Below are positions 1-64,000 of a stretch of 64,000 bases of DNA, in pieces. The position numbers were made by a program, and so were the translations under genes. The stretch comes from Candidatus Kaiserbacteria bacterium (GTDB lineage: Bacteria > Patescibacteriota > Minisyncoccia > Phycocordibacterales > UBA2100): assembly GCA_016186765.1 (NCBI GenBank), contig JACPLD010000002.1, positions 110,386-174,385 of the forward strand, in the 5' to 3' direction. Each line of letters opens with the position of its first letter. The stretch's first letter is position 1. The notes under the pieces are model-generated. The model was not told the DNA's origin. It did not search any database and worked only from the letters and a program-made list of their open reading frames with translations.

Positions 1-6
1 CGAACC

Positions 7-702
7 TTGAAGTTGAAAACTCAAAACTATTACATGATCGCACTCCGCGCTTTTCTAAAGTATCTGCGCAAAATAAACGTCGAATCGCTCCAGCCGGAGC
101 GCATCGAGCTCGCGAAAGTCGGCGCGCGTGATTTGGATCTCATCACTGTCGAAGAGTTGAACCGGCTCATGAAAGGGCCAGCGGGAGATTCGCTAACGGC
201 TCTGCGCGACCGGGCGATGCTGGAGCTTTTGTTTTCCACGGGTCTTCGTGTTTCGGAACTCTGTTCCCTCGATTCTGACATCGATCTTTCACGCGACGGG
301 TTCTCGATCCGCGGGAAGGGCGACAAGGTGCGTGTCGTCTTCCTCTCACCCCCTGCAAAAAAAGCTATCGGTGAATACTTGAAGAAACGTGGTGATATGG
401 GCGAAGCGCTTTTCGTCTCGTACGGTCGTGCCGGCAAGGAATCGCAGCGGCTCACCTCGCGCTCTGTCGAGCGCATCGTGAAAGCGTATGCGATCAAGGC
501 CGGCATTACGCGCAAAGTGACCCCACATGTTATTCGTCACTCATTTGCGACCGATCTTCTTGAAAATGGCGCGGACCTCCGAAGTGTGCAGGCGCTCTTG
601 GGGCATGCAAACATCGCAACAACGCAAGTCTACACGCATGTCACCGATAAACATTTACAAGAAGTGCACAAAGCATTTCATGGAAGGCGAAGGAGCCGCT
701 AG
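7..702 (+). CDS. Tyrosine site-specific recombinase, XerC/XerD family; N-terminus probably truncated by the window edge
   Basis: C-terminal catalytic domain motifs ...HVIRHSFATDLLENGADLRSVQALLGHANIATTQVYTHV. Upstream core-binding domain is only partly present. Confidence 0.8.
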   Translation: MKLKTQNYYMIALRAFLKYLRKINVESLQPERIELAKVGARDLDLITVEELNRLMKGPAGDSLTALRDRAMLELLFSTGLRVSELCSLDSDIDLSRDGFSIRGKGDKVRVVFLSPPAKKAIGEYLKKRGDMGEALFVSYGRAGKESQRLTSRSVERIVKAYAIKAGITRKVTPHVIRHSFATDLLENGADLRSVQALLGHANIATTQVYTHVTDKHLQEVHKAFHGRRRSR

Positions 703-1112
703 GAGGTTGTGCTGCGAAGGAACCCTCCCTGCTGCGGATACACGATGCGCAAAACGTGGTGCGGCTCGCGCACGACAACGGGCCGGCGCGGCTTTTCGAC
801 GCGGTATGTGTCCACCCTATCTTCTCGGACAACATTAAACGCGCGCCATTCGAGACTTCCCTTTTCCTCTGGTTTCCCAAACAAACCTGCTTCCCGCTCT
901 GCGAGGATTTCTTTTATGTGTCTCATATGCACGCGACTGCTTAATAAATTCGCACACGTGAAGACGTTGCGCTCCGCCTTCCGTTACATCGTATGCCCCC
1001 AGTCTGATGATTTGATGAACCCCGTTAGAGAACGCCCCGCCGAAGGCGCGGCTTCAGCCGGTTAGGGCGGCTTTTCTCTAACGGGGTGAACGGCCGTGCT
1101 ATCGTATCGGAG

Positions 1113-1910
1113 ATGAAACTTATTTCTTGGAATGTCAATGGCATCCGAAGCATCCACAAGAAAGGTGCGCTCGTGCCGTTTCTCGAGAAAATGAAACCTG
1201 ATATCGCGTGCTTTCAGGAGACAAAGGCAGAGGAGCACCAATCGGAGGTTGATTTGCCCGACTACGAGGAATATTGGAATTCCTCAAAGGGGCGCAGGGG
1301 CTATGCAGGAACCGCGATATTCACAAAAAATAAGCCTTTGAGCCTTATTTTTGGTTTTCCAGAGGAGATTCTCGGGAAATATGAGCTTAAAGATGGCTAT
1401 GGCGACCCCAATGAGGAGGGACGTCTCATTACCGCAGAATTCGAAGATTTCTTTATCGCGAATGCTTACACGCCGAATGCTAAGCCTGATCTTTCCCGCC
1501 TCACACTGCGTCATACGCACTGGGATCCAGCATTTCTGGCTTTTCTTACGCATCTTGAGAAGAGAAAACCCGTTGTTTTTTGCGGAGATCTCAATGTCGC
1601 GCATACGCCGGAAGACCTTGCGAATCCAAAGGCGAACGAGGGAGAGCATGGGTTCACGAGAGAGGAGCGCGAAGGCATGGATCGCATTGTTGCCGCAGGG
1701 TTCGTCGATACGTTCCGTCTTTTTGCAGAGGGTAACGGACACTACACCTGGTGGAGTCATTTCTCGAATGCTCGCGCCCGAAACGTTGGCTGGAGAATAG
1801 ATTATTTTTTCGTGAGCAGGGAGCTTGTTTCGAGCGTACGTTCAGCCAAAATCCATCCTGATGTCTTTGGCTCCGATCACTGCCCAGTGTCCCTGGAGGT
1901 CAGTTTTTAA
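1113..1910 (+). CDS. xth: Exodeoxyribonuclease III (AP endonuclease)
   Basis: MKLISWNVNGIRS ... QETK ... SDHCP motifs of the ExoIII/APE1 family. ORF track 1086..1910; internal ATG at 1113 is preferred. Confidence 0.85.
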   Translation: MKLISWNVNGIRSIHKKGALVPFLEKMKPDIACFQETKAEEHQSEVDLPDYEEYWNSSKGRRGYAGTAIFTKNKPLSLIFGFPEEILGKYELKDGYGDPNEEGRLITAEFEDFFIANAYTPNAKPDLSRLTLRHTHWDPAFLAFLTHLEKRKPVVFCGDLNVAHTPEDLANPKANEGEHGFTREEREGMDRIVAAGFVDTFRLFAEGNGHYTWWSHFSNARARNVGWRIDYFFVSRELVSSVRSAKIHPDVFGSDHCPVSLEVSF

Positions 1911-2329
1911 GGCATATCTTATAGGACACCGGGAGGCGACAGGCTATCCACAGGCCGTCCTTTACAGCGTCCTTTAGCAATGTATCGTAATGGACAGGGA
2001 TCAGGACACGCTCCTGTATCCTATAAAGTTTTGCGTAAAAAATGTTCTTTCGTCTTGCGTTCAACCGCGGGGACTTCGTTCTTGCGATCAGAAACAGCAA
2101 GAGGGCTTCATGCCCAGGGGCCTACAGGTACACTCCACAACAAAGGTGACGCATAGCGTCCCAAACATTAGGAAAAAGTACCATCGTTCGACCCCTGAAA
2201 CCAACGCAAAACAGAAAGGCCGTCTCCAGGCTAGGGCACAGATCCCCAAAGAGAGCGATCCGTGTCCTTTAACTGGTGGCGGCCTTTTACTTTCTACGCA
2301 TTTTCCACGGTTAGGTGTGCCTTTTCGGA

Positions 2330-3826
2330 TTATTGAACGTGGTGTTTCTTTCTTAATTCCTGTATTTCTGCTTCTTCTTCGCCCTCTTTTCGTTCCTTGC
2401 CAGCTTCGCCGAGCGATTTGAGTTCCCTTTCGGAAAGCTTTGAGAGTTCTCTCGCACGTAATACGAGATACTCGTTCGTATTCTTCTTCGGGTCGTCCAA
2501 AACTTCTTCGAGTAGCGCATGTAAGATCCAGCCGATGCGGGGACCCGGCGCTTCCCCGAGCTCGATAATGTTTGTACCGTCGATCTCGAGCATCGAGACC
2601 GAAATCGGATCTCGCAGCGCCTCGTCAACCATCGACATGTACTTACGGAGACGGAACGGCTGCTCTTTTGGGCGGCCGGTACCGATACGGTCGCAAATGC
2701 GCAATGAGAGGAGGTCTTTGATGCGGTGTTGTCCGACGTTTCTGATCGTGCGGCGCACTGCAGAAAGTGTCACCTTATCGGGATCGGAGAAGAACATGTG
2801 CCATCGGATGAGCGCAACGATCGTCTCTGCGGTGTCGCTCGACATGCGGAGATCTGAAAGAATTTTTCTTGCCATCTTTGCACCCACGACTTCGTGTCCG
2901 TGGAACGTCCAGTCTGATTTTTCCTCCGACCAGCGTCTCGTCGCAGGCTTGCCGATGTCGTGGAGAAGCGCTGCGAGCCGCACCTGAACGGGCCAGCTTT
3001 TGTCGGCCGCATGCTGCAGCGCGCGAAGCGAATGCTCAAACACGTCGTATGCATGCGCCTGATTTTGCGCGACACCGATTCCCTCCTCGAGTTCCGGGAT
3101 GATGTGTACGAGGAGGCCGAGCTTTTGCGCGACAAAGAGGGCCTGCATAGGCCGAGCACTCTCGAGGATCCGGATAAACTCATCGCGCACGCGCTCGCGC
3201 GATATATGCGCAAGGAGCGGCGCATCGTTCGCTATTGCTCCGGCGGTCTTCGCTTCGATCGTGAAATCGAGCTCGGAGAGGAGCCGCACGGCGCGTAACA
3301 TCCGGAGCGCGTCTTCTTTGAATCGCTCATCGGGGTTGCCAACCGCGGCAATAGAGCGGCGTGCGATGTCTTCCCTTCCGCCGTGCTCATCCACGACTAC
3401 ATCGCGTGCTGGATCGTACGCGAGCGCATTTACCGTAAAATCGCGGCGCTTGAGGTCGTCAGAAAGCGTTTTTGCCCAGCGAATTTCGTCGGGATGGCGC
3501 ACGTTTGAATACTTCCCTTCCTCGCGATATGGCGTGATCTCGACGACCTTGAGACGCGGGTCTTCGGAGCTTGTGACGACGCCGACAGTACCGAATTTAT
3601 TTTCGTAGAACGTGTCCGCGAAAAGCTCTTGGATCTCTTCAGGCGTGGCGTTTGTTGTGATGTCCCAATCCTTCGGCTCGCGCTTGAGAAGGAGATCGCG
3701 AACGCACCCACCCACTAGGTATGCCTCGAAGCCAGCATTTCGCAGCGCTTCGCAAAGCGCTCCAACCGGCCGCGGCACCGGAAGTTTTATTGGCTCCATC
3801 TTTGTCATTGTATCGTGAGTGTGCAT
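2330..3826 (-). CDS. cca: CCA-adding tRNA nucleotidyltransferase with HD domain
   Basis: PolyA-polymerase head domain (LVGGCVRDLLL) plus HD motif (LLHDIGK). An alternative start MTKMEPIK at 3808 is possible. Confidence 0.75.
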   Translation of the reverse strand: MHTHDTMTKMEPIKLPVPRPVGALCEALRNAGFEAYLVGGCVRDLLLKREPKDWDITTNATPEEIQELFADTFYENKFGTVGVVTSSEDPRLKVVEITPYREEGKYSNVRHPDEIRWAKTLSDDLKRRDFTVNALAYDPARDVVVDEHGGREDIARRSIAAVGNPDERFKEDALRMLRAVRLLSELDFTIEAKTAGAIANDAPLLAHISRERVRDEFIRILESARPMQALFVAQKLGLLVHIIPELEEGIGVAQNQAHAYDVFEHSLRALQHAADKSWPVQVRLAALLHDIGKPATRRWSEEKSDWTFHGHEVVGAKMARKILSDLRMSSDTAETIVALIRWHMFFSDPDKVTLSAVRRTIRNVGQHRIKDLLSLRICDRIGTGRPKEQPFRLRKYMSMVDEALRDPISVSMLEIDGTNIIELGEAPGPRIGWILHALLEEVLDDPKKNTNEYLVLRARELSKLSERELKSLGEAGKERKEGEEEAEIQELRKKHHVQ

Positions 3827-3833
3827 CTCTTTT

Positions 3834-3906
3834 GCGCTCCCGCCAGGATTCGAACCTGGAACAGCGCTTCCGAAGAGCGCCGTGATATCCGTTTCACCAC
3901 GGGAGC
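3834..3906 (-). tRNA. tRNA-Arg (anticodon TCG)
   Basis: Reverse complement folds as a cloverleaf: acceptor GCTCCCG/CGGGAGC, T-arm CCAGG-TTCGAAT-CCTGG, anticodon loop CTTCGGA. Confidence 0.8.
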
Positions 3907-3936
3907 GTATGCCAAGTCTAACTCACTTTGATTTGT

Positions 3937-4006
3937 GCGGATACGGGGAATCGAACCCCGATCTCTACCTTGGCAAGGTAGCGTTCTACCACTAAACCAT
4001 ATCCGC
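3937..4006 (-). tRNA. tRNA-Gly (anticodon GCC)
   Basis: Reverse complement GCGGATATGGTTTAGTGGTAG...: anticodon stem-loop CTACC-TTGCCAA-GGTAG, T-arm GGGGTTCGATTCCCC. Confidence 0.85.
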
Positions 4007-4099
4007 CTTCGCCTCTAGCTCGGCTAGGACAGAAGTCCGTCAACACGAGCAAAAAGAAGCGGGTTGCGTGATTATACCTAAGGCTCGAATCGGAGCAAT

Positions 4100-5107
4100 T
4101 TATTTCTTTGCTCCCGGCGGCAAGTTGATGACGGTTTGCGCACCAGTTGTGCTTTTCGTACCGCGCTCCCAGAACGCGATCGCAAGACCAGCGAGTGCGA
4201 TGATGGTCGCAATGACCGGTACCCAAGGAGAAGTTCTGCAACTTTCAGCGAAGTACCAAAGTCCGAAGAGGAGTAGGAATGGCACCACGATAGCAGCTGC
4301 TGTCCACTCCTGTGTTCGCATGGCGGGAGGCATCTGTGACTGTCCGAAGACTGCGAATGCAACGATGGCGGCGAATAGTAGAAGGAGAATGAACCAGAGC
4401 CGATTCGCGCCCGCGCCGGCACAGATGTCCTTTAGGATATTCTGCGTTGTTGCGAACACTGAACTCGTCGCCGTGGTTGTACCTTTTGCCACGACAGTGC
4501 CGGTCGCGGGTTTGCTTACGGGAGATGGTGCCGGCGCGAGCGGAGGTTTCGGTTTAGGGGCGGTCGTGCTTACCGGAGGCCTGACCGGTGTGGGGGCTGG
4601 AACAGGGCTGGGAGGGGGGGCCGTGAGCGAGAGTTCTCCACTTGGTGTCACGTTCGTAGCTATGGTCGTGATACAGACGGGTTGATCGCTTCCCTTGGCA
4701 GAAAGCATGGTCACAAAGATCGGAAGGCCTCTCCCTATGGGGGTCGAGGGAAGATCGGCGTGGATGCGCACGGCACCTGCCGGCGCCCCCATCCGCGTCA
4801 TTTGATTAAAGGGAATGTTCACACTACCCACCGTAGCCGCGATAGCGACGTATGCGCTATCCCCTACCGTGAGCTCAAATGAATGGAGGGCCCCATTGTA
4901 TATATAAGGCGTGAATCCGGTAACACTCGCCGGCGCACAGGTATTGCTGCCGGGTGGAAGGAGCTGGGCTGTTTGGACGGCGACCTCGGCCGATGCAAAT
5001 GAGGGCACAATAATGATAAAGGAAACAAGGAGCGCGAAGACCGATACCGCAAGTACGTATCGAGTCCGTGTAATGGTACTCATGTCGGTTACGCTAGTAC
5101 GGTGCAC
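4100..5107 (-). CDS. Hypothetical surface/membrane protein with a Pro-rich linker
   Basis: N-terminal signal/anchor, Pro/Ala/Thr-rich low-complexity linker, C-terminal multi-TM segment. No recognisable enzymatic motif. Confidence 0.5.
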   Translation of the reverse strand: MHRTSVTDMSTITRTRYVLAVSVFALLVSFIIIVPSFASAEVAVQTAQLLPPGSNTCAPASVTGFTPYIYNGALHSFELTVGDSAYVAIAATVGSVNIPFNQMTRMGAPAGAVRIHADLPSTPIGRGLPIFVTMLSAKGSDQPVCITTIATNVTPSGELSLTAPPPSPVPAPTPVRPPVSTTAPKPKPPLAPAPSPVSKPATGTVVAKGTTTATSSVFATTQNILKDICAGAGANRLWFILLLLFAAIVAFAVFGQSQMPPAMRTQEWTAAAIVVPFLLLFGLWYFAESCRTSPWVPVIATIIALAGLAIAFWERGTKSTTGAQTVINLPPGAKK

Positions 5108-5140
5108 TTATTTCCGTCAAGCAAAAATCGTGTTGCAGTA

Positions 5141-5169
5141 TTGACATGTCCTTCAAGTTGTTTCATAAA
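5141..5169 (+). promoter_or_regulatory. Sigma70-like promoter candidate (TTGACA-N17-CATAAA) inside an 8-bp inverted repeat ATGTCCTT/AAGGACAT
   Basis: Read directly from sequence. Sits at the head of the 456-bp GC-rich structured intergenic region upstream of yraN. Confidence 0.35.
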
Positions 5170-5563
5170 GGACATTCAAACGGACTAATTCTTCGAAAAG
5201 CGGAGTTCGATAGGAGGAAAAAACCTAAGATTTACGGTCTCTTTTTAGCAGATGTGGAAAAGTCTGTGGATATGGGGATAAAGGACATAGGGCAGTCCTG
5301 TCCGTTTACTGGCGACGTAGGGCGAGGGAGATGGGAAAACCGCAGTTTTCGCATCTCCGAGCCGAGGAGCCAGAAACCGGTGCAAACGCCCTGCGCTTGT
5401 GCGCAGGGGCGTCCTTCGAGACCGTGGGTTCAACGCCCTGCGGTCTCGAAAGGGCCGGTTTACGGATGCATAGCCTCAAAGCCCTGGACGCGAACCTATG
5501 CCAAACTGTGCCTTAGTTACATATCTAGCTAAGTAACATGTTTGTGAGCTATTTTCACGTGAA

Positions 5564-5998
5564 ATGTCCAGCTTGCGGCTCGTGTATAATGCCTTTTTTA
5601 TGTTGCCTGATGATATTCGAAAGGGTGTCGGAAGGGGAGGAGAGGATATTGCGTGCCAATTCCTAATCCGTAAGGGATACTGGATTATTGGCAGAAACTA
5701 TCGAAAGAAGTGGGGAGAGATAGATATCGTTGCCGAAAAAGACGAGACCGTGCGCTTTATCGAGGTCAAGGCTGTCTCGGTCCGCGGGGGAGACTTTTCA
5801 CGTGAAATGCAGCGACTACCTGAAGAGCTTGTCCATAGGAGGAAACTAAGAAAGATAGCACGCACCGCAGCCCTCTATATGGAGGAGAAAAAGGATGCAA
5901 GGGAATACCAGATCGACGTAGTCGGCATAGTCATGAATCAGACAAGCCGAGTCGCGAGGTGTCGCCTCTTTGAGCAGGCTCTTGGTGAGGACTTGTAA
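5564..5998 (+). CDS. yraN: YraN/UPF0102 family endonuclease
   Basis: IACQFLIRKGYWIIGRNYRKKWGEIDIVAEKDETVRFIEVK matches the UPF0102 restriction-endonuclease-like fold family. Confidence 0.75.
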   Translation: MSSLRLVYNAFFMLPDDIRKGVGRGGEDIACQFLIRKGYWIIGRNYRKKWGEIDIVAEKDETVRFIEVKAVSVRGGDFSREMQRLPEELVHRRKLRKIARTAALYMEEKKDAREYQIDVVGIVMNQTSRVARCRLFEQALGEDL

Positions 5999-6069
5999 AC
6001 TTGGACATAAAGGACACACTGGCCCATTGATGTCTTTTATGTTTTATGTCCTATCTTTACCTTCACTTT

Positions 6070-6140
6070 TCGGGCTGCTGGGAATCGAACCCAGTCAACA
6101 TCCTCCCAAAGGATGCGTACTACCGGTATACGACAGCCCG
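6070..6140 (-). tRNA. tRNA-Pro (anticodon TGG)
   Basis: Reverse complement CGGGCTGTCGTATACCGGTAGTACGCATCCTTTGGGAGGATG...CTGGGTTCGATTCCCAGCAGCCCGA: anticodon loop TTTGGGA. Confidence 0.8.
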
Positions 6141-6159
6141 GCACCGGAATGCTAGCACA

Positions 6160-7341
6160 TTATCGGTTGTACCGTTTTTCGATCTCGGCAATAAGGAGCT
6201 CAACGAGGGTATTTTCATGCGTATTTTTGAAGCGCTCTGCGAGGGTTATCGTGTCTTCTCCGAGGAACTGGACTATACCTGCTCCTGACTGCGTGCGCAT
6301 GTCGCCGTCGATGTAGCTAAGTGTAAGCGCCCGCATCTCTCGCTCGGCAGTCGTTGAGCCTTCGCTTGTTGTCGTTATGATGCCGATGAGAAAGCCCCAT
6401 GCGTTCACGACGGCTCCACCCGAGGAGCCACTCTGCGCCTCCTGTACGCCAGCAAGCGAGAGAAGGTCGACACTGTTCTCAAATGTGAGGAGGCCTTTGA
6501 CAGAAGTAATAGAAGACGCTGGGTACAGGTTGAAGGCCGTAGCACGGGCACTGACAAATTCCGACGGGTAACTTGCCGCTAAAACCGAATCACCGGGGAA
6601 GCCGATCGCCTCACGCGTATCGATCGGAAGTGAGGGGAACGCACTCGGGAGCGTCGTGCGAGAGTCGGGCAGTTTTGTGATGCGCAGCAGCGCGTAATCG
6701 TGTTCTCCGGTCCCGAGAGGACTCTCTTCGGTAATCTCTGCAGCATGCTTCTCGATCCAGATGGGTGGGATGTAGAGCACATCGACGCTGCCGATTATCT
6801 GCGCCGGCGCACTGGCGCGAACCACGCACGAGAGATTGGTGCGCTCGCTTTGCGAAAGCAGCACGTACTGCGCCACGTGCGCGTTGGTAAGAATCACGCC
6901 GCGCGAATCGATGATGACGCCACTGCCGGAGGTTGCATGCAATCCGGCGTCTTCTGGAACGCAGAGAATATTGACGAGCGCGAGGCGAGTGTTCTCGTTG
7001 ATGGTGAGGAACGATTGCGGAGGAGTGGGGTAGGGGTTTTGTATTCGGATAACGGAGGAAACCGATGCGTCGGGAGTGGGAGAGGAAAGCGGAGCAACCG
7101 GCTCCTCACTCACCTTCGGGGTTTCCGGTGGGGGAGGGGGCGCTGGCGCTTGCTCGATCTCGGAGCGAGAGGCGTCTTCTTGCTGCGGCTCGTAGGTAGC
7201 GGCAATGTTCGCGACCTGCGAAGCCTCGGGCCTCTCTTGCGAAGGAGCGCCCTGCGGCTGCTCTGCGAGCAGCACGAGCACTGCCACGATGATGGCGAGT
7301 GCGCCGATGAGCAGGATGCGTGAAGATGAGGGAGCAGACAT
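6160..7341 (-). CDS. Membrane-anchored trypsin-like serine protease (S1/HtrA-like, no PDZ seen)
   Basis: N-terminal TM, Pro-rich linker, then GSGVIIDSRGVILTNAHV (His) and GSSGGAVVN (Ser) catalytic motifs. Confidence 0.75.
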   Translation of the reverse strand: MSAPSSSRILLIGALAIIVAVLVLLAEQPQGAPSQERPEASQVANIAATYEPQQEDASRSEIEQAPAPPPPPETPKVSEEPVAPLSSPTPDASVSSVIRIQNPYPTPPQSFLTINENTRLALVNILCVPEDAGLHATSGSGVIIDSRGVILTNAHVAQYVLLSQSERTNLSCVVRASAPAQIIGSVDVLYIPPIWIEKHAAEITEESPLGTGEHDYALLRITKLPDSRTTLPSAFPSLPIDTREAIGFPGDSVLAASYPSEFVSARATAFNLYPASSITSVKGLLTFENSVDLLSLAGVQEAQSGSSGGAVVNAWGFLIGIITTTSEGSTTAEREMRALTLSYIDGDMRTQSGAGIVQFLGEDTITLAERFKNTHENTLVELLIAEIEKRYNR

Positions 7342-7418
7342 GCGATTCGAATATACGCATTATCGTCGCTTCCTTCAAGTTTTTTGATGAGGCTTGTTCG
7401 ATGTATGATGCCAAAATT

Positions 7419-7489
7419 GCGGGATTAGTTTAGTGGCAGAACGTCTGCCTTCCAAGCAGAGGGCGCCGGTCCGATTCCGGCATCCCGCA
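7419..7489 (+). tRNA. tRNA-Gly (anticodon TCC)
   Basis: GCGGGAT...TCTGC-CTTCCAA-GCAGA...GGTCCGATTCCGGCATCCCGCA: cloverleaf with anticodon UCC. Confidence 0.8.
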
Positions 7490-7545
7490 CAAATGCAACG
7501 ACCCGCCGGGAGGCGGATCGTTGTCTCCAGGAACGAGAATGGCTT

Positions 7546-7821
7546 CTACTTGAGTGCGTCCTTTAGTGTCTTTGAAGCGCGGAATTTCGGGACCTTCATT
7601 GCTTTTATCTGGATCGTCGCTCCCGTGCGAGGGTTTCTGCCCATGCGCCCGGCGCGTGTCTTTGCCTCGAAGATGCCAAGGCCCGCAATCGAGACCTCCT
7701 CGCCCCTCTTGAGGCAGTCCGTGATCATGCCAATGACCGCCTCAACGGCGCGTTCGCCGTCGGCTTTCGTGCAGCCGATCGTTGCCGCTACCTTTTCGAC
7801 CAAGTTCATTTTGTTTGCCAT
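7546..7821 (-). CDS. hup: HU family DNA-binding protein
   Basis: 91 aa, MNKxxLVEKVA...GLGIFEAKTRAGRMGRNPRTG...KVPKF: canonical HU/IHF signature. Confidence 0.85.
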   Translation of the reverse strand: MANKMNLVEKVAATIGCTKADGERAVEAVIGMITDCLKRGEEVSIAGLGIFEAKTRAGRMGRNPRTGATIQIKAMKVPKFRASKTLKDALK

Positions 7822-7986
7822 AGGTTTGAAAAAGTTATTAAAAATATGCGCGTTTTCGACCTCGCGACCATTTTGAGCCGTATTTTAGGCATGTCAACCT
7901 AGCTCTCTATTTGAGATGAATCTTGCCAGCGCGTCAAAAATGGCTTGAAATAAAAGCTTCTTTGGCGCGCTGTCTTCCGCTTGGGA

Positions 7987-9516
7987 TTATCTCGCGTACT
8001 CGATGACGCGGGTTTCGCGAATGACAGACACTTTGATCTCTCCGGGATACTGGAGTTCCTTTTCTACGCGGTCAGCGATGTCGCGGGCGAGTTTGCGGGC
8101 ATCGAGATCGGTGATTTCTTCGGGCTTCACGATGACACGGATCTCGCGGCCAGCGGAAATCGCGTAGCTCTTCTCAACACCTGCTTGCTGGTTGGCGATG
8201 GCCTCGAGTTCCTCGAGACGCTTGATGTAGTTCTCAATGGAGTCGCGGCGAGCGCCAGGGCGGCCGCCAGAGATCGCGTCGGCAACCTGTACGATCATAC
8301 TCTCCGGTGTTTCGTACGGGTATTCTTCGTGGTGCGCTTGCATTGCTTTCACCACCGCTTCGTCCACGCCAAACTTTTGCAGGATGCGCCGTCCAATCTC
8401 GACGTGCGTCCCCGGCACTTCGTGGTCGACTGCCTTACCGATGTCGTGGAAGAGCGCTCCCGCGCGGGCGACTGCTTCGTTTGCGCCAAGCTCTGCTGCA
8501 AGCATTCCGGCGAGATGGGCAACCTCGACCGAGTGGTCCAAGACGTTTTGGCCGTAGCTCGTGCGGAAGTACAGGCGCCCGAGAATCATCAGGAGCTTTG
8601 GATCAAGGTTTTGCACTTTCGCGTTGTATGCCGCTTCGGCACCCTTCTTTTTGATGATGGTATTGATTTCCTCCTCCGCTTTTTTCACCATCTCTTCGAT
8701 CTTCGCGGGCTGTATCCGGCCGTCGAGGATGAGGTTTTCCAAAGCGATTCGCGCCACTTGCCTCCTGATGGGATCGAAGGATGAAAGGGTGATAGTGCCC
8801 GGCGTGTCGTCGATGATGACGTCGACGCCGGTTGCGCGCTCGAAGGCGCGGATGTTGCGGCCCTCTTTGCCGATGATCTTGCCCTTGATCTCGTCGGAGG
8901 GGAGCGAGATAGTTGTCGCGAGCACGTCGGAGACGACGGAGTTGCCGAGCCGGTGGACGGCCGTCGTGAGAATTTCTTTTGCCCGCTGCTCTAGGCGCTC
9001 GTTGCCTGCGATTTCGAGCTTGTGCATGCGGCTCTCCAAGTCGGACTCGTACTGTTTTTCGACCGATTTCACCAAATCGTTCTTCGCTTCCTCGGCCGAA
9101 AGGTGAGCAACCTTCTCGAGCTTTTCCTGTTGCGCTTTAGCGAGCTCTTCGGCCTTCTCCTTTGCACTCGCAAGCTCGGTGCTTCGCTTAGTGAGTGTTT
9201 CCTGCTCGGTATCGAGCATGTTTTGACGCTTGTCGAGGAGCTCCTCCTTGCGCACGAGGCGCTCTTCGGTCGCTTTCAGCTCGTTCGCACGCTCCTTCAG
9301 CTCGGAGCCGATCTGTCCCTCCTTTTCTTTGGCGCGCGCTTCGGCCTCTTCGACGATGCGCTTTGAGCGTTCCTCTGCGTCGAGACGCATCTTGCGGATC
9401 TCCAGCTCCATCGAGCCGCGTTTTCCTAAGCTAATGATCAGTCGAAGAAAATAACCGATCCCAATACCGGCGATCCCCGCAAGCGCGAGGAGCAGGAGAA
9501 TCGTTTGTATTGACAT
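7987..9516 (-). CDS. rny: Ribonuclease Y
   Basis: N-terminal TM, long coiled coil, KH domain (GKIIGKEGRNIRAFE) and HD domain (LFHDIGKAVDHE). Confidence 0.85.
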   Translation of the reverse strand: MSIQTILLLLALAGIAGIGIGYFLRLIISLGKRGSMELEIRKMRLDAEERSKRIVEEAEARAKEKEGQIGSELKERANELKATEERLVRKEELLDKRQNMLDTEQETLTKRSTELASAKEKAEELAKAQQEKLEKVAHLSAEEAKNDLVKSVEKQYESDLESRMHKLEIAGNERLEQRAKEILTTAVHRLGNSVVSDVLATTISLPSDEIKGKIIGKEGRNIRAFERATGVDVIIDDTPGTITLSSFDPIRRQVARIALENLILDGRIQPAKIEEMVKKAEEEINTIIKKKGAEAAYNAKVQNLDPKLLMILGRLYFRTSYGQNVLDHSVEVAHLAGMLAAELGANEAVARAGALFHDIGKAVDHEVPGTHVEIGRRILQKFGVDEAVVKAMQAHHEEYPYETPESMIVQVADAISGGRPGARRDSIENYIKRLEELEAIANQQAGVEKSYAISAGREIRVIVKPEEITDLDARKLARDIADRVEKELQYPGEIKVSVIRETRVIEYAR

Positions 9517-9764
9517 ACGCGTGGATCAATCCACGCGCGAGTGACTATGTACGGACTGCGAGCACTTTTGAGTGTACGGAAATAAGCTCTGGCGTGGCGT
9601 TGCCGTTCATGGATTCATTCGCACGCGGGAAATTGAAAGACATAAATGCTAAGGTGTACGGCGAATATACCACCACGGTATGCAATAGGCAATAGACACC
9701 CGGCAGCAGAAGACTTCACTTCACGCCCCTGTTGAGCCATTGCCTTTTGCCGCGTGCCTTCTCC

Positions 9765-10376
9765 CTACGTAAGGACTTTGTCGATAATGCCATACTTCAC
9801 GGCCTCCTCCGAGGTCATGAAGAAGTCGCGCTCCACGTCTTTTTCAATTCGCTCAAACTTTTGGCCGGTATTTTTCGCAAGTAGCTTGTTGAGGCGTTCG
9901 CGGAGCTTCAGGATTTGCTTTGCGGTAATCTCGATGTCTGTTGCCTGACCCTCCGCGCCGCCGTGTGGCTGATGGATCATGATCTCTGCATTCGGTAGCG
10001 CGAAGCGCTTGCCTTTCTCGCCGGCAGAAAGGAGGATGGCCGCGCCGGAAGCGGCAAGCCCGACGCAGTATGTGGCGACCGCCGGCTGGATGTGATTCAT
10101 CGTGTCGACCATCGCAAGCGTTGAGGTCACCGCGCCGCCAGGGGAGTTGATGTAGAGGGAAATCTCTTTCTTCGGGTCTTCTGACTGTAAGAAAAGCAGC
10201 TGCGCGATGATGAGGTTGGCGACTTCGTCGTTGATCGGCCCGCCGAGGAAGATGATGCGCTCTTTGAGGAGGCGCGAGTAGATGTCATACGCCCGCTCGC
10301 CGAAACTGGTTTTTTCGACGACCATCGGCACAAGCATTTGTGATCGGGATGTGTTCATATGCCGAGAGTGTATCAT
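9765..10376 (-). CDS. clpP: ATP-dependent Clp protease proteolytic subunit
   Basis: [25 protein letters not shown]...INSPGG. Conserved tig-clpP arrangement. Confidence 0.9.
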
Positions 10377-11440
10377 TTTTCCTGTTTTTCCAAAAATTCG
10401 AGGGTTGCTTCGTTCCGTAAAGCGTGCGCGATGTGGGCGCGAAGTGCCACAGGGTCGGCATTGGGGATGTGTTGGCGGGCGCGTTCGACTTCCTTTTCGA
10501 GTCGTTCCTGTGACGGATCTATATGTTCCCCGCGAGCGATCTCGGAGAGAATGAGACGCACCTTCGCTCGTTTGTCGGCGGCATTAAGCCACTCTGTGCG
10601 CAATTGCTCTCGTGTTTTTTTCGCTTGCGCGAGATACGCATCGAAGTTCGTACCCATTCTTTCAAGGTCGTGCTTGATGCGCGCTTCCATGTCGTCGAGC
10701 TCGTAGCCGCGGAGCACCGAGGGGTATTTGATCGTCGACTCTTTTACGAGATCGTCGAGGATCTCGGCACGCCGCTTCTCCCGCGCCTGCATTTCTTTTT
10801 CGGTTTTAATGTTTGAGCGTACAGTTTCAGAGAATTTCTCAACACTTTCTATACCGAGCGATTGCACGAATGCCTCGTCGAGCGCTGGCAGCTCATCCGT
10901 ATCAAGAGCTCGCGACTCTTCGTGCGCTTTTTGTGGCTCAAGGCCGGCTTCCATCTTGTTGATACGCGCCTTCTCACGCCGCAAGTGGGTGAGTGCTTGC
11001 GCGTGTTCCTCGTCCGTGACAGAGATATCTTCTTTTGTCGCGTTGATGTTCGCGGCTATTCTTTTGTAGTCGGGCAGTGTAATCTCGGGCGCAAGCGGCG
11101 CGCGGGACGAGAAGTGGAGCACTTTTCCCTCCTCGATCTTCTCGATAGTTACCTTGGGAGCCTCTACTATGAGAAGGTGTTCTGCGGCAAGCAGCTCAGG
11201 AAGTTCGTGCTGTATTGCGCGCTCGGCCGCTTCCCGCAATATGGTCGGCTCGCCGTAAATCTCTATGATTCGCTCGATCGGCGCATGGCCTTTGCGGAAG
11301 CCGTCGAGCTTTGCAGATTTTTGTATGTCGTTCAGCGCTTGTGTGCGATATGTTTGTATCACTTCGAGAGGTACCTCCGCGTACACCTCGACTTCCCACG
11401 CATTCTCGTCGCGTGAGATTTTCACGTTCTGCAAACTCAT
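10373..11440 (-). CDS. tig: Trigger factor (short form)
   Basis: Ribosome-binding N-domain-like start and charged C-terminal arm. Immediately upstream of clpP. 355 aa, shorter than canonical. Confidence 0.65.
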
Positions 11441-11454
11441 CGAACGAGTCTATC

Positions 11455-11709
11455 TCATCCTGTCTCTTGCGTCGAATCTCCAGGAATAAATGGGAGTTGA
11501 TCGACGGAATTCCTGCTATTCAAATATGCTCCCCAGAAGTACAGGGCCCCGAAGCCAAGGAGGATGACAATGATAGCAGTTCCGATCCAAGCGCCAGCGC
11601 CAGCTTTTTTTGGAGCCCGGTTGTGTTCGGTGAGCATGTGCCCGGTGTCTGCGGGCGCGTTTCGCATGTTCATTGCAGGCGGCATGACACTATTATAGTA
11701 ATGAGCCAC
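11455..11709 (-). CDS. Small hypothetical membrane protein
   Basis: 84-aa ORF with one TM helix. Its 5' end overlaps the AGCCACTAGGG repeat; true start uncertain. Confidence 0.3.
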   Translation of the reverse strand: MAHYYNSVMPPAMNMRNAPADTGHMLTEHNRAPKKAGAGAWIGTAIIVILLGFGALYFWGAYLNSRNSVDQLPFIPGDSTQETG

Positions 11710-11729
11710 TAGGGTTTAGCCACTAGGGG
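11704..11729. repeat. Tandem dimer AGCCACTAGGGTT-TAGCCACTAGGGG (copy A)
   Basis: Seen in sequence. A near-identical dimer occurs again at 12303..12330; the two copies flank ppa. Confidence 0.6.
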
Positions 11730-11758
11730 AAGGGGATATCTCCGATCTGCACGTTGGG

Positions 11759-12296
11759 CTACTTCGCGAACTTTTGTTTGTAGAGTTCTATTGAGCGCTT
11801 GAGGGCGGCGACGGCATCGCTACGCTTGAAGAAGCCGTGTACCACGATCTCAACAGGCTTATGCTTGAGTTTCTTGTTCATCTCGAAAAAGTGCTGCAAC
11901 TCTTTGAGTGTGTGCTTGTTTACATCTTTGAGCTCCTGTACATGATCGAAGCGAATATCTTCAGTGGGAACGGCGATGATCTTATCGTCCGATTGCCCAT
12001 CATCGGTCATTTGCATAAGGCCGACAGGACGCACCGAGACGAGAATGCCAGAAGGAATCGGATTGGTGGTAAGGATAATGACGTCGAGAGCATCGCCGTC
12101 GTCCCAGAGGGTCTGCGGCGCGAAGCCGTAGTCAGAGGGGTACGTGGCGGCGGAATAGTTCACGCGATCGAGTTTGATGAGCCCTGTCTCTTTGTCGATC
12201 TCGTACTTATTGTGCGATCCGCGTGGTATCTCGATGACCACATTGAATTCTTCGGGGGCTTTCTCTCCGAGCGGGATATCGTGCCACAAGTTCATA
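11759..12296 (-). CDS. ppa: Inorganic pyrophosphatase (family I)
   Basis: VVIEIPRGSHNKYEID...DGDALDVIIL signature. ORF track extends via a GTG start to 12322 through the repeat; ATG at 12296 is preferred. Confidence 0.85.
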
Positions 12297-12302
12297 GGAA
12301 TT

Positions 12303-12330
12303 AGCCACTGGGGTATAGCCACTAGGGTAG
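12303..12330. repeat. Tandem dimer AGCCACTGGGGTA-TAGCCACTAGGGTAG (copy B)
   Basis: Second copy of the AGCCACTAGGG dimer, immediately upstream of the ppa start. Confidence 0.6.
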
Positions 12331-12382
12331 CAGGTCGGCACTATTCTTCAAAGGGGTTTACGCCCGCGCAGACATCCTGCAC

Positions 12383-13687
12383 TTATTCGGTCTCTCTTTT
12401 TTCTTCCTGGGTTTCTTTCTCTTCAACAACTTCTGCCTCGGGATTCTCTTGCGGGACGTCACGGTCTTGCTCGCCCTCTTCTTCGATATCCTCATTAGTC
12501 TTCGGGAGGCTCGTCGTTGGCGACTCTCCGGGCGGGATTTCTCTCCGCTTGACTTCAACACCGCCCTCTTCGGTACCCGCGACCTGTTTGCCCTGCGTGG
12601 AACGGATGTCTATCTTCCATCCCGTAAGGCGCGCGGCGAGCCGGACGTTCTGCCCGCCACGGCCGATCGCAAGCGACTGCTGATCTTCCGCAACCTGCAC
12701 GACGGCACGATTTTCCTCTTCGAAAAGTTCGGTGCTCAAGACTTGCGCGGGTTTCAGCGCCTCTTTCACATACTCTGCCGGCTCTTCAGACCACTCGACG
12801 ACGTCGATCTTCTCGCCGCCCAGCTCCGAGGTGACAACCGCGACCCGCACGCCGCGCTGACCAACCAAGGCGCCAACGGGATCGACATGCTCGTCGTTCG
12901 ATTTCACGGCAATCTTCGCGCGGCTTCCGGGCTCGCGGACAATTCCCTTCACCTCGACGACGCCGCTTGCGAGCTCCGGCACTTCTGCTTCGAAGAGTTT
13001 GCTCAAAAAGCGCGGGTGCGAACGCGAAAGGCGGATGAAAGTGCCGCGCACGCCTTCGTCGACGCGCAAGAGGAGCGCGCGGAGGCGCTCCCCTTGGCGG
13101 TAGCGCTCGCCGGGGATCTGCTCGTCGTAAGGCAAGATGGCGGTCGCGCGGCCGAGATCGACGTAGAGGTTGCCGCGCTCGAAGCGCTGCACGTGCCCCG
13201 TCACAATGTCGCCCTCACGTTGTCCATATTCCGAGATGATCGAGGCGCGCTCCGCTTCGCGCACCTTCTGCATGACGACTTGCTTTGCGGCTTGGGCGGC
13301 GATGCGGCCGAAATCTTCGCGCGTCTCGAGCGGAAAGGAGATCTCCTCGTCGAGCTGCGCATCCTTCTTTATACGACGCGCGTCCTCGAGCATGATGTGC
13401 TGCTCGGGATTGAAGCGCGAGCGGTGGTCTTCATCACTTGTCGGCTCTTCGCCTTCCATGCGCACGAGCGAGTTGTCAACGACGATCTTCGCCTGACGGA
13501 ATTCCACCTCGCCGGTTGTAGGATTGAACGTGGCGCGGATAATCTGGCCGCGCTTGCCGTATTCGCGCCGATACGCCGCGGCGAGCGCTGTGGCGAGCGC
13601 GTCGATGACGCTTTTGCGCGAGATGCCGCGCTCTGCCTGAAGCTCGTCGAGCGCGCTGTTGAGGGATTTAAGGTCGAAGAGTGCCAT
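12383..13687 (-). CDS. nusA: Transcription termination/antitermination factor NusA
   Basis: NusA N-terminal domain, S1 and tandem KH domains (GQNVRLAARLTGWKIDI), acidic C-terminal tail. Confidence 0.85.
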   Translation of the reverse strand: MALFDLKSLNSALDELQAERGISRKSVIDALATALAAAYRREYGKRGQIIRATFNPTTGEVEFRQAKIVVDNSLVRMEGEEPTSDEDHRSRFNPEQHIMLEDARRIKKDAQLDEEISFPLETREDFGRIAAQAAKQVVMQKVREAERASIISEYGQREGDIVTGHVQRFERGNLYVDLGRATAILPYDEQIPGERYRQGERLRALLLRVDEGVRGTFIRLSRSHPRFLSKLFEAEVPELASGVVEVKGIVREPGSRAKIAVKSNDEHVDPVGALVGQRGVRVAVVTSELGGEKIDVVEWSEEPAEYVKEALKPAQVLSTELFEEENRAVVQVAEDQQSLAIGRGGQNVRLAARLTGWKIDIRSTQGKQVAGTEEGGVEVKRREIPPGESPTTSLPKTNEDIEEEGEQDRDVPQENPEAEVVEEKETQEEKRETE

Positions 13688-13799
13688 ATGGGTTGTGTTG
13701 TCCTTTCAAAAAAACGTCCGCCAAGAGGCGGTACTAATGCGGGCAGTATAGTCGACAGCTATCAGAAGTCAACAGCTCTCGTGTTATATAATTGTAGGG

Positions 13800-15530
13800 A
13801 TGTATATTTCGGATACTCATTTGAAATCATTCCTTGCCGATGCGGGGTTGATTTCACAGAAAGATTTCGACGCGGCAGAGTCGGAAGCAAAAGAAACAGG
13901 ACGGCCAGTGGGAGAGATACTTACATCGCACAACACGATTGGTGAGGACGAGCTGCGACGCACGTATGCATATATCTTGGGCATCCCGTTCGTCTCGCTC
14001 ACAGGCACGAAGATCAAATACGAAGTGCTCTCCCTCATACCCGAGCCGGTCGCGCGCCGCAACAACATCATTGCCTACAACCACCGTGGCGACGAACTTG
14101 AAGTCGCGATGCTCGACACCGACGACCTTGCCGCGATCGACTTCATCAAGAAGAAAACGCACCTAAAAATTCTCCCGCGTCTTACCGACGTTGCGTCTAT
14201 CAAGGCGGCGCTGAAGCAGTACCAACGAGGTCTCAAAGACAATTTAGGGGAGGTCATCCGCCGTGAGACCGAAGTCTTGGAGAAAGGGGAAGAAGACAAA
14301 GACTTGAAACAGGTTGCCGAAGGTGTGCCTGCAGTGCGCATCGTCGACACGCTGCTTCGCCACGCGAACGCACAGAACGCTTCCGACATTCACATCGAAC
14401 CGATGGAGGGGACGCTCCTCATTCGCTACCGCATCGACGGCATCTTGCACGATGCGATGGAGCTGCCAAAGACCGCGGCGCCGGCCATCACCGCGCGCAT
14501 CAAGGTTCTCTCAAATCTCCGTCTTGACGAGCATCGTCTTCCGCAGGACGGCCGCTTCGGCGCGGAGTACGGAGGCGAAAAGATATCGTTCCGCGTCTCC
14601 GTGCTGCCGACGTATTACGGCGAAAAGATCGTGATGCGCCTCTTGCGCGATTCGATCTCCGGCTTCACGCTCGAGTCGGTTGGCTTTCATGGGCTCGCGC
14701 TCGAGCGCATGCATGAGGCGATCCGCGCAACGACCGGCATGATCCTCGCGTGCGGCCCCACCGGTGCCGGCAAATCGACGACACTCTATACGCTCCTCGA
14801 TCTCTTGAATACACCGCACGTCAATATCTCCACGATCGAAGATCCGATCGAGTACCAAATGAAGCGCGTGAACCAAACACAGGTACGGCCCGAGATCGGC
14901 TTTACCTTTGCCAATGGGCTGCGCTCGCTCGTGAGACAAGACCCGGACATCATCATGGTCGGTGAGATCCGCGACAAGGAGACTGCCTCGCTTGCGATCA
15001 ACGCGGCACTCACCGGCCACCTCGTGCTCTCGACACTGCATACGAACTCCGCCGCGGGCGCCATTCCGCGCCTCTTGGACATGGGCGTGGAGCCGTTCCT
15101 TCTCGTCTCGACACTTCGCGTGTGCATAGGCCAGCGGCTCGTACGTGTTTTGACCGCTACCAAAGAGAAGTATGAGCTCTCGCGCGACGAGCAGACGCAT
15201 CTCGAAAAGAACATCGATGCTGGGGCGGTTTTGAAGTCGCTCAAAGAGGAGAGGGTCGTGCCGAACAATATGACGTGGAAGGACCTTCCCTTCTACCGGC
15301 CCAAAGACGGCCCGGCATCGCCGACAGCTTTCTCCGGACGCAAAGGTATTTATGAAGTACTTCCCGTTACGGCGACGGTGAAGGAGCTCGTCATGAAAGA
15401 CGCGACCTCTGACGACATCGAGAAGCAAGCGCGGAGTGAAGGCATGCTCACGATGGTCGAGGACGGCATTTTCAAAGCAGCACAAGGTCTCACCACGATC
15501 GAAGAAGTTTTGCGCGTCGTCACCGAGTAG
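13800..15530 (+). CDS. pilB: Type IV pilus assembly ATPase PilB (GspE family)
   Basis: Walker A GPTGAGKST, Asp/His boxes, T2SS-E N-terminal domain. Confidence 0.85.
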   Translation: MYISDTHLKSFLADAGLISQKDFDAAESEAKETGRPVGEILTSHNTIGEDELRRTYAYILGIPFVSLTGTKIKYEVLSLIPEPVARRNNIIAYNHRGDELEVAMLDTDDLAAIDFIKKKTHLKILPRLTDVASIKAALKQYQRGLKDNLGEVIRRETEVLEKGEEDKDLKQVAEGVPAVRIVDTLLRHANAQNASDIHIEPMEGTLLIRYRIDGILHDAMELPKTAAPAITARIKVLSNLRLDEHRLPQDGRFGAEYGGEKISFRVSVLPTYYGEKIVMRLLRDSISGFTLESVGFHGLALERMHEAIRATTGMILACGPTGAGKSTTLYTLLDLLNTPHVNISTIEDPIEYQMKRVNQTQVRPEIGFTFANGLRSLVRQDPDIIMVGEIRDKETASLAINAALTGHLVLSTLHTNSAAGAIPRLLDMGVEPFLLVSTLRVCIGQRLVRVLTATKEKYELSRDEQTHLEKNIDAGAVLKSLKEERVVPNNMTWKDLPFYRPKDGPASPTAFSGRKGIYEVLPVTATVKELVMKDATSDDIEKQARSEGMLTMVEDGIFKAAQGLTTIEEVLRVVTE

Positions 15531-15608
15531 CAGCGAGGCTTAGCCTGCCTGTCGGTAGGCAGGTGGAAAATCACGTTTTTCGTCGTTTTTGCCGCTATAC
15601 TTAGTTGA

Positions 15609-16829
15609 ATGGTTCGTTTTCATTACACTGCCGAGAGAGGGGGCGGCGAGACGTATACCGGTGTGGCGGAGGCACAGGACCGTTTTGAGATCTACGGGAT
15701 CGTGCGGCGTGAGGGCGGGAGGATCGTTTCGCTCTCTGAAGAGGGCGCAGGGAGCTGGCTCTCGCTGAAGTCACTCAACGGAATGATCACCGCGGTCAGA
15801 GAGTACGACAAAGTAGTCTTCGCACGCAATCTCGGTGCAATGCTTAGCGCCGGCCTATCGCTCTCCCGAGCGCTCTTAGTAATGGAGCGGCAAACGAAGA
15901 ATGCCAAACTCATGGCGATCGTCGTGGGGATCGCGAGCGACATTCGACGCGGCTCGAGCCTGCACGAGGCGCTCGCAAAGTTTCCCCGACACTTTTCGAA
16001 TCTCTTCGTTTCGATGGTTCGTGCGGGCGAGGAGGGCGGAAGCCTGCCGGAGGCGCTCTCTGCTATCTCCGAGCAGATGGAGCGGATGTATCAGCTCAAA
16101 AAAAAGATACGTGGCGCCTTGATTTATCCGGCGATCATCGTTGTTGCGATCATTGGCATCGGCACGTTGATGATGATCTACGTCGTGCCTACGCTCGCGC
16201 AAACCTTTGAGGAGATGAACGCACAGCTCCCGCTCTCGACACGTGCCATCATTGCGATCAGCGATTTCCTCGTCGAATACACGATGCTCGTGCTCGGTGG
16301 CGCACTCGGACTCTTCGCGCTCCTTTGGGTCGCGGCGCGCACCGCTCTCGGGAAGCGCATGCTTGACCTCTTCTTCATCCGTTTGCCCTTGATCGGGAGG
16401 ATGGTGCGCGAGGTCAACTCCGCCCGCACGGCGCGCACGCTCTCCTCACTCCTTTCTTCCGGGGTCGATGTTCTCGCCTCGCTCGAGATTACAAAGCAGG
16501 TTGTGCAGAATTCGTACTTCCGCGATGTCATCAAGGATGCCGGGATCAGTGTCGGCAAGGGAGAGCCGCTCTCCGCGGCATTTTCGCGGCGAGGCGATCT
16601 CTACCCGGCGTTTGTTCCCGAGATGATGGCGGTGGGGGAGGAGACTGGGGCGCTCTCGGAAATGCTGAAGCGCCTCGCCGCCTTCTACGAAGAGGAGGTG
16701 GATCGCAAGACGAAGGACATGTCCACGATCGTGGAGCCCTTCCTTATGATCGTGATCGGCGGCGCGGTGGGATTCTTTGCGGTTTCGATGATTACGCCCA
16801 TCTACTCACTTTCGCAGAATATAGGATGA
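15609..16829 (+). CDS. pilC: Type IV pilus platform protein PilC (GspF family)
   Basis: Two GspF repeats and polytopic membrane topology. Directly downstream of pilB. Confidence 0.85.
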   Translation: MVRFHYTAERGGGETYTGVAEAQDRFEIYGIVRREGGRIVSLSEEGAGSWLSLKSLNGMITAVREYDKVVFARNLGAMLSAGLSLSRALLVMERQTKNAKLMAIVVGIASDIRRGSSLHEALAKFPRHFSNLFVSMVRAGEEGGSLPEALSAISEQMERMYQLKKKIRGALIYPAIIVVAIIGIGTLMMIYVVPTLAQTFEEMNAQLPLSTRAIIAISDFLVEYTMLVLGGALGLFALLWVAARTALGKRMLDLFFIRLPLIGRMVREVNSARTARTLSSLLSSGVDVLASLEITKQVVQNSYFRDVIKDAGISVGKGEPLSAAFSRRGDLYPAFVPEMMAVGEETGALSEMLKRLAAFYEEEVDRKTKDMSTIVEPFLMIVIGGAVGFFAVSMITPIYSLSQNIG

Positions 16830-16841
16830 CGCTCCACGCGT

Positions 16842-18653
16842 ATGCATTTTCGGGGCACGCATAATTTTCTGGTGAAAATTTGCTCCCGCTCGCGCCGTCG
16901 CGCTGCGCAAGTCCCCAAAAACGCACACGCGCGTCGCTTGGATGGGCAGCGCGGCGTGACGCTCCTCGACACGCTTATTGGAAGTGCCTTGATGCTCGTA
17001 ATTTTTTTAGGCATCGTTGGCGTGTTCCAGCTATCTATCGACGTCATCGTAAACAACAAAGCCCGGGGGGGCGCGATCGCGCTCGGTAACGAGCGTATGG
17101 AGTACCTCCGCTCGCTTTCCTATCCGCAGATCGGCGTCATCGGCGGTATTCCTGCGGGAATCGTCCCGCAAGAAGAAACGGTGGTGAGCAATGGGATTCC
17201 GTATACACGTAGAACAATGGTGCTCTACAGCGATGATCCGGGCGACGGCCTCGGTGCATCGGACACGAATGGCATTATCGCCGACTACAAGACGATTCGA
17301 GTCGAGGTCAACTGGCAATCTGGAGGTAACGAGCGTGGCGTCACCTTGGTCGGGCGTGTCTCACCCTTCGGGGTCGAAACAGCAGTAGCCGGCGGGACGC
17401 TCACGATCAATGTGGTAAATGAGGCGGCATCTCCCGTTTCGAACGCGCAGGTCGACATCGTGAACGCGAGCACAACGCCGCCGATCAACATCCGCACGTA
17501 CACCAATATAGATGGCATTGTCACCTTCATTGGTGCTCCCGCAGCAAGCGACTACCGGATTACCGTATCGAAGCCGGGATACTCAAGCGCGCAGACATAT
17601 TCGGTGACGGCTGAGAACCCGAACCCAACGCCCCGACACCTCACGGTTGTGGACAATCAAACAACCTCAGCAAGTTTTACGATCGATTACGTGGCGAACA
17701 AAACGGTTGAGACGTTCATGCACATACGTGAAAATTCCTGGAGCGATACGTTCTCTGATACGAGCAAAATAGACACGATGTCTTCGACTACCGTTGCCGG
17801 GGGCGTGGTGCGGCTTACCGGGGTCCCCGGAAATTATCAGTCGCCCGGAACGCTACGCTCGATATCGATTGCACCTTCGTCACTGTATCGGTGGAAGCGT
17901 TTTTCGGCATCGACAAGCACACCGTCGCAAACAGGGATTCTCTTTCACTTCTATGATGCTGGAAGCATGCTCATTCCAGAGTCGCAGCTTCCGGGAAACG
18001 CAGCAGGGTTTGCGACCTCGAGTGTCGATCTCTCAAGCATTTCCACGACGACGTATCCGCAGCTTCGTGTCGATACAACACTTACCTCGATAGATGCGGC
18101 TTCGACACCGTCCGTCGGGGAGTACTCGCTCCTCTACGACTATGGGCCCGACCCACTGCTGAATTTCTCATTTACAATGCGCGGCGCAAAAACCATCGGA
18201 AACAATCCAACCGTCTACAAGTATGATCAAACCAACACAACTGGCTCAGACGCGCGTCTCACACTCTCGAGCATCGAGGCAGATACCTACACACTTGGCG
18301 TTGCAACAACCTCCGGCTACGTGCTCGCCGAAAGTTGCAATCCCCAACCCGAAGTGCTCGCGCCCGCCTCTTCGCAAACAACTCGGCTGTATGTCCTTCC
18401 CTCCACGCCGCACTCGCTCCTGATTGACGTGCGTTCGAGTGCAGGTGCTCTCTTGCAGGATGCATCCGTGCGTCTCACAGAGACCAGCTACGACGTCACA
18501 AAACCAACGAGCTCCTGCGGCCAAAGCTTCTTCGGTTCTCTCGAGAATGCGAGCTATACAGCGACGATAAGTAAGAGCGGCTATCAACAGTACTCGACCA
18601 GCGTGAGCGTGAATGGCGTAACTCGTCTTTCTGTCACACTCAATCCTCAATGA
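16842..18653 (+). CDS. Large prepilin-type (pseudopilin-like) protein with a carboxypeptidase-regulatory-like/Ig-like beta domain
   Basis: Prepilin-like leader ...QRG|VTLLDTLIGSALMLVIFLGIV. A likely TTG/GTG start is near 16938. CarbopepD_reg-like segment TLTINVVNEAASPVSNAQVDIVN...YRITVSKPGY. Confidence 0.6.
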   Translation: MHFRGTHNFLVKICSRSRRRAAQVPKNAHARRLDGQRGVTLLDTLIGSALMLVIFLGIVGVFQLSIDVIVNNKARGGAIALGNERMEYLRSLSYPQIGVIGGIPAGIVPQEETVVSNGIPYTRRTMVLYSDDPGDGLGASDTNGIIADYKTIRVEVNWQSGGNERGVTLVGRVSPFGVETAVAGGTLTINVVNEAASPVSNAQVDIVNASTTPPINIRTYTNIDGIVTFIGAPAASDYRITVSKPGYSSAQTYSVTAENPNPTPRHLTVVDNQTTSASFTIDYVANKTVETFMHIRENSWSDTFSDTSKIDTMSSTTVAGGVVRLTGVPGNYQSPGTLRSISIAPSSLYRWKRFSASTSTPSQTGILFHFYDAGSMLIPESQLPGNAAGFATSSVDLSSISTTTYPQLRVDTTLTSIDAASTPSVGEYSLLYDYGPDPLLNFSFTMRGAKTIGNNPTVYKYDQTNTTGSDARLTLSSIEADTYTLGVATTSGYVLAESCNPQPEVLAPASSQTTRLYVLPSTPHSLLIDVRSSAGALLQDASVRLTETSYDVTKPTSSCGQSFFGSLENASYTATISKSGYQQYSTSVSVNGVTRLSVTLNPQ

Positions 18654-19246
18654 GTATGAAAAACAAACGAGGCCTCACGATGATCGAAACGGTGGTATGG
18701 ATCGCGGTGTTTATTGCAGCGATGACCGCAGTTGTCGTGACACTCATTTATTTCTACCGCACGAACGCCTACTCGATCGAGCAAGCGAGCGCTGTCACTT
18801 CGGCGCAGCGCGGGCTCGAGCAAATCGTGCGTACGATCCGCGAGGGCGCCTATTCAAGCGAGGGCGCCTTTCCGATAGTTTCGATCGCTGCGAACGATTT
18901 CATCTTTTACGCCGACATCGATGAGGACACGCTCATCGAGCGTGTGCACTACTACATTTCGGGTACTAATCTCGTGCGCGGAGTAATCGAGCCGACGGGA
19001 AATCCGCCGGCGTACACAGCTCTCGAGGCAACCTCTACGATCGCTGAGTATGTCCGCAATGCTGAGCAAGGAATCACGACATTCCGCTACTATGACGAGC
19101 TCGGCAGTGAGATCACAAACTACGCGAACTGGACAGCCGTGCGTTTTGTGAAAGTGACGCTCACGATCGATGTGAATACTGCGAAACTTCCTGATCGAGT
19201 GACGTTTGAGTCTTCGGCAGCGATCCGCAACCTCATCGGCAAATGA
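18650..19246 (+). CDS. Prepilin-type N-terminal cleavage/methylation domain protein (pseudopilin)
   Basis: Classic class-III signal KRG|LTMIETVVWIAVFIAA. ATGA overlap with the upstream gene. Confidence 0.65.
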   Translation: MSMKNKRGLTMIETVVWIAVFIAAMTAVVVTLIYFYRTNAYSIEQASAVTSAQRGLEQIVRTIREGAYSSEGAFPIVSIAANDFIFYADIDEDTLIERVHYYISGTNLVRGVIEPTGNPPAYTALEATSTIAEYVRNAEQGITTFRYYDELGSEITNYANWTAVRFVKVTLTIDVNTAKLPDRVTFESSAAIRNLIGK

Positions 19247-19277
19247 AGTATGGAGTATAGAGTATGGAGTATGGAGG
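19245..19277. repeat. Heptanucleotide tandem repeat (GRAGTAT)x4: GAAGTAT GGAGTAT AGAGTAT GGAGTAT GGAGG
   Basis: Seen in sequence. The same repeat family recurs at 27155..27182 and, reverse-complemented, at 60144..60178. Confidence 0.6.
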
Positions 19278-20752
19278 ATGAGAAAGCGAGTGAATTTTCC
19301 CTCTATAGCCTATACGCCATACGCGATACGCTTGGCCTCGCGAAGCCGCGCGCGGCTTCGCGAGGCGTCACTGTTTTCCTCATTCTCGGTTTTATGGGAG
19401 TCTTCGCCATCATTCTTGGAACCATCTCGAGCTACGTGCTCACCCAAGGGCGCTACGGTCGCGCACTCTACGCGCGCGAGGTTGCCCTCAACGTCGCGGA
19501 GTCCGGCCTCGAGTACTACCGCTGGTTCCTCGCACACAACCCCTCGATCATGGATAGCGGTATAGGGCTCGTAAGTCCGTACACCTATGCCGTGAACGAC
19601 CCCGAGGGCGGCTCACTCGGCTCTGCCGAAGTAACGGCATCGGTAAATCTCCAGTGCGGAGCCGTACAGTGGGCGGATATTGTTTCAAAGGGAACCGCGA
19701 GTGCCGATCCCGTCTTACCGCGCACACTGTCCGTGCGATACATGCAGCCTTCTGTTGCGGAATATTCGTATGTGGTGAACACGAACGTGTGGGCGGGCTC
19801 GAGCAGAACCATTCGTGGCCCATACCACGGGAACGGTGGCGTTAGAATGGATGCAACCCACAATGCCGACGTGACGAGTGCCGTTTCGACATGGAACTGC
19901 ACGTCGAGCTACAACTGCAACCCGTCGCAACCAAATGCGCCGGGAGTCGTCGGCACGGGCTCGAATCCCGCACTCTGGACGTATCCCGTTCCAAACATCA
20001 ACTTCGCCGCGATCGCGATCGATTTCACGGATCTCCAGACAAAAGCACAGACGCAAGGCGGCATCTACTACGGCCCTGCAAGCGGCAGTGTGAACAACCG
20101 CGGCTACCATCTCATTTTTAATGCAGCAGGCACGGTGACGATATACCGAGTGACGGAGACTGACGGCTTCGACAGCTACTCGACTCAGTACAACTGGGGA
20201 ACGGAGTACAGCGAGATCGACAACCAGACCTTGCTCGGGACATTTGCTATACCCTCAAGCTGCAGCCTCATGTTCTTCCAAGATCGGGTGTGGGTAGAAG
20301 GTACCGTCAATGGGAAGGTCACCGTTGTCGCAGCAACGCCTTCCGACGGCGCTACGGCGCCGGACGCGTATCTCAATAACAATATTCTTTACGCCGCCTA
20401 CGATGGCACCGATGGGCTCACGATCGTCGCCGAGCGAAATGTCCTCATACCGCTTGTCGTGCCCAATGTCATGGAGATCCATGGCATCTTTATCGCGCAA
20501 AGCGGGCACTACGGTCGCGACTACTTCTCGACGAGCGATCTTTCTTCGCAGTACGATCCGTACGTGACGCGCAGTCAGCTCACGACGGTGGGCACTGTCG
20601 TTTCAAACGGACGCACGGGCACCGCATGGAGCGACGGCACCGGATTCACGACGCGTCTCGATTACTATGACCAGCAGCTCGCCTTCTCACCGCCACCCTT
20701 TACGCCGGTTGCCTCAACTGACTACAAATACGCGCTGTGGCGCGAGCAATGA
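19250..20752 (+). CDS. Large hypothetical pilus-associated membrane-anchored protein
   Basis: N-terminal hydrophobic anchor (VTVFLILGFMGVFAIILG), ~450-aa extracellular part, co-oriented with the pilin genes. Start lies within the heptamer repeats; the ATG at 19271 is an alternative. Confidence 0.45.
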   Translation: MEYRVWSMEDEKASEFSLYSLYAIRDTLGLAKPRAASRGVTVFLILGFMGVFAIILGTISSYVLTQGRYGRALYAREVALNVAESGLEYYRWFLAHNPSIMDSGIGLVSPYTYAVNDPEGGSLGSAEVTASVNLQCGAVQWADIVSKGTASADPVLPRTLSVRYMQPSVAEYSYVVNTNVWAGSSRTIRGPYHGNGGVRMDATHNADVTSAVSTWNCTSSYNCNPSQPNAPGVVGTGSNPALWTYPVPNINFAAIAIDFTDLQTKAQTQGGIYYGPASGSVNNRGYHLIFNAAGTVTIYRVTETDGFDSYSTQYNWGTEYSEIDNQTLLGTFAIPSSCSLMFFQDRVWVEGTVNGKVTVVAATPSDGATAPDAYLNNNILYAAYDGTDGLTIVAERNVLIPLVVPNVMEIHGIFIAQSGHYGRDYFSTSDLSSQYDPYVTRSQLTTVGTVVSNGRTGTAWSDGTGFTTRLDYYDQQLAFSPPPFTPVASTDYKYALWREQ

Positions 20753-20789
20753 CGCTCGCTTGAGAGTTAAGGAGTGGTACAATCCGCGC

Positions 20790-21584
20790 ATGAAATCTAT
20801 CGTCGTCGCGAATTGGAAAATGAACCCCGCCTCTTTCAGAGAGGCGAAAAAGTTATTTGATGCGGAACGAAAAGCTGCGGAGAAGGCCCGTGGCGTGAGC
20901 GTTGTCGTTGCGCCACCCGCGATTTTTTTGCGTGAGCTATCTTCCCTGTATCGTGGCTCAAAGATTGCCTTTTCGGCGCAAAACGCGCACTTCGACGTGG
21001 ATGGCGCGCACACCGGCGAGATCTCGCTTTTGCAGGTAAAAGACGCGCGCGCAAAATTTGTTTTGGTAGGCCATGCCGAGCGGAGAGCGGAAGGCGAGAC
21101 AGATGATGACACTCGAAAGAAAGTGGCAGCGGCGCTTTCGCTGAAACTCGCGCCGATTCTTTGTGTTGGGGAAGCGCGTCGCACCGATGAAGGGGAACAG
21201 TTTGAGGCAGTGCGCGAGCAGTTGAGAGCAGGCCTTGCCGATGTTGCCGCCTCCGCTCTCTCGCGCGTGCTTCTCGTGTACGAGCCGCTCTGGACGATCG
21301 GGAAAGAGGAGACAATGGATCCCCACGAGATGCATCAGATGGCGATATTCATGCGCAAGTGTGTCGTGGAATCGCATGGCGAAGCGGGCCTCCGCCACGC
21401 CAAAGCGGGCTCCGGCCTCGCGCAGGCGGGCCGCAACATGAAGATCCTCTACGGCGGCTCGATCGAGGAGAGGAACGCCGCCGCGATGCTTCGCGACGGC
21501 GACATTCACGGCTTCCTCGTCGGCCGCGCGAGCGCGAATGCTATCGAATTCGCAAAACTCCTTCGCGCCATCGAAATAGCATGA
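20790..21584 (+). CDS. tpiA: Triosephosphate isomerase
   Basis: MKSIVVANWKMNP ... GHAERR ... YEPLWTIG signatures. ORF track starts at 20667; ATG at 20790 is preferred. Confidence 0.85.
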   Translation: MKSIVVANWKMNPASFREAKKLFDAERKAAEKARGVSVVVAPPAIFLRELSSLYRGSKIAFSAQNAHFDVDGAHTGEISLLQVKDARAKFVLVGHAERRAEGETDDDTRKKVAAALSLKLAPILCVGEARRTDEGEQFEAVREQLRAGLADVAASALSRVLLVYEPLWTIGKEETMDPHEMHQMAIFMRKCVVESHGEAGLRHAKAGSGLAQAGRNMKILYGGSIEERNAAAMLRDGDIHGFLVGRASANAIEFAKLLRAIEIA

Positions 21585-22708
21585 AATGCATTGATGAGGT
21601 GCCGGATTCAGAGCTCAAAGGAAAGCGCGTGCTCGTGCGGAGCGATTTCAACGTGCCGATAGGGAAAGGCGGAGAAGTTGCCGATCGATACCGTATTGAG
21701 CGGGGCTGGAAGACGCTGCAATACTTGCGAAAGCGCGGTGCAAAGGTTGTCATCATTTCACACATCGGACGCGAGAGAGAGGAGAGCCTCGAGCCTGTCG
21801 CGAGAGTGCTCAAAGAGTTCGGTCCCGTTGTCTTTATTGCCGACATCGTCGGACCAGCGGCGCGAGGTGCGGTATCCGCGATGCGCAAAGGCGACATGCT
21901 GATGCTCGAGAATCTTCGGCGCGATCTGCGCGAGACGGAAAACGATCCATCGTTCGCGAAGGAACTCGCCTCGTTTGCGGACATATACGTGGATGATGCT
22001 TTTGCTGCTGCGCATCGCGCGCATGCCTCGATCGTCGGCGTCGCGAAACTGCTTCCTTCCTATGCTGGATTACTCGTCTGCGATGAGGTGCGCGAGATCG
22101 ACGCCGCGCGCGAGCCGGAACATCCTTCTTTTGCGATCCTTGGTGGCGCGAAATTCGAGACGAAGGCGCCCTTGATTAAACTCTTGCTCGAGAAGTATGA
22201 CAACGTGTTCATCACCGGCGCACTTGCCAATGATGTTTTCAAGGCACGCGGACTTCCGGTCGGCCACTCGCTCATCTCAAAGGAGCTTCCGAGCGAGGAT
22301 ATTCATACGAGCCCGCGTTTCCTCGCGCCGATCGACGTGACGGCCGAAGACAAAAGCGGCCACGCGAAGGTAAAGAAGCCCGAAGAGGTTGGTGATGACG
22401 AACGCATTGTTGACGCAGGGCCCGATACCGTCGCGATGCTCGTGCCCTTGATCGCGCAGGCAAAATTTATTCTCTGGAACGGCCCGACCGGCATTTACGA
22501 AGAGGGCTACAACCACTACACGCAGCAGATCGCCGAGCTCGCTGCGGGAAGCAAAGCGAAGATCGTTATTGGCGGAGGAGACACGATCGCCGCGATCGAG
22601 GCAACGGGCGTCCCGAAAGAAAAACTCGGGTTTCTCTCCACCGGCGGCGGCGCTATGCTCGAGTATTTGCTCAAGGGCACGCTTCCTGGCATAGAGGTGC
22701 TGAAGTAA
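21581..22708 (+). CDS. pgk: Phosphoglycerate kinase
   Basis: RVLVRSDFNVPI... and C-terminal GGGAMLEYL motifs. ATGA overlap with the tpiA stop. Confidence 0.9.
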   Translation: MKCIDEVPDSELKGKRVLVRSDFNVPIGKGGEVADRYRIERGWKTLQYLRKRGAKVVIISHIGREREESLEPVARVLKEFGPVVFIADIVGPAARGAVSAMRKGDMLMLENLRRDLRETENDPSFAKELASFADIYVDDAFAAAHRAHASIVGVAKLLPSYAGLLVCDEVREIDAAREPEHPSFAILGGAKFETKAPLIKLLLEKYDNVFITGALANDVFKARGLPVGHSLISKELPSEDIHTSPRFLAPIDVTAEDKSGHAKVKKPEEVGDDERIVDAGPDTVAMLVPLIAQAKFILWNGPTGIYEEGYNHYTQQIAELAAGSKAKIVIGGGDTIAAIEATGVPKEKLGFLSTGGGAMLEYLLKGTLPGIEVLK

Positions 22709-22745
22709 GGTTGGATCGTTACCAGCGTCAACACTGCTGAAACAT

Positions 22746-23870
22746 ATGAATAGAGCCCGAAATGCAAGTATTGTGGCGTTTTTTGTCCTCGTTCTGATGG
22801 TGGGCTCCGCACAACCGACTTCCGCGCTTACCGTTGCCGAAATGGAAGCCCAGATCCAATCTCTCCTTTCAAGAATTGTGTCTCTCTCAGGTGGCGCTTC
22901 TGTGCAGACAGATGGTTCTGTGGTTGCTTCGCCGGTGGCTCAACATCGTGTCTGCACCGTTTTATATCGCAACCTCTCGCAAGGTGCGCGGGGAGATGAT
23001 GTGCTTGTGCTTCAGGAATTTCTCCGCGCACAGGGGTACTTCTATGCAAATGCAACAGGCTACTTTGGCCCGCTGACAGCGCAGGCGGTCGCCCGCTGGC
23101 AGGCTTCTCAAGGAATTGCCGCAGTGGGTGCGGTGGGACCTCTCACACGCGAACGCATCAGGCTCTGGTGCGGCGGAGGCGGCGGTGGCGGCGGTGGCGT
23201 CATTCCAACGGACCCGTCGGCCGATCCCCGTTGCCGCGCGTGGTACGACGGCTGCAACGACTGCTCGCGCGACTATCCCGGCGGCCCCGCAATGTGCACG
23301 CTTCGGGCATGCATCTGGCAGGCGTCCGCCTACTGCAAAGAGTATTTCGATTCGAGCACGAACAGACCGCCTGTGATCTCATCTTTTTCGGGGCCGACAA
23401 TGTTGAACATCAATCAAACTGGCACGTGGACTATACAAGCAAGCGATCCAGAGAGTGGTCCCTTGAGCTACTCGCTAAGGTGGGGAGACGAATATCTCGT
23501 CGCACCTATGGCAGGGTACGCAGCCGAGGCGTTCGTACAAACAACCACCTTCACTCACGCATACAGCGCAGCTGGCACCTATACGGTCACGGTCATCGTT
23601 CGTGACTCCGCGGGAAAGGAAGCAAAAACCTCAACGACAGTCGCTGTAGGAGTGAGCAAGGACCCGTATTCTTCATGTCCGCAGTACATGCCTGCAGAGT
23701 GCATTGGCGGTACATATGTCTCTCAGGGAGTTGGCGTAGATGGCTGTCCGCTCGCTCCGAAATGTGTTCTGAACAATGTATGCACAGCGGATGCGATGCA
23801 GTGTCCCGACGGCTCGTATGTCGGGCGCACGGGGCCCAGTTGTGAGTTCGTGTGTCCATCCATTTACTAA
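22746..23870 (+). CDS. Secreted protein with peptidoglycan-binding domain and PKD-like domain
   Basis: Signal peptide, coiled-coil segment, PG_binding_1-like motif (DDVLVLQEFLRAQGYF...GYFGPLTAQAV), Gly9 linker, PKD-like beta domain, Cys-rich C-terminus. Confidence 0.55.
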   Translation: MNRARNASIVAFFVLVLMVGSAQPTSALTVAEMEAQIQSLLSRIVSLSGGASVQTDGSVVASPVAQHRVCTVLYRNLSQGARGDDVLVLQEFLRAQGYFYANATGYFGPLTAQAVARWQASQGIAAVGAVGPLTRERIRLWCGGGGGGGGGVIPTDPSADPRCRAWYDGCNDCSRDYPGGPAMCTLRACIWQASAYCKEYFDSSTNRPPVISSFSGPTMLNINQTGTWTIQASDPESGPLSYSLRWGDEYLVAPMAGYAAEAFVQTTTFTHAYSAAGTYTVTVIVRDSAGKEAKTSTTVAVGVSKDPYSSCPQYMPAECIGGTYVSQGVGVDGCPLAPKCVLNNVCTADAMQCPDGSYVGRTGPSCEFVCPSIY

Positions 23871-23929
23871 GCCCACCTATTCATAGTCGCAGCTTGCTCT
23901 TGTAAACCATCACTGGGTATACTTTCAGC

Positions 23930-26749
23930 ATGAGGAAGGCATTTGTCGTGGGTGTCCTTGTATCCCTTTGTTTTGTCGTTGCTCCCTTCACTCACGCGCA
24001 AACGGCGAGTCAGCTGCAAGCCGAAGTCAACGCGCTTCTCCAGCAACTTGCCGCGCTCCAGGCTCAGCTTCAGGCGCAACTTGGCGGCGCGGGCGTCCCT
24101 AGTGTTCTCCCGTCCGGCGTCTATGGTCAATGCCCCTCGCTCAGTCGCGCGCTCCGACAGGGGATGTCGGGTGCTGATGTCACGGCACTGCAGGCATTTC
24201 TCGCGGCAGACCCGCGGATCTATCCGGAAGGGACGATCAGCGGCTATTTCGGTGCCCTGACGCAAGCTGCAGTGCAGCGATTCCAGGCACGCGCCGGCAT
24301 CGTTTCGTCGGGAACTCCTGATACGACCGGCTATGGTTCTATCGGCCCTATGACGCGTGCGGTCATCGCAAAAGTTTGCAGCGGGGCGTATTCACCGATA
24401 CCCGGTACGTCAATTCCCCCACCGATACCGGCTATCCCGCAAGCGCAGTGTTCGTTCGCCGGCACGACGCTTGCGTCCGGAGCCGCGATCCAGATGTATT
24501 CGGTCCCGCAAGCGCCGGTCGGAGCTAGTTGCGCTTCCTACGCGCAAACGCGCCAGTGCATAAACGGAGCGATGTTAGGAAATCCAAGCTTTCAGTACAC
24601 GTCATGCAGCGATACCATCGGACAGGCATGTTTCGTAAACGGAACCATAGTGCCGCACGGCAGCAGCCGCACATTTTATACACAGTCATTGGTGCCTTTC
24701 GGGTCAGCGTGCTCGTCCATCTCCCAACAACGCACCTGCAATAATGGATCGATTTCCGGCTCGAATATTTATCAATACGCATCGTGTTCAACGGCCGCTG
24801 CAAACACCTGTGTGGTGGGCGACACGACAGTCTCCCACGGGACGGGCAGGACGTTTTATCTCAAGAGTCTCGTTCCATACGGCGAGAGCTGCACGACGTC
24901 GGCTAATTCGCAGTTGCGCACCTGCACGAACGGCACGTTGAGCGGGAGCAGTACGTTTGACAAACCGACGTGTTCGGCCGCAACATCGCCGACGTGTGTG
25001 CTCGACGGCAAGAGCGTGAATACCGGAGCTTCGGGCGACTTCTACAATACCCGCACGGTTCCGTACATGTCTGGAACGGCATGCCCGGCGGCCAACAAGC
25101 TCTCGCGCAAATGCACCAATGGGATTTTTGACGGCGACGAGAATTACCAATACGCAACGTGCTCAATATCCCCGCCGTCGTCATGTTCTCTCGCGGGACA
25201 AAACGTTTCTCATAACTCGTCGTATACATTCTTTAGGCAATCGTCCGTGCCGTTCGGAACGACGAACGGCTGTAGTTCAGTGGCGCAATCACGCAAATGC
25301 ACCAATGGCGTATTCAACGGAGAAGACATCTATAATCTGGCAAGCTGCACGGTCGGTGCGGCGAGTGCATGCACCTCACTGGATAACCTCACTATACCCC
25401 ATGGCTCTACGTCGCCGATGTACAACACACCGTCGGTTCCTTTCGGCTCGACGTGCTCGAGAGTAAATCGAACCTGCACGAACGGGAGTCTGGGCACAAC
25501 CAACACAGCCTACGGCTACAAGGTTTGCACGGTAGGGAGCGCGCCAGCGCCCACGTGCGTCTTGCAAGCCGCCAAATCCGTGTACCTCCCGAATCAGCTC
25601 GTAGCGTTTAATTGGACAACTCAAAATGTGATCAGCGGGTCCTTGCTTGGGACAGCGATCCCGAGCGCGAGTCTTGCAAGCGGATCGCGTGCAAATGCGA
25701 TCTCCTACAGCACCGTCGGCGATAAAACGGTAACCATGTCAGTAACTGGTAATCAGTCGACCGCAGGACAGTGTTCAACAATAGTAAAAGTTCAGGATAT
25801 TCTTCCGCCAACTTGCACGCTTACCATCAAAAAATCTACTGCGACGACGGCGGGCAGTGCGGTCACCTTGAATTACGCCGACACCGCGGTTATTACATGG
25901 GCGAGTGCTGGGGCGACGGATTATTCGTCCTCGACTCCTTCTTCTATGTCTGCAACCACAAGCGTTGGTGTTGCAAGCGGCTCAATGACCTTGAAGCCGC
26001 GCGAGCGTTCCTACACATACACATTCAATAATGCGGGTGGCTCGACGCAATGCGCGGTCTCGGTGAACTTCAACCCGCCGACATGCGCGACACCGACGAC
26101 CGACAAGGCGACCTATATCTATGGAGACTCTGCGACGCTGACGTGGTCTAGCACGAACGCAGATTACGCGACCGCAACTTCTTCCGACCATATTTCGCCG
26201 AGTGGGTCTGCCACATTCAATAATTTTATTGGGACCTCACCGTTCACCTTTACTTTCGTCGGGCTTGGAGGGCAGACGAGTTGTTCAAAGACTATTACAA
26301 TTCCGACGCCGATGACGATGAGCGGTCCTTCAAATAACATCTATCAACCCGGCAATGAACTTACAGTTTCGTGGTCCTACCCCGGGGCGGTAAGTACCGC
26401 AGGTGTGTATCTCATGCTTGTTGATACAGCCGGCAACAAAATTGGTACATCGAACATCGTGGCGCAACTTCCATCATCAAGCAGTTACGGATGGGTCGTG
26501 CCAATATCAATCGGCACAACTACGCTCGCGAACGGACAGTATGCTGTTCGCGCCGTCGCCTACACGCCAAAAAGCGCTTGCACGACGAGTGGCTGCGGGA
26601 CGCATACGGTGCTCGCCCGTATGGACAGCAACTTCTTTTCGATTAGCGTTCCGATCGCGACGCTTTTCGCAAATCAATTCGCCGCGGCACTCGCCGCGCT
26701 TGAGGCCGTGCTCCAATCACTTCTCGATCAGTGGGATTTATTGTTTTAA
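23930..26749 (+). CDS. Large (939 aa) secreted protein: PG-binding domain, about 7 tandem Cys-containing ~50-aa repeats, Ig-like domains
   Basis: Signal peptide; LQAQLQAQL coiled coil; PG_binding_1-like motif; repeated Q.R.CTNG..G...Y.YA.CS units; Thr/Ser-rich beta domains. Confidence 0.55.
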   Translation: MRKAFVVGVLVSLCFVVAPFTHAQTASQLQAEVNALLQQLAALQAQLQAQLGGAGVPSVLPSGVYGQCPSLSRALRQGMSGADVTALQAFLAADPRIYPEGTISGYFGALTQAAVQRFQARAGIVSSGTPDTTGYGSIGPMTRAVIAKVCSGAYSPIPGTSIPPPIPAIPQAQCSFAGTTLASGAAIQMYSVPQAPVGASCASYAQTRQCINGAMLGNPSFQYTSCSDTIGQACFVNGTIVPHGSSRTFYTQSLVPFGSACSSISQQRTCNNGSISGSNIYQYASCSTAAANTCVVGDTTVSHGTGRTFYLKSLVPYGESCTTSANSQLRTCTNGTLSGSSTFDKPTCSAATSPTCVLDGKSVNTGASGDFYNTRTVPYMSGTACPAANKLSRKCTNGIFDGDENYQYATCSISPPSSCSLAGQNVSHNSSYTFFRQSSVPFGTTNGCSSVAQSRKCTNGVFNGEDIYNLASCTVGAASACTSLDNLTIPHGSTSPMYNTPSVPFGSTCSRVNRTCTNGSLGTTNTAYGYKVCTVGSAPAPTCVLQAAKSVYLPNQLVAFNWTTQNVISGSLLGTAIPSASLASGSRANAISYSTVGDKTVTMSVTGNQSTAGQCSTIVKVQDILPPTCTLTIKKSTATTAGSAVTLNYADTAVITWASAGATDYSSSTPSSMSATTSVGVASGSMTLKPRERSYTYTFNNAGGSTQCAVSVNFNPPTCATPTTDKATYIYGDSATLTWSSTNADYATATSSDHISPSGSATFNNFIGTSPFTFTFVGLGGQTSCSKTITIPTPMTMSGPSNNIYQPGNELTVSWSYPGAVSTAGVYLMLVDTAGNKIGTSNIVAQLPSSSSYGWVVPISIGTTTLANGQYAVRAVAYTPKSACTTSGCGTHTVLARMDSNFFSISVPIATLFANQFAAALAALEAVLQSLLDQWDLLF

Positions 26750-27152
26750 GGCGTCCCGGATTTTTTGAGCCGATTCTTCCGCCTCTCTTTCTTTGTAGGT
26801 CCTTTGCGGCATGAGCTTGAGGCCGTCGCCTTTGAAGCGCGGAATAATATGCACGTGCGGGTGATGCACGACTTGCCCCGCATGCTCGCGGTTGTTCATT
26901 GCGATGTTGACGCCGTCTGCGGCAATGCCCTTTTCTATTGCAATCGTAAGTTTCCGTACGGTTTCTGAAACGGCTGCCCAATCCTCGGGAGAGATATCGA
27001 AAATGTTGTTCGCGTGCGTTTTCGGAACGACAAGCGTATGGCCGGCATTGACTGGACGGATGTCGAGGAACGCGATGGTTTTGTCATCCTCGTAGACTTT
27101 GTAGCTTGGCAGCTCGCCGCGGACGATCTTGCAGAAGATACAGTCAGGCATA
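26738..27152 (-). CDS. HIT family (histidine triad) protein
   Basis: HPHVHIIPR histidine-triad motif and zinc-binding CxxC (CIFCKI) at the N-terminus. ORF track extends to 27199 through the repeat. Confidence 0.8.
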
Positions 27153-27154
27153 TG

Positions 27155-27182
27155 TGAAGTATGGAGTATGAAGTATGGAGTA
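27155..27182. repeat. Heptanucleotide tandem repeat GAAGTAT GGAGTAT GAAGTAT GGAGTAT
   Basis: Fills the 47-bp divergent spacer between the HIT gene and the recJ start. Confidence 0.6.
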
Positions 27183-27198
27183 TCAAGCATGAGATACA

Positions 27199-28875
27199 AT
27201 GGAGCCGATGCAACTTTCAGAACTCGTAAGGTCGCTTCTCGAAAAACGAGGTATCACGGATCCCGCCAGTATTTCAACGTTTCTCAATCCCGATTATGAA
27301 CGTGATACGCACTCACCGTTTCTGCTTGCGGGGATGGAGCGGACGGTTGCCCGTGTTCTCTCTGCTATTCGCAACGGCGAGCGAATAGCGATCTATGCGG
27401 ATTTCGATTGTGACGGCATCCCGGGTGCGGCGCTTATCTCGGATTTTTTCAAAAAGGTAGGATACTCGAATTTCGAGGTATACATCCCGCACCGCGACCG
27501 CGAGGGCTACGGGTTTCATACAGAGGCGATTGAGGAACTCACGCAAAGCGGTGTCTCCCTCATTATCACGGTCGATGTCGGGACGAATGCACTAGAAAGT
27601 GTTTCATTTGCAAAAGAGAAAGGTATCGATGTGATTGTTACCGATCACCATGAGCCGACGGGAGCGCTGCCAGATTGCATTGCAGTGCTCAACCCGAAAT
27701 TAGGCGAGTACCCATTTCGTGATCTCTGCGGTGCAGGGGTTGCTTTCAAGCTTGTTCAAGCACTCCTCCTCGAGGGAAAGAAACAGGGGCTCGAAGCTTT
27801 TGTGAAGGTTCCCGACGGCTGGGAGAAATGGCTTTTGGATCTCGTGGCGATCGCAACGGTCGCGGATCTCGTGCCGCTCGTCGGCGAAAATCGAACACTC
27901 GTGCACTTCGGTCTCAAAGTGCTTCGCAAATCGCCGCGAGCCGGGATCTCTGCGCTCTGCAATGCGCTCCGTATGCGAAAGAGCGACCTCACGGAGGAAG
28001 TGATCGCGTTCTCGATCGCGCCGCGCATTAATGCCGCTTCGCGTATGGACGAGCCCGAGTTTGCCTTCAGACTTCTTGTCACGACCGATCACCGCGAAGC
28101 GGAGAGAATCACGGCGCACCTCGAGGAGCTGAACGCTCGGAGAAAAACAGCAGTGGCGAGTGTTGTGAAGGCAGCAAAGCGCACGGCACGAACACGCTTT
28201 CGCTCCGACGAGCGCATTATCGTTCTGGGCTCTCCGGAGTGGAAACCGGCGTTATTGGGTCTTGCCGCGAATTCACTTGTGGAGGAGCGCGGGGGCGTTG
28301 TATGTCTCTGGGGGCGTGATGCAAGGGGGCGCATCAAGGGTTCGTGCCGCTCTGACGGCTCCATCTCGGTCGTGCAACTTTTCTCGAATGCACGGGACGC
28401 GTTCATCGAATTTGGTGGGCACGAGAGATCTGGGGGCTTTACGATTTCACATGAGCGCATACACACGCTCCACGAATCGCTCGCATCCGCAAGCAGCGCG
28501 CTCGCAGAGGCTCCACGTATGGAGGAGCAAACACATGATGCGCTCATTTCACTCCCCGAACTCACTGGATCGCTCTTTGAAGAAGTTTCGAAGCTCGCGC
28601 CATTCGGCGTCGGCAATCCAAAACCGCGTTTTCTCGTTTCTTCCATCACTGTTTCCTCTGTGCGCAAGTTTGGCCGCGAGAGCAACCATGTTGAGGTTCT
28701 TGTTTCATGTGAGCGGACCGGTATTTCCGCGCGAGCGTTCGATTTCTTCAATTCACCTGAAGATTTTATGCACGTTCCCAAGATCGGGAACTCCGTGCGT
28801 CTCCTCGCCACGGTAGAGAAAGACAATTTTCGTGGTGGCATTGCGCTCAGGCTCGTGGATGTTCTCGGTGCCTAG
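27199..28875 (+). CDS. recJ: Single-stranded-DNA-specific exonuclease RecJ
   Basis: DHH motifs (DFDCDGI, DHHEP) and DHHA1 region. Confidence 0.85.
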   Translation: MEPMQLSELVRSLLEKRGITDPASISTFLNPDYERDTHSPFLLAGMERTVARVLSAIRNGERIAIYADFDCDGIPGAALISDFFKKVGYSNFEVYIPHRDREGYGFHTEAIEELTQSGVSLIITVDVGTNALESVSFAKEKGIDVIVTDHHEPTGALPDCIAVLNPKLGEYPFRDLCGAGVAFKLVQALLLEGKKQGLEAFVKVPDGWEKWLLDLVAIATVADLVPLVGENRTLVHFGLKVLRKSPRAGISALCNALRMRKSDLTEEVIAFSIAPRINAASRMDEPEFAFRLLVTTDHREAERITAHLEELNARRKTAVASVVKAAKRTARTRFRSDERIIVLGSPEWKPALLGLAANSLVEERGGVVCLWGRDARGRIKGSCRSDGSISVVQLFSNARDAFIEFGGHERSGGFTISHERIHTLHESLASASSALAEAPRMEEQTHDALISLPELTGSLFEEVSKLAPFGVGNPKPRFLVSSITVSSVRKFGRESNHVEVLVSCERTGISARAFDFFNSPEDFMHVPKIGNSVRLLATVEKDNFRGGIALRLVDVLGA

Positions 28876-28894
28876 GCATGATACGATTAAATGC

Positions 28895-29518
28895 ATGAAT
28901 ATGTTTTCCGCAACCAAGTGTATTCGGTTCGGATGGACGAGTTTTCAGAAACGACCATGGTTCTTGGCCGGCATGACCGCTCTGATGCTCATTCTTTCGT
29001 GGGTGATCGGTGCTTTGATTGGAGGCATGTTCGGAAGTGGGAAAGGATTGGGGTTTCTGGGATTTCTCGCAAACGTTGCGCTCTCTACACTTCTCTCCAT
29101 GGGCTTTACGGCAGTCATGCTTCATTCGCACGATGCCCTCGAGAGTGTCACGATCGGTGAGCTTTGGCATCCGAAGCCGTTCTGGAAATTTCTTGGGGCA
29201 CAGTTTCTTGTCGGGCTCGTCGTATTGGTTGGCCTCCTGCTCCTCATCGTGCCAGGTGTGGTCGCGGCGCTTGCATTCATGTTTGTTCTCTACCTTGTTA
29301 TCGATAAGGAGCTTGGTCCGATCAAGGCAATGAAGGAAAGTGTGCGGATCACGCGCGGAAACCGCTTGCAGCTCTTGCTCCTTGCGCTCCTCGTATTTGT
29401 GCTCAACATCGTCGGCCTTGTCGCGCTTCTCGTTGGGCTTTTTGTTTCGATCCCCGTGACAACGCTTGCGATCGTGCACGCATATCGCGTTCTCCGGCAA
29501 CAAAAGGTTTCTGTCTAA
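28895..29518 (+). CDS. Hypothetical polytopic membrane protein (DUF975-like)
   Basis: 4-5 TM helices; no catalytic motif recognised. Confidence 0.45.
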   Translation: MNMFSATKCIRFGWTSFQKRPWFLAGMTALMLILSWVIGALIGGMFGSGKGLGFLGFLANVALSTLLSMGFTAVMLHSHDALESVTIGELWHPKPFWKFLGAQFLVGLVVLVGLLLLIVPGVVAALAFMFVLYLVIDKELGPIKAMKESVRITRGNRLQLLLLALLVFVLNIVGLVALLVGLFVSIPVTTLAIVHAYRVLRQQKVSV

Positions 29519-29925
29519 TGCAGAGCATAATCATTTATACCGATGGGGGTGCAAGAAATAATCCTGGCCCTGCTGGCGTGGGCATTGTAATTATTGATGG
29601 TTCAAAAAAAGTCGAACTCAAAAAGTACATCGGCGAACGAACGAACAACTGGGCTGAATACGAGGCGGTAATTATCGCGCTGACGGAGGCAAAGAAGCAG
29701 GGCTTGGCAAAGCGCGAGATCGAGATGCGAATGGATAGCGAGCTTATTCAGCGTCAATTGACCGACGAATACCAAGTGAAAGAAGAGAGCCTATGGCCGC
29801 AGTACATGAAAGTGCACAATCTCTTAGTAGTGCACTTTCCGAACATCCGGTTCGTGCATGTGCGGCGCGAAGAGAACAGCGAGGCAGACCGGCTTGTGAA
29901 CGAGGCGATAGACGAGCCCCGTTAG
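29518..29925 (+). CDS. rnhA: Ribonuclease HI
   Basis: IYTDGGARNNPGPAGVGIVI...NNWAEYEAVIIAL: RNase H catalytic DEDD signature. Confidence 0.85.
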   Translation: MQSIIIYTDGGARNNPGPAGVGIVIIDGSKKVELKKYIGERTNNWAEYEAVIIALTEAKKQGLAKREIEMRMDSELIQRQLTDEYQVKEESLWPQYMKVHNLLVVHFPNIRFVHVRREENSEADRLVNEAIDEPR

Positions 29926-29998
29926 AAAATACGCATCGTGCACCTACGGATAGGAACGTCTTTCGATTTCTAACGGGGCGAGGCATAATACGAGACGC

Positions 29999-30316
29999 AT
30001 GGTACGCGAGCAGATTAGAGGCACGCTTGTGGGATTCCTTGACTTCATTCGCGAGCGCGGGGTCATGGGTCTCGCCATCGGCTTTGTCTTGGGTGGCGCC
30101 GTCTCGCGCGTGACGACATCGTTTTCCGCCGACATCGTAAATCCGGCTCTCGCGTACCTCTTCGGCGGCACGGAGCGGCTCGGGGACATATTCATCGGGG
30201 AGGTCGCGGTAGGAAGGTTCCTCGCTGCCCTTCTCGATTTTCTCGTGCTTGCGCTCGTGGTGTACCTTATTTTTAGAGTGCTTAAGTTGGACAGCCTTGA
30301 TAAGAAGAGGGGATGA
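29999..30316 (+). CDS. mscL: Large-conductance mechanosensitive channel
   Basis: FLDFIRERGVMGLAIGFVLGGAVSRVTTSFSADIVNP matches the MscL TM1 signature. Confidence 0.85.
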   Translation: MVREQIRGTLVGFLDFIRERGVMGLAIGFVLGGAVSRVTTSFSADIVNPALAYLFGGTERLGDIFIGEVAVGRFLAALLDFLVLALVVYLIFRVLKLDSLDKKRG

Positions 30317-31806
30317 TGAGCACGCACGTTCTGTGGGCCATCGTTCTCGGATTTCTCGCCGGCATTTTTCTTCGATCGTTCGTACCGCTTGGGGTCTCGT
30401 TCGTGTCACTTCTCTCGTTGAGCGCCGTTGCAGTGCTCATACTTTCCGCTAGACAGAGGGCAATTCGAGGAGTTTTCGTAGCTGTTGCTCTGCTTGCGTG
30501 CGGTGCCGGGGTGCTTCGCATGGATGCTGCCGTGCTCGTTTCCGATCCTGCACTCGCATCGCGCGTCGGAGAAAAAGTGACGCTCGAAGGTGTCGTCTTC
30601 AACGAACCCGACGCTCGGGAGGCAAGTGTGCGAATTCCGCTTCGTCTCGAGACCGGAACGGGAATACTTGTCGTTGCTCCCGCGCATGCCGCTGTTCGCT
30701 ACGGCGATCATGTGCGAGCGGAGGGAGTGTTGCGCCTTCCTTCAGGCTTTGAGACTGGCTTGGGTCGGGAATTCAACTATCCCGCATATCTCGCCAAAGA
30801 CGGGATCGGCTACGAGCTTTCGTTCGCGGGGGTCGAGGTGGTCGGTCGGGGCGGCGCGAATCCCCTCAAGACATTCGCGATCGAGACAAAACGTTTATTC
30901 CTCGAGGGCCTTGGCCGCGCGCTTCCCGAGCCGGCGGCCGGTCTTGCGGGCGGAATAACGGCAGGAGACAAGCGAGGCTTGGGCGCGGAGCTTTCCGACG
31001 TATTCAGAACCGTTGGCTTGACGCACATCATCGTCCTCTCCGGCTACAACATCATGATTGTAGTTCTTGGGCTCGGCTGGCTCTTGCAGAAGCTGTACGC
31101 GCCTCGCGCGTGGAAGGTTCTTCTCGGTATCGGCATTGCGGTTCTCTTCGCGCTCATCACGGGGCTTGCCTCTGCCTCGGTGCGTGCCGCCGCAATGGCC
31201 TCGATCGCGCTCGTCGGAGCGTACACGGGCCGTCTCTACGTCGCAGCGCGCGCGCTTGGCGCAGTCGCCCTCGCGATGGTTGTGTGGAATCCCTATGTGC
31301 TCGCATTCGATCCCGGATTCCAACTCTCGGTCATCGCGACCGTCGGCCTCATTGCCTTCACGCCGCGTATCGCGCCGCGTCTCTCGTTCGTGACGACGAA
31401 GGGGAACCTCCGCGAGATTTTCGCGACGACCCTCTCCGCGCAGATCGCCGTGCTGCCGCTCCTTCTCTATCAGACCGGACAGGTCCCGCTCTATTCGCTG
31501 CCGGTGAATCTCCTCGCGCTCGTTGCGGTGCCGTGGGCGATGCTTTTCTCGGCAATTGCCGCACTCGGCGGGATCATCTTAGGGCCGCTTGCAACGTTCA
31601 TTAGTCTTCCCGCGTACGTACTCCTTTCGTACCTTGTCGATGTTGCGCAATTTTTCTCCGCGCTCCCGTATGCCTCGCTCGCGCTTCCTACCTTCAGCGC
31701 ATGGTGGCTCGTTCTTCTGTACGGAGGAATGCTGCTGTGGGTGCTGCGAAGAGAGAAGTTCAATGGGACCGAGATGAGAGTAAGCAGGGCAGCAGCAAGA
31801 GGTTGA
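30313..31806 (+). CDS. comEC: ComEC/Rec2 DNA internalization channel, N-terminal (DUF4131 + competence) part only
   Basis: Polytopic; GLTHIIVLSGYNIMIV competence-domain motif. No MBL domain in this ORF. Confidence 0.75.
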   Translation: MMSTHVLWAIVLGFLAGIFLRSFVPLGVSFVSLLSLSAVAVLILSARQRAIRGVFVAVALLACGAGVLRMDAAVLVSDPALASRVGEKVTLEGVVFNEPDAREASVRIPLRLETGTGILVVAPAHAAVRYGDHVRAEGVLRLPSGFETGLGREFNYPAYLAKDGIGYELSFAGVEVVGRGGANPLKTFAIETKRLFLEGLGRALPEPAAGLAGGITAGDKRGLGAELSDVFRTVGLTHIIVLSGYNIMIVVLGLGWLLQKLYAPRAWKVLLGIGIAVLFALITGLASASVRAAAMASIALVGAYTGRLYVAARALGAVALAMVVWNPYVLAFDPGFQLSVIATVGLIAFTPRIAPRLSFVTTKGNLREIFATTLSAQIAVLPLLLYQTGQVPLYSLPVNLLALVAVPWAMLFSAIAALGGIILGPLATFISLPAYVLLSYLVDVAQFFSALPYASLALPTFSAWWLVLLYGGMLLWVLRREKFNGTEMRVSRAAARG

Positions 31807-31854
31807 CGTCGGTGTTCGTAGGTGTACATTTTTGCTCTTTTGTTCTTCGCAACT

Positions 31855-31907
31855 CTCTGCCACAGCGAATAGCGCTTTCCTATAGAGCATTGTTCGCTGT
31901 GGCAGAG
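31855..31907. promoter_or_regulatory. Perfect 15-bp inverted repeat CTCTGCCACAGCGAA-N23-TTCGCTGTGGCAGAG
   Basis: Seen in sequence; 50 bp downstream of the comEC stop and upstream of a small SD-preceded ORF. Confidence 0.5.
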
Positions 31908-31951
31908 GAGGTCACAGTGTTCACTCACTAGAGCTAGAGAGAGGTGCTGAC

Positions 31952-32164
31952 ATGGCTAGAGATCACGCAGCTGATGATGTTCGACGACGACGTCGGATCG
32001 CCAGCGTCAAGAAGTCTCCTTCGAGGCCAACACCCGGCGAGGGGCTCAAGGGCTCCGAGCTTCCTAGAGGGGAGTTTAAGGGCCCCTATAGACAGGCTGA
32101 TGACGAGGAGAAGCTGTTCATTTCCCGCCGAGATGCCTACCCTGACGGCTACGGCAGCGAGTAA
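31952..32164 (+). CDS. Small basic hypothetical protein (70 aa)
   Basis: SD-like GAGAGAGG 7 nt upstream of the ATG. Followed by hairpin CGGCGCG-TTTCCA-CGCGCCG plus a T-tract at 32213..32240. Confidence 0.3.
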   Translation: MARDHAADDVRRRRRIASVKKSPSRPTPGEGLKGSELPRGEFKGPYRQADDEEKLFISRRDAYPDGYGSE

Positions 32165-32212
32165 CTGACCCGTCCGTCTACGGAAGTCTCACGTTGGGGA
32201 TCTCCCTACCTG

Positions 32213-32240
32213 CGGCGCGTTTCCACGCGCCGTTCTTTTA
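32213..32240 (+). terminator. Rho-independent terminator-like hairpin + T-tract (bidirectional position between the small ORF and sodA)
   Basis: CGGCGCGTTTCCACGCGCCG followed by TTCTTTTA. Confidence 0.45.
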
Positions 32241-32831
32241 TGCAATTTCTTCAAAGCGCTTCTCGATCACGCCCCAATTGAGATTTTTGAAGAACGCGTC
32301 GATGTATTTCCCTTTGCCTAGAGCTCCGTAATCAAGAATGAACGCGTGCTCCCACACATCGAGCGCAAGGATGATGGGGAGCGTCACGAAGTGTCCTTGA
32401 TGTTGCTCGCCAGTGAAACCGGTGAGAAGTTCACTCGCATTGGGATCGTAATAGAGAATGGCCCAGCCCGGTCCTCTCATATTGCCGATCATTGTCATGA
32501 CTTTCTCTGCTGTGTACGGGCGATAGGTACTCTCAAGTGCTTTCGCAAGAGCTCCCTCTGTGGTGAGCGGAATCGAACCGCCCTCAAACTGCGAGAAGTA
32601 ATACTCATGCAGGCGCATCCCGTCGAATTCAAAGCTGCGCCTGCGCATGAGCTCGGCAATCGCGTGCGCATATTTTTCTGAGTCTTCCGTTGCGAGTTTT
32701 GCGAGGAGTTTCGATATGGCATTGAAGTTTTTCACGTACCCTTCATACAGTCCAAGGTGTTGTTTCACCGACTCATCAGAGATTCCATCGAGTTTCGGGA
32801 GATCGAACCTTTTCGCTTCGTAGGTGTGCAT
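32238..32831 (-). CDS. sodA: Fe/Mn superoxide dismutase
   Basis: C-terminal DVWEHAFILDYG metal-ligand motif. ORF track extends to 33140; ATG (MHTYEAKRFDLPKL) at 32831 is preferred. Confidence 0.85.
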   Translation of the reverse strand: MHTYEAKRFDLPKLDGISDESVKQHLGLYEGYVKNFNAISKLLAKLATEDSEKYAHAIAELMRRRSFEFDGMRLHEYYFSQFEGGSIPLTTEGALAKALESTYRPYTAEKVMTMIGNMRGPGWAILYYDPNASELLTGFTGEQHQGHFVTLPIILALDVWEHAFILDYGALGKGKYIDAFFKNLNWGVIEKRFEEIA

Positions 32832-32874
32832 GCGCGCAGTATAGCATCGCGGTTCATGAAGGTAGAATGACGCA

Positions 32875-33729
32875 ATGCGAAGGAGCATGGTTGTCATCGG
32901 CACAACGCTCGCCGCCCTCGTGATCGCCACTACCCTGATCTGGTTCGCTATTTTTTGGGAGGAGAGACGTGGTCTTCTCGCTGTTTCGTTTCTCGATGTT
33001 GGGCAAGGCGATGCGATTTTCATCGAGAGCCCAAGCGGGCGACAAGCACTCGTCGATGGTGGTCCTGATAGAAGTGTTCTGCGCGAGCTTGGGCAAGTGA
33101 TGCCATGGTACGACCGCTCGATCGATGTCGTTATCGCCACTCATCCGGACGCCGATCACATAAGCGGACTCGTCGACGTACTTCAGCGTTACCGTGTCGA
33201 TTACATTTTTCAGCCAGGTGTCGAAAAAAATACTGGCCCTGCCGAATCCATGCTGCTTTCTGTCGCGAAGGAAGGAGCAGAAGAAATATATGCACGGCGC
33301 GCCCAGATACTTGACCTTGGCGAAGGTGCGTACCTCGAAATCCTGTTTCCGGATAGAGATGTATCGGGTGTCGAAACGAATACGGCTTCCATCGTTACTC
33401 GGCTCGTCTACGGCAATACTGCCTTCATGCTCACCGGCGATGCGCCAGAGGCCATCGAGAACTATCTTGTGCAGCTTGATGGAGAGGACCTGAGGGCAAA
33501 CGTCTTGAAAGTCGGCCATCACGGCTCCGATACATCCTCATCTGAGTTATTCGTTGGATTTGTATCCCCCGAATATGCCGTGTTTTCGCGTGGGTGTGAC
33601 AACCGCTATGGTCATCCTCACGAAGAAGTTGTCGCGCTCTTTAATCGCTTCGAGATTCAAACTTTTGATACGTGCGAGGATGGCACGATAACGTTCATGT
33701 CCGACGGAGCAAAAGTGGAAAAGCGCTAG
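32875..33729 (+). CDS. MBL-fold metallo-hydrolase, ComEC C-terminal-domain-like, with N-terminal TM
   Basis: VSFLDVGQGDAIFIE...VVIATHPDADHISGL...KVGHHGSDTSS, typical of the ComEC beta-lactamase domain. Confidence 0.7.
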   Translation: MRRSMVVIGTTLAALVIATTLIWFAIFWEERRGLLAVSFLDVGQGDAIFIESPSGRQALVDGGPDRSVLRELGQVMPWYDRSIDVVIATHPDADHISGLVDVLQRYRVDYIFQPGVEKNTGPAESMLLSVAKEGAEEIYARRAQILDLGEGAYLEILFPDRDVSGVETNTASIVTRLVYGNTAFMLTGDAPEAIENYLVQLDGEDLRANVLKVGHHGSDTSSSELFVGFVSPEYAVFSRGCDNRYGHPHEEVVALFNRFEIQTFDTCEDGTITFMSDGAKVEKR

Positions 33730-33968
33730 ACCAAACCGGCTGCTTTCAGTGTCTTGTACGCGCCTCGCTTTTTCATCGTCTTGAGGCCTTTTGCGGAAAC
33801 GTTGATGGTGATTTTCTTGCCGAGCTCAGGGATGAAAAGCGTCTTCTTCTGAAGATTCACCTGGCGGCGGCGCGTGCCGGTAGGATTGAACTTCGTCGCG
33901 CGCGTGCGATTCGAATAGCCGCCTCCCACGCGGCTCTTCTTCCCTGTGATTACACACTCTCTAGCCAT
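33726..33968 (-). CDS. rpmB: 50S ribosomal protein L28
   Basis: MARECVITGKKSRVGGGYSNRTRATKFNPTGTRRRQVNLQKK. Confidence 0.85.
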   Translation of the reverse strand: MARECVITGKKSRVGGGYSNRTRATKFNPTGTRRRQVNLQKKTLFIPELGKKITINVSAKGLKTMKKRGAYKTLKAAGLV

Positions 33969-34024
33969 AGTTGCGTCATAGTACACGGATGACTTCGGTT
34001 CGGCAAATCGGCTATACTCTAGAC

Positions 34025-34585
34025 ATGGGGAATCCGGAACAGCCCAAAAGTCCGTGGGCCCGTGGCGACTGGGCGGAAAGGGTCCTCAAAGAGAAGGACG
34101 GAGAGGGAACGGTTGAAGCATTGCGCGATGAGCACCGCCGCCGCACTTTGATCGACGAAGACAGAAAGGAACACCACAACGACATGAGAGCCGCGGCTGT
34201 TGCTGCTAGAGAGAATCCTGAGCAAGGCACGCGCCTTGTTCTTGAAGCGGGTAAGAAACACTCCCGTAGAATAATTGATATACACGGTGGGACGATTTGC
34301 GAGACATTCCGAGTGGAAAGAGACGCAGGCTTGATTCGCGTTGGTGGGAGAGAGTACTTTACGCACGCTGGGGCAAGAGATGAAGATTACATACGGCCGC
34401 GTTTTCTACAGTGCGTCTTGCCCAAGGAGGCAGTGGACGACGAAGGGTACGTGGTTGCTTTTACTCCCGATGACATACGGCGCGCCGCCAGAGAATTTCA
34501 AGAGAGGTGGCCTGAAGTCGTGTTCTCGTTCGACGAGGATCGTCAGCGCGGTCTATTTTCCTATACAGCGACCGTGGCCTCGTGA
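34025..34585 (+). CDS. Hypothetical protein
   Basis: Charged soluble protein with no recognised motifs. An alternative start at 33971 exists. Confidence 0.35.
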   Translation: MGNPEQPKSPWARGDWAERVLKEKDGEGTVEALRDEHRRRTLIDEDRKEHHNDMRAAAVAARENPEQGTRLVLEAGKKHSRRIIDIHGGTICETFRVERDAGLIRVGGREYFTHAGARDEDYIRPRFLQCVLPKEAVDDEGYVVAFTPDDIRRAAREFQERWPEVVFSFDEDRQRGLFSYTATVAS

Positions 34586-34622
34586 ATGATGTGGGGCATG
34601 CTCGACGTGCTAGGATATCGCA

Positions 34623-35246
34623 ATGACTCTCGTAGATGGGATCTTCATCGTCGCTGTCATTATCATGTCGGCCGTCATTCACGAAGTGATGCACGGCGTT
34701 GCGGCAGAGCAACTCGGCGACCCTACAGCGCGTCTGCAAGGACGCATTACTCTGAATCCAATTTCGCACCTCGACCCGATCGGAAGCGTTTTGCTGCCGC
34801 TCATTCTTGTGCTAACCAATTCATCGATCCTTTTCGGCTGGGCAAAGCCCGTGCCTTACAACCCCTACAACCTCCGACCCGGGCGCTTTAGCGAGGCCAT
34901 CGTCGCCGGAGCTGGACCAGTTTCAAATCTCGCGATAGCACTCGTCGGCGGATTGGTTATCCGCTCCGGCGTTCTCGCCGGCATGGAGAGCGCCATTTTC
35001 ATCGTTGTCTTAGTGAACGTCATGCTCTTCCTCTTCAACCTCATCCCCATTCCGCCTCTTGATGGCTCAAAAGTGCTGGAATCGCTCTTGCCCCGAGCTT
35101 TGTCGAGGGGCTACACCGAATGGAGAATGCGCATGGAATTCAATCCGCTTCTCGGCATCGGATTGGTCGTTCTCTTCATCGTGCTCCTTGGGGGCACATT
35201 CGGCCGTTTCATCTACCAAATTGCGCAGATGATTGCGGGGATGTGA
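34623..35246 (+). CDS. Site-2 protease family (peptidase M50) membrane metalloprotease
   Basis: HEVMHG zinc motif and NLIPIPPLDGSKV motif, polytopic. Confidence 0.75.
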   Translation: MTLVDGIFIVAVIIMSAVIHEVMHGVAAEQLGDPTARLQGRITLNPISHLDPIGSVLLPLILVLTNSSILFGWAKPVPYNPYNLRPGRFSEAIVAGAGPVSNLAIALVGGLVIRSGVLAGMESAIFIVVLVNVMLFLFNLIPIPPLDGSKVLESLLPRALSRGYTEWRMRMEFNPLLGIGLVVLFIVLLGGTFGRFIYQIAQMIAGM

Positions 35247-35299
35247 CCGCTGTACACAATCGCACAGGAAGGCGTCTTGGAAAGTGGTAGGCTTAGCGC

Positions 35300-36463
35300 A
35301 TGGGAAGGAGGAGGCGCTCGAAGGTGAGGCGCGCCAAATGGTCTCGCTCGCAGATGTTCGTGCTCGGCCTCGCACTGGTATCCGCTGTTGCATTCGGCAC
35401 GCTCGGCATTTCTGCAGAGTCGCGAATGAGCCAGCTTGCCGCAACGGAAGCCACGGTTACGACTACTTCGCCGAAGGACTGTACGACCGCCATTAAAAAA
35501 GCGTTGCGAGGTATGGCCGACAATGACGGTCCGGCAACTGATACGGTGAGCGGCACGGGAACGGGTGGAGCTAGTGGGATCACCTCCAGTGAGTGCTTCG
35601 GAGCGGTTATTACGGAACAGGGGAAGCAGAAAAGGACCAGAATACTTTCGGGTAATCCGTACGGAGAGAAACTTACCGAACAAGATTACCGGTGCACGGG
35701 ACGGTCGGGCACGTCGCACGTGTCGTCGGAGGGCACGGTTTCTAATACAACCGCGAAGGACGGCGTGCCGCCACGTAAATGTGATACAGAAGTAACGAGT
35801 GAGAAACCCGGCGGTCAAGGGGGCAAGCCGGAGGGCAGCCAGGACGATAAGTGCCAGCAGAATCCTCAAGACCCGTCCTGCCAGGGAGGCGAGGGGAAGC
35901 CGCCCGAGCTCCCGAAGCCACCTGAGAAGAAGCCAGAGGAGCAGAAGCCCCAGGAGCAGCCGCAGCAGCAGGACTGTAATACCCTTACCGAAGAAGAAAA
36001 GAAGAAAAAGCCGGAGTGCCGAGGGCTGGAGGGGCAAGAACAGCTCAATCAGGCATTACAGGAGAAAGAGAATCAAAACTTACTTAGTGACGTCGCTTCT
36101 TTCGGCAAGGGCGCCTTGAGATACTTTGGTTCTTTGATGGGGGTTCGACCAGAAGCACCGGAAGCACTAACGGATGACAGACCCACAGCACCCCGTGCAG
36201 ACGCATCCTCATTGACAGAAGATGTCCAGCAAGCGCAGGTCAGAGCAGAGGCGAAAGCAGGGCCTGAAACTACGGTCGCACAGAACTCTTCTGGGCAGAG
36301 TGGTTATCAGGCGCCATCAACTGGATTTGCTGCTCCCAAAACCGCTGCTCCCGAAACGTCGCGCGTAGTAGGAGCATCGATGATTCCTCCAGCGGTCATT
36401 AGCGGCCTTCAGAGCGCGCTCTCGGGTATCGCCGGGTGGCTTCGCAGCACGTTTGGGCTCTGA
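35300..36463 (+). CDS. Hypothetical secreted/anchored low-complexity protein (P/E/Q/K-rich)
   Basis: N-terminal signal anchor, Cys pairs, PEQK-rich repeats. The antisense ORF 35213..36037 is judged a shadow. Confidence 0.45.
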   Translation: MGRRRRSKVRRAKWSRSQMFVLGLALVSAVAFGTLGISAESRMSQLAATEATVTTTSPKDCTTAIKKALRGMADNDGPATDTVSGTGTGGASGITSSECFGAVITEQGKQKRTRILSGNPYGEKLTEQDYRCTGRSGTSHVSSEGTVSNTTAKDGVPPRKCDTEVTSEKPGGQGGKPEGSQDDKCQQNPQDPSCQGGEGKPPELPKPPEKKPEEQKPQEQPQQQDCNTLTEEEKKKKPECRGLEGQEQLNQALQEKENQNLLSDVASFGKGALRYFGSLMGVRPEAPEALTDDRPTAPRADASSLTEDVQQAQVRAEAKAGPETTVAQNSSGQSGYQAPSTGFAAPKTAAPETSRVVGASMIPPAVISGLQSALSGIAGWLRSTFGL

Positions 36464-36536
36464 CAAATCGGAAATATTTGCGCGGGCGCGCCACTTATAG
36501 TACATTTTGCATGCGCGCGCGGCGCGCATAACTTAT

Positions 36537-36953
36537 ATGTCCACAATCAATCAGCTCGTGAAGCGTGGCCGGAAAGCAAAGAGCTGGCGCACGAAGACGA
36601 TCGCGCTTTCGCGCGGCTTCAACACGCTTAAAAATCGTCCAACGCATTTCTCCTCGCCGTTCAAGCGCGGCGTTTGCACACGCGTCACGACGAAGACGCC
36701 GCGCAAACCAAACTCCGCGATTCGGAAGATCGCCCGCGTGCGGCTTAGTAACGGCATGGAGATCACCGCATACATTCCCGGCGAAGGGCACAACTTGCAG
36801 GAACACTCACTTGTACTGGTGCGCGGTGGTCGTGTGAAGGACATCGGTCTTCGCTACACGATCGTGCGCGGTAAGCTCGACACTGCCGGTATCGAAAAGC
36901 GCCGTCGCGGCCGTTCGCTCTACGGTGCCAAGAAACCGAAGGGAGAAAAATAA
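36537..36953 (+). CDS. rpsL: 30S ribosomal protein S12
   Basis: [12 protein letters not shown]...[10 protein letters not shown]... near-universal S12 sequence. Confidence 0.95.
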
Positions 36954-36984
36954 CCAATGACCAAGAAACAATAACCAAAAATCC

Positions 36985-37446
36985 ATGCGAAGACCGATAA
37001 AGAGGAGGAATATTCTGCAGCCGGACGAGATGTACGGCTCTCTCAAAGTGGCGAAGCTCATCAACTACGTGATGGAGCGCGGCAAGAAGGACACTGCGCG
37101 CAAGATCGTCTACAAGGTGATGGATGAACTGAAAAAGGAGGGTGACCCTGTTGTAATTCTTGAAGATGCGCTCGAGAAAGCGAGCCCGAACGTCGAAGTG
37201 CGCTCGCGCCGCGTCGGCGGAGCCAACTATCAGGTGCCGCGCGAGGTAAATCCGAATCGTAAGCTTGCCCTTGGCTTGCGCTGGATCGTGGAGGCGGCCG
37301 AAGGCACGAAGGGCGTCCCTATGGCAGACGCACTTTTGAAAGAGATCAAAGCTGCGCACAAAGGTGAGGGGGCCGCCGTTACCAAGAAAGAGACGACACA
37401 CCGAATGGCAGAAGCAAATAAAGCTTTCGCTCACTTTGCGTGGTAA
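36985..37446 (+). CDS. rpsG: 30S ribosomal protein S7
   Basis: Canonical S7 (KFINYVMERGKK..., GGANYQVP). Confidence 0.9.
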   Translation: MRRPIKRRNILQPDEMYGSLKVAKLINYVMERGKKDTARKIVYKVMDELKKEGDPVVILEDALEKASPNVEVRSRRVGGANYQVPREVNPNRKLALGLRWIVEAAEGTKGVPMADALLKEIKAAHKGEGAAVTKKETTHRMAEANKAFAHFAW

Positions 37447-37465
37447 GTTCCCCCCGTGTCGTTAC

Positions 37466-37807
37466 ATGATGCACCTCGAAGGTGCATCGTTTTGTGTCAA
37501 GGATGATACACTCACCATTATGGAGCATGTACCACATGAGCATCAGCGTAAACCAGAGAGAGCTGTTCCGGCTGAATCGGCGGAAGCGGAAGAAATACAA
37601 ATGGCGGCAGAGGAGGTTGCAGCACTTGTGAGAGACCGGCTCGCATATAAGAAGACGGACGCAGAAAACGTTTGGGAGGATGAGCTCAAGAACGTGGATC
37701 ACGAGATCGTGGAGACTATGGATCGGTACGGTCTGCCGGAGGATAAGCGCGATGCCATCCTTTCGCTCGCGCGAAAGAAGTGGGAAGCTGCAATACGTCC
37801 GCACTGA
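37466..37807 (+). CDS. Small hypothetical acidic protein
   Basis: ORF only; sits between rpsG and a HAD hydrolase where fusA would normally follow. Confidence 0.3.
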   Translation: MMHLEGASFCVKDDTLTIMEHVPHEHQRKPERAVPAESAEAEEIQMAAEEVAALVRDRLAYKKTDAENVWEDELKNVDHEIVETMDRYGLPEDKRDAILSLARKKWEAAIRPH

Positions 37808-37902
37808 GTGCGCACATCATCGGCTCGCTTCTTGAAATGGGCTACCGCGTATGGGTGCGATCAATCCGATTTGCTCTGGCGCGTGCGTGGTAGCATTAGC
37901 GC

Positions 37903-38643
37903 ATGAGCAGTGAAGGCGGCTCGGAGAAAATTCCTAAACCGATTGTCGCAAAATCCGTCGAAAAACCTAAGCCAGCGCTCGCGTTCGACCTAGAGGGAAC
38001 GCTCGTTGACCTCGAGAGATTCCACCAGATGGCATTCGAGCACGTTGCTGCACAACTGGGGTTGCAATTCGGACAGGGGGAATTTCACGCATTTGTCGGC
38101 GCGGGGGATGAGGCGATTGCGAAAGAGATCGCACGTCTTGGAGATTTGAGTAATTTCAAACTCGATCCAAAAGCGATTCGTACTGCAAAGACGGAAGTCT
38201 ATCGAGATATGTTGCATGCGCACCCTATCGTGCCACGGGAAGGCGCGGGGGAATATTTGGAGCGCGCGAAAATCATCGGTGGCAATTTGGTGCTTGCGAG
38301 CCTTACGCCCGACAAAGACGCCGAGCGCATACTCACCGGTTCTCACCTCAAACCCTTTTTCACATTTATTTTGACAGAAAGCGACGTGCAGAAGAAAAAG
38401 CCGGATCCGGAAGTCTATCAAAAAGCTGCGAAGCTTCGCGGAGTCGTAAATCCAAACATGTTGGTACACGAAGACTCACCGGTGGGGGTCGCTTCAGGCA
38501 AAGCCGCAGGAAGTCCTGTCGCCGCTTTTCCGGTACACGAAAACCTCAAATTCGAGCCCAAACCCGATGCAATCTATATGGGATGGAAAAATCTCGCGCC
38601 AGAAGAAGTGATCGACGAAATTTTCAAGTCCAGAACGCCTTGA
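37903..38643 (+). CDS. HAD-superfamily hydrolase (subfamily IA, beta-phosphoglucomutase-like)
   Basis: LAFDLEGTLVD motif I, downstream K and D motifs. Confidence 0.75.
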   Translation: MSSEGGSEKIPKPIVAKSVEKPKPALAFDLEGTLVDLERFHQMAFEHVAAQLGLQFGQGEFHAFVGAGDEAIAKEIARLGDLSNFKLDPKAIRTAKTEVYRDMLHAHPIVPREGAGEYLERAKIIGGNLVLASLTPDKDAERILTGSHLKPFFTFILTESDVQKKKPDPEVYQKAAKLRGVVNPNMLVHEDSPVGVASGKAAGSPVAAFPVHENLKFEPKPDAIYMGWKNLAPEEVIDEIFKSRTP

Positions 38644-38778
38644 TTCTAGTTCTCGCGGCAATGGTCACGTGAGATTGACGGTCTCCATTTTGTATTGTAG
38701 AATCTCAATCAAGATCTTTCACTCCGGTTATGAATATCGGCCCCGAGTTGCGCGGGTAGCGCGACAGAAAGCAAATGT

Positions 38779-39045
38779 GTGATGACGCGAGAAAAGGTCG
38801 AAGTCATCGTGGGCTGGGTAGCGGTGGCGGCGGGAGTCGCCATGTACGCGAGCTTCATTGATCAGATCCAACTGAACCTTGCTGGCCAAAAGGGCTCGTG
38901 GATCCTGGCGACTTGCGCCCTCGCGAATAGCACCCTGTGGTTTTTCTACGGGATCCTGAAAAGGCCCGTGGATTGGTGTCTCGCAGTGGTGAATCCGCCG
39001 GGGATCTTTTTGGCAGCAACCGCCATCGTGACGACGTTCTGGTGA
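38779..39045 (+). CDS. SemiSWEET/PQ-loop-like small membrane transporter (3 TM)
   Basis: 88 aa, three TM helices, PQ-loop-like ...ASFIDQIQLN... and conserved W/N positions. Tentative. Confidence 0.4.
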   Translation: MMTREKVEVIVGWVAVAAGVAMYASFIDQIQLNLAGQKGSWILATCALANSTLWFFYGILKRPVDWCLAVVNPPGIFLAATAIVTTFW

Positions 39046-39076
39046 TCGAGGGCTGCTCTGAACTTTTCATTGAAAA

Positions 39077-39125
39077 GCGCCGCGCAGGGAAGCTTCCTGC
39101 GCGGCGCATCGTTTTAATTGTTTTG
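39077..39125 (+). terminator. Rho-independent terminator (12-bp perfect stem GCGCCGCGCAGG/CCTGCGCGGCGC + T-tract)
   Basis: Seen in sequence, directly after the SemiSWEET-like gene. Confidence 0.7.
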
Positions 39126-39214
39126 CGCCTGAAAGCAGCATTTCTTGCGTTTCCGCTGATTTCAGCTACATTACTGGAACGCCTTCGGGCTCCGCCAGCT
39201 GGCGGATTATTTAT

Positions 39215-41356
39215 ATGGCACGAGACTACCCACTAGAGAAAGTTAGAAATTTTGGGATTATTGCGCACATTGATGCGGGGAAAACAACCACGTCGGAGCG
39301 GATCCTTTTTTACACGGGGATGTCACACAAAATCGGCGAAGTGCACGAGGGCGACACGGTGACCGACTGGATGGAGCAGGAGCGCGAGCGCGGCATCACG
39401 ATTACCGCCGCCGCCATCACGTGTTTCTGGAACCCCACGTACATGCTAGAGGACACCTCGTACAAACACCGCTTCAATATTATCGATACTCCCGGCCACA
39501 TCGACTTTACCTCGGAAGTGAAGAGAAGTATGCGCGTTCTTGACGGCGCAGTCGTCGTCTTCGACGGCGTTGCGGGTGTCGAGCCGCAAAGCGAAACCAA
39601 CTGGCGTTACGCCGAGGAGGCGAACGTGCCCCGCATCTGCTACATCAACAAGCTCGACCGCACGGGTGCCTCTTTCGAAAAATCGTTTGCAAGTATCTTG
39701 GAGCGGCTTTCAACGAAAGCCGTGCGTTTCCAGATCCCCGTCGGCGCAGAAGGAGATTTCTCCGGCGTTGTAGACCTTCTCACGATGAAAGCATACGAAT
39801 TCGAGGGTGAGATGGGCAAAGACGTCATCGCCTATGATGTGCCGAAGAATTTGAAGGCCGAGGCCGAAAAATATCGCCACGAGCTTATCGAAAAGATCGT
39901 CGAGCATGACGATGCGGTGATGCACGATTACTTGGAAGGAAAAGAAATCCCGCTTGAGACGCTAAAAAAGACACTCCGCAAAGCGGTCATCGCGAACAAA
40001 ATTTTCCCTGTCTTGACCGGCTCGTCGCTCAAGAACAAAGGCGTGCAGCTCGTCTTGGATGCTGTCGTTGATTATCTACCGAGTCCGCTCGATGTGCCTC
40101 CGGCGAAGGGCACGAATACAGACACGGGCGCCGAGGAGGAGCGCCCGGCTTCCGACGACGCTCCATTCGCAGCGCTCGTGTTTAAACTCCAAGTCGATCC
40201 ATTCGTAGGCGCGCTTTCCTTCTTCCGCGTCTATTCAGGAAGTATCGAAGCTGGTACCTTCGTCTACGATTCTGCGAACAATAAGAAAGAGCGGCTCGGC
40301 CGCATCGTGCGGCTCCAGGCCGACAAGCGCGAAGATGTGAAGATCGTCTACGCAGGCGAGATCGCAGCAGCGGTGGGTCTCAAGGAAGTGAAGATCGGTC
40401 ACACGCTCTGTGATCCGGATCATCCGATTGCACTCGAAGCAATAGTCTTTCCCGAGCCGGTCGTTTCGATGCGTATCGAGCCGAAAACAAAGGCCGATCA
40501 GGAAAAAATGGGTATCGCGCTCTCGCGCCTCTCCGACGAAGACCCGACATTCCGTGTCGCCTCTGATCCGGAGACGATGGAAACCATCGTCTCCGGCATG
40601 GGAGAGCTGCACCTCGAAATCATCGTCGATCGCATGAAGCGCGAGTTTGGCGTGGAAGCCTCGACAGGAAAACCGCAGGTCGCCTACCGCGAAACGGTGC
40701 AGGGCACGAGTGATGTCGAGTACAAGCACATCAAGCAAACAGGTGGTCGCGGCCAATATGGCCACGTGAAGATCCGCGTGAAGCCGCTTGAACCACTTGT
40801 CGCAGGGAAGAAGGTGAAGAACAACGTCGAGCGCGAGGAACACTTCGAGTTCATCAACAGCATCAAAGGAGGCGTCATCCCGCAGGAATATATCACTCCC
40901 ATCAAAAAGGGCCTCAAAGAGGCGATGGACCGCGGGGTGCTCGCGGGCTTTCCGGTCGTCGATGTGTCCGTCGATCTCTACGACGGCAGCTATCACGAAG
41001 TTGATTCATCCGAAATCGCATTCAAACTCGCAGCGATTAATGCGATGCAGGAAGCCGTGCAAAAAGCAAAGCCCGTGCTTCTCGAGCCGATCATGAAATT
41101 GGAAGTCGTGACGCCCGAGAAATTCATGGGCGACGTGACGGGCATGATCAACAGCAAGCGCGGCGCGATCGAGAGCTTGAGCGAGCGCGGGCAGGTGAAA
41201 GTTATCACCGCCAAAGTGCCACTCTCGGAGCTCTTTGGCTTCACAACGCAGCTTCGCTCACTAACCGAAGGCCGCGGCGTGCCCAACGTCGAGTTCAGCC
41301 ATTACGCTGTTGTACCTCGAAATGTTCAGGAAGAAATCATAGTGTCACGCAAGTAA
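39215..41356 (+). CDS. fusA: Elongation factor G
   Basis: AHIDAGKTTTSERIL...DTPGHIDF G-domain, full-length EF-G. Confidence 0.95.
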   Translation: MARDYPLEKVRNFGIIAHIDAGKTTTSERILFYTGMSHKIGEVHEGDTVTDWMEQERERGITITAAAITCFWNPTYMLEDTSYKHRFNIIDTPGHIDFTSEVKRSMRVLDGAVVVFDGVAGVEPQSETNWRYAEEANVPRICYINKLDRTGASFEKSFASILERLSTKAVRFQIPVGAEGDFSGVVDLLTMKAYEFEGEMGKDVIAYDVPKNLKAEAEKYRHELIEKIVEHDDAVMHDYLEGKEIPLETLKKTLRKAVIANKIFPVLTGSSLKNKGVQLVLDAVVDYLPSPLDVPPAKGTNTDTGAEEERPASDDAPFAALVFKLQVDPFVGALSFFRVYSGSIEAGTFVYDSANNKKERLGRIVRLQADKREDVKIVYAGEIAAAVGLKEVKIGHTLCDPDHPIALEAIVFPEPVVSMRIEPKTKADQEKMGIALSRLSDEDPTFRVASDPETMETIVSGMGELHLEIIVDRMKREFGVEASTGKPQVAYRETVQGTSDVEYKHIKQTGGRGQYGHVKIRVKPLEPLVAGKKVKNNVEREEHFEFINSIKGGVIPQEYITPIKKGLKEAMDRGVLAGFPVVDVSVDLYDGSYHEVDSSEIAFKLAAINAMQEAVQKAKPVLLEPIMKLEVVTPEKFMGDVTGMINSKRGAIESLSERGQVKVITAKVPLSELFGFTTQLRSLTEGRGVPNVEFSHYAVVPRNVQEEIIVSRK

Positions 41357-41576
41357 GAGTACCAAAGAACGCCTGCCCCGTAGCCAACGCGAAGCGTTGT
41401 GGTACCGGGGTCGCAGATGAGGTTATCGCCGCGAGGAAATAATCCCCAAAAGTCAGAAAAACGCTCTCGACAAAGGTAAAAAATGTGCCACGATTGAGAC
41501 ATTATCGGAGGTCAATGCCGAGAACTTCTTTGGGCCCAGTGCTCTCTCTGGTCATCCCTGAAGGGGGTTTAATCGT

Positions 41577-41684
41577 ATGAGTTTTACGCACGATGAGTAT
41601 GTGCTCGCGATATTGCAACTTAGCTTTAGCGCAGAGCAGTACCTAGAAGCAATTCTCCGCCTCGAGGCGGAGTTTTGCTTTTGA
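41577..41684 (+). CDS. Mini-ORF (35 aa) with strong SD, ending inside an intrinsic terminator; leader-peptide/attenuator candidate
   Basis: GAAGGGGG SD 7 nt upstream of the ATG. Palindrome CTCCGCCTCGAGGCGGAG + TTTTGCTTTT overlaps the stop codon. Confidence 0.3.
   Translation: MSFTHDEYVLAILQLSFSAEQYLEAILRLEAEFCF
41655..41684 (+). terminator. Intrinsic terminator-like hairpin + T-tract in the fusA-tuf spacer
   Basis: 18-bp perfect palindrome followed by TTTTGCTTTT. Confidence 0.5.
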
Positions 41685-41808
41685 CAGGCGCTTTTCCACA
41701 TGCGTTGCGCGAGCTCGAAGCCGCGTGTGCACAAACGGCATGCTCTCGGGAGACGCCCAGTATACGTATGCCGTCTGCTCTGTGACGGCGCCCTAGACTA
41801 GGCGAGAC

Positions 41809-41838
41809 TTGACGGATTCACGGCATTTTTGTTAGTAT
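41809..41838 (+). promoter_or_regulatory. Sigma70-like promoter candidate for tuf (TTGACG-N18-TAGTAT)
   Basis: Seen in sequence, ~115 bp upstream of the tuf start. Confidence 0.45.
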
Positions 41839-41954
41839 GCGCGGACGCTAGAGAGGCGGTATTTTTTTGCCCAGCTCAGCCGTAGATGCGGCGGCGAAGG
41901 CAGCCCTTCACTTTTGCGTTGGTATTAAAAAGGTAACAGTCATTTAGTAATTGT

Positions 41955-43154
41955 ATGGCAGCAGAATTTGCACGAACGAAGCCGCACATCAATGTCGGCA
42001 CGATCGGACACGTCGACCACGGCAAGACCACCTTGACCGCGGCGATTTTGAGCGTCCTCTCGAAAGCAGGGAACGGCTACACGGCGACCGTGAAAGGCGT
42101 CGACGACATCGACAAAGCACCTGAAGAAAAAGCGCGCGGCATCACCATTTCACTTTCGCACTCTGAATACGAAACGCCAAAGCGCCACTACGCACACGTC
42201 GACGCTCCTGGGCACGCCGACTACATCAAGAACATGATCACCGGTGCCGCGCAAATGGATGGTGCCATTCTTGTGGTCGCTGCTACCGACGGCGTGATGC
42301 CTCAGACACGCGAGCACATTCTCCTTGCGCGGCAGGTGGGTGTACCCAAGATCGTCGTCTTTTTGAACAAGGTTGATCAGGTGGACGACAAAGACCTTGT
42401 GGATCTCGTCGAGGAAGAGGTGCGCGAGCTTCTCACCAAGTATGAATTCGACGGCAAGAACACCCCCGTCATCCGCGGAAGCGGTCTCAAGGCGCTTGAA
42501 AACCCTGCGCCGGGCAACGAGTGGAGCGACAAGGTGATGGAGCTGGTAAAAGCAATCGATGAGTATATCCCCGAGCCGGTGCGTGAGCTCGACAAGCCCT
42601 TCCTCATGGCTATCGAAGACGTCTTCTCCATCGAAGGACGCGGTACTGTCGTTACAGGCCGTATCGACCGCGGAATCATCAAAGTCGGTGAGGAAGTCGA
42701 GATAATCGGCATCAAAGACACGCAGAAGACGATCGTCACCGGCGTCGAAATGTTCAACAAATCGCTGCAACAGGGACAAGCAGGTGATAATGCGGGCGTC
42801 CTCTTGCGAGGCACGAAGAAAGAAGACGTGCACCGCGGCCAAGTGCTCGCAAAGCCGGGCACGGTGAAGCCGCACACGGACTTCGAATCGGAGGTCTACA
42901 TTCTCACCAAGGAGGAAGGAGGTCGCCACACGCCATTCTTCTCCGGCTACAAGCCGCAGTTCTACATCCGCACCACAGATGTGACCGGCGAGGTGACGCT
43001 CAAAGAAGGAGTGGAAATGGTGATGCCGGGCGACACCGTGACATTCAAGGTGAAACTCGTCGGCCCGATCGCCATGGAAGAGCAGATGCGCTTCGCCATC
43101 CGCGAAGGCGGCAAGACCGTCGGAGCTGGCGTCGTTACGAAGATAGTTGCTTAA
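41955..43154 (+). CDS. tuf: Elongation factor Tu
   Basis: [10 protein letters not shown]...DAPGHADY, canonical EF-Tu. Confidence 0.95.
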
Positions 43155-43175
43155 TTCGCTCTCGAACTAAGCTAG

Positions 43176-43203
43176 CAAAACCCCGCGAAAGCGGGGTTTT
43201 GCT
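43176..43203 (+). terminator. Rho-independent terminator after tuf
   Basis: AAAACCCCGCGAAAGCGGGGTTTTGCTAT. Confidence 0.8.
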
Positions 43204-43239
43204 ATACTGGGGCACTACTAGTTTCTAATTACAAAACGT

Positions 43240-43578
43240 ATGAAAAAATTCTTAGTCTTGTACCGGATGGACATGGCAGCGATGCAAAAAATGATGCAAG
43301 AGACCAGTGCAGAGGATAGGAAGAAGAGCATGGGGGAGTGGGCAGAGTGGATGAAAAAGCACATGGCGAATTTCGCCGACGCCGGTGCGCCCGTCGGGAA
43401 GACCACACATGTCACATCGAGCGGAGCTACTGATACCAGCAATGATATTGGCGGCTACTCGATAGTGCAGGCAGAGTCGAAGGAGGCCGCTGCAGCGCTC
43501 TTCGCAGACAACCCGCACCTACAGATGCCCGGAGCAATCGTTGAGCTGATGGAGATAGTGCCGATGCCGGGGATGTAA
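43240..43578 (+). CDS. Hypothetical small protein (possibly YciI/Dabb-like fold)
   Basis: 112 aa, Met/Lys-rich N-terminus; weak resemblance to YciI-related proteins. Confidence 0.4.
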   Translation: MKKFLVLYRMDMAAMQKMMQETSAEDRKKSMGEWAEWMKKHMANFADAGAPVGKTTHVTSSGATDTSNDIGGYSIVQAESKEAAAALFADNPHLQMPGAIVELMEIVPMPGM

Positions 43579-43891
43579 CCAAAACTTGTCCCGTTAGATG
43601 CGCTAGCTATCTAATGGGATCGTTGCCTAATGTGGGAGTTTCCGTTGAGACTTCTGGAATGACGCTGGCTTTACAGACGGAACAGATTATTATTATGATT
43701 ATTACTATCAATTATGGTTCTTATGGACGAAGAGTTTTGCGATTGCGGTCCGCACACTACTTGCAAGCCAGGCGATGAAACCTGTACTGGCTGCGGCAAG
43801 AAGTGTCGCCCGAATGCCTCAAAAATAGAGGAGAGAGAGGAATAAGAAATGTTGCGTTCTGCTCATAGATAGTGCATACTCGGCAGGTTCT

Positions 43892-44317
43892 ATGACAGCG
43901 GAAGAGAAAGTAAAAAAGGCGCGGAAGCCCCGCGCGAAGAAGGTTAGTAAACCTGTCGATGCTTCTTCCGTTGCACCCGCTCCAGCTCCCCGCGTAAAGA
44001 AGGCCGAAACCGCACATCGTCTGCGCATCAAGGTGCGCGCCTACGAGCATGGTGTTTTGGATAATTCCGTAAAGCAGATCATCGATACTGCCGCTCGCTA
44101 CAATGCAGAGATCATCGGTCCGGTGCCGCTTCCTATCGATATCAAAAAATATACGGTGAACCGCGCTGCATTCATCGACAAAGATTCTCGCGAGCAGTTC
44201 GAGATGCGCATCCACAAGCGCATGATCGACATTTTGAATCCTGCCCCGAAGGTCATCGAAGCGTTGACGAATATTGATCTCCCATCCGGCGTCAGTATTG
44301 ATGTGAAAATGATGTAA
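43892..44317 (+). CDS. rpsJ: 30S ribosomal protein S10 with a ~40-aa Lys/Ala/Pro-rich N-terminal extension
   Basis: RLRIKVRAYEHGVLDNSVKQIIDTAARYNAEIIGPVPLP... canonical S10 core. Confidence 0.9.
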   Translation: MTAEEKVKKARKPRAKKVSKPVDASSVAPAPAPRVKKAETAHRLRIKVRAYEHGVLDNSVKQIIDTAARYNAEIIGPVPLPIDIKKYTVNRAAFIDKDSREQFEMRIHKRMIDILNPAPKVIEALTNIDLPSGVSIDVKMM

Positions 44318-44406
44318 AAATCGGCAGTGTCTCTTCGAGCGTACGCTCACGCATAAAGACGGCCTCGCCGGTGAGCGACGAGGCCGATTCTGGTGTTCCG
44401 CGCATG

Positions 44407-44898
44407 TTAGCGGAACGAGACACTTGGCGACTGGCCGCTGCCTACATAGTAGAAAGTGAGCCGTGCCTGCTCGTCGTCCCACGTCGTACCGACTGATGCG
44501 CAGCGATTTCTCGCAAAAATCGGCGCGGCTCCCTCCAGGACAATAGTAGCGCCTGGAGCGATCATCCCGCTCACTGCATACTCCAAGGTGCACGTCAAAC
44601 TGCCGTATCGCTTGAAGCGTCGCGCCTTGCCCGCGAACCATCCGCCGACGATGCTCCCGGTAATGAGAGGCGTTCCCGCCTCGATGCCGATGCTCGCAAG
44701 GCCTGGTCGCGGACGCGAATACGCGATGATGAACTCGCCGGAATCCATAAATCCGGCGGACATCAGCGAGCATTCCTGTGGCACCAGGTTGCACGGCTTG
44801 CTGCCACTGTGCAGGTACCAGTCACCAGCTGTGGCTGCGCCAGGGAACAGCATAGCCACGAAAGCAATCAGAACAGTTCTCATGTGTCGTCTCCTCAA
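44407..44898 (-). CDS. Hypothetical secreted protein
   Basis: Signal peptide MRTVLIAFVAMLFPGAATA; the mature part has no recognised motif. Located in the insertion between rpsJ and rplC. Confidence 0.4.
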   Translation of the reverse strand: MRRRHMRTVLIAFVAMLFPGAATAGDWYLHSGSKPCNLVPQECSLMSAGFMDSGEFIIAYSRPRPGLASIGIEAGTPLITGSIVGGWFAGKARRFKRYGSLTCTLEYAVSGMIAPGATIVLEGAAPIFARNRCASVGTTWDDEQARLTFYYVGSGQSPSVSFR

Positions 44899-45032
44899 GA
44901 TTCACTCGGACTCGCAACAGGCGAGCCGAGGCTGCGTGAACTATAGCCCTGTGTCTACGGCGTGTCGAGAAGCGGGACGTTGGAAAAAAGCAGCCCGCTC
45001 GAAAGCGGGCCGTATCGGCAGAGGTCGCACAT

Positions 45033-45812
45033 TCATTGCAGGCTTGCGGCCGTGGCTTTCATCAGCATCCCGTGGATGTCACGGACCATCTGCCATTGTA
45101 CGTCGCGTTTCCCAAGAAGCGTCTCGACGTTTATGTAGGACTTTCCGTCCTTCCCATACCGGTACGAGAGGCTTCCGTCGTTGATGTCGTGCGCAGGGTC
45201 CTGATACACGACGCTCACATTCTGCTTCGTAAACTTCGCGAAAAGGTCCTCGGTGGTGACGATCACGAAGTTGTACGCGCCGCCCGCGCCGATGTGCACG
45301 AACGTCTTTCCATTCCCGCGGTAGTACAAACCAACCTTCGCATACGAAAGGATGCCGTAGCCGCGTCCCGCGTTGTTGTGCAGTGCGACGAGCGGCATAC
45401 TGCTCGCGCACAGCGCAAGGATGCGATCCGCCAGGCTCTGTACCGCCACATATGCCTTCGGGTCTATGGGCCCGCTCGCGCGCAGCGTGCGCACGATTCC
45501 TTCGTGAGTGAAGATGCGGTTGGGATCGAATTCGTGCTCAATGGTGCCCAGTCGGAAGGAAACCATCCTCCCGCGCGCGTGTATGAGGTCGATAAAACGC
45601 CCGCCGAGTTCCGCAACAAGACGTTCGCCAACGACGCCGGCGTCGATTTCGTTGTGATGAACCCTGATGAACGTCGGCCCTTCGCCGCGATGGAATTCGC
45701 GCAGCGTTACCGTGGTGTCACCCATGTGCACTATATGATCGGTTCTGACCGTGTCCGTCTGTGCAGGCGTGGCAAAGAGAAGTGCGAACGCGATGACGAT
45801 GTGAAAGAACAT
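45033..45812 (-). CDS. Secreted zinc-peptidase/amidohydrolase-like protein (M14 or AstE/AspA-like; tentative)
   Basis: Signal peptide; HxxE-type candidate zinc motif (RVHHNEIDAG) and a second His (LVALHNN). Family assignment is tentative. Confidence 0.35.
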   Translation of the reverse strand: MFFHIVIAFALLFATPAQTDTVRTDHIVHMGDTTVTLREFHRGEGPTFIRVHHNEIDAGVVGERLVAELGGRFIDLIHARGRMVSFRLGTIEHEFDPNRIFTHEGIVRTLRASGPIDPKAYVAVQSLADRILALCASSMPLVALHNNAGRGYGILSYAKVGLYYRGNGKTFVHIGAGGAYNFVIVTTEDLFAKFTKQNVSVVYQDPAHDINDGSLSYRYGKDGKSYINVETLLGKRDVQWQMVRDIHGMLMKATAASLQ

Positions 45813-45902
45813 CTCATGCCCTCCTTCGCTTGAGTGGGGATGATAGTGTAATTAAAGCACGCGGGGCGCGGAGTCGGAAGCACTTTTTCCGATCCGCGGT
45901 AT

Positions 45903-45962
45903 GCAGCACTCACCAATATTGATTTGCCGTCAGGAGTTTCGATAGACGTAAAAATGATGTAG
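45903..45962 (+). pseudogene. Orphan recoded copy of the rpsJ 3' end (encodes AALTNIDLPSGVSIDVKMM*)
   Basis: In-frame translation matches the last 18-19 residues of rpsJ (44261..44317), with almost every synonymous position changed. Upstream sequence does not match S10. Confidence 0.6.
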
Positions 45963-46059
45963 TTGTTTGGGTCTCCCGCCGCCGAATCCTCTAGAGCATT
46001 GTCAACACGCCCGGCTACCTTACGCGCGTGTTCGGCTTTGCGCGCAGTATACTGGTGTC

Positions 46060-46518
46060 ATGCAGGCGATGATGGTGCGTACGGGTGCGGCACTTTTGGG
46101 CGCTCTTTTTCTCGTTGGGACAATGGCAACGTTCGTGTGGGCGCAGAGTGATACGGAGCTCGAGGCAACGATCCGCACGGCTATCCTTTCGGACCCGCGT
46201 TCGTCGCAGATGTCGGAAGCGGAGATTGACGCAATGGTCGCGGTGCTTGCTGAAGGAGCCAAGGCAGAGGGAATCACCTCTGAAGACATTCTCTGGCGGC
46301 CGCAAGAGATAGCTTCGGAGACGGAATCGAGCGAGGCGTGCGGCTATGCCGCATTTCTCTGCGCTTTGAACGATGCATTCGGCCTCACTGGCTCCGCGGT
46401 TCTCATCCCGCTCCTCCTGGGAATTACCTCGGCGCTCTTGCTTTTTGTCATCGGCTCAATTCTTCTGCATAGCCACGGCCGCCATCCGTTTGTCGGAAGC
46501 TTGCGTACGGAGGAGTAA
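46060..46518 (+). CDS. Hypothetical membrane protein (N-terminal signal/TM, C-terminal TM)
   Basis: ORF with hydrophobic termini, located between the rpsJ remnant and rplC. Confidence 0.4.
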   Translation: MQAMMVRTGAALLGALFLVGTMATFVWAQSDTELEATIRTAILSDPRSSQMSEAEIDAMVAVLAEGAKAEGITSEDILWRPQEIASETESSEACGYAAFLCALNDAFGLTGSAVLIPLLLGITSALLLFVIGSILLHSHGRHPFVGSLRTEE

Positions 46519-46626
46519 GTGTATATAGTGCGCCCACGCCTTTGGAGGCGTTCCATGTCCCCATAAGGGACCAATGGTTGGGCTCGACGCTCGCCATTGC
46601 GAGCGTTTTGCATTGAAGGCGACACA

Positions 46627-47223
46627 ATGAAATACATGCTCGGCACGAAGGGAAGAATGACACAAGTCTTCGACGACGAGGGCACCGTTCATGCCGCGAC
46701 GATCGTGAGCGCGGGGCCTCTAACCGTCACCCAGCTGAAGGCGCCCGAGAAAGACGGCTACAGCAGCGTGCAGGTTGGCTACGGTGCCGCGAAGAGCTCG
46801 CGCGTGAACAAAGCCCAAGGCGAGAAGCCATTCCGGCACTTTCGAGAGTTTGCAAGCGACACGCTCCCCGAAGTAGGCGCAACAATCGACGTTTCTGTGT
46901 TTTCTCCCGGCGATGTTGTTGCCGTTTCCGCCGTTTCAAAAGGGAAAGGGTTCCAAGGTGTCGTGAAGCGACACGGCTTCCACGGCGGTCCGCGCTCTCA
47001 CGGTCAGAAGAACAAGGAGCGCGCGCCCGGCTCGATAGGAGGCGGGGGTAGAGCAGGGGCGCGCGTCATTAGGGGAATGCGCATGGCGGGTCGCATGGGA
47101 GGAATGCGCGTCACGGTGAAGAATCTGCGGGTGCTGCAGGTGGACACGGCTCATAACACTCTTCTCATTTCTGGGGCAATACCGGGCTCTCCGGGAACGC
47201 TTGTCGAAATCAGGGGATCCTAG
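46627..47223 (+). CDS. rplC: 50S ribosomal protein L3
   Basis: MLGTKGRMTQVFDDEGTVHAATIV... canonical L3. Confidence 0.9.
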   Translation: MKYMLGTKGRMTQVFDDEGTVHAATIVSAGPLTVTQLKAPEKDGYSSVQVGYGAAKSSRVNKAQGEKPFRHFREFASDTLPEVGATIDVSVFSPGDVVAVSAVSKGKGFQGVVKRHGFHGGPRSHGQKNKERAPGSIGGGGRAGARVIRGMRMAGRMGGMRVTVKNLRVLQVDTAHNTLLISGAIPGSPGTLVEIRGS

Positions 47224-47245
47224 TTAGTACAATCTTCGATTTGGT

Positions 47246-47905
47246 ATGGAAGCAATCGTTTACAACAAGGAAGGAAAGAAAAGCGGCTCCGTGAATTTGC
47301 CGGAGAACGTTTTTGGTGTGCAGTGGAACGACGCCTTGATGCATCAAGTGGTGACCTCAATGCAAAGCAACGCGCGTCAACGCATCGCACACACGAAGGG
47401 GCGTGGCGACGTGCGAGGAGGCGGCCGAAAACCATGGCGGCAAAAAGGGACCGGACGCGCTCGTCACGGCTCCATTCGCTCTCCTATCTGGCGAGGTGGC
47501 GGCGTAACCCACGGCCCTCGCAGAGAGAAAAACTACACACGCACGATCCCGAAGGGCATACGCGCAAAGGCGCTTTTTATGGCGCTCTCGCAGAAACTGA
47601 AAGATAACGAGGTGATTTTTGTCGATTCCTTTGGAATTTCAGCGCCGAAGACGGCGCTTGCGAAAAAGACGCTCACAGCGCTCTCGAAGGCGGGCTTTCC
47701 GCGCATGGGCAAGCAAAAAAACGCAGCGCTCGTCGCGATTCCTGCGAAAGAGAACGCTGTAACGAAGAGCTTTCGAAACATCGGCAACGTCTCGTGCATG
47801 CTGGTCTCGGATCTCAATCCTCTCGCGGTTCTCTCGAATTCGTACGTGGTGATCGAAAATCCAGATGTGGCACTCCCGGTATTGGGTGCCCGCGGCAAAA
47901 AATAA
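47246..47905 (+). CDS. rplD: 50S ribosomal protein L4
   Basis: Sequence and operon position. Confidence 0.9.
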   Translation: MEAIVYNKEGKKSGSVNLPENVFGVQWNDALMHQVVTSMQSNARQRIAHTKGRGDVRGGGRKPWRQKGTGRARHGSIRSPIWRGGGVTHGPRREKNYTRTIPKGIRAKALFMALSQKLKDNEVIFVDSFGISAPKTALAKKTLTALSKAGFPRMGKQKNAALVAIPAKENAVTKSFRNIGNVSCMLVSDLNPLAVLSNSYVVIENPDVALPVLGARGKK

Positions 47906-47907
47906 GT

Positions 47908-48288
47908 ATGGCGCTATTCCAACGAAAGAAAAAGGACGAAGTAGTGGTGGAGAAAAAGGTGGAGAAACCAGCACCGAAGGTCTCTGTACGCGATACATAC
48001 CTGGCAGCGGATCTCGCCGACGTTTTGCGTAATCCGCGGATCACCGAGAAGGCAACGGCTCAAGGGCAGCTTGGTGTGTACACGTTTGATGTTTCAGAGA
48101 GTGCCACGAAACGCTCCGTCGCCGCAGCTGTCGCGATGCTCTATAAGGTATCACCAAGAAAGATCCACATCGTGCCCGTGCCTTCTAAGGTGAGACGGTC
48201 CGTGCGCACTGGCGCGCGCGGTATCTCGCGCGGAGGCAAGAAAGCGTATGTCTACCTCAAGCGAGGTGATTCCATCACACTCGCTTGA
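47908..48288 (+). CDS. rplW: 50S ribosomal protein L23
   Basis: Sequence and position. ORF track starts at 47794; ATG at 47908 is preferred. Confidence 0.85.
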   Translation: MALFQRKKKDEVVVEKKVEKPAPKVSVRDTYLAADLADVLRNPRITEKATAQGQLGVYTFDVSESATKRSVAAAVAMLYKVSPRKIHIVPVPSKVRRSVRTGARGISRGGKKAYVYLKRGDSITLA

Positions 48289-48325
48289 AGTCAAAGGGCA
48301 AAGGGCAAAAGTTAGAAGTAATGCT

Positions 48326-49168
48326 ATGAAAACGTACAAACCCACAACAAAAAGCTCTCGTCAGATGACGCGCGTCGAGTTCCGCAAGCTCTTGAGCGGC
48401 GGAAAACGCCACAAAGCACTCACGAAGGGGAGAAAGCATTCGGGCGGCCGCAACGCATTTGGCCGAATCACGATGCGTCACAAGGGTGGTGGGCACAAGC
48501 GCGCCTATCGGCTCGTTGATTTCTACTTCGACAAGAAAAACATTCCTGCACGCATCACCTCGATCGAGTATGATCCATTTCGCTCCGCGTTTATCGGGCT
48601 TGCGATCTACCAAGACGGTGAGAAGCGATACGTCGTGGTGCCGAGAGCCATAAAGGTCGGCGACTCGTTCGTCGTCTCTGAAAATGCACCGGTACAGCTC
48701 GGCAACCGTCTTCCTCTTTCGAAGATTCCCGTCGGAACGTTTGTCTACAACATCGAGTTGAAGCCGGGAGGGGGTGCGCGCCTCGCACGTGCCGCGGGCA
48801 ACTATTGCGAGGTCGTCGCGCAGGATGCCCCCTACACACATCTGCGCCTGCCGAGTATGGAAGTGCGTCGCGTAATCGGCAGCGCATGGGCATCGATCGG
48901 TGAGGTTTCCAACGAAGAGCATCGTCTCGTGAATATCGGCAAGGCGGGCCGCTCGCGCTGGATGGGTAGGCGTCCCACGGTTCGCGGAAGCGCGATGAAT
49001 CCTGTCGATCACCCGCACGGCGGTGGCGAAGGGAGAGCCGGGCGCGGCCACAGGCGGCAGCGCACCCTCTGGGGCAAGCCCGTGGGCAAGGGGCAAAAGA
49101 CGCGCCGGCCCAAAAAGTATTCCAACGTTTTCATCGTGTCGCGAAGAAAGGTTGGAAAACGCTCATAA
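48326..49168 (+). CDS. rplB: 50S ribosomal protein L2
   Basis: MKTYKPTTKSSRQM... and GGGEGR motif. ORF track starts at 48248. Confidence 0.9.
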   Translation: MKTYKPTTKSSRQMTRVEFRKLLSGGKRHKALTKGRKHSGGRNAFGRITMRHKGGGHKRAYRLVDFYFDKKNIPARITSIEYDPFRSAFIGLAIYQDGEKRYVVVPRAIKVGDSFVVSENAPVQLGNRLPLSKIPVGTFVYNIELKPGGGARLARAAGNYCEVVAQDAPYTHLRLPSMEVRRVIGSAWASIGEVSNEEHRLVNIGKAGRSRWMGRRPTVRGSAMNPVDHPHGGGEGRAGRGHRRQRTLWGKPVGKGQKTRRPKKYSNVFIVSRRKVGKRS

Positions 49169-49191
49169 TTTTTGTATAGTAGCTCACCTGT

Positions 49192-49551
49192 ATGGCTCGA
49201 TCACTCAAAAAAGGTCCGTACATCGACGAGAAGCTGATGAAAAAGATCAGCGCTCGCAAGCCAAGTACTGGCGCGATCAAAACATGGGCACGTGCCTCGC
49301 AGATTCCGCCGGAATTTGTCGGCTACACGTTTGCCGTGCACACAGGGAAGAACTTTGAGGAGATATTTGTGACGGAGGACATGGTGGGGCATCGCCTTGG
49401 CGAATTCGCGCCGACGACGAAGTTCATCAAGCACGGCGGCCGCATGCAGAAGGAAGCCGAGATGGCCGCAAAAGCCGCCGAGATCGCAGCCGCTCAAGCT
49501 GCAAAAGCAACCGAAGAATCGGCCAAACCCGCAGCGGGTTCTAAACAATAG
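49192..49551 (+). CDS. rpsS: 30S ribosomal protein S19 with an Ala/Lys-rich C-terminal extension
   Basis: [12 protein letters not shown]... canonical S19 core plus ~27 extra residues. Confidence 0.9.
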
Positions 49552-49553
49552 GT

Positions 49554-49925
49554 ATGCGTGCAACTCTCAGTAATTACCATCAGTCGCCGCGCAAGGTTCG
49601 CCTCGTCGCCGATCTCATTCGTGGGAAGAGCGTGCGGGATGCGCGTTTGGCGCTCCAGTATTTGCCGAAAAAGTCTTCACCCGTGATCGTGAAGCTTCTC
49701 GACTCTGCTGTCGCGAATGCGCGAAGCCGTGGCGCGACAGCGGATACTTTGTTCGTCAAGAAAATAACTGTCGACAAGGGCGCGGTGCTTCGGCGCTATC
49801 GCCCGTTTGCCCGCGGCCGTGCTGGCTCAGTCCGAAAGACCATGAGCATCGTTAATCTCGAACTTGGAACTATAGCTCCGAAAGCACCAAAGCGTGCCCG
49901 CAGTTCGAATTCTCCTAAAACCTAA
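49554..49925 (+). CDS. rplV: 50S ribosomal protein L22
   Basis: Sequence and position. Confidence 0.9.
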   Translation: MRATLSNYHQSPRKVRLVADLIRGKSVRDARLALQYLPKKSSPVIVKLLDSAVANARSRGATADTLFVKKITVDKGAVLRRYRPFARGRAGSVRKTMSIVNLELGTIAPKAPKRARSSNSPKT

Positions 49926-49950
49926 TCCCTAGCACCTAGTTCCTATTCCT

Positions 49951-50643
<693 letters not shown>

Positions 50644-50645
50644 GT

Positions 50646-51068
50646 ATGCTCGCTCCTAAGAAGGCAAAATTCCGAAAATGGCAGACAGGCCGCCGTCACG
50701 AGCGGAAGTTGCATGTGCCCGAGACCCGCGGCGTCACTGTCGCATTCGGGGCGTATGGCTTGCGCGCTATGACGCCGGCTCGACTCACCTCGAACCAAAT
50801 AGAGTCGGCGCGTCGCGTGCTGGTTCGAGCGGGAGGAAAGACCGCCAAGGTCTGGGTCCGCGTGTTTCCCGACAGACCTTTCACGCAAAAAGCGGCGGAG
50901 GTTGGAATGGGGAGCGGAAAAGGAGATGTTGCGGGATATGTTGTTGAGGTGCATCCCGGGCGGGTAATCTTTGAGATCGATGGCGCTCCCGAAGAGATGG
51001 CACGCGAAGCTCTGCGAAAAGCTGGAACCAAACTGCCTTTGAAGGCGCGTGTTGTCGCCCGTCAGTAG
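50646..51068 (+). CDS. rplP: 50S ribosomal protein L16
   Basis: Sequence and position. Confidence 0.9.
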   Translation: MLAPKKAKFRKWQTGRRHERKLHVPETRGVTVAFGAYGLRAMTPARLTSNQIESARRVLVRAGGKTAKVWVRVFPDRPFTQKAAEVGMGSGKGDVAGYVVEVHPGRVIFEIDGAPEEMAREALRKAGTKLPLKARVVARQ

Positions 51069-51071
51069 CCT

Positions 51072-51275
51072 ATGGCCGATATAAAACAGTACAGTGTTGA
51101 AGATCTAAAAAAAGAGATCGCCGATAAGCGGGAAGCGCTTCGAGCGTTTCGCTTCGGCGGGGCTGGCAGCCGCACGCGAAACGTGCGAGAAGGGCGCAAC
51201 CTTCGTAAAGAAATCGCGTGGATGCTCACCGAACTTCGCGCCCGGGAATTGGCCTCGAAGAAGAAAACAACGTAA
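51072..51275 (+). CDS. rpmC: 50S ribosomal protein L29
   Basis: Sequence and position. Confidence 0.85.
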   Translation: MADIKQYSVEDLKKEIADKREALRAFRFGGAGSRTRNVREGRNLRKEIAWMLTELRARELASKKKTT

Positions 51276-51288
51276 GATACGTCGCCGT

Positions 51289-51561
51289 ATGGAACAACCT
51301 ATGCGTGCAGGGAAAGAGCTGCGAGGGGTCGTCGTGAAGACGGCCATGAAGGACACGGCGACCGTGCTCGTCGAGCGCTTCGTCCCACATCCGAAATACA
51401 AGAAGTATCTCCGCCGGGGCAAGAAGTATCTCGTGCACGATCCCGGCAATACGCTGCGGGTGGGGGAAAAGGTCACGATCAGAGAATCGAGACCGATTTC
51501 GAAGCGGAAGCACTTCACGCTAATCTCCGCCGAAGGCGGATCCGCCTCAGGCGGAAAATAA
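51289..51561 (+). CDS. rpsQ: 30S ribosomal protein S17
   Basis: Sequence and position. Confidence 0.85.
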   Translation: MEQPMRAGKELRGVVVKTAMKDTATVLVERFVPHPKYKKYLRRGKKYLVHDPGNTLRVGEKVTIRESRPISKRKHFTLISAEGGSASGGK

Positions 51562-51564
51562 TAT

Positions 51565-51945
51565 ATGTTACAGGACAGAAGTATCGTAAAAATAGCAGAC
51601 AACTCCGGCGGCATCATAGGTCGGATCTTCAAGATTTTGGGTGGCTCGAAAAAGCGTGCAGCGGAGATCGGAGACGAAGTCGTCATCTCGATCCAGACGG
51701 CGCAACCGCGCAAGCTCGTCAAGAAAAAAGAAGTGCACCGCGCTGTCGTCGTACGCCAGAGCAAGCCGTACCGTCGTTCAGACGGCTCATACGTACGTTT
51801 TGACGAGAATGCCGTGGTCCTTGTCGTGGGCAGCGGCAAGGAGCCGAAAGAACCGAAGGCAAACCGCGTGTTCGGTCCCATCCCACGAGAGCTCGTGACT
51901 CGCGGCTACCAAAAGATCGCCTCGCTTGCGCCTGAAATCGTATAA
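51565..51945 (+). CDS. rplN: 50S ribosomal protein L14
   Basis: MLQDRSIVKIADNSGG... with a small internal insertion. Confidence 0.9.
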   Translation: MLQDRSIVKIADNSGGIIGRIFKILGGSKKRAAEIGDEVVISIQTAQPRKLVKKKEVHRAVVVRQSKPYRRSDGSYVRFDENAVVLVVGSGKEPKEPKANRVFGPIPRELVTRGYQKIASLAPEIV

Positions 51946-52030
51946 CGTCTATGAAATTGAAAAAAGGAGACCCCGCTACCACAAATCCTTCGGATTTGGC
52001 TACGGGGCAAGGCAAAACGTACTAATCAAT

Positions 52031-52342
52031 ATGAAATTACGCAAAGGTGACAAAGTTGTTGTTATCGCAGGCAAGGAACGAGGGAAGACCTCTACCATCG
52101 TTCGCGTGCTTCCTCGGGAGGACTTGGTCATTCTCGACGGGCTCAATCTCGCGAAGCGCCATCGCCGTCCTTCGGCCAGAAATCGTAAGGGCCAAATCAT
52201 CGAGCGCGCAATGCCGATGCACGCTTCCAATGTGATGGTTGTCGATCCAAAAACAGGCAAGCCCACGCGCGTGAAGATTGTTCGAGGCAAAGACGGATCG
52301 CGCGAGCGCTTCGCGGTCAAAAGCGGCCAGTCCATCAAATAA
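52031..52342 (+). CDS. rplX: 50S ribosomal protein L24
   Basis: MKLRKGDKVVVIAGKERGK KOW motif. ORF track starts at 51926. Confidence 0.85.
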   Translation: MKLRKGDKVVVIAGKERGKTSTIVRVLPREDLVILDGLNLAKRHRRPSARNRKGQIIERAMPMHASNVMVVDPKTGKPTRVKIVRGKDGSRERFAVKSGQSIK

Positions 52343-52344
52343 CT

Positions 52345-52878
52345 ATGAAGGCAAAGACGCAGCAACGAGCGTTCGCCGCACTCAAAGCAGAGTTCGGCTA
52401 CACGAACATCATGCAAGTACCGAAGATCGTTAAAATCGTGATTTCGAGTGGCGTGGGTGGCGTGAAAGACCAGAAGCGACGAGAGCTCATCGTCGATCGA
52501 CTTAAGCGCATCGCGGGCCAGGCACCCGCACCGCGCGGCGCCAAAAAGTCCATCGCAAATTTCAAGAGTCGCAAGGGCGAAACGATAGGCTACCAGATGA
52601 CGCTTCGAGGTGAGCGCGCAGAGGCTTTCTTGCAGAAGCTCATCCACATCGCGCTGCCGCGCACCAAAGACTTTCGCGGCATTTCGCCGACCTCGATCGA
52701 CGAAATGGGTAACATTACGATCGGCATCAAGGAGCATACGGTGTTTCCAGAAACTGCGGATGAAGACTCAAAGGACATCTTTGGCCTTGCCGTTACCATT
52801 GCGACGACTGCAAAAAATAAGAAGGAGGCCGAATCATTCCTCCGCCATATCGGTCTCCCGCTACGCGCAGAGAAATAG
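52345..52878 (+). CDS. rplE: 50S ribosomal protein L5
   Basis: Sequence and position. Confidence 0.9.
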   Translation: MKAKTQQRAFAALKAEFGYTNIMQVPKIVKIVISSGVGGVKDQKRRELIVDRLKRIAGQAPAPRGAKKSIANFKSRKGETIGYQMTLRGERAEAFLQKLIHIALPRTKDFRGISPTSIDEMGNITIGIKEHTVFPETADEDSKDIFGLAVTIATTAKNKKEAESFLRHIGLPLRAEK

Positions 52879-52879
52879 G

Positions 52880-52908
52880 TTGACTTTGGTTCACCTCTCG
52901 CCTATAGT
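52880..52908 (+). promoter_or_regulatory. Consensus-like internal promoter candidate TTGACT-N17-TATAGT in the 170-bp rplE-rpsN spacer
   Basis: Seen in sequence. Confidence 0.4.
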
Positions 52909-53048
52909 GTGCGGGCCTCGCAGGGGGCTTTGTTTTTAAGTGATCCTCCGGGATATCGTGAGAACAAGGTCACGCACCGAGCTCTCGTAACCTAGGGACC
53001 GTAAGGTCAGGTGCAGAAGCTCGAGTTTCTCCTTCGCGGCACTATTCC

Positions 53049-53234
53049 ATGGCAAAGAAATCACTCATCGTGAAGGCAAATCGAAAGCCGAAATATACCA
53101 GCCGAACTATTCGTCGCTGTTTTAAGTGCGGTCGGCCACGCGGCTTTATGCGCGATTTCAACCTCTGCCGCATCTGCTTCCGCGAAGAGGCACTCGAAGG
53201 CAATATCCCGGGCATAAAGAAAAGCTCATGGTAA
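53049..53234 (+). CDS. rpsN: 30S ribosomal protein S14, zinc-binding type Z
   Basis: 61 aa, CxxC...CxxC; KANRKPKY... signature. Confidence 0.9.
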
Positions 53235-53623
53235 ACGACCCCGTAGCAGATCTGATCGTTCGGCTCCAAAATGCCGCAGCCGTACACAAGCCGTCTGTCT
53301 CGGTGCCGTTTTCGAATTTCAAAATGGCGGTTGCGGAGGCCCTGAAAGGCGCGGGTTACGTGAAAGCAGTGGAGAAGAGAGGAAAGAAAGTAAAAAGAGT
53401 GCTCGATATCATGCTTAGCTATGACGAGGCGGGGAGACCCGCGATTTCCGGCGTGAAGCGGATTTCAAAACCGGGGCGTCGAGTCTATCGCGGCGCGCGC
53501 GAGCTCTACGCTATTCGCTACGGCCATGGCATGCTTGTTCTCTCGACACCAAAGGGCGTGATGACGAACGCGGATGCTCGCAAGCACAAGGTCGGTGGAG
53601 AAGCACTCTTCGAAGTCTGGTAA
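53228..53623 (+). CDS. rpsH: 30S ribosomal protein S8
   Basis: [16 protein letters not shown]... ORF track starts at 53126; ATG at 53228 is preferred. Confidence 0.9.
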
Positions 53624-53628
53624 TCCAT

Positions 53629-54174
53629 ATGTCACGCATCGGCAAAAAACCAATTTCTATTCCCCCGGGCACCGAAGTCTCCGTCGTTCCTCACGAGCTG
53701 ACGGTGAAGGGAAAGGGCGGTACGCTGAAGCGCTCTCTCCACCCGGCCGTCGCAATATCGGTCACAAACGGGGAAGTCACCGTCGCGCCTGCTCTCGACA
53801 CACGTCTTGCGCGAGCACTCTGGGGCACGTATGCCGCGCACGTGCGAAACATGATCGAGGGTGTGAACACGCCGTTTTCGAAAAAACTCATTGTGGAAGG
53901 TATCGGATATCGCGCCGAGGTCGCGGGCAAGGAACTCAAGCTCTCGGTCGGTTTTTCGCACCCCGTTCTTATACCAGTGCCCGAGGGAGTCACCGTGTCG
54001 GTCGACAAGGGAGTGATAACGATTGCAGGTGCAGACAAGGAGAAGGTGGGGCAGTTCGCCGCGGCGGTGCGTGCGACGCGCAAGCCCGAGCCGTACAAAG
54101 GTAAGGGCATCCGGTATGAAGATGAGGTCGTGCGTCGCAAGCAGGGCAAGAAAGCGGCTACTGCAGCAGCGTAA
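53629..54174 (+). CDS. rplF: 50S ribosomal protein L6
   Basis: MSRIGKKPISIP... Confidence 0.9.
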   Translation: MSRIGKKPISIPPGTEVSVVPHELTVKGKGGTLKRSLHPAVAISVTNGEVTVAPALDTRLARALWGTYAAHVRNMIEGVNTPFSKKLIVEGIGYRAEVAGKELKLSVGFSHPVLIPVPEGVTVSVDKGVITIAGADKEKVGQFAAAVRATRKPEPYKGKGIRYEDEVVRRKQGKKAATAAA

Positions 54175-54186
54175 TAGAAAAACCGT

Positions 54187-54534
54187 ATGACACTCGCGAT
54201 AAAACTACAGAAGAGGCAGCAGCGGCATAAAAGGGTGCGGGCGAAAGTCTCCGGAAGCGCCGAGAGACCGCGTCTTTCGATCTATAAATCCAACACCGCG
54301 CTCCACGCCCAGATCATCGACGATGTGAAGGGAATGACTCTCGCATCGGTTTCCTCCTCGAGCGAAAAGGGGAAGACGCCGCGGGAGCGGGCCGAGGCCG
54401 CAGCTTCTACGCTTGCAAAGCGTGCTGCCGAAAAGGGCATCAAGGCAGTCGTCTTTGATCGTGGCGGTTTCCAGTACGTGGGATCGATCAAGGCATTTGC
54501 CGATGTAGCACGAGCCGCAGGACTGAAGTTTTAA
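54187..54534 (+). CDS. rplR: 50S ribosomal protein L18
   Basis: Sequence and position. Confidence 0.85.
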
Positions 54535-54540
54535 ATTCAT

Positions 54541-55149
54541 ATGACTACGGAACGAACAATCGAGGAGGAGCAGGTTAAGCCTGAGGCAGGTGTTGAGACA
54601 CCGGGAGATGTACCTGCGCCGGAGACACTGCCGGAGGAACGCAGGCGTTTTACACGCGGAGGGAGAAGGGGAGGCGGCCGCCGCGACCGGGGCGGCAGAG
54701 GCCGCGACGAACGCCGCAGCGAATTCGTGCAGAAACTTATCGGAATCCGCCGCGTTGCGCGCGTGATGGCCGGCGGACGCAGGTTTAATTTCTCTGCCGC
54801 GCTCGTCTTGGGAGACAAAAAGGGACGTGTCGGCGTCGGTGTTGGAAAAGCTGCAGATACTGCGCTTGCGATCGAGAAAGCGACGCGTGCAGCGAAACGT
54901 TCCATGATAACTCTCAATTTGCGAGAGAATGGAAGTATTCCGCGCAACGTCGATGCAAAGTACTGTGCATCGCGTGTCGAAATCCGTCCCTCGCCGGGGC
55001 GAGGACTCGTTGCAGGCTCCTCGGTGCGTACCGTTCTCGAGCTCGGTGGTGTATCGGACGTCACGGCAAAGATTCTCTCGCGAAGTCACAATCCTATAAA
55101 CAATGCACGCGCCGCGATCGAGGCGTTGCGTCAAGTCGCCAAGAAGTAA
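54541..55149 (+). CDS. rpsE: 30S ribosomal protein S5 with an RGG-rich N-terminal extension
   Basis: Canonical S5 dsRBD + C-domain preceded by a ~60-aa Arg/Gly-rich extension. Confidence 0.9.
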   Translation: MTTERTIEEEQVKPEAGVETPGDVPAPETLPEERRRFTRGGRRGGGRRDRGGRGRDERRSEFVQKLIGIRRVARVMAGGRRFNFSAALVLGDKKGRVGVGVGKAADTALAIEKATRAAKRSMITLNLRENGSIPRNVDAKYCASRVEIRPSPGRGLVAGSSVRTVLELGGVSDVTAKILSRSHNPINNARAAIEALRQVAKK

Positions 55150-55152
55150 GGT

Positions 55153-55605
55153 ATGGCTTCACTCAATCAACTGCAGAGACCCATTGGCTTGAAGCGCCCG
55201 ATGCAGAGGGTCGGAAGAGGACAATCGAGCGGCCGAGGCAAGCAGTCTGGCCGAGGCGGCAAGGGGCAAACCGCGCGCGCGGGAGCGAAGATCCGCCCGG
55301 CGTGGCGCGATATCGTCAAGAGGCTTCCCAAGCGACGCGGTTTTGGAAAGAACCGCGGGCGCACCGTCGTCGGTACGCGTCTTGATGCGCGTGCTATTGC
55401 CGTCGGTCGCCTCAACAAACTCTTCGAATCCGACTCGACTGTTTCTTTGTCCACGCTCGCAGAGCGCGGTATCACGGGTAGAAAGTTGCAGGGAGTGAAG
55501 ATCGTTGGCGGAGGGGAGCTTACTAAAAAACTTATCGTCAAGGGCATTCAGGTCTCCGCCTCCGCACAAACCGCGATCGAAAAAGTTGGCGGAATTGTTT
55601 CCTAA
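55153..55605 (+). CDS. rplO: 50S ribosomal protein L15 (directly after rpsE; no rpmD/L30 gene present)
   Basis: Sequence and position. Confidence 0.9.
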   Translation: MASLNQLQRPIGLKRPMQRVGRGQSSGRGKQSGRGGKGQTARAGAKIRPAWRDIVKRLPKRRGFGKNRGRTVVGTRLDARAIAVGRLNKLFESDSTVSLSTLAERGITGRKLQGVKIVGGGELTKKLIVKGIQVSASAQTAIEKVGGIVS

Positions 55606-55609
55606 ATCT

Positions 55610-56884
55610 ATGTTTGAAACATTCTGGCGGAAGGTTCGACTTATTATCGAAGACGAGACGTTGCGCAATCGCGTGCTTTTTGTACTCGGGGCGCTGATCG
55701 TCTTTCGTATTCTTGCTGCTATCCCGATCCCGGGCATTGATGCAGCGGCTCTAGCAAACTACCTCGGAAACAATCAGTTTCTTGGCCTTCTCAACATTTT
55801 TTCCGGCGGCGGTTTCTCGACACTCTCTATCATGATGATTGGCGTTTCGCCCTACATCACCGCTTCGATCGTCATGCAGCTCTCGACCGTTCTCTCTCCG
55901 CGCCTGAAGGCGCTCTACCAGGAGGAGGGCGACGCAGGTCGGCAGCGCTTCATGCAATATTCTCGCTACCTCACGGTTCCCCTCTCCTTCATTCAGGCGT
56001 TCGGCTTTCTCATTCTGCTGCAGCAGAACAACATCGTGCCGGCGCTCGACTCTCTCCACATGCTCGCGAACGTGATTGTCATCGCTGCAGGCGCGATGCT
56101 GCTCATGTGGATCGGGGAGCTCATTACCGAGTACGGCGTGGGAAATGGCGTTTCTCTCATCATCTTCGCCGGCATCGTTGCGGGCATTCCCTCGGCGCTC
56201 TCACAATTTGTATTCACCTTTGACGTTGCGCAGGTACCGGCATACCTCGGATTTGTCATTGCGGCCGTGGTTATCACTGCTGGCGTCGTCTTTATCACGG
56301 AAGCGGAGCGTCCGATACCAGTTACCTATGCGCGTCGCGTGCGTGGGATGAAGGTTTTGGGGGGCATTTCGACCTACCTGCCGCTTCGCGTCAATCAAGC
56401 AGGCGTAATCCCTATTATCTTTGCGCTCTCGATTCTCCTCTTTCCGCAGATGATCGCCTCCTTTCTCGCGCAGAGTCCGGTACCGTTCGTCGCGTCTGCT
56501 GCCTCTGTAGTCGTCTCATGGCTCGCGAACAATTGGATATACGGCGCGCTCTACTTCCTCTTGGTGTTCGTGTTCACCTACTTCTACACGGCGATCACGT
56601 TTGAACCTCATCAGGTCGCGAAGAACCTCCAGAAAAACGGCGCATTCATTCCCGGCGTTCGCCCCGGGAGCACGACATCAGACTACCTTGGCACGATCAT
56701 CACGCGTGTTACGCTTGTCGGCGCACTTTTCTTAGGCATTCTCGCGGTGCTCCCCATAATTCTGCAGGGCATCACAGGCATCGCTGCACTCACCATTGGT
56801 GGTACTGCACTCTTGATTGTCGTGTCAGTCGTGCTCGATGTGGTGAAGAAGATTGACGCTCAGACCTCGATACGGGAATATTAG
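55610..56884 (+). CDS. secY: Preprotein translocase subunit SecY
   Basis: 10-TM SecY signature. ORF track starts at 55505; ATG (MFETFWRKV) at 55610 is preferred. Confidence 0.9.
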   Translation: MFETFWRKVRLIIEDETLRNRVLFVLGALIVFRILAAIPIPGIDAAALANYLGNNQFLGLLNIFSGGGFSTLSIMMIGVSPYITASIVMQLSTVLSPRLKALYQEEGDAGRQRFMQYSRYLTVPLSFIQAFGFLILLQQNNIVPALDSLHMLANVIVIAAGAMLLMWIGELITEYGVGNGVSLIIFAGIVAGIPSALSQFVFTFDVAQVPAYLGFVIAAVVITAGVVFITEAERPIPVTYARRVRGMKVLGGISTYLPLRVNQAGVIPIIFALSILLFPQMIASFLAQSPVPFVASAASVVVSWLANNWIYGALYFLLVFVFTYFYTAITFEPHQVAKNLQKNGAFIPGVRPGSTTSDYLGTIITRVTLVGALFLGILAVLPIILQGITGIAALTIGGTALLIVVSVVLDVVKKIDAQTSIREY

Positions 56885-56886
56885 AC

Positions 56887-57474
56887 ATGAGCAAAAAGCA
56901 GGTTGTCGTGATCGCCGGTCCCTCGGGGAGCGGCGAGAGCACGGTCACCGAGCGTGTTGTCGAACGGTATCCGGATCGCGCGCAGCGGCTCGTGACCGCC
57001 ACAACGCGCGCGCCGCGCGTGGGTGAAAAGAACGGCATAGACTACTACTTCTTTACCAAGGACGAATTCGCGCGCGAACGAAAGAAAGGGCATATCCTCG
57101 AATCTACCTACATCAAGAATCGAGATACGTACTATGGCACCTATGCGCCCGATCTTGAGAAGAAGATTGCATCGGGATGTATCGTGATCGTAAATCCCGA
57201 CCTTGTCGGCGCGCGCTACTATAAGGACCACTACGGCGCTGCCACGATTTTTATCGTGCCAGAAAGTGTCGAGGCGCTCGAGCGAAGAATCCGTGAACGC
57301 TCGCCCGAATTGAGTGAGGAAGAGATTGCGCATCGCAAGGAAAATGCCGTGCGCGAGATGCAGAAGGAGCAATCGTTTTACGATCACATGGTCGTGAACG
57401 CAGACGGCAAGTTGGAAGAGGCGGTCGATAAGGTCGTGGCCATTCTCAAGAAACAAGGCTACAATCTTGATTAA
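56887..57474 (+). CDS. gmk: Guanylate kinase
   Basis: P-loop GPSGSGES plus TTRAPRVGEKNGIDYYF guanylate-kinase signature. Confidence 0.8.
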   Translation: MSKKQVVVIAGPSGSGESTVTERVVERYPDRAQRLVTATTRAPRVGEKNGIDYYFFTKDEFARERKKGHILESTYIKNRDTYYGTYAPDLEKKIASGCIVIVNPDLVGARYYKDHYGAATIFIVPESVEALERRIRERSPELSEEEIAHRKENAVREMQKEQSFYDHMVVNADGKLEEAVDKVVAILKKQGYNLD

Positions 57475-57476
57475 TT

Positions 57477-58067
57477 ATGGAGCCTCACACACTTTTATTT
57501 TTCGGCTCGCAAGGTGCGGGGAAAGGCACCCAGGTGAAAATGCTTGTCGACTACCTGCGAGCGAAGTCTGAACGGGCGGTGGTGCATATCGACATGGGAC
57601 AAGAGTTGCGGGATCTTCGCGATACCCGGACATACGCGGGCAAGCTGACTGGTGAGATCATCGATAATGGCATACGGATTTATGATTTTATGGCGATTTA
57701 TCTGCAGACGAAGAAGCTGGTGGACGCTTTTACGGGCAAGGAACACATCATTGCCGACGGACTGGCGCGAGGCGACGATCAGACGCGAGCGTTCGATGAC
57801 ATGATGCAGTTCTTCAAGCGCGACACCTCTTTCCAAATTATCAATCTTGTCATCTCTGACGACACCGCCGTTAAGCGTCTTCTCGCGCGCGGGAGAAATG
57901 ATGATACAGAAGAGGCAATACGCAGACGTCTTGCATGGACAAAAACTGACGTGTTGCCGCAACTCGAACTTCTGCGAAACCGCGGTCGTGTGGTCCATGA
58001 GATCGATGGAGAGCCCGACGTCCAAACAATTCACAAAAGTATTCTCTCGGCACTCGGTCTTGCATGA
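57477..58067 (+). CDS. adk: Adenylate kinase (short LID form)
   Basis: FGSQGAGKGTQ P-loop; expected position after secY. Confidence 0.85.
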   Translation: MEPHTLLFFGSQGAGKGTQVKMLVDYLRAKSERAVVHIDMGQELRDLRDTRTYAGKLTGEIIDNGIRIYDFMAIYLQTKKLVDAFTGKEHIIADGLARGDDQTRAFDDMMQFFKRDTSFQIINLVISDDTAVKRLLARGRNDDTEEAIRRRLAWTKTDVLPQLELLRNRGRVVHEIDGEPDVQTIHKSILSALGLA

Positions 58068-58834
58068 TAGCGAAGACGCCGGAAGAGATCATGGTTCTGC
58101 GTGAGGGAGGTCATAGACTTGCGCGGCACGTGCGAATGTTAAAGGAGATGGTGGCACCTGGTGTATCCTCATCGTTTCTTGAGACTAGGGCCCGCGAAAT
58201 GGTCGCGCGAGACGGGGATGAAATGGCGTTTTTGGGATACAAGGGGAAGAAGGATAAAAAAGGATTCCCGTCGGGCTTGTGCGTTTCAGTCAACGACATC
58301 ATTGTCCACTCTCCTGCGGGGCAGAATGGAAAAGTGATCGAAGAGGGCGATGTTGTCTGTCTCGATTTCGGCATCCGGCACCAAGGACTCTACACGGATC
58401 ATGCAGTAACAGTGATTGCCGGAAAGGCGAAGAATCCTGACGATGAAAAATTAGTGCACGGGACTCAAGAGGCACTCGCCGCGGGGGTTGCAAAGGCGCG
58501 CGTTGGGAATACAACGGGCGACATCGGTTATGCTGTCGAGAAGGTAGCCGAGAAATATGGGTTCGGTTTTCCTCGGAATCTCTCGGGCCATGGTGTTGGC
58601 AAGCGGGTGCACGAGGAGCCGCACGTCCCTAATTTCGGCAAGCCCGGGGAAGGAGAGAAGTTGGTAGATGGAATGGTAATCGCTATCGAGCCGATGATGA
58701 CACTCGGAAGTGGCGAGCTCTATGTTGATGCTGACGGCCACTCGTATCGCACCAGAGACGGCTCTCGTACCGCACATTTCGAACATACGATTTTGATAAC
58801 GAAAGACGGTCCCGAAATCCTCACGAAGGAGTAG
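58064..58834 (+). CDS. map: Methionine aminopeptidase type I
   Basis: Pita-bread fold metal ligands (D, D, H, E, E) and expected operon position. Confidence 0.9.
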   Translation: MIAKTPEEIMVLREGGHRLARHVRMLKEMVAPGVSSSFLETRAREMVARDGDEMAFLGYKGKKDKKGFPSGLCVSVNDIIVHSPAGQNGKVIEEGDVVCLDFGIRHQGLYTDHAVTVIAGKAKNPDDEKLVHGTQEALAAGVAKARVGNTTGDIGYAVEKVAEKYGFGFPRNLSGHGVGKRVHEEPHVPNFGKPGEGEKLVDGMVIAIEPMMTLGSGELYVDADGHSYRTRDGSRTAHFEHTILITKDGPEILTKE

Positions 58835-58848
58835 GGTAGAATACGTCC

Positions 58849-60123
58849 ATGACAGTGGACGTTTTGCTCGTTGGCGGCGGCGGAAGAGAGCACGCGCTGG
58901 CGTGGAAAATCGCTCAATCGCCGCGGCTAGGGAAGCTCTACATCGCGCCGGGGAACGGCGGGACGAGACTCGTGGGCGAGAACATTTCAATCGGCGTGAT
59001 GGAATTCGAGAAAATTGCGCAATTTGTAGAAGAAAAGAAGATCGGTCTTACCATCTGCAGTATGGATAATCCGCTCGTTAGTGGCATCGTCGATTTTTTT
59101 CAAGCGCGCGGACTTCGCATCTGGGGGCCGACAAAAGTGGCGGCGCAGATAGAAGGCTCGAAAGCGTTCGCAAAACAACTCATGCGCGAGGCGAGCATTC
59201 CAACGGCCGACTTTGCGGTATTCACGAATCACGACGAGGCTCTGCGATATGTGCATGAAAAGGGCGTGCCCGTCGTCGTAAAAGCAAGTGGTCTTGCGCT
59301 CGGAAAAGGTGTTTCCATATGCCGCACATTGAGCGAAGCTGAAAGCGCGCTCAAAGAAATAATGTTAGACAGAGTTTTTAAGGACTCCGGCACGGAAGTT
59401 GTGATCGAGGAATATCTTGATGGAGAGGAGTTATCGATCCATGCGCTCTCGGATGGAAAGACGCATGTGCTCTTTCCCGTCTCGCAAGATCACAAGACGA
59501 TAGGAGAGGGAGACACAGGGAAAAACACCGGCGGCATCGGTACTATTGTGCCTGTGCCATGGGTTTCCGCCGATACACTAAAAGATCTCGACGCACGAGT
59601 CGTGAAGCCCACGCTCGAGGCGCTTGCCGCGCGGGGGGCCTCATTTGCCGGCATTCTCTATCCCGGGCTCAAAATGTCATCGCAGGGTCCGAAAGTTCTC
59701 GAATTCAACGCCCGCTTCGGCGATCCCGAAGCGCAGGTGTACATGCGACTCCTGAAAACCGATATTCTCGATCTTTTCGAAGCATGCGTCGATGGCACGC
59801 TCCAGCGGCAAACAATCGAATGGGAGACAGGCTTCACGATCAACATCGTCCTTTGCTCTGGCGGCTATCCTGATGAATACAAAAAAGGATTTCCTATCAC
59901 GGGCATCGAAGAAGCAGAAAAGCTTCCTGGTGTTGTCGTCTTTCACGCGGGAACTACATTCGATGGCACACTTAAAACATCCGGCGGACGCGTTCTCGGC
60001 GTATCTGCCGTTGGTGCGACGCTCAAAGAAGCACTCGACCGTGCGTACGAAGCAGTCGAAAAAATCAATTTTGAAGGCAAATACTTCCGCCGCGACATCG
60101 GCGCGAAAGCACTTGCCGCTTAA
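58849..60123 (+). CDS. purD: Phosphoribosylamine--glycine ligase
   Basis: MxVLLVGGGGREHALAWKIAQSP... ATP-grasp PurD signature. Confidence 0.85.
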   Translation: MTVDVLLVGGGGREHALAWKIAQSPRLGKLYIAPGNGGTRLVGENISIGVMEFEKIAQFVEEKKIGLTICSMDNPLVSGIVDFFQARGLRIWGPTKVAAQIEGSKAFAKQLMREASIPTADFAVFTNHDEALRYVHEKGVPVVVKASGLALGKGVSICRTLSEAESALKEIMLDRVFKDSGTEVVIEEYLDGEELSIHALSDGKTHVLFPVSQDHKTIGEGDTGKNTGGIGTIVPVPWVSADTLKDLDARVVKPTLEALAARGASFAGILYPGLKMSSQGPKVLEFNARFGDPEAQVYMRLLKTDILDLFEACVDGTLQRQTIEWETGFTINIVLCSGGYPDEYKKGFPITGIEEAEKLPGVVVFHAGTTFDGTLKTSGGRVLGVSAVGATLKEALDRAYEAVEKINFEGKYFRRDIGAKALAA

Positions 60124-60143
60124 GCATTTCGCGCCAGTCCCGC

Positions 60144-60178
60144 CATACTGCATACTTCATACGCTATACTTATTCCAT
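60144..60178. repeat. Heptanucleotide repeat family, reverse orientation (revcomp AAGTAT AGCGTAT GAAGTAT GCAGTAT GG)
   Basis: Immediately upstream of the ATG of the 956-aa ATPase gene. Confidence 0.5.
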
Positions 60179-63047
60179 GCCTCCAATGTCAATGGAGCAA
60201 AAAGCCCGTGTCCCGCTGGAGTCGCTGCAAAAATTCAAATCTCCCGAGGAGGAGCTGAAATATTTGCGTGAGCGGGTGAAGGAGAAAGAGGCAGAGCTTG
60301 AGGCCACACCGAATCGTTTTGAGAGCGATCGCATCGCGAAGCGCGAGGTCGCGGAGTACGCGCAAGTGCCGCAGGCAACCATTCTTCACGAGGCGTATGC
60401 AATGCCAGAGCATGAGACAGTGCGCCACATGTTGAAACTCGAACCCGAAACGCACGACGTACAGATAGATGAACTTTTAAAGATCGTTTCGGAGCGGGGC
60501 ATCAGAAATGCGCTCGCCGTGTGCGCAAAACTGAAAAATGCCCACCTCGAAGACGATTTTCACCGAACACTCGTTGCCTACATCGCCGAAGGACTTCCTG
60601 AGAAGGGGACACCCCCACCGCAGAAAATCCGCCGCGCGCTCGACCTCGTACTTTTTATGATAGATCCGCAGGCGCACGGCGAGCGCGAGAAGCAAGACAG
60701 TAGTCAGCACCGCCTCGAACAGATCCTTTCCTCGTCAGAACAACTCTACGCGGGGCTTGTCTCACTCATTTCCTCGCACGAAGGATTCTCCCTTGAGATC
60801 GCGGTGCCCGAGGGCACAGAAGCTGCGATCCTCTACCTCGCGGTGCCACGGCAAAAGAAAGATCTCGCCGAGCGGCTCGTAGCCTCTGTGTTCCCCAACG
60901 CGCGCATCGAAGAAGAGCGCGGTGACTACAACATTTTCAACTATGAGGGCTACCACGCGGCTGCCGTAGCGACTCTTGCAGATACACCCGCGTACCCGCT
61001 CAAAACTCCCGAGATGTTCGAGCACGACCCTATGAACGTGCTGCTCGCGGCGTTCGCGAAGATCGCGAAACACGGCGAGGGTGCCGCGCTCCAGATCCTG
61101 GTTGGTACTGAGGGTGAGCGCTACAACCTGCACTACAAGAAGATGATCCGGCGGCTCGAGAAGGGAAAGATGCTCCATCGTGCGCTCGGCGTGCCGGAAA
61201 CCGCGATTGGCGAGATGCTCTACGATTTTTCGCACATGGCGTTCAAGTCGGAAAAACAGCTCCAAGCGGAGAAGGACCGCGCCTTCAGGCGGCAAGCAGA
61301 CAAGGTCGCCTCCGAGGAGATAGAACGGAAGATCAAGAGCCGTATTTGTCCTACTATCATCCGTCTTGCCGCTTCTGCTGCGACAAAAGAGCGCGCGAAC
61401 GCCATTTTGGAAAACCTCATCGCGCCGTTTAATCAGTACGACGATCCGAAGGGAAACCATCTCGTATTCAAGAAGGTGTCGAACTGGCACTCGAACTCGT
61501 TCCTGCGCGATTTTACGTACCGAATTTTTGATCATTCTCTCGCGATACCGCTTTCGCTTGCCGAGATAACCTCTATCTTCCACTTCACGGCCGAGCGCGT
61601 GCACACCTCACGCGAGCTCAAACGAAGCTTCGCAAAGCAAGCGCCCGCGCCGGTGGAGATGCCTCTCGGTGGCATCGTGCTCGGCGTCAATCGCTACGGC
61701 GCAGAGGAGCGGCCGGTGCACTTTGGGGCGACTGATCGTCTCCGCCATTGCTATGTGATAGGGCAGACCGGCACCGGAAAGACGGGACTTTTGAAGAACA
61801 TGATCATTCAGGACATCAAAAACGGAGAAGGCGTCGCCTTTGTCGATCCGCACGGCAACGACATCGAGGATGTACTCGCAGCAGTTCCGGCGGAGCGCGC
61901 ACAAGATGTCATCTACTTCGATCCTGCCTACACCGCGCGCCCGATGGGCCTCAACATGCTCGAGTACGACAGGAGTCGGCCCGAGATGAAAACCTTTGTT
62001 GTTGACGAAGTGTACGGCATCTTCCGGAAGCTCTACGCGGACGTGCCGGAGGCCTTTGGTCCCATGTTCGAGCAGTACTATAGGAACGCCGTGCAGCTTG
62101 TGGTCGAGGATCCCGATACCGGCAGCACGTTCGTAGAGATCCCGCGGGTGTTTGCCGATACCGCGTTCCGCAACCTTAAGCTCTCGCGCTGCCAGAATCC
62201 AATTATCGTGCAGTTCTGGAAGAAAATCGCTGAAGCTGCGCAGGGAGATCCTAGCTTAGAGAACGTTGCGCCCTACATCACCTCGAAATTCGACGTCTTT
62301 CTCACCAATGACATCATGCGGCCGGTCGTATCGCAGGAGAAATCGGCATTCGACTTCCGCAATATCATGGACGAACGGAAGATTTTTCTCGCGAATCTCT
62401 CAAAGGGTCGCCTCGGCGACAGGAACACTTCACTTCTTGGCCTCATCCTCGTCTCGAAGTTTCTGCAAGCCGCATTCTCGCGCGTCGATACGAAGGGCGA
62501 GCTTCCGGTTTTCTATCTCTATATCGACGAGTTCCAAAACTTCGCCACACCCTCGATCGGCACCATTCTCTCCGAGGCCCGCAAATACAAGCTCTCTCTT
62601 ACGATAGCGCACCAATTCATCGCGCAGCTCGATGAAAAGATCCGTGACGCTGTGGTGGGGAACGTCGGCACGAAGGCGGCGTTTCGCGTCGGCACGACCG
62701 ACGCCGAGTTCCTCGAAAAGCAGTTCCAGCCGATTTTTAGTCAGCAGGATCTTGAAAATCTTCCGAATCGCCATGCCGTCTTGGCGCTTCTTGTAAACGG
62801 TGTCCCTGCGCGGCCGTTCTCGATTCAAACCGAGAATCTGCCGCCCTTTGACTACAGCAAAGTTCCCCCGCTCAAAGAGCTCTCCTATCAAACCTATGGC
62901 CGCGATCGCGAGGAGGTGGAAGCCGAGATGCGCAAGAAGTTCGAGGCAAGCTATGGTTCGACGAGCTCACCACAAGTGGCCGTGCCCGCCTCGGATCTCG
63001 GCGGTGCGCTCGCTGGTCTCCCCGACCCCACGTCGCTGTACCAGTGA
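60177..63047 (+). CDS. Large (956 aa) FtsK/HerA/VirD4(TraD)-like P-loop ATPase with a ~500-aa N-terminal domain of unknown function
   Basis: Walker A CYVIGQTGTGKTG, Walker B FYLYIDEFQNF, C-terminal TraD/VirD4-like region. N-terminal half has a coiled coil and no recognised domain. Confidence 0.6.
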   Translation: MPPMSMEQKARVPLESLQKFKSPEEELKYLRERVKEKEAELEATPNRFESDRIAKREVAEYAQVPQATILHEAYAMPEHETVRHMLKLEPETHDVQIDELLKIVSERGIRNALAVCAKLKNAHLEDDFHRTLVAYIAEGLPEKGTPPPQKIRRALDLVLFMIDPQAHGEREKQDSSQHRLEQILSSSEQLYAGLVSLISSHEGFSLEIAVPEGTEAAILYLAVPRQKKDLAERLVASVFPNARIEEERGDYNIFNYEGYHAAAVATLADTPAYPLKTPEMFEHDPMNVLLAAFAKIAKHGEGAALQILVGTEGERYNLHYKKMIRRLEKGKMLHRALGVPETAIGEMLYDFSHMAFKSEKQLQAEKDRAFRRQADKVASEEIERKIKSRICPTIIRLAASAATKERANAILENLIAPFNQYDDPKGNHLVFKKVSNWHSNSFLRDFTYRIFDHSLAIPLSLAEITSIFHFTAERVHTSRELKRSFAKQAPAPVEMPLGGIVLGVNRYGAEERPVHFGATDRLRHCYVIGQTGTGKTGLLKNMIIQDIKNGEGVAFVDPHGNDIEDVLAAVPAERAQDVIYFDPAYTARPMGLNMLEYDRSRPEMKTFVVDEVYGIFRKLYADVPEAFGPMFEQYYRNAVQLVVEDPDTGSTFVEIPRVFADTAFRNLKLSRCQNPIIVQFWKKIAEAAQGDPSLENVAPYITSKFDVFLTNDIMRPVVSQEKSAFDFRNIMDERKIFLANLSKGRLGDRNTSLLGLILVSKFLQAAFSRVDTKGELPVFYLYIDEFQNFATPSIGTILSEARKYKLSLTIAHQFIAQLDEKIRDAVVGNVGTKAAFRVGTTDAEFLEKQFQPIFSQQDLENLPNRHAVLALLVNGVPARPFSIQTENLPPFDYSKVPPLKELSYQTYGRDREEVEAEMRKKFEASYGSTSSPQVAVPASDLGGALAGLPDPTSLYQ

Positions 63048-63496
63048 GTATGAGTAAATATAGAAGTCTCGATGAACAGTACATTCAATTCATTGTCAAA
63101 GAATACAAACACTGGACGTTGCTTCTTCACGATGATCAGCGCTATCTCGGCCGTGCCTACGCATGGCTAGTACGGGAGGGCAACATGCAGCGACTGTCGG
63201 GGGTTAAGGACGACGAGATGACGGAACTAAGAATTCTTATGCGCGAATATGAGGGTATGCTTCGGAAACTTTCCCAACCGGATTTTATGAACTACTCTTG
63301 GCTGGCGAATATGTTTCAACAACATGGCGGCCATGGACACATGCACCTCATTCCGCGATACGAAGAGTCAAGAACGTTTGCAGGCATAGAATTTGTCGAT
63401 CAACGATGGGGAAAGAATCCATTGCCCTCTGAAGAGTTCAAACTCCCAGAGGAGATTCTTTTTCAACTTAGGGATACTATTCGCGCCGGGATATAA
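63044..63496 (+). CDS. HIT-like (histidine triad) nucleotide hydrolase/transferase-family protein
   Basis: HGGHGHMHLIPRY histidine-triad-like motif. ATGA overlap with the ATPase stop suggests translational coupling. Confidence 0.5.
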   Translation: MSMSKYRSLDEQYIQFIVKEYKHWTLLLHDDQRYLGRAYAWLVREGNMQRLSGVKDDEMTELRILMREYEGMLRKLSQPDFMNYSWLANMFQQHGGHGHMHLIPRYEESRTFAGIEFVDQRWGKNPLPSEEFKLPEEILFQLRDTIRAGI

Positions 63497-63527
63497 AATC
63501 CCGGAGGTTTGACCTCCAGATACAACT

Positions 63528-63737
63528 TTGGCGCGGTATGATATAGTGCTTCTTATGACTACTACGCAGATACAAAAGATACAGAAAATCGCGACAGAGA
63601 GTGCTTCGCTCGCGAAGAGGGCACTCCGAAAGAGCAATGAGCTCGAGGCATATTTGAGCTTGCTTGAGTACAGGGCGGGCACCACAAGAGCGTACAAGTC
63701 AGTACGGGAGTTGTTCAGAAAGATCAAGAGGACATGA
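63528..63737 (+). CDS. Putative type II antitoxin (small helical protein)
   Basis: 69 aa; 4-nt ATGA overlap with the downstream RelE/ParE-like toxin. Confidence 0.45.
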   Translation: MARYDIVLLMTTTQIQKIQKIATESASLAKRALRKSNELEAYLSLLEYRAGTTRAYKSVRELFRKIKRT

Positions 63738-64000
63738 GGAAAATCCTTGCCACTCCGCGCTTTGAGCGCAGATTGGAACGGTTTCTTGAACACCATCCTG
63801 ATTTGGAACAAGCAGTCGAAGAAGCGATGATGCTTATTGTTTCGGATGACGCAGATTCATTGCGGGTCCATGGGCTTAAGGGAGTTCTTAAGGGCTGTCG
63901 CGCTGCGCGTATCTCATACGAGTATCGGATCGTGTTCGTGCTAAAGAGAAAAGCAGTCTGCTTTGTCGATATTGGGATGCATGACGATGTGTACCGTTAG
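63734..64000 (+). CDS. RelE/ParE-superfamily type II toxin (mRNA interferase-like)
   Basis: 88 aa; C-terminal ...YRIVFVLKRKAVCFVDIGMHDDVYR, typical of RelE/YoeB-fold toxins. Stop codon at the window end. Confidence 0.6.
   Translation: MRKILATPRFERRLERFLEHHPDLEQAVEEAMMLIVSDDADSLRVHGLKGVLKGCRAARISYEYRIVFVLKRKAVCFVDIGMHDDVYR

What the first reader, a model, noticed from the sequence alone, without database searches (positions are those of the whole stretch)
30313..33729. ComEC split into two ORFs with a divergently oriented sodA inserted between the channel part and the MBL domain
The ORF 30313..31806 carries the DUF4131 and competence (ComEC_Rec2) membrane domains but no metallo-beta-lactamase domain. 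A separate ORF 32875..33729 encodes an N-terminally anchored MBL-fold protein with the ComEC-type H-x-H-x-DH motif. Between them lie a 15-bp perfect inverted repeat, a small SD-preceded ORF, a terminator and a minus-strand Fe/Mn superoxide dismutase.

Either ComEC has been fissioned, possibly with the nuclease domain now acting in trans, or an insertion disrupted an ancestral fused gene. This matters for how DNA uptake works together with the adjacent type IV pilus machinery.
Basis: partly seen in the sequence, partly recalled or inferred. Interest (0 to 1): 0.5.

Follow-up and report, generated by a model that had tools for sequence, protein, structure and literature searches.

The report
ComEC split into two conserved genes
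In this ultra-small (CPR/Patescibacteria) bacterium the DNA-uptake protein ComEC is encoded as two genes, a membrane channel and a separately anchored nuclease, with a superoxide dismutase gene between them, and this layout is old and conserved across a whole bacterial class rather than being recent damage.

Summary
ORF 30313..31806 carries DUF4131 plus the Competence channel domain. ORF 32875..33729 carries one transmembrane helix plus a ComEC-type metallo-beta-lactamase (MBL) nuclease domain. The two ORFs tile full-length ComEC end to end, and the break falls in the cytoplasmic loop before the last transmembrane helix (TM11). One detail is wrong: motif II is H-P-D-A-D-H, the ComEC-specific HxDxDH, not HxHxDH. 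The pilus genes lie about 13.5 kb away, so they are not adjacent.

The split is not a local accident. In the 80 closest species-representative genomes, all Paceibacteria/Parcubacteria lineages, no ComEC is fused. Fifty-nine carry both halves on one strand: 46 with an antisense sodA between them, 8 with a DedA-like gene instead, and 5 with abutting or overlapping but still separate ORFs. The nuclease half keeps its catalytic residues and is better conserved than the channel half.

The best reading is an ancient, fixed gene fission that gives a two-subunit ComEC with its nuclease supplied in trans. [quoted passage not shown] I found no description of the separate nuclease gene. This is a new variant of a known kind and of moderate interest.

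The parts
30313..31806 (+). comEC N-terminal gene: 3 TM + OB fold (DUF4131) + Competence channel domain, about TM1-TM10, ending in a short basic cytoplasmic tail
   Evidence: Pfam DUF4131 and Competence. aa 9-476 align to aa 8-488 of full-length ComEC 30bt_A. aa 65-494 align to aa 59-513 of the fused P0224. About 10 hydrophobic segments by a crude hydropathy scan. The start overlaps the mscL stop as ATGA.
31855..31907 (+). Long hairpin (15-bp perfect, 22-nt imperfect arms) 50 nt after the comEC-N stop; possibly a transcript end or stabiliser. No T-run follows it.
   Evidence: No Rfam family at gathering threshold. It lies in a spacer that is not homologous in relatives.
31952..32164 (+). 70-aa ORF, low-complexity and charged; doubtful, strain-specific
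   Evidence: No Pfam hit. No tblastn hit in 85 related loci. Relatives carry unrelated small ORFs at this place.
32212..32241 (+). Intrinsic-terminator-like hairpin plus T-tract, facing the 3' end of sodA. It would stop plus-strand read-through from the comEC-N operon before it runs antisense into sodA.
   Evidence: 9-pair stem, 7 GC pairs, TCTTTTAT. The function is inferred.
32238..32831 (-). sodA-like Fe/Mn superoxide dismutase (197 aa), antisense to both comEC halves
   Evidence: Pfam Sod_Fe_C. Full-length alignment to solved Fe/Mn SODs, best 1coj at E 1e-21. The four metal ligands and Tyr34 are invariant in 60 of 60 orthologues.
32832..32874 (.). 43-nt divergent intergenic region with back-to-back -10-like hexamers. 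TAGAAT (32863-32868) lies 6 nt before the MBL ATG. TATACT on the minus strand (32838-32843) lies 6 nt before the sodA ATG. Putative leaderless promoters.
   Evidence: GAAGGTAGAATGA is conserved in L001, L008, L009, L014 and L086 while the rest of the spacer differs. Promoter function is inferred, not shown.
32875..33729 (+). comEC C-terminal gene: TM11-equivalent signal-anchor helix (aa about 3-29) plus ComEC-type MBL nuclease domain with motifs GQGD, HPDADH, TN, TGD and GHHGS
   Evidence: NCBIfam TIGR00361 positions 419-663. aa 12-280 align to aa 514-790 of 30bt_A. aa 4-284 align to aa 522-804 of P0224 at 44% identity. AF2 model pLDDT 91 with helix 3-29. Best fold match is the ComEC beta-lactamase-like domain 9ic4, E 1.5e-26, TM 0.80. 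Motif residues are invariant in 55 relatives.
27199..30316 (+). Upstream co-oriented genes that travel with comEC-N: recJ (27199..28875), DUF975 membrane protein (28832..29518), RNase H (29518..29925), mscL (29999..30316)
   Evidence: Pfam. RecJ-RNaseH-ComEC-N synteny is conserved in most related loci.
33726..33986 (-). rpmB (ribosomal protein L28), convergent with the MBL gene and overlapping its stop by 4 nt. The MBL gene is therefore boxed in by two minus-strand genes and must have its own promoter.
   Evidence: L28 follows the MBL gene in 68 of 80 loci.

Best explanation
This is an ancient, fixed fission of comEC in a Candidatus Kaiserbacteria-like genome (class Paceibacteria, Patescibacteria/CPR).

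Gene 1 encodes the OB fold plus the DNA channel, about TM1-TM10. Gene 2 encodes the last transmembrane helix (TM11) followed by the Mn-type MBL nuclease domain. The break sits in the short cytoplasmic loop between TM10 and TM11.

The N-terminus of gene 2 is basic (MRRS) and is followed by one hydrophobic helix. It should therefore insert N-in/C-out and place the nuclease outside the membrane, where the ComEC C-terminal domain normally sits.

The most likely mechanism is a two-subunit ComEC. The TM11 helix and the contact between the nuclease and the OB fold re-assemble the complex non-covalently. The trans-encoded nuclease degrades the non-transported strand while the channel imports the other strand.

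The antisense sodA between the halves is a passenger gene that has sat at this position since early in the clade. Its 5' region and the MBL gene share a 43-nt divergent promoter region.

Shown: homology, tiling, conservation, synteny, intact catalytic motifs. Inferred: physical assembly, nuclease activity, role in DNA uptake, promoter use.
For: **1. The halves tile fused ComEC without overlap.**
- Against the solved full-length ComEC 30bt_A (801 aa), the N half covers aa 8-488 and the C half covers aa 514-790.
- Against the fused P0224 (807 aa), they cover aa 59-513 and aa 522-804.

**2. The C half is ComEC-type.**
- All six PDB sequence hits are ComEC.
- The best NCBIfam family is ComEC_Rec2.
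- The AF2 model (pLDDT 91) best matches the ComEC beta-lactamase-like domain 9ic4 at E 1.5e-26. The next match (Pce) is at 1e-17, ElaC at 1e-10 and RNase J at 3e-8.

**3. The catalytic motifs are intact.** HPDADH, TGD, GHHGS and GHP are invariant in 55 relatives.

**4. Conservation is wide.**
- There are more than 120 stand-alone homologues of about 284 aa at 61-81% identity.
- About 140 of the best 150 cluster representatives are stand-alone proteins of 270-310 aa.
- Of the 80 nearest GTDB species, 0 are fused and 59 have both halves on one strand within 8 kb.

**5. The C half is under selection.** Against L001 it is 75% identical, compared with 64% for ComEC-N and 68% for SOD.

**6. Lineages without sodA stay split.** In the five such lineages the two ORFs overlap by 8-26 nt or abut. 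This is the pattern of translationally coupled subunits.

**7. [quoted passage not shown] That domain is positioned by a small conserved contact with the OB fold (PMC13539106).
Against: - No direct evidence shows that the two proteins bind each other or that either is expressed.
- The two genes are in different transcription units here, so their stoichiometry is not coupled.
- In 8 of 67 assessable relatives, no ComEC-N lies within the held upstream flank (3.8-8 kb) of the MBL gene. The nuclease can therefore live apart from the channel gene.
- Some family members (P0213, P0267) have lost the metal-binding motifs.
- I could not scan whole genomes for a second, complete ComEC.
- The direction of the event (fission versus pre-fusion state) rests on parsimony, because the tree was rooted with the fused proteins.
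Confidence: 0.75

Rival explanations
1. The anchored MBL protein has become an independent surface nuclease, for example to digest host or environmental DNA for nucleotide scavenging. It no longer works with the ComEC channel, and the linkage is only a historical remnant.
For: It has its own transcription unit, boxed in by two minus-strand genes. Eight relatives have the MBL gene without ComEC-N within the held upstream flank (3.8-8 kb). CPR bacteria are thought to scavenge nucleotides (PMC6744442). S. pneumoniae uses a separate membrane nuclease, EndA (PMC8579336).
Against: The TM11-equivalent helix is retained. Same-strand synteny with ComEC-N holds in 59 of 67 assessable genomes. The ORFs overlap where sodA is missing. 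Catalytically degenerate members are retained, which suggests a structural role next to the channel, as proposed for the S. pneumoniae C-terminal domain.
Confidence: 0.13
2. The two-gene state is the primitive condition. A separate anchored MBL nuclease and a DUF4131-Competence channel pre-date the fused ComEC, so Paceibacteria never had the fusion.
For: Pimentel and Zhang 2018 infer a Competence-only ancestor with repeated gains of Lactamase_B (PMC6299819). My tree was rooted on the fused proteins, so it does not test direction.
Against: Fused ComEC occurs across many phyla, whereas the split form was found only in one class of a derived, genome-reduced lineage. The C half starts exactly at the helix homologous to TM11 of the fused protein, and gene order and strand match the domain order. 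The nearest fused relatives are 44-47% identical in the MBL part.
Confidence: 0.08
3. A recent insertion of sodA broke comEC, and the two ORFs are decaying remnants (pseudogene fragments).
For: A foreign-looking block with variable content lies between the halves. A 15-nt direct repeat flanks it.
Against: Both ORFs are intact and conserved in dozens of species down to 43% identity, with catalytic residues invariant. The repeat occurs in 4% of shuffles and is absent from relatives.
Confidence: 0.02
4. The MBL ORF is an unrelated MBL hydrolase (beta-lactamase, RNase J/ElaC, Avs1a-like defence nuclease) that lies near comEC by chance.
For: There are weaker NCBIfam hits to blaAHM (78.9 bits, cut-off 590) and Avs1a (58 bits, cut-off 420).
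Against: The best sequence and fold matches are all ComEC. The ORF has no beta-CASP domain, is colinear with fused ComEC including TM11, and shows conserved synteny.
Confidence: 0.02

Closest known systems
Full-length ComEC/Rec2 (e.g. Moorella/Neomoorella carbonis ComEC cryo-EM structure, PDB 30bt; B. subtilis ComEC)
   Same: It has the same three modules in the same order: OB fold/DUF4131, Competence channel, TM11, then the MBL nuclease. The ComEC-specific metal-ligand pattern is also the same (HxDxDH in motif II, Asn in motif III). The predicted topology places the OB fold and the nuclease outside the membrane.
   Different: It is encoded as two polypeptides cut in the TM10-TM11 cytoplasmic loop. 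The halves lie in separate transcription units here, with an antisense sodA between them. Neither half reaches the TIGR00361 equivalog cut-off on its own.
ComEC proteins scored as lacking the nuclease domain ('DC' profile of Pimentel and Zhang 2018; CPR ComEC family fam000603 of Meheust et al. 2019)
   Same: The channel gene alone is exactly such a DUF4131+Competence protein. The literature states that the MBL fusion is essentially absent from CPR.
   Different: Here the supposedly missing nuclease is present as a neighbouring gene. At least in Paceibacteria, 'lacks the C-terminal domain' is an artefact of scoring single proteins.
EndA of Streptococcus pneumoniae (separate membrane-anchored nuclease that degrades the non-transforming strand)
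   Same: The working principle is the same: a membrane-anchored extracellular nuclease, encoded apart from the channel, would act on incoming DNA in trans.
   Different: EndA is not an MBL-fold protein and is not derived from ComEC. The protein here is the ComEC C-terminal domain itself, with its own transmembrane helix.

Membership tests
ComEC/Rec2 (TIGR00361; DUF4131 + Competence + Lactamase_B) | N-terminal OB-fold module (DUF4131, PF13567) | tested here: met
   aa 24-176 of ORF 30313..31806, E 3e-16, 59.9 bits against a cut-off of 31.6
ComEC/Rec2 (TIGR00361; DUF4131 + Competence + Lactamase_B) | Competence transmembrane channel domain (PF03772) | tested here: met
   aa 216-482, E 1e-48, 166 bits against a cut-off of 23. 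It aligns to solved ComEC.
ComEC/Rec2 (TIGR00361; DUF4131 + Competence + Lactamase_B) | C-terminal MBL nuclease domain with ComEC-type metal ligands (motif II HxDxDH, motif III Asn, bridging Asp, GHHGS) | tested here: met
   It is present, but on the second ORF. Motifs HPDADH, ETNTAS, TGD and GHHGS, matching the pattern described in PMC8579336. The best fold match is the ComEC domain 9ic4.
ComEC/Rec2 (TIGR00361; DUF4131 + Competence + Lactamase_B) | All modules on one polypeptide that reaches the equivalog score | tested here: not met
   There are two ORFs separated by 1,068 nt and an antisense gene. TIGR00361 scores are 62.3 and 120 bits against a cut-off of 190.05.
ComEC/Rec2 (TIGR00361; DUF4131 + Competence + Lactamase_B) | Required for DNA import / natural transformation | not testable with these tools
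   The organism is uncultured. The only experimental CPR evidence is for Saccharibacteria comEC (PMC10633639).
Fe/Mn superoxide dismutase | Two-domain SOD fold with the four metal ligands (His26, His73, Asp156, His160 in E. coli SodB numbering) and Tyr34 | tested here: met
   Pfam Sod_Fe_C at E 1e-16. The N-terminal domain is not detected by Pfam at E<=0.01, but full-length alignments to solved SODs exist. The ligands and Tyr34 are invariant in 60 of 60 orthologues.
RNase J / RNase Z (ElaC) type MBL nucleases | beta-CASP or exosite insertion; closest sequence or fold neighbours in that family | tested here: not met
   No such Pfam or NCBIfam hit. ElaC and RNase J structures rank at E 1e-10 and 3e-8, against 1.5e-26 for ComEC.
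Class B metallo-beta-lactamases | Score above the family cut-off; HxHxDH zinc site | tested here: not met
   blaAHM scores 78.9 bits against a cut-off of 590. Motif II is HxDxDH.

The most novel reading that the evidence does not exclude
Trans-encoded, membrane-anchored ComEC nuclease subunits may be a general answer to the open question of how the non-transforming strand is degraded by ComEC proteins that 'lack' the C-terminal domain.

In addition, in Paceibacteria the nuclease gene may be deliberately uncoupled from the channel operon. It would instead be wired to sodA through a shared 43-nt bidirectional, leaderless promoter. Expression of the Mn-dependent nuclease would then follow oxidative-stress or metal status rather than expression of the channel.
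Probability: 0.15. Interest if true: 0.7.

Novelty: new variant of a known kind. Interest (0 to 1): 0.5.

Why it matters
**What the literature currently says.** Surveys of ComEC score domains within one protein. They conclude that about half of all ComECs, and nearly all CPR ComECs, lack the nuclease domain (PMC6299819; PMC6744442). Silale et al. call strand degradation in such organisms an open question (PMC8579336).

**What this locus adds.** For a whole class of Patescibacteria the nuclease is not missing. It is encoded next door as its own anchored subunit.

**Why that is useful.**
- It is a natural experiment showing that a covalent link between channel and nuclease is dispensable.
- It marks the TM10-TM11 loop as a permissive split site for structural and genetic work on ComEC.
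- It cautions that competence-gene inventories of uncultured bacteria should look for the two-gene form.

It does not change the basic picture of how DNA uptake works.

Tried and rejected
- **Rfam scan.** A gathering-threshold scan of the whole window found only four tRNAs. Nothing matched the hairpin or the spacers.
- **Small ORF 31952..32164.** No Pfam hit and no homologue in 85 loci, so I treat it as doubtful.
- **Spacer proteins of close relatives** (183-aa, CBS, other small ORFs). None has any counterpart in the window, and the DNA aligns only across sodA and the start of the MBL gene. The spacer is therefore hypervariable, not a decayed gene.
- **The 15-nt direct repeat** (31815 / 32817) as a possible insertion footprint. 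A repeat this good appears in 12 of 300 shuffles, and relatives do not have one. Probably chance.
- **A possibly missing first metal ligand in SOD.** The pairwise HMMER alignment suggested this. A 61-sequence alignment places an invariant His there, so I rejected the idea.
- **Adjacent halves without sodA as the ancestral state.** Bootstrapped NJ nests two such lineages inside sodA-bearing clades at 92% and 86%. Adjacency therefore looks secondary, although the backbone is unresolved.
- **Literature.** Four full-text searches and reading of eleven papers found no description of a split ComEC.


Full report
**What is there.** The window looks like part of a Candidatus Kaiserbacteria genome (class Paceibacteria, Patescibacteria/CPR). 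The closest named proteins come from Kaiserbacteria metagenome-assembled genomes at 75-81% identity.

ORF 30313..31806 (497 aa) carries DUF4131 at aa 24-176 and the Competence domain at aa 216-482, with nothing after them. ORF 32875..33729 (284 aa) carries one N-terminal hydrophobic helix and a metallo-beta-lactamase (MBL) domain. Its best curated family match is the C-terminal third of ComEC_Rec2: TIGR00361 positions 419-663 of 663, E 8e-35.

Between the two ORFs, in order, lie:
- a long hairpin at 31855-31907, with 15-bp perfect arms;
- a 70-aa ORF at 31952..32164;
- a terminator-like hairpin with a T-tract at 32212-32241;
- a minus-strand Fe/Mn superoxide dismutase.

The SOD start is the ATG at 32831, so the gene is 32238..32831 and encodes 197 aa. 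The four metal ligands and Tyr34 are invariant in 60 orthologues.

Two details of the finding need correcting. Motif II reads H-P-D-A-D-H, the ComEC-specific HxDxDH (PMC8579336), not HxHxDH. The pilus genes pilB and pilC (13800..16829) lie about 13.5 kb away, behind glycolysis, peptidoglycan-binding, HIT and recJ genes.

**The two ORFs are the two ends of one ComEC.** Against the solved full-length ComEC 30bt_A (801 aa), the first ORF (aa 9-476) aligns to residues 8-488. The second ORF (aa 12-280) aligns to residues 514-790.

Against a closer fused relative, P0224 (807 aa), the pieces cover residues 59-513 and 522-804. They tile the fused protein with an eight-residue gap and no overlap.

The cryo-EM paper on full-length ComEC describes eleven transmembrane helices and a short cytoplasmic helix between TM10 and TM11. 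It finds TM10 and TM11 at the periphery, a mobile TM11, and a nuclease domain on a flexible linker. That domain is held in place by a small conserved contact with the OB fold (PMC13539106). The break therefore falls in the cytoplasmic TM10-TM11 loop, and the second gene encodes TM11 plus the nuclease. A crude hydropathy scan agrees, finding about ten hydrophobic segments in the first ORF and one in the second.

The N-terminus of the second ORF (MRRS, then a hydrophobic helix) fits an N-in/C-out anchor. That would put the nuclease outside the membrane, as in ComEC. This topology is an inference from the positive-inside rule.

It does not.
- All six PDB sequence matches at E<=0.001 are ComEC.
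- An AlphaFold2 model built on 55 relatives has mean pLDDT 91.3 and a helix at aa 3-29.
- That model best matches the ComEC beta-lactamase-like domain of Moorella glycerini (9ic4), at E 1.5e-26, TM 0.80/0.85 and rmsd 2.5 A.
- The phosphorylcholine esterase Pce comes next at 1e-17. ElaC is at 1e-10 and RNase J at 3e-8.
- The metal-binding residues are invariant in those 55 relatives.

**The split is old and widespread.** The MBL ORF has more than 120 homologues of about 284 aa at 61-81% identity. Among the best 150 cluster representatives from 1.8 billion proteins, about 140 are stand-alone proteins of 270-310 aa. Only five are fused ComECs of 787-818 aa, at 44-47% identity. Cluster members of two of the five sit on contigs of about 3.2-3.3 Mb, which are presumably non-CPR genomes.

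A scan of one genome per GTDB species returned 80 loci. They come from Kaiser-, Nomura-, Wolfe-, Taylor-, Zambryski-, Yonath-, Campbell-, Vogel- and Lloydbacteria and unnamed Paceibacterota. I placed the window's genes on these loci with tblastn and checked reading frames.

| Arrangement in the 80 loci | Number |
|---|---|
| Fused ComEC | 0 |
| Both halves on one strand within 8 kb | 59 |
| - antisense SOD between the halves | 46 (SOD directly beside the MBL gene in 34) |
| - about 196-aa minus-strand DedA-like membrane protein instead of SOD | 8 |
| - nothing between the halves, but still two ORFs | 5 |
| At least 3 kb of upstream flank but no ComEC-N hit | 8 |
| Upstream flank too short to judge | 13 |

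In the five loci with nothing between the halves, the ORFs overlap by 26, 26, 17 or 8 nt, or are 1 nt apart. The wider order RecJ - RNase H - ComEC-N - SOD(-) - MBL - L28(-) - M50 protease - S12 is conserved.

The MBL half is not decaying. Against L001 it is 75% identical, compared with 64% for ComEC-N and 68% for SOD.

**Order of events.** I built a neighbour-joining tree of concatenated halves (56 taxa, 747 columns, 200 bootstraps). It places the no-SOD locus L067 as sister to two SOD-bearing loci at 92%. It places the no-SOD group L018/L029/L034 as sister to SOD-bearing L030 at 86%. Five of the eight no-SOD loci with another gene between the halves form a clade at 100%.

The SOD-between state therefore looks ancestral for the sampled clade. 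SOD would then have been lost at least twice and replaced at least once, and the halves never re-fused. The deep backbone is unresolved, and the tree was rooted on the fused proteins. It cannot say whether the SOD insertion caused the fission or followed it. It also cannot formally exclude that the two-gene state is primitive. Parsimony favours fission, because fused ComEC is widespread while the split form sits in one class of a reduced lineage.

**Expression signals (inference only).** comEC-N overlaps the mscL stop (ATGA) and follows recJ, a DUF975 gene and the RNase H gene on the same strand, so it is probably the last gene of that operon. The hairpin and the T-tract terminator lie downstream and would stop read-through into the antisense sodA.

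The MBL gene is boxed in by sodA (divergent, 43 nt away) and rpmB (convergent, 4-nt overlap). It therefore needs its own promoter. A TAGAAT hexamer ends 6 nt before its ATG, and a TATACT on the other strand ends 6 nt before the sodA ATG. The string GAAGGTAGAATGA is kept in relatives L001, L008, L009, L014 and L086, although the rest of the spacer differs.

This suggests back-to-back leaderless promoters. In the AT-rich relatives such hexamers are expected by chance, so the broader count (34 of 44 loci) is weak evidence.

**The variable spacer.** The stretch between the comEC-N stop and the sodA stop shares no homology with relatives, even one at 81% MBL identity. Those relatives carry unrelated small ORFs there. 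The window's 70-aa ORF has no homologue in any locus. The hairpin has no Rfam match at gathering threshold.

**What is known.** Meheust et al. 2019 report that ComEC is present in 86% of CPR genomes. [quoted passage not shown] Pimentel and Zhang 2018 scored domains only within Competence-containing proteins (PMC6299819). Silale et al. 2021 note that almost half of ComECs lack the C-terminal domain and call strand degradation there an open question (PMC8579336).

A 2023 survey of MBL-like genes in CPR does not mention competence (PMC10459063). None of the eleven papers read describes a separately encoded ComEC nuclease. IMG's automatic annotation already labels some of these 284-aa proteins 'competence protein ComEC', while NCBI calls them 'MBL fold metallo-hydrolase'. 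The homology is thus implicit in databases, but the two-gene architecture and its conservation appear undescribed in the literature I could search. That library covers open-access papers only.

**Verdict and limits.** This is a fixed two-gene ComEC, not a broken one. I put 0.75 on the two-subunit, nuclease-in-trans mechanism.

Three things are not shown:
- that the products interact;
- that the nuclease is active;
- that these genomes lack another ComEC.

The Meheust et al. count of six fused cases in CPR argues against a second ComEC. Gene fission is a familiar process, so this is a new variant of a known system and of moderate interest.

Noticed in passing
window 32832-32874; also L001, L008, L009, L014, L086: -10-like hexamers end 6 nt before both divergent start codons: TAGAAT for the MBL gene, TATACT for sodA. 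Neither has a Shine-Dalgarno sequence. GAAGGTAGAATGA is conserved in relatives while the rest of the spacer differs. This suggests back-to-back leaderless transcripts.
   Followed up: partly
window 31815-31829 and 32817-32831: A 15-nt direct repeat (14 of 15 identical) flanks the block made of the hairpin, small ORF, terminator and sodA. The second copy is the first five codons of sodA. A repeat this good appears in 12 of 300 shuffles and is not present in relatives, so it is probably chance.
   Followed up: yes
L040, L043, L045, L049, L055, L061, L065 (between the ComEC-N and MBL genes): In a Yonathbacteria-like clade the slot between the two comEC halves holds a minus-strand DedA/VTT-like membrane protein of about 196 aa instead of SOD. 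L040 and L045 carry additional ORFs in that slot. L042 also lacks SOD but carries different ORFs there.
   Followed up: partly
P0213 and P0267 (alignment A1): Some stand-alone family members have lost the metal-binding motifs: HPDADH has become NTDAGN or SPKKEY, and GHHGS has become GYHGA or ANPNS. They are probably catalytically dead yet retained, like the S. pneumoniae ComEC C-terminal domain.
   Followed up: no
window 31807-32237; L001 4377-5329; L086 517-1219: The stretch between the comEC-N stop and the sodA stop is hypervariable. Even relatives at 75-81% MBL identity carry completely unrelated small ORFs there (CBS-domain protein, hypothetical proteins).
   Followed up: yes
P0146 (721 aa), P0155 (440 aa), P0164 (380 aa), P0231 (369 aa): A few close relatives of the MBL half have other architectures. 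In P0146 the MBL part is at the N-terminus of a 721-aa protein. The others have N-terminal extensions of 100-170 aa.
   Followed up: no
window 58849-63047: purD (phosphoribosylglycinamide synthetase, a de novo purine synthesis enzyme) lies next to a 956-aa TraG/VirD4-like coupling protein. The purine gene is notable in a lineage usually said to lack nucleotide synthesis.
   Followed up: no
window 16842-20752: Three ORFs directly follow pilB and pilC: 603 aa with CarboxypepD_reg and PEGA domains, then 198 aa and 500 aa with no Pfam hit. They may be lineage-specific pilus or surface components.
   Followed up: no
window 33971-34585 and 35300-36463: Two ORFs without Pfam hits lie near the locus. 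The 204-aa one has a 40% identical counterpart in L010. The 387-aa one is a low-complexity, Pro/Glu/Lys-rich protein.
   Followed up: no
L006, L010, L011, L014 and many other loci: Many GTDB records titled 'uncultured Candidatus Saccharibacteria bacterium' share the Paceibacteria-type synteny and group with Kaiserbacteria-like sequences in the tree. Those record titles look generic rather than taxonomically informative.
   Followed up: no

What the first reader, a model, noticed from the sequence alone, without database searches (positions are those of the whole stretch)
43892..46626. Universally conserved rpsJ-rplC junction broken by a ~2.3-kb insertion bounded by a recoded duplicate of the rpsJ 3' end
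S10 (43892..44317) is normally followed directly by L3. Here about 2.3 kb intervenes. It carries two minus-strand genes (a secreted protein at 44407..44898 and a secreted M14/AstE-like zinc hydrolase at 45033..45812) and a plus-strand membrane protein (46060..46518).

At 45903..45962 an orphan segment translates in-frame to AALTNIDLPSGVSIDVKMM*, the exact C-terminus of S10. Nearly every synonymous position differs from the functional copy at 44261..44317, including switches between the TCN and AGY serine codon families. That pattern is what integrative elements leave at the 3' ends of housekeeping genes: the element brings a gene-end mimic and the native end is displaced and decays. No integrase remains, so this is either a decayed or integrase-less island, or an old rearrangement under selection to keep the S10 reading frame. 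The cargo is secreted enzymes, which could be cell-wall or host-interaction functions.
Basis: partly seen in the sequence, partly recalled or inferred. Interest (0 to 1): 0.75.

Follow-up and report, generated by a model that had tools for sequence, protein, structure and literature searches.

The report
Gene cassette inserted into rpsJ's end
A 1.6-kb block from a related Kaiserbacterium was inserted about 57 nt before the end of the S10 ribosomal-protein gene, bringing a replacement gene end and pushing the original end downstream. The same integrase-free process recurs across this clade and builds arrays of small cassettes, mostly toxin-antitoxin modules.

Summary
rpsJ (43892-44317) is followed by two minus-strand genes, then by a 57-60 nt start-less copy of its own 3' end (45903-45962). 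That copy has 18/19 identical residues, with 16 nucleotide differences, all synonymous. Eight independent per-run assemblies reproduce the structure exactly.

The remnant is the native end. It sits 98 nt before the membrane-protein gene that directly follows intact rpsJ in 12 related loci. The working rpsJ is a mosaic whose last ~45-70 nt resemble the rpsJ of the only other genome with the same two cargo genes behind rpsJ (permutation p 0.001-0.03).

No integrase, att core or attC-like fold was found. Remnant 5' edges in relatives vary from -172 to -32.

The event is not unique. About a dozen distinct Kaiserbacteria loci carry rpsJ-end remnants. These include arrays of 3-4 cassettes (MazE/Doc, Fic, AbiE, MNT/HepT, PIN), each closed by an rpsJ-end copy. 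tuf, fusA and rplB show the same scars.

The rpsJ-rplC junction is not conserved in this clade.

Best reading: host recombination anchored in the conserved gene, not an integrase island.

Verdict: new variant of a known kind, moderately interesting.

The parts
43892..44317 (+). rpsJ (ribosomal protein S10), 141 aa, intact. It is a mosaic: the 5' part is native and the last ~45-70 nt are imported.
   Evidence: Pfam Ribosomal_S10 at 5.6e-30. Informative-site test: the 5' part resembles L004 and other close relatives, while the 3' end resembles L081. The breakpoint lies at -70..-43 from the end of the stop codon, permutation p 0.001-0.027 with six references.
44261..44317 (+). Working 3' end of rpsJ, which arrived with the insert (the 'gene-end mimic').
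   Evidence: It is 48/57 identical to the rpsJ end of L081/L082, the genome with the homologous cargo behind rpsJ. It is only 40/57 identical to L004 and to the remnant.
44318..45902 (.). Imported cargo block. Together with 44261-44317 it makes a 1645-nt insertion.
   Evidence: Direct-repeat spacing is 1645. The block is absent from relatives that have rpsJ directly followed by the membrane-protein gene. GC is 0.587 (96th percentile) and tetranucleotide distance is unremarkable.
44360..44386 (-). Terminator-like hairpin after the 158-aa gene, lying between the convergent rpsJ and the cargo genes.
   Evidence: Consensus scan: 11-pair stem with 9 GC pairs. This is a consensus match only.
44407..44883 (-). 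Cargo gene 2: a 158-aa protein with a hydrophobic N-terminus (an alternative TTG start at 44898 gives 163 aa). It is the conserved partner of the hydrolase; its function is unknown.
   Evidence: No Pfam hit. It is 49% identical to the ORF next to the hydrolase homologue in L082 and 33% identical to the one in L083. The only database hit is itself. The signal peptide is inferred by eye.
44991..45012 (-). Terminator-like hairpin after the 259-aa gene.
   Evidence: Consensus scan: 9-pair stem followed by a T-run.
45033..45812 (-). Cargo gene 1: a 259-aa protein, probably secreted, with an M14/AstE-type zinc carboxypeptidase/amidase fold.
45903..45962 (+). Displaced native 3' end of rpsJ (remnant): the last 18-19 codons plus the stop codon, with no start codon.
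   Evidence: nhmmer E = 4.7e-9. It is closer to ordinary Kaiserbacteria rpsJ ends (L009 49/57, L004 45/57) than to L081 (41/57). Over 159 rpsJ genes, similarity to it tracks similarity to the window's rpsJ 5' part (r = 0.61, against 0.41 for the working end).
46060..46518 (+). Native 152-aa membrane-protein gene, the ancestral downstream neighbour of rpsJ in this clade.
   Evidence: Homologues begin ~70-260 nt after an intact rpsJ in 12 related loci (L002, L008, L114 and others), and lie upstream of rplC in L004, L008 and L018. No Pfam hit.
46627..47223 (+). rplC (L3), the start of the rest of the ribosomal-protein operon, which is uninterrupted through to secY.
   Evidence: Pfam Ribosomal_L3; ORF lists.

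Best explanation
**What happened.** A 1,645-nt piece of DNA from another Kaiserbacteria-like lineage was inserted into rpsJ about 57-60 nt before its end. The piece consisted of the donor's last ~57 nt of rpsJ plus the two genes lying behind rpsJ in the donor: a secreted M14-like zinc hydrolase and its 158-aa partner.

**The junctions.** The left junction lies inside rpsJ and is in register. The gene therefore now ends with the donor's synonymous-recoded codons and still encodes the same protein. The right junction joins the upstream region of the hydrolase gene to the recipient's own rpsJ at nearly the same position. The recipient's original gene end survives as an untranslated remnant directly in front of its original neighbour, the membrane-protein gene followed by rplC.

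**Mechanism (inferred).** The cassette carries no recombinase. The most likely route is the host's own recombination acting on DNA taken up from outside. Pairing in the highly conserved rpsJ sequence serves as anchor on one side, and an illegitimate or microhomology join, or repair of a break using the foreign copy as template, closes the other side.

**Wider pattern.** The same process has happened many times in this clade behind rpsJ, tuf, fusA and rplB. It usually delivers toxin-antitoxin or Abi modules. Repeated rounds stack cassettes into arrays in which each cassette is closed by an older rpsJ end.

**Shown versus inferred.** Shown: the structure, its reality, the xenologous origin of one copy, which copy is native, the recurrence and the absence of an integrase. 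Inferred: the molecular mechanism and DNA uptake. The confidence of 0.7 is for lateral acquisition with displacement of the native end; for the specific integrase-free, one-sided-homology mechanism it is about 0.45.
For: 1. **Both copies evolved under purifying selection.** There are 16 synonymous and 0 non-synonymous differences, and a neutral model is rejected.
2. **The working rpsJ is a mosaic.** It resembles close relatives up to about -64 and resembles L081 afterwards, with permutation p = 0.005, 0.001, 0.027, 0.008, 0.02 and 0.003 for six references. For five of the six references the breakpoint coincides with the remnant's 5' edge.
3. **A donor-type arrangement exists.** L081/L082 and L192 carry homologues of both cargo genes (62% and 49% identity) immediately behind rpsJ in the same orientation. 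Their rpsJ end is among the closest to the window's working end (48/57).
4. **The remnant keeps the ancestral position.** It lies 98 nt before the membrane-protein gene, as intact rpsJ does in 12 loci.
5. **No mobility gene.** No integrase or resolvase was found in any of about 200 rpsJ loci by tblastn or in the precomputed Pfam lists. The only Xer-like gene lies 43 kb away at 7-702.
6. **No fixed site.** Remnant 5' edges run from -172 to -32 and no motif is shared at the cargo|remnant joints.
7. **Recurrence and arrays.**
   - L006 carries MazE+Doc, L011 carries MNT+HepT and L010 carries AbiEii.
   - L200 reads Fic | MazE+Doc | AbiEii+DUF6922, with each cassette followed by an rpsJ-end copy.
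   - L081 has at least 3-4 cassettes.
   - The same scars occur at tuf (L017), fusA (L030, L041, L060) and rplB (L031).
8. **Remnants come from the same sequence pool as working ends**.
9. **The structure is real.** Eight independent assemblies are identical.
10. **Literature.**
   - Homology-facilitated illegitimate recombination integrates linear DNA with homology at one end only (PMC3240628 abstract).
   - Patescibacteria carry comEC, pili and recombination genes, and their transferred genes are enriched in ribosomal proteins and tuf (PMC12455944).
Against: - No donor sequence and no empty-site strain was found, so neither junction can be read at nucleotide resolution.
- The mosaic test rests on about 50 informative sites in a 300-nt gene. 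The closest reference genomes are only 83-88% identical.
- Classical homology-facilitated illegitimate recombination usually deletes recipient DNA rather than duplicating it. A duplication needs a break-repair or sister-chromosome variant.
- Only 3'-end remnants were seen, never 5'-end ones. That asymmetry hints at a directional mechanism or at strong selection.
- Remnant edges cluster loosely near -93..-103 and -32..-40, so some site preference may exist.
- The integrase search used three query sequences recalled from memory and would miss very divergent recombinases.
- A recombinase acting in trans cannot be excluded.
Confidence: 0.7

Rival explanations
1. Integrase-mediated integrative island. 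A site-specific recombinase, now lost or encoded elsewhere, recombined an attP that mimics the rpsJ end with attB inside rpsJ.
For: The geometry is exactly what such elements leave. Integrative elements usually target a conserved gene and preserve its function (PMC7192596 abstract). Crossover and remnant edge coincide. Short identical runs exist (AATATTGAT, AAAATGATGTA). A Xer-like recombinase gene lies in the window at 7-702. Only 3' ends are affected.
Against: No integrase lies in or near any of the cassettes in about 200 loci. Junction positions differ between cases, from -172 to -32. No motif is shared at the joints. The inserts are tiny (0.03-2.5 kb, 0-4 genes). No viral contig carries an rpsJ-end copy. 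The two copies are only 72% identical.
Confidence: 0.15
2. Self-propagating circular cassettes. Recombination between the working rpsJ end and a remnant excises a circle holding cargo plus one rpsJ-end copy. The circle re-enters any related genome by a single homologous crossover in rpsJ. The result behaves like an integron without an integrase, with the rpsJ end as the recombination site.
For: Arrays of cassettes are each closed by an rpsJ-end copy (L081, L200). In L200 one remnant is 100% identical to the working end over ~73 nt, which suggests ongoing exchange or conversion between copies. The cargo is rich in toxin-antitoxin modules. Restriction-modification units inserted with long direct duplications and no mobility genes have been proposed to cycle in this way (PMC2853133).
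Against: The window's copies share at most 11 identical nt in a row, which is too little for RecA-type crossover within the 57 nt. MazE/Doc cassettes in three genomes have different remnant edges (86, 109, 117 in profile coordinates) and show no excess similarity of their right-hand copies. Remnants do not form a lineage of their own. There is no attC-like fold. No circles have been observed.
Confidence: 0.2
3. The remnant is kept because it is functional, for example because it holds the promoter or a leader element for the membrane-protein gene and the rplC operon. Only insertions that duplicate it would then be tolerated.
For: Remnants are strikingly well preserved in many loci (listing). 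rpsJ transcription probably stops at the hairpin between rpsJ and the convergent cargo, so downstream genes need their own signals.
Against: No promoter-like site was called in the remnant and there is no Rfam match. Remnants in other genomes precede unrelated genes, and some are degraded or split (L081 A, C, D). Detection favours well-preserved copies.
Confidence: 0.1
4. In-situ tandem duplication of the rpsJ end followed by divergence, or an assembly chimera of two strains.
For: Direct repeats flanking an insert can arise by target duplication (PMC2853133). Metagenome assemblies can mis-join at conserved genes. L028 shows a duplicate across an N-run that looks like a scaffolding artefact.
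Against: Sixteen differences with no amino-acid change are incompatible with neutral decay of a duplicate. Eight independent assemblies give the identical sequence across both copies.
Confidence: 0.02

Closest known systems
'Insertion with long target duplication' of restriction-modification units (Nobusato/Furuta/Kobayashi; PMC2853133)
   Same: A small selfish or 'addiction' gene unit is flanked by long (>30 bp), variable-length direct repeats of a sequence that is single-copy in the empty genome. There are no transposase or integrase genes. The repeats sometimes overlap a gene's 3' end. Cases occur mostly in naturally competent bacteria. A cycle of invasion, amplification and release was proposed.
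   Different: There the repeats are near-identical (e.g. 45/46, 417/423). Here they differ at nearly every synonymous site, so one copy came from another lineage. The cargo here is toxin-antitoxin or Abi modules or a secreted hydrolase pair, not restriction-modification systems. The target is always the coding 3' end of a translation gene. Events stack into arrays.
Integrase-borne integrative genetic elements that target the 3' end of conserved genes (tRNA, tmRNA, protein genes; PMC7192596)
   Same: The insert supplies a substitute gene end so the target stays functional. The displaced native fragment marks the far end. Repeated use of one site gives tandem arrays (the last point is from general knowledge).
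   Different: There is no integrase, no fixed crossover position and no conserved core. The inserts are 0.03-2.5 kb rather than many kb.
Homology-facilitated illegitimate recombination during natural transformation (PMC3240628 abstract; Acinetobacter and pneumococcus work known from the field)
   Same: One end of the incoming DNA recombines by homology, here in rpsJ as the mosaic shows, and the other end joins without homology. No mobility genes are needed.
   Different: The classical outcome is replacement or deletion, not duplication of part of the anchor. Neither competence nor the joint has been demonstrated for this organism.
Chromosomal integron cassette arrays
   Same: Ordered arrays of promoter-proximal small cassettes, rich in toxin-antitoxin modules, are separated by a repeated recombination element.
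   Different: There is no IntI. The repeat is a piece of an essential gene's coding sequence, not a folded attC. The cassettes have their own orientation and signals.

Membership tests
Integrase-mediated integrative element / genomic island | A tyrosine or serine recombinase gene inside or next to the insert | tested here: not met
   tblastn with XerD, lambda Int and gamma-delta resolvase (sequences recalled from memory) finds only a Xer-like gene at window 7-702, 43 kb away, and nothing in any rpsJ locus. The precomputed Pfam lists for L081/L082 contain no integrase.
Integrase-mediated integrative element / genomic island | A fixed crossover position with an identical att core shared by independent insertions | tested here: not met
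   The longest identical run is 11 nt. Remnant 5' edges lie at -172, -103, -98, -86, -75, -58, -40, -32 and other positions in different loci. No motif is shared at the joints.
Integrase-mediated integrative element / genomic island | The insert restores the target gene, and the displaced native fragment lies at the far end | tested here: met
   rpsJ is intact. The mosaic breakpoint falls at the remnant edge. The remnant lies next to its ancestral neighbour.
Insertion with long target duplication (Kobayashi) | The insert is flanked by direct repeats >30 bp that are single-copy at the empty site, with no mobility genes | tested here: met
   A 57-nt repeat. The rpsJ end is single-copy and directly followed by the membrane-protein gene in 12 loci. 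No mobility genes.
Insertion with long target duplication (Kobayashi) | The repeats are nearly identical, i.e. the target was duplicated at insertion | tested here: not met
   Identity is 72% and all differences are synonymous, so the copies have separate evolutionary histories.
Homology-facilitated illegitimate recombination | One junction lies inside homologous sequence and produces a mosaic gene | tested here: met
   Maximum chi-square test with permutation, p 0.001-0.027 for six references.
Homology-facilitated illegitimate recombination | The second junction forms at a microhomology with no extended homology, and the host can take up DNA | not testable with these tools
   No donor or empty-site sequence was found. 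Competence genes are reported for the phylum only in the literature (PMC12455944).
Integron cassette array | An IntI integrase and folded attC sites | tested here: not met
   No integrase. The rpsJ-end DNA folds no better than shuffled sequence on either strand (z +0.9 to +1.3).
Peptidase M14 / AstE-AspA zinc hydrolases (the 259-aa cargo protein) | A match to the family's sequence models | tested here: not met
   No Pfam hit even at E = 10. A profile search of PDB sequences is empty.
Peptidase M14 / AstE-AspA zinc hydrolases (the 259-aa cargo protein) | The carboxypeptidase-A-type fold with H-x-x-E ... H zinc ligands, plus R and N-R substrate-binding residues and a catalytic E | tested here: met
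Toxin-antitoxin cassette (the window's cargo) | A recognisable toxin and antitoxin pair | tested here: not met
   The window's two cargo proteins have no Pfam match. The toxin-antitoxin identity holds only for cassettes in relatives.

The most novel reading that the evidence does not exclude
Kaiserbacteria, and more widely Paceibacteria, may possess an integrase-independent cassette-capture system. In it the coding 3' ends of highly conserved translation genes (rpsJ, tuf, fusA, rplB) serve as universal recombination sites. Small modules travel between lineages attached to a piece of the gene end, insert so that the essential gene is always repaired, and pile up as arrays. The modules are mostly toxin-antitoxin or Abi systems, and here a secreted peptidoglycan-type hydrolase pair. 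This would be a functional analogue of an integron built only from host recombination and sequence conservation, and it would give a mechanism for how toxin-antitoxin modules spread in genomes that almost lack classical mobile elements.
Probability: 0.3. Interest if true: 0.8.

Novelty: new variant of a known kind. Interest (0 to 1): 0.6.

Why it matters
Candidate Phyla Radiation bacteria have tiny genomes with few recognisable mobile elements, yet they show much gene exchange, oddly enriched in ribosomal proteins and tuf (PMC12455944).

These scars offer a concrete footprint of how that exchange may work. Conserved translation genes act as landing pads, and the incoming DNA repairs the gene it interrupts.

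It would also explain how toxin-antitoxin and abortive-infection modules move without transposases or integrases. It would explain why the str/S10 gene order, used as a syntenic marker and for phylogenomics, is scrambled in this clade.

There is a practical consequence. rpsJ, tuf and fusA in these genomes can be mosaics, which matters for marker-gene phylogenies and for strain tracking.

Tried and rejected
- **Pfam on the three insert-region proteins.** No hits, even at E = 10. A profile search against PDB sequences was also empty.
- **Homology search with the 158-aa protein.** It found only itself. Its homologues had to be found through gene neighbourhood.
- **Empty-site strain.** A look-up by exact S10 protein sequence returned only contigs that carry the insert.
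- **Closer donor.** The best hydrolase homologue is 62% identical. P0003 had no DNA available, and P0004 sat on a short contig without rpsJ.
Tetranucleotide distance is ordinary (67th percentile). GC is only mildly high, and GC3 is like that of neighbouring genes. The test is uninformative for a donor of similar composition.
- **Rfam and tRNA scans of 38-48 kb.** Nothing above threshold.
- **rpsJ-end pattern in IMG/VR viral contigs.** No match.
- **attC-like folding of the rpsJ end.** None.
- **Whether remnants travel with cargo.** Comparing three MazE/Doc cassettes gave no signal either way: left-left and right-right identities were equal.
- **Whether remnants form their own sequence lineage.** They do not (p = 0.13).
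- **Long minus-strand ORFs inside the ribosomal-protein operon (51105-52737).** They looked like further insertions but are antisense artefacts over L14/L24/L5.
- **L028 duplicate.** It lies across an N-run and was set aside as a probable scaffolding artefact.


Full report
**1. What is in the window.**
- The region reads fusA (39215-41356), tuf (41955-43154), a YCII-like gene (43240-43578) and rpsJ (43892-44317).
- Two minus-strand genes follow, at 44407-44883/44898 and 45033-45812.
- Next comes a start-less copy of the rpsJ end (45903-45962), then a 152-aa membrane-protein gene (46060-46518).
- rplC follows at 46627-47223, and the rest of the ribosomal operon runs uninterrupted to secY, adk and map.
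- The hydrolase protein is identical to NCBI HYW60_02150 from a Candidatus Kaiserbacteria metagenome-assembled genome.

**2.
- The repeat finder's top direct repeat is 44260-44316 against 45905-45961: 57 nt, 72% identity, 1645 nt apart.
- In frame the second copy reads AALTNIDLPSGVSIDVKMM*, 18/19 identical to the S10 C-terminus.
- It has 16 nucleotide differences in 54 coding nt and none changes an amino acid. In simulation even four random substitutions leave the peptide intact with P = 0.002.
- The copy has no start codon after the upstream in-frame stop.
- Eight Logan assemblies of separate sequencing runs are 100% identical over the whole structure, so it is not a mis-assembly.

**3. What the synonymous pattern means.**
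- A duplicate made in place would decay at all codon positions. Differences confined to synonymous sites mean both copies diverged while each was the working end of an rpsJ gene, in different lineages.
- They were brought together recently. One copy is therefore foreign.

**4. Which copy is native.** Three lines agree that the remnant is native and the working end is imported.
- **Position.**
  - A homologue of the membrane-protein gene begins ~70-260 nt after an intact rpsJ in 12 related loci (L002, L008, L114, L122, L127, L146, L157, L177, L178, L184, L205, L213). It also lies upstream of rplC in L004, L008 and L018.
  - In the window the remnant sits 98 nt before that gene.
- **Mosaic structure.**
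  - Against the closest relative by flanking DNA (L004) and against L081, informative sites in the window's rpsJ read 30:13 for L004 up to -70 and 2:11 from -64 onward.
  - With six different references the permutation-corrected p values are 0.005, 0.001, 0.027, 0.008, 0.02 and 0.003. Five of the six breakpoints fall between -70 and -43, at the remnant's 5' edge of -60/-57.
- **Affinity.**
  - The working last 57 nt are among the closest to L081/L082 (48/57). The remnant is closer to ordinary Kaiserbacteria ends (L009 49/57, L004 45/57, L081 41/57).
  - Over 159 rpsJ genes, similarity to the window's 5' part predicts similarity to the remnant (r = 0.61) better than to the working end (r = 0.41).

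**5. Where the cargo comes from.**
- The hydrolase has few close relatives. The nearest (62%) lies in L081/L082 and L192, immediately behind rpsJ, in the same orientation and with a homologue of the 158-aa gene (49%) between them.
- A donor-type arrangement 'rpsJ - small gene - hydrolase' therefore exists elsewhere.
- In a third lineage the pair sits after dnaK-dnaJ, which shows the two genes form a conserved module.
- The insert's composition is close to the host's, as expected for a donor from the same group.

**6. The cargo proteins.**
- The 259-aa protein has no Pfam or PDB sequence match.
- H52-x-x-E55, R82, N98-R99, H145 and E230 are invariant.
Both proteins have hydrophobic N-termini; a signal peptide is inferred by eye.
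- The Legionella homologues labelled 'protein tyrosine phosphatase' are probably misnamed.

**7. The junction is not conserved in this clade.**
- Of 58 related loci holding both genes, 23 have more than 500 nt between rpsJ and rplC.
- Among the closest relatives, at least six have 8 kb downstream of rpsJ without rplC.
- The tuf-rpsJ distance varies from about 0.1 kb to more than 8 kb.
- rpsJ is an island of conservation between two variable regions.

**8. The event is recurrent.**
- A profile of the last 183 nt of rpsJ finds extra copies, always on the same strand and downstream. In the genome set these are in L005, L006, L010, L011 and L081.
- Among 120 metagenome contigs retrieved with an rpsJ-end pattern, 12 contigs carry them (about 8 distinct organisms). 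Only 65 of the 120 have at least 1.5 kb of downstream sequence.
- Remnant lengths differ between loci: 19, 32, 34 and about 46-55 codons, among others.
- The cargo between rpsJ and the remnant is usually a toxin-antitoxin or Abi module:
  - MazE+Doc in L006, L191 and L200;
  - DCC1-like+MNT+HepT in L011;
  - AbiEii(+SWIM) in L010, and AbiEii in L189;
  - HepT in L098;
  - Fic in L200.
- Some inserts are only 12-190 nt with no ORF (L005, L213, L149, L117).

**9. Arrays.**
- L200/L207/L148 read rpsJ | Fic | r1 | MazE+Doc | r2 | AbiEii+DUF6922 | r3.
- L081/L192 read rpsJ | 158-aa homologue + hydrolase homologue | degraded remnant | AbiEii+DUF6922 | remnant | small ORF+PIN | marginal remnant | AbiEi-like+AbiEii | remnant.
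- Every copy ends at the stop codon, and the sequence after it is unrelated.
- This is what repeated insertion into the current working end would give: each round pushes older ends and cassettes downstream.
- In L200, r2 is identical to the working end over ~73 nt apart from a mutated stop codon, while r1 differs only synonymously. Copies of both local and foreign origin therefore coexist.

**10. Other genes.** The same scars follow several other translation genes. No 5'-end remnants were found.
- tuf in L017, with Fic cargo.
- fusA in L030, L041 and L060.
- rplB in L031.

**11. Mechanism.**
- No integrase or resolvase lies in any rpsJ locus.
- There is no shared motif at the joints, no fixed position, no attC-like fold and no viral copy.
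- Remnants are drawn from the same sequence pool as working ends.
- The coincidence of the mosaic breakpoint with the remnant edge fits a single-point insertion. A break in rpsJ, or an invading foreign strand, pairs in the conserved gene. The donor's gene end and downstream genes are copied or ligated in. The far end is then joined without homology to the recipient's own gene end.
- This is closest to homology-facilitated illegitimate recombination (PMC3240628) and to the 'insertion with long target duplication' described for restriction-modification units (PMC2853133).
- DNA uptake and recombination genes are reported for the phylum, and its transferred genes are enriched in ribosomal proteins and tuf (PMC12455944).
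- The mechanism is inferred, not shown. A trans-acting recombinase or a circular-cassette cycle remain possible.

**12. Verdict.**
- The framing as a unique break of a universal junction by a decayed island is not right.
- It is one clear, recent example of a clade-wide, integrase-free way of inserting small cassettes at the 3' ends of translation genes.

Noticed in passing
L200 (oriented) 7955-11659; also L207 155-3858 and L148: A three-cassette array behind rpsJ: Fic | MazE+Doc | AbiEii+DUF6922, each followed by an rpsJ-end copy. The second copy is 100% identical to the working end over ~73 nt but its stop codon is TCA instead of TAG. The first copy differs only at synonymous sites in codons -54..-22.
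   Followed up: partly
L081 900-6330 (rpsJ on minus strand at 5920-6282); L192 is the same arrangement: At least 3-4 stacked cassettes (hydrolase pair, AbiEii/DUF6922, PIN pair, AbiEi/AbiEii) are separated by rpsJ-end remnants in different states of decay. Two remnants share the substitutions 'FTTI' in place of 'LTNI'. Two carry a similar ~66-nt internal insertion flanked by GGTACC.
   Followed up: partly
L017 5919-5981; L030 2929-3030; L041 5229-5300; L060 6123-6167; L031 7237-7284: Displaced 3'-end remnants of tuf, fusA (three loci) and rplB lie downstream of the intact genes in other Paceibacteria. Small inserts sit between them: a Fic protein, an FAD-oxidoreductase-like gene and pairs of small ORFs. 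No 5'-end remnants were seen.
   Followed up: partly
L005 8409-8461; L213 166-230; L149 2460-2592; L117 1587-1866: Very short inserts (12-190 nt, no ORF) lie between rpsJ and a partial rpsJ-end copy. In L005 the insert is essentially a perfect 20-nt palindrome (CCTGCCTGCCGGCAGGCAGG). These could be excision scars or hairpin mini-insertions.
   Followed up: no
window 44135-44255 (rpsJ positions about -180 to -63): This stretch of rpsJ is 82-95% identical at DNA level across species whose other synonymous sites are saturated, while the last 60-90 nt drop to ~70-80%. It could reflect frequent recombination, codon constraints or an embedded signal.
   Followed up: no
window 7-702: A XerD-like tyrosine recombinase gene, cut by the window's start (43% identity to E. 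coli XerD over 181 aa). It is probably the housekeeping dimer-resolution enzyme and is the only recombinase-like gene detected in any sequence examined.
   Followed up: no
window 45033-45812 and homologues P0021-P0094: The hydrolase family has ~35% identical homologues throughout Legionella, annotated 'protein tyrosine phosphatase'. The M14/AstE-type fold and zinc-site residues suggest that name is wrong.
   Followed up: partly
window 43240-43578 and 41357-41954: A YCII-like gene sits between tuf and rpsJ, with homologues upstream of rpsJ in L012, L015, L018 and L020, sometimes duplicated. A 600-nt gap with no ORF, tRNA or Rfam hit separates fusA from tuf. Both sides of rpsJ are hypervariable in this clade.
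   Followed up: partly
L028 2492-2647: An rpsJ-end duplicate lies directly across a run of N. It is probably overlapping contig ends left by scaffolding rather than a biological remnant.
   Followed up: no
L004 8602-11569; L007 11615-14599; L018 1513-4447: Two large conserved genes (~490 and ~505 aa, with weak PKD/Ig-like hits) occupy the rpsJ-to-membrane-gene interval in the window's closest relatives, with no detectable remnant. This would be an older or different kind of insertion at the same junction.
   Followed up: no
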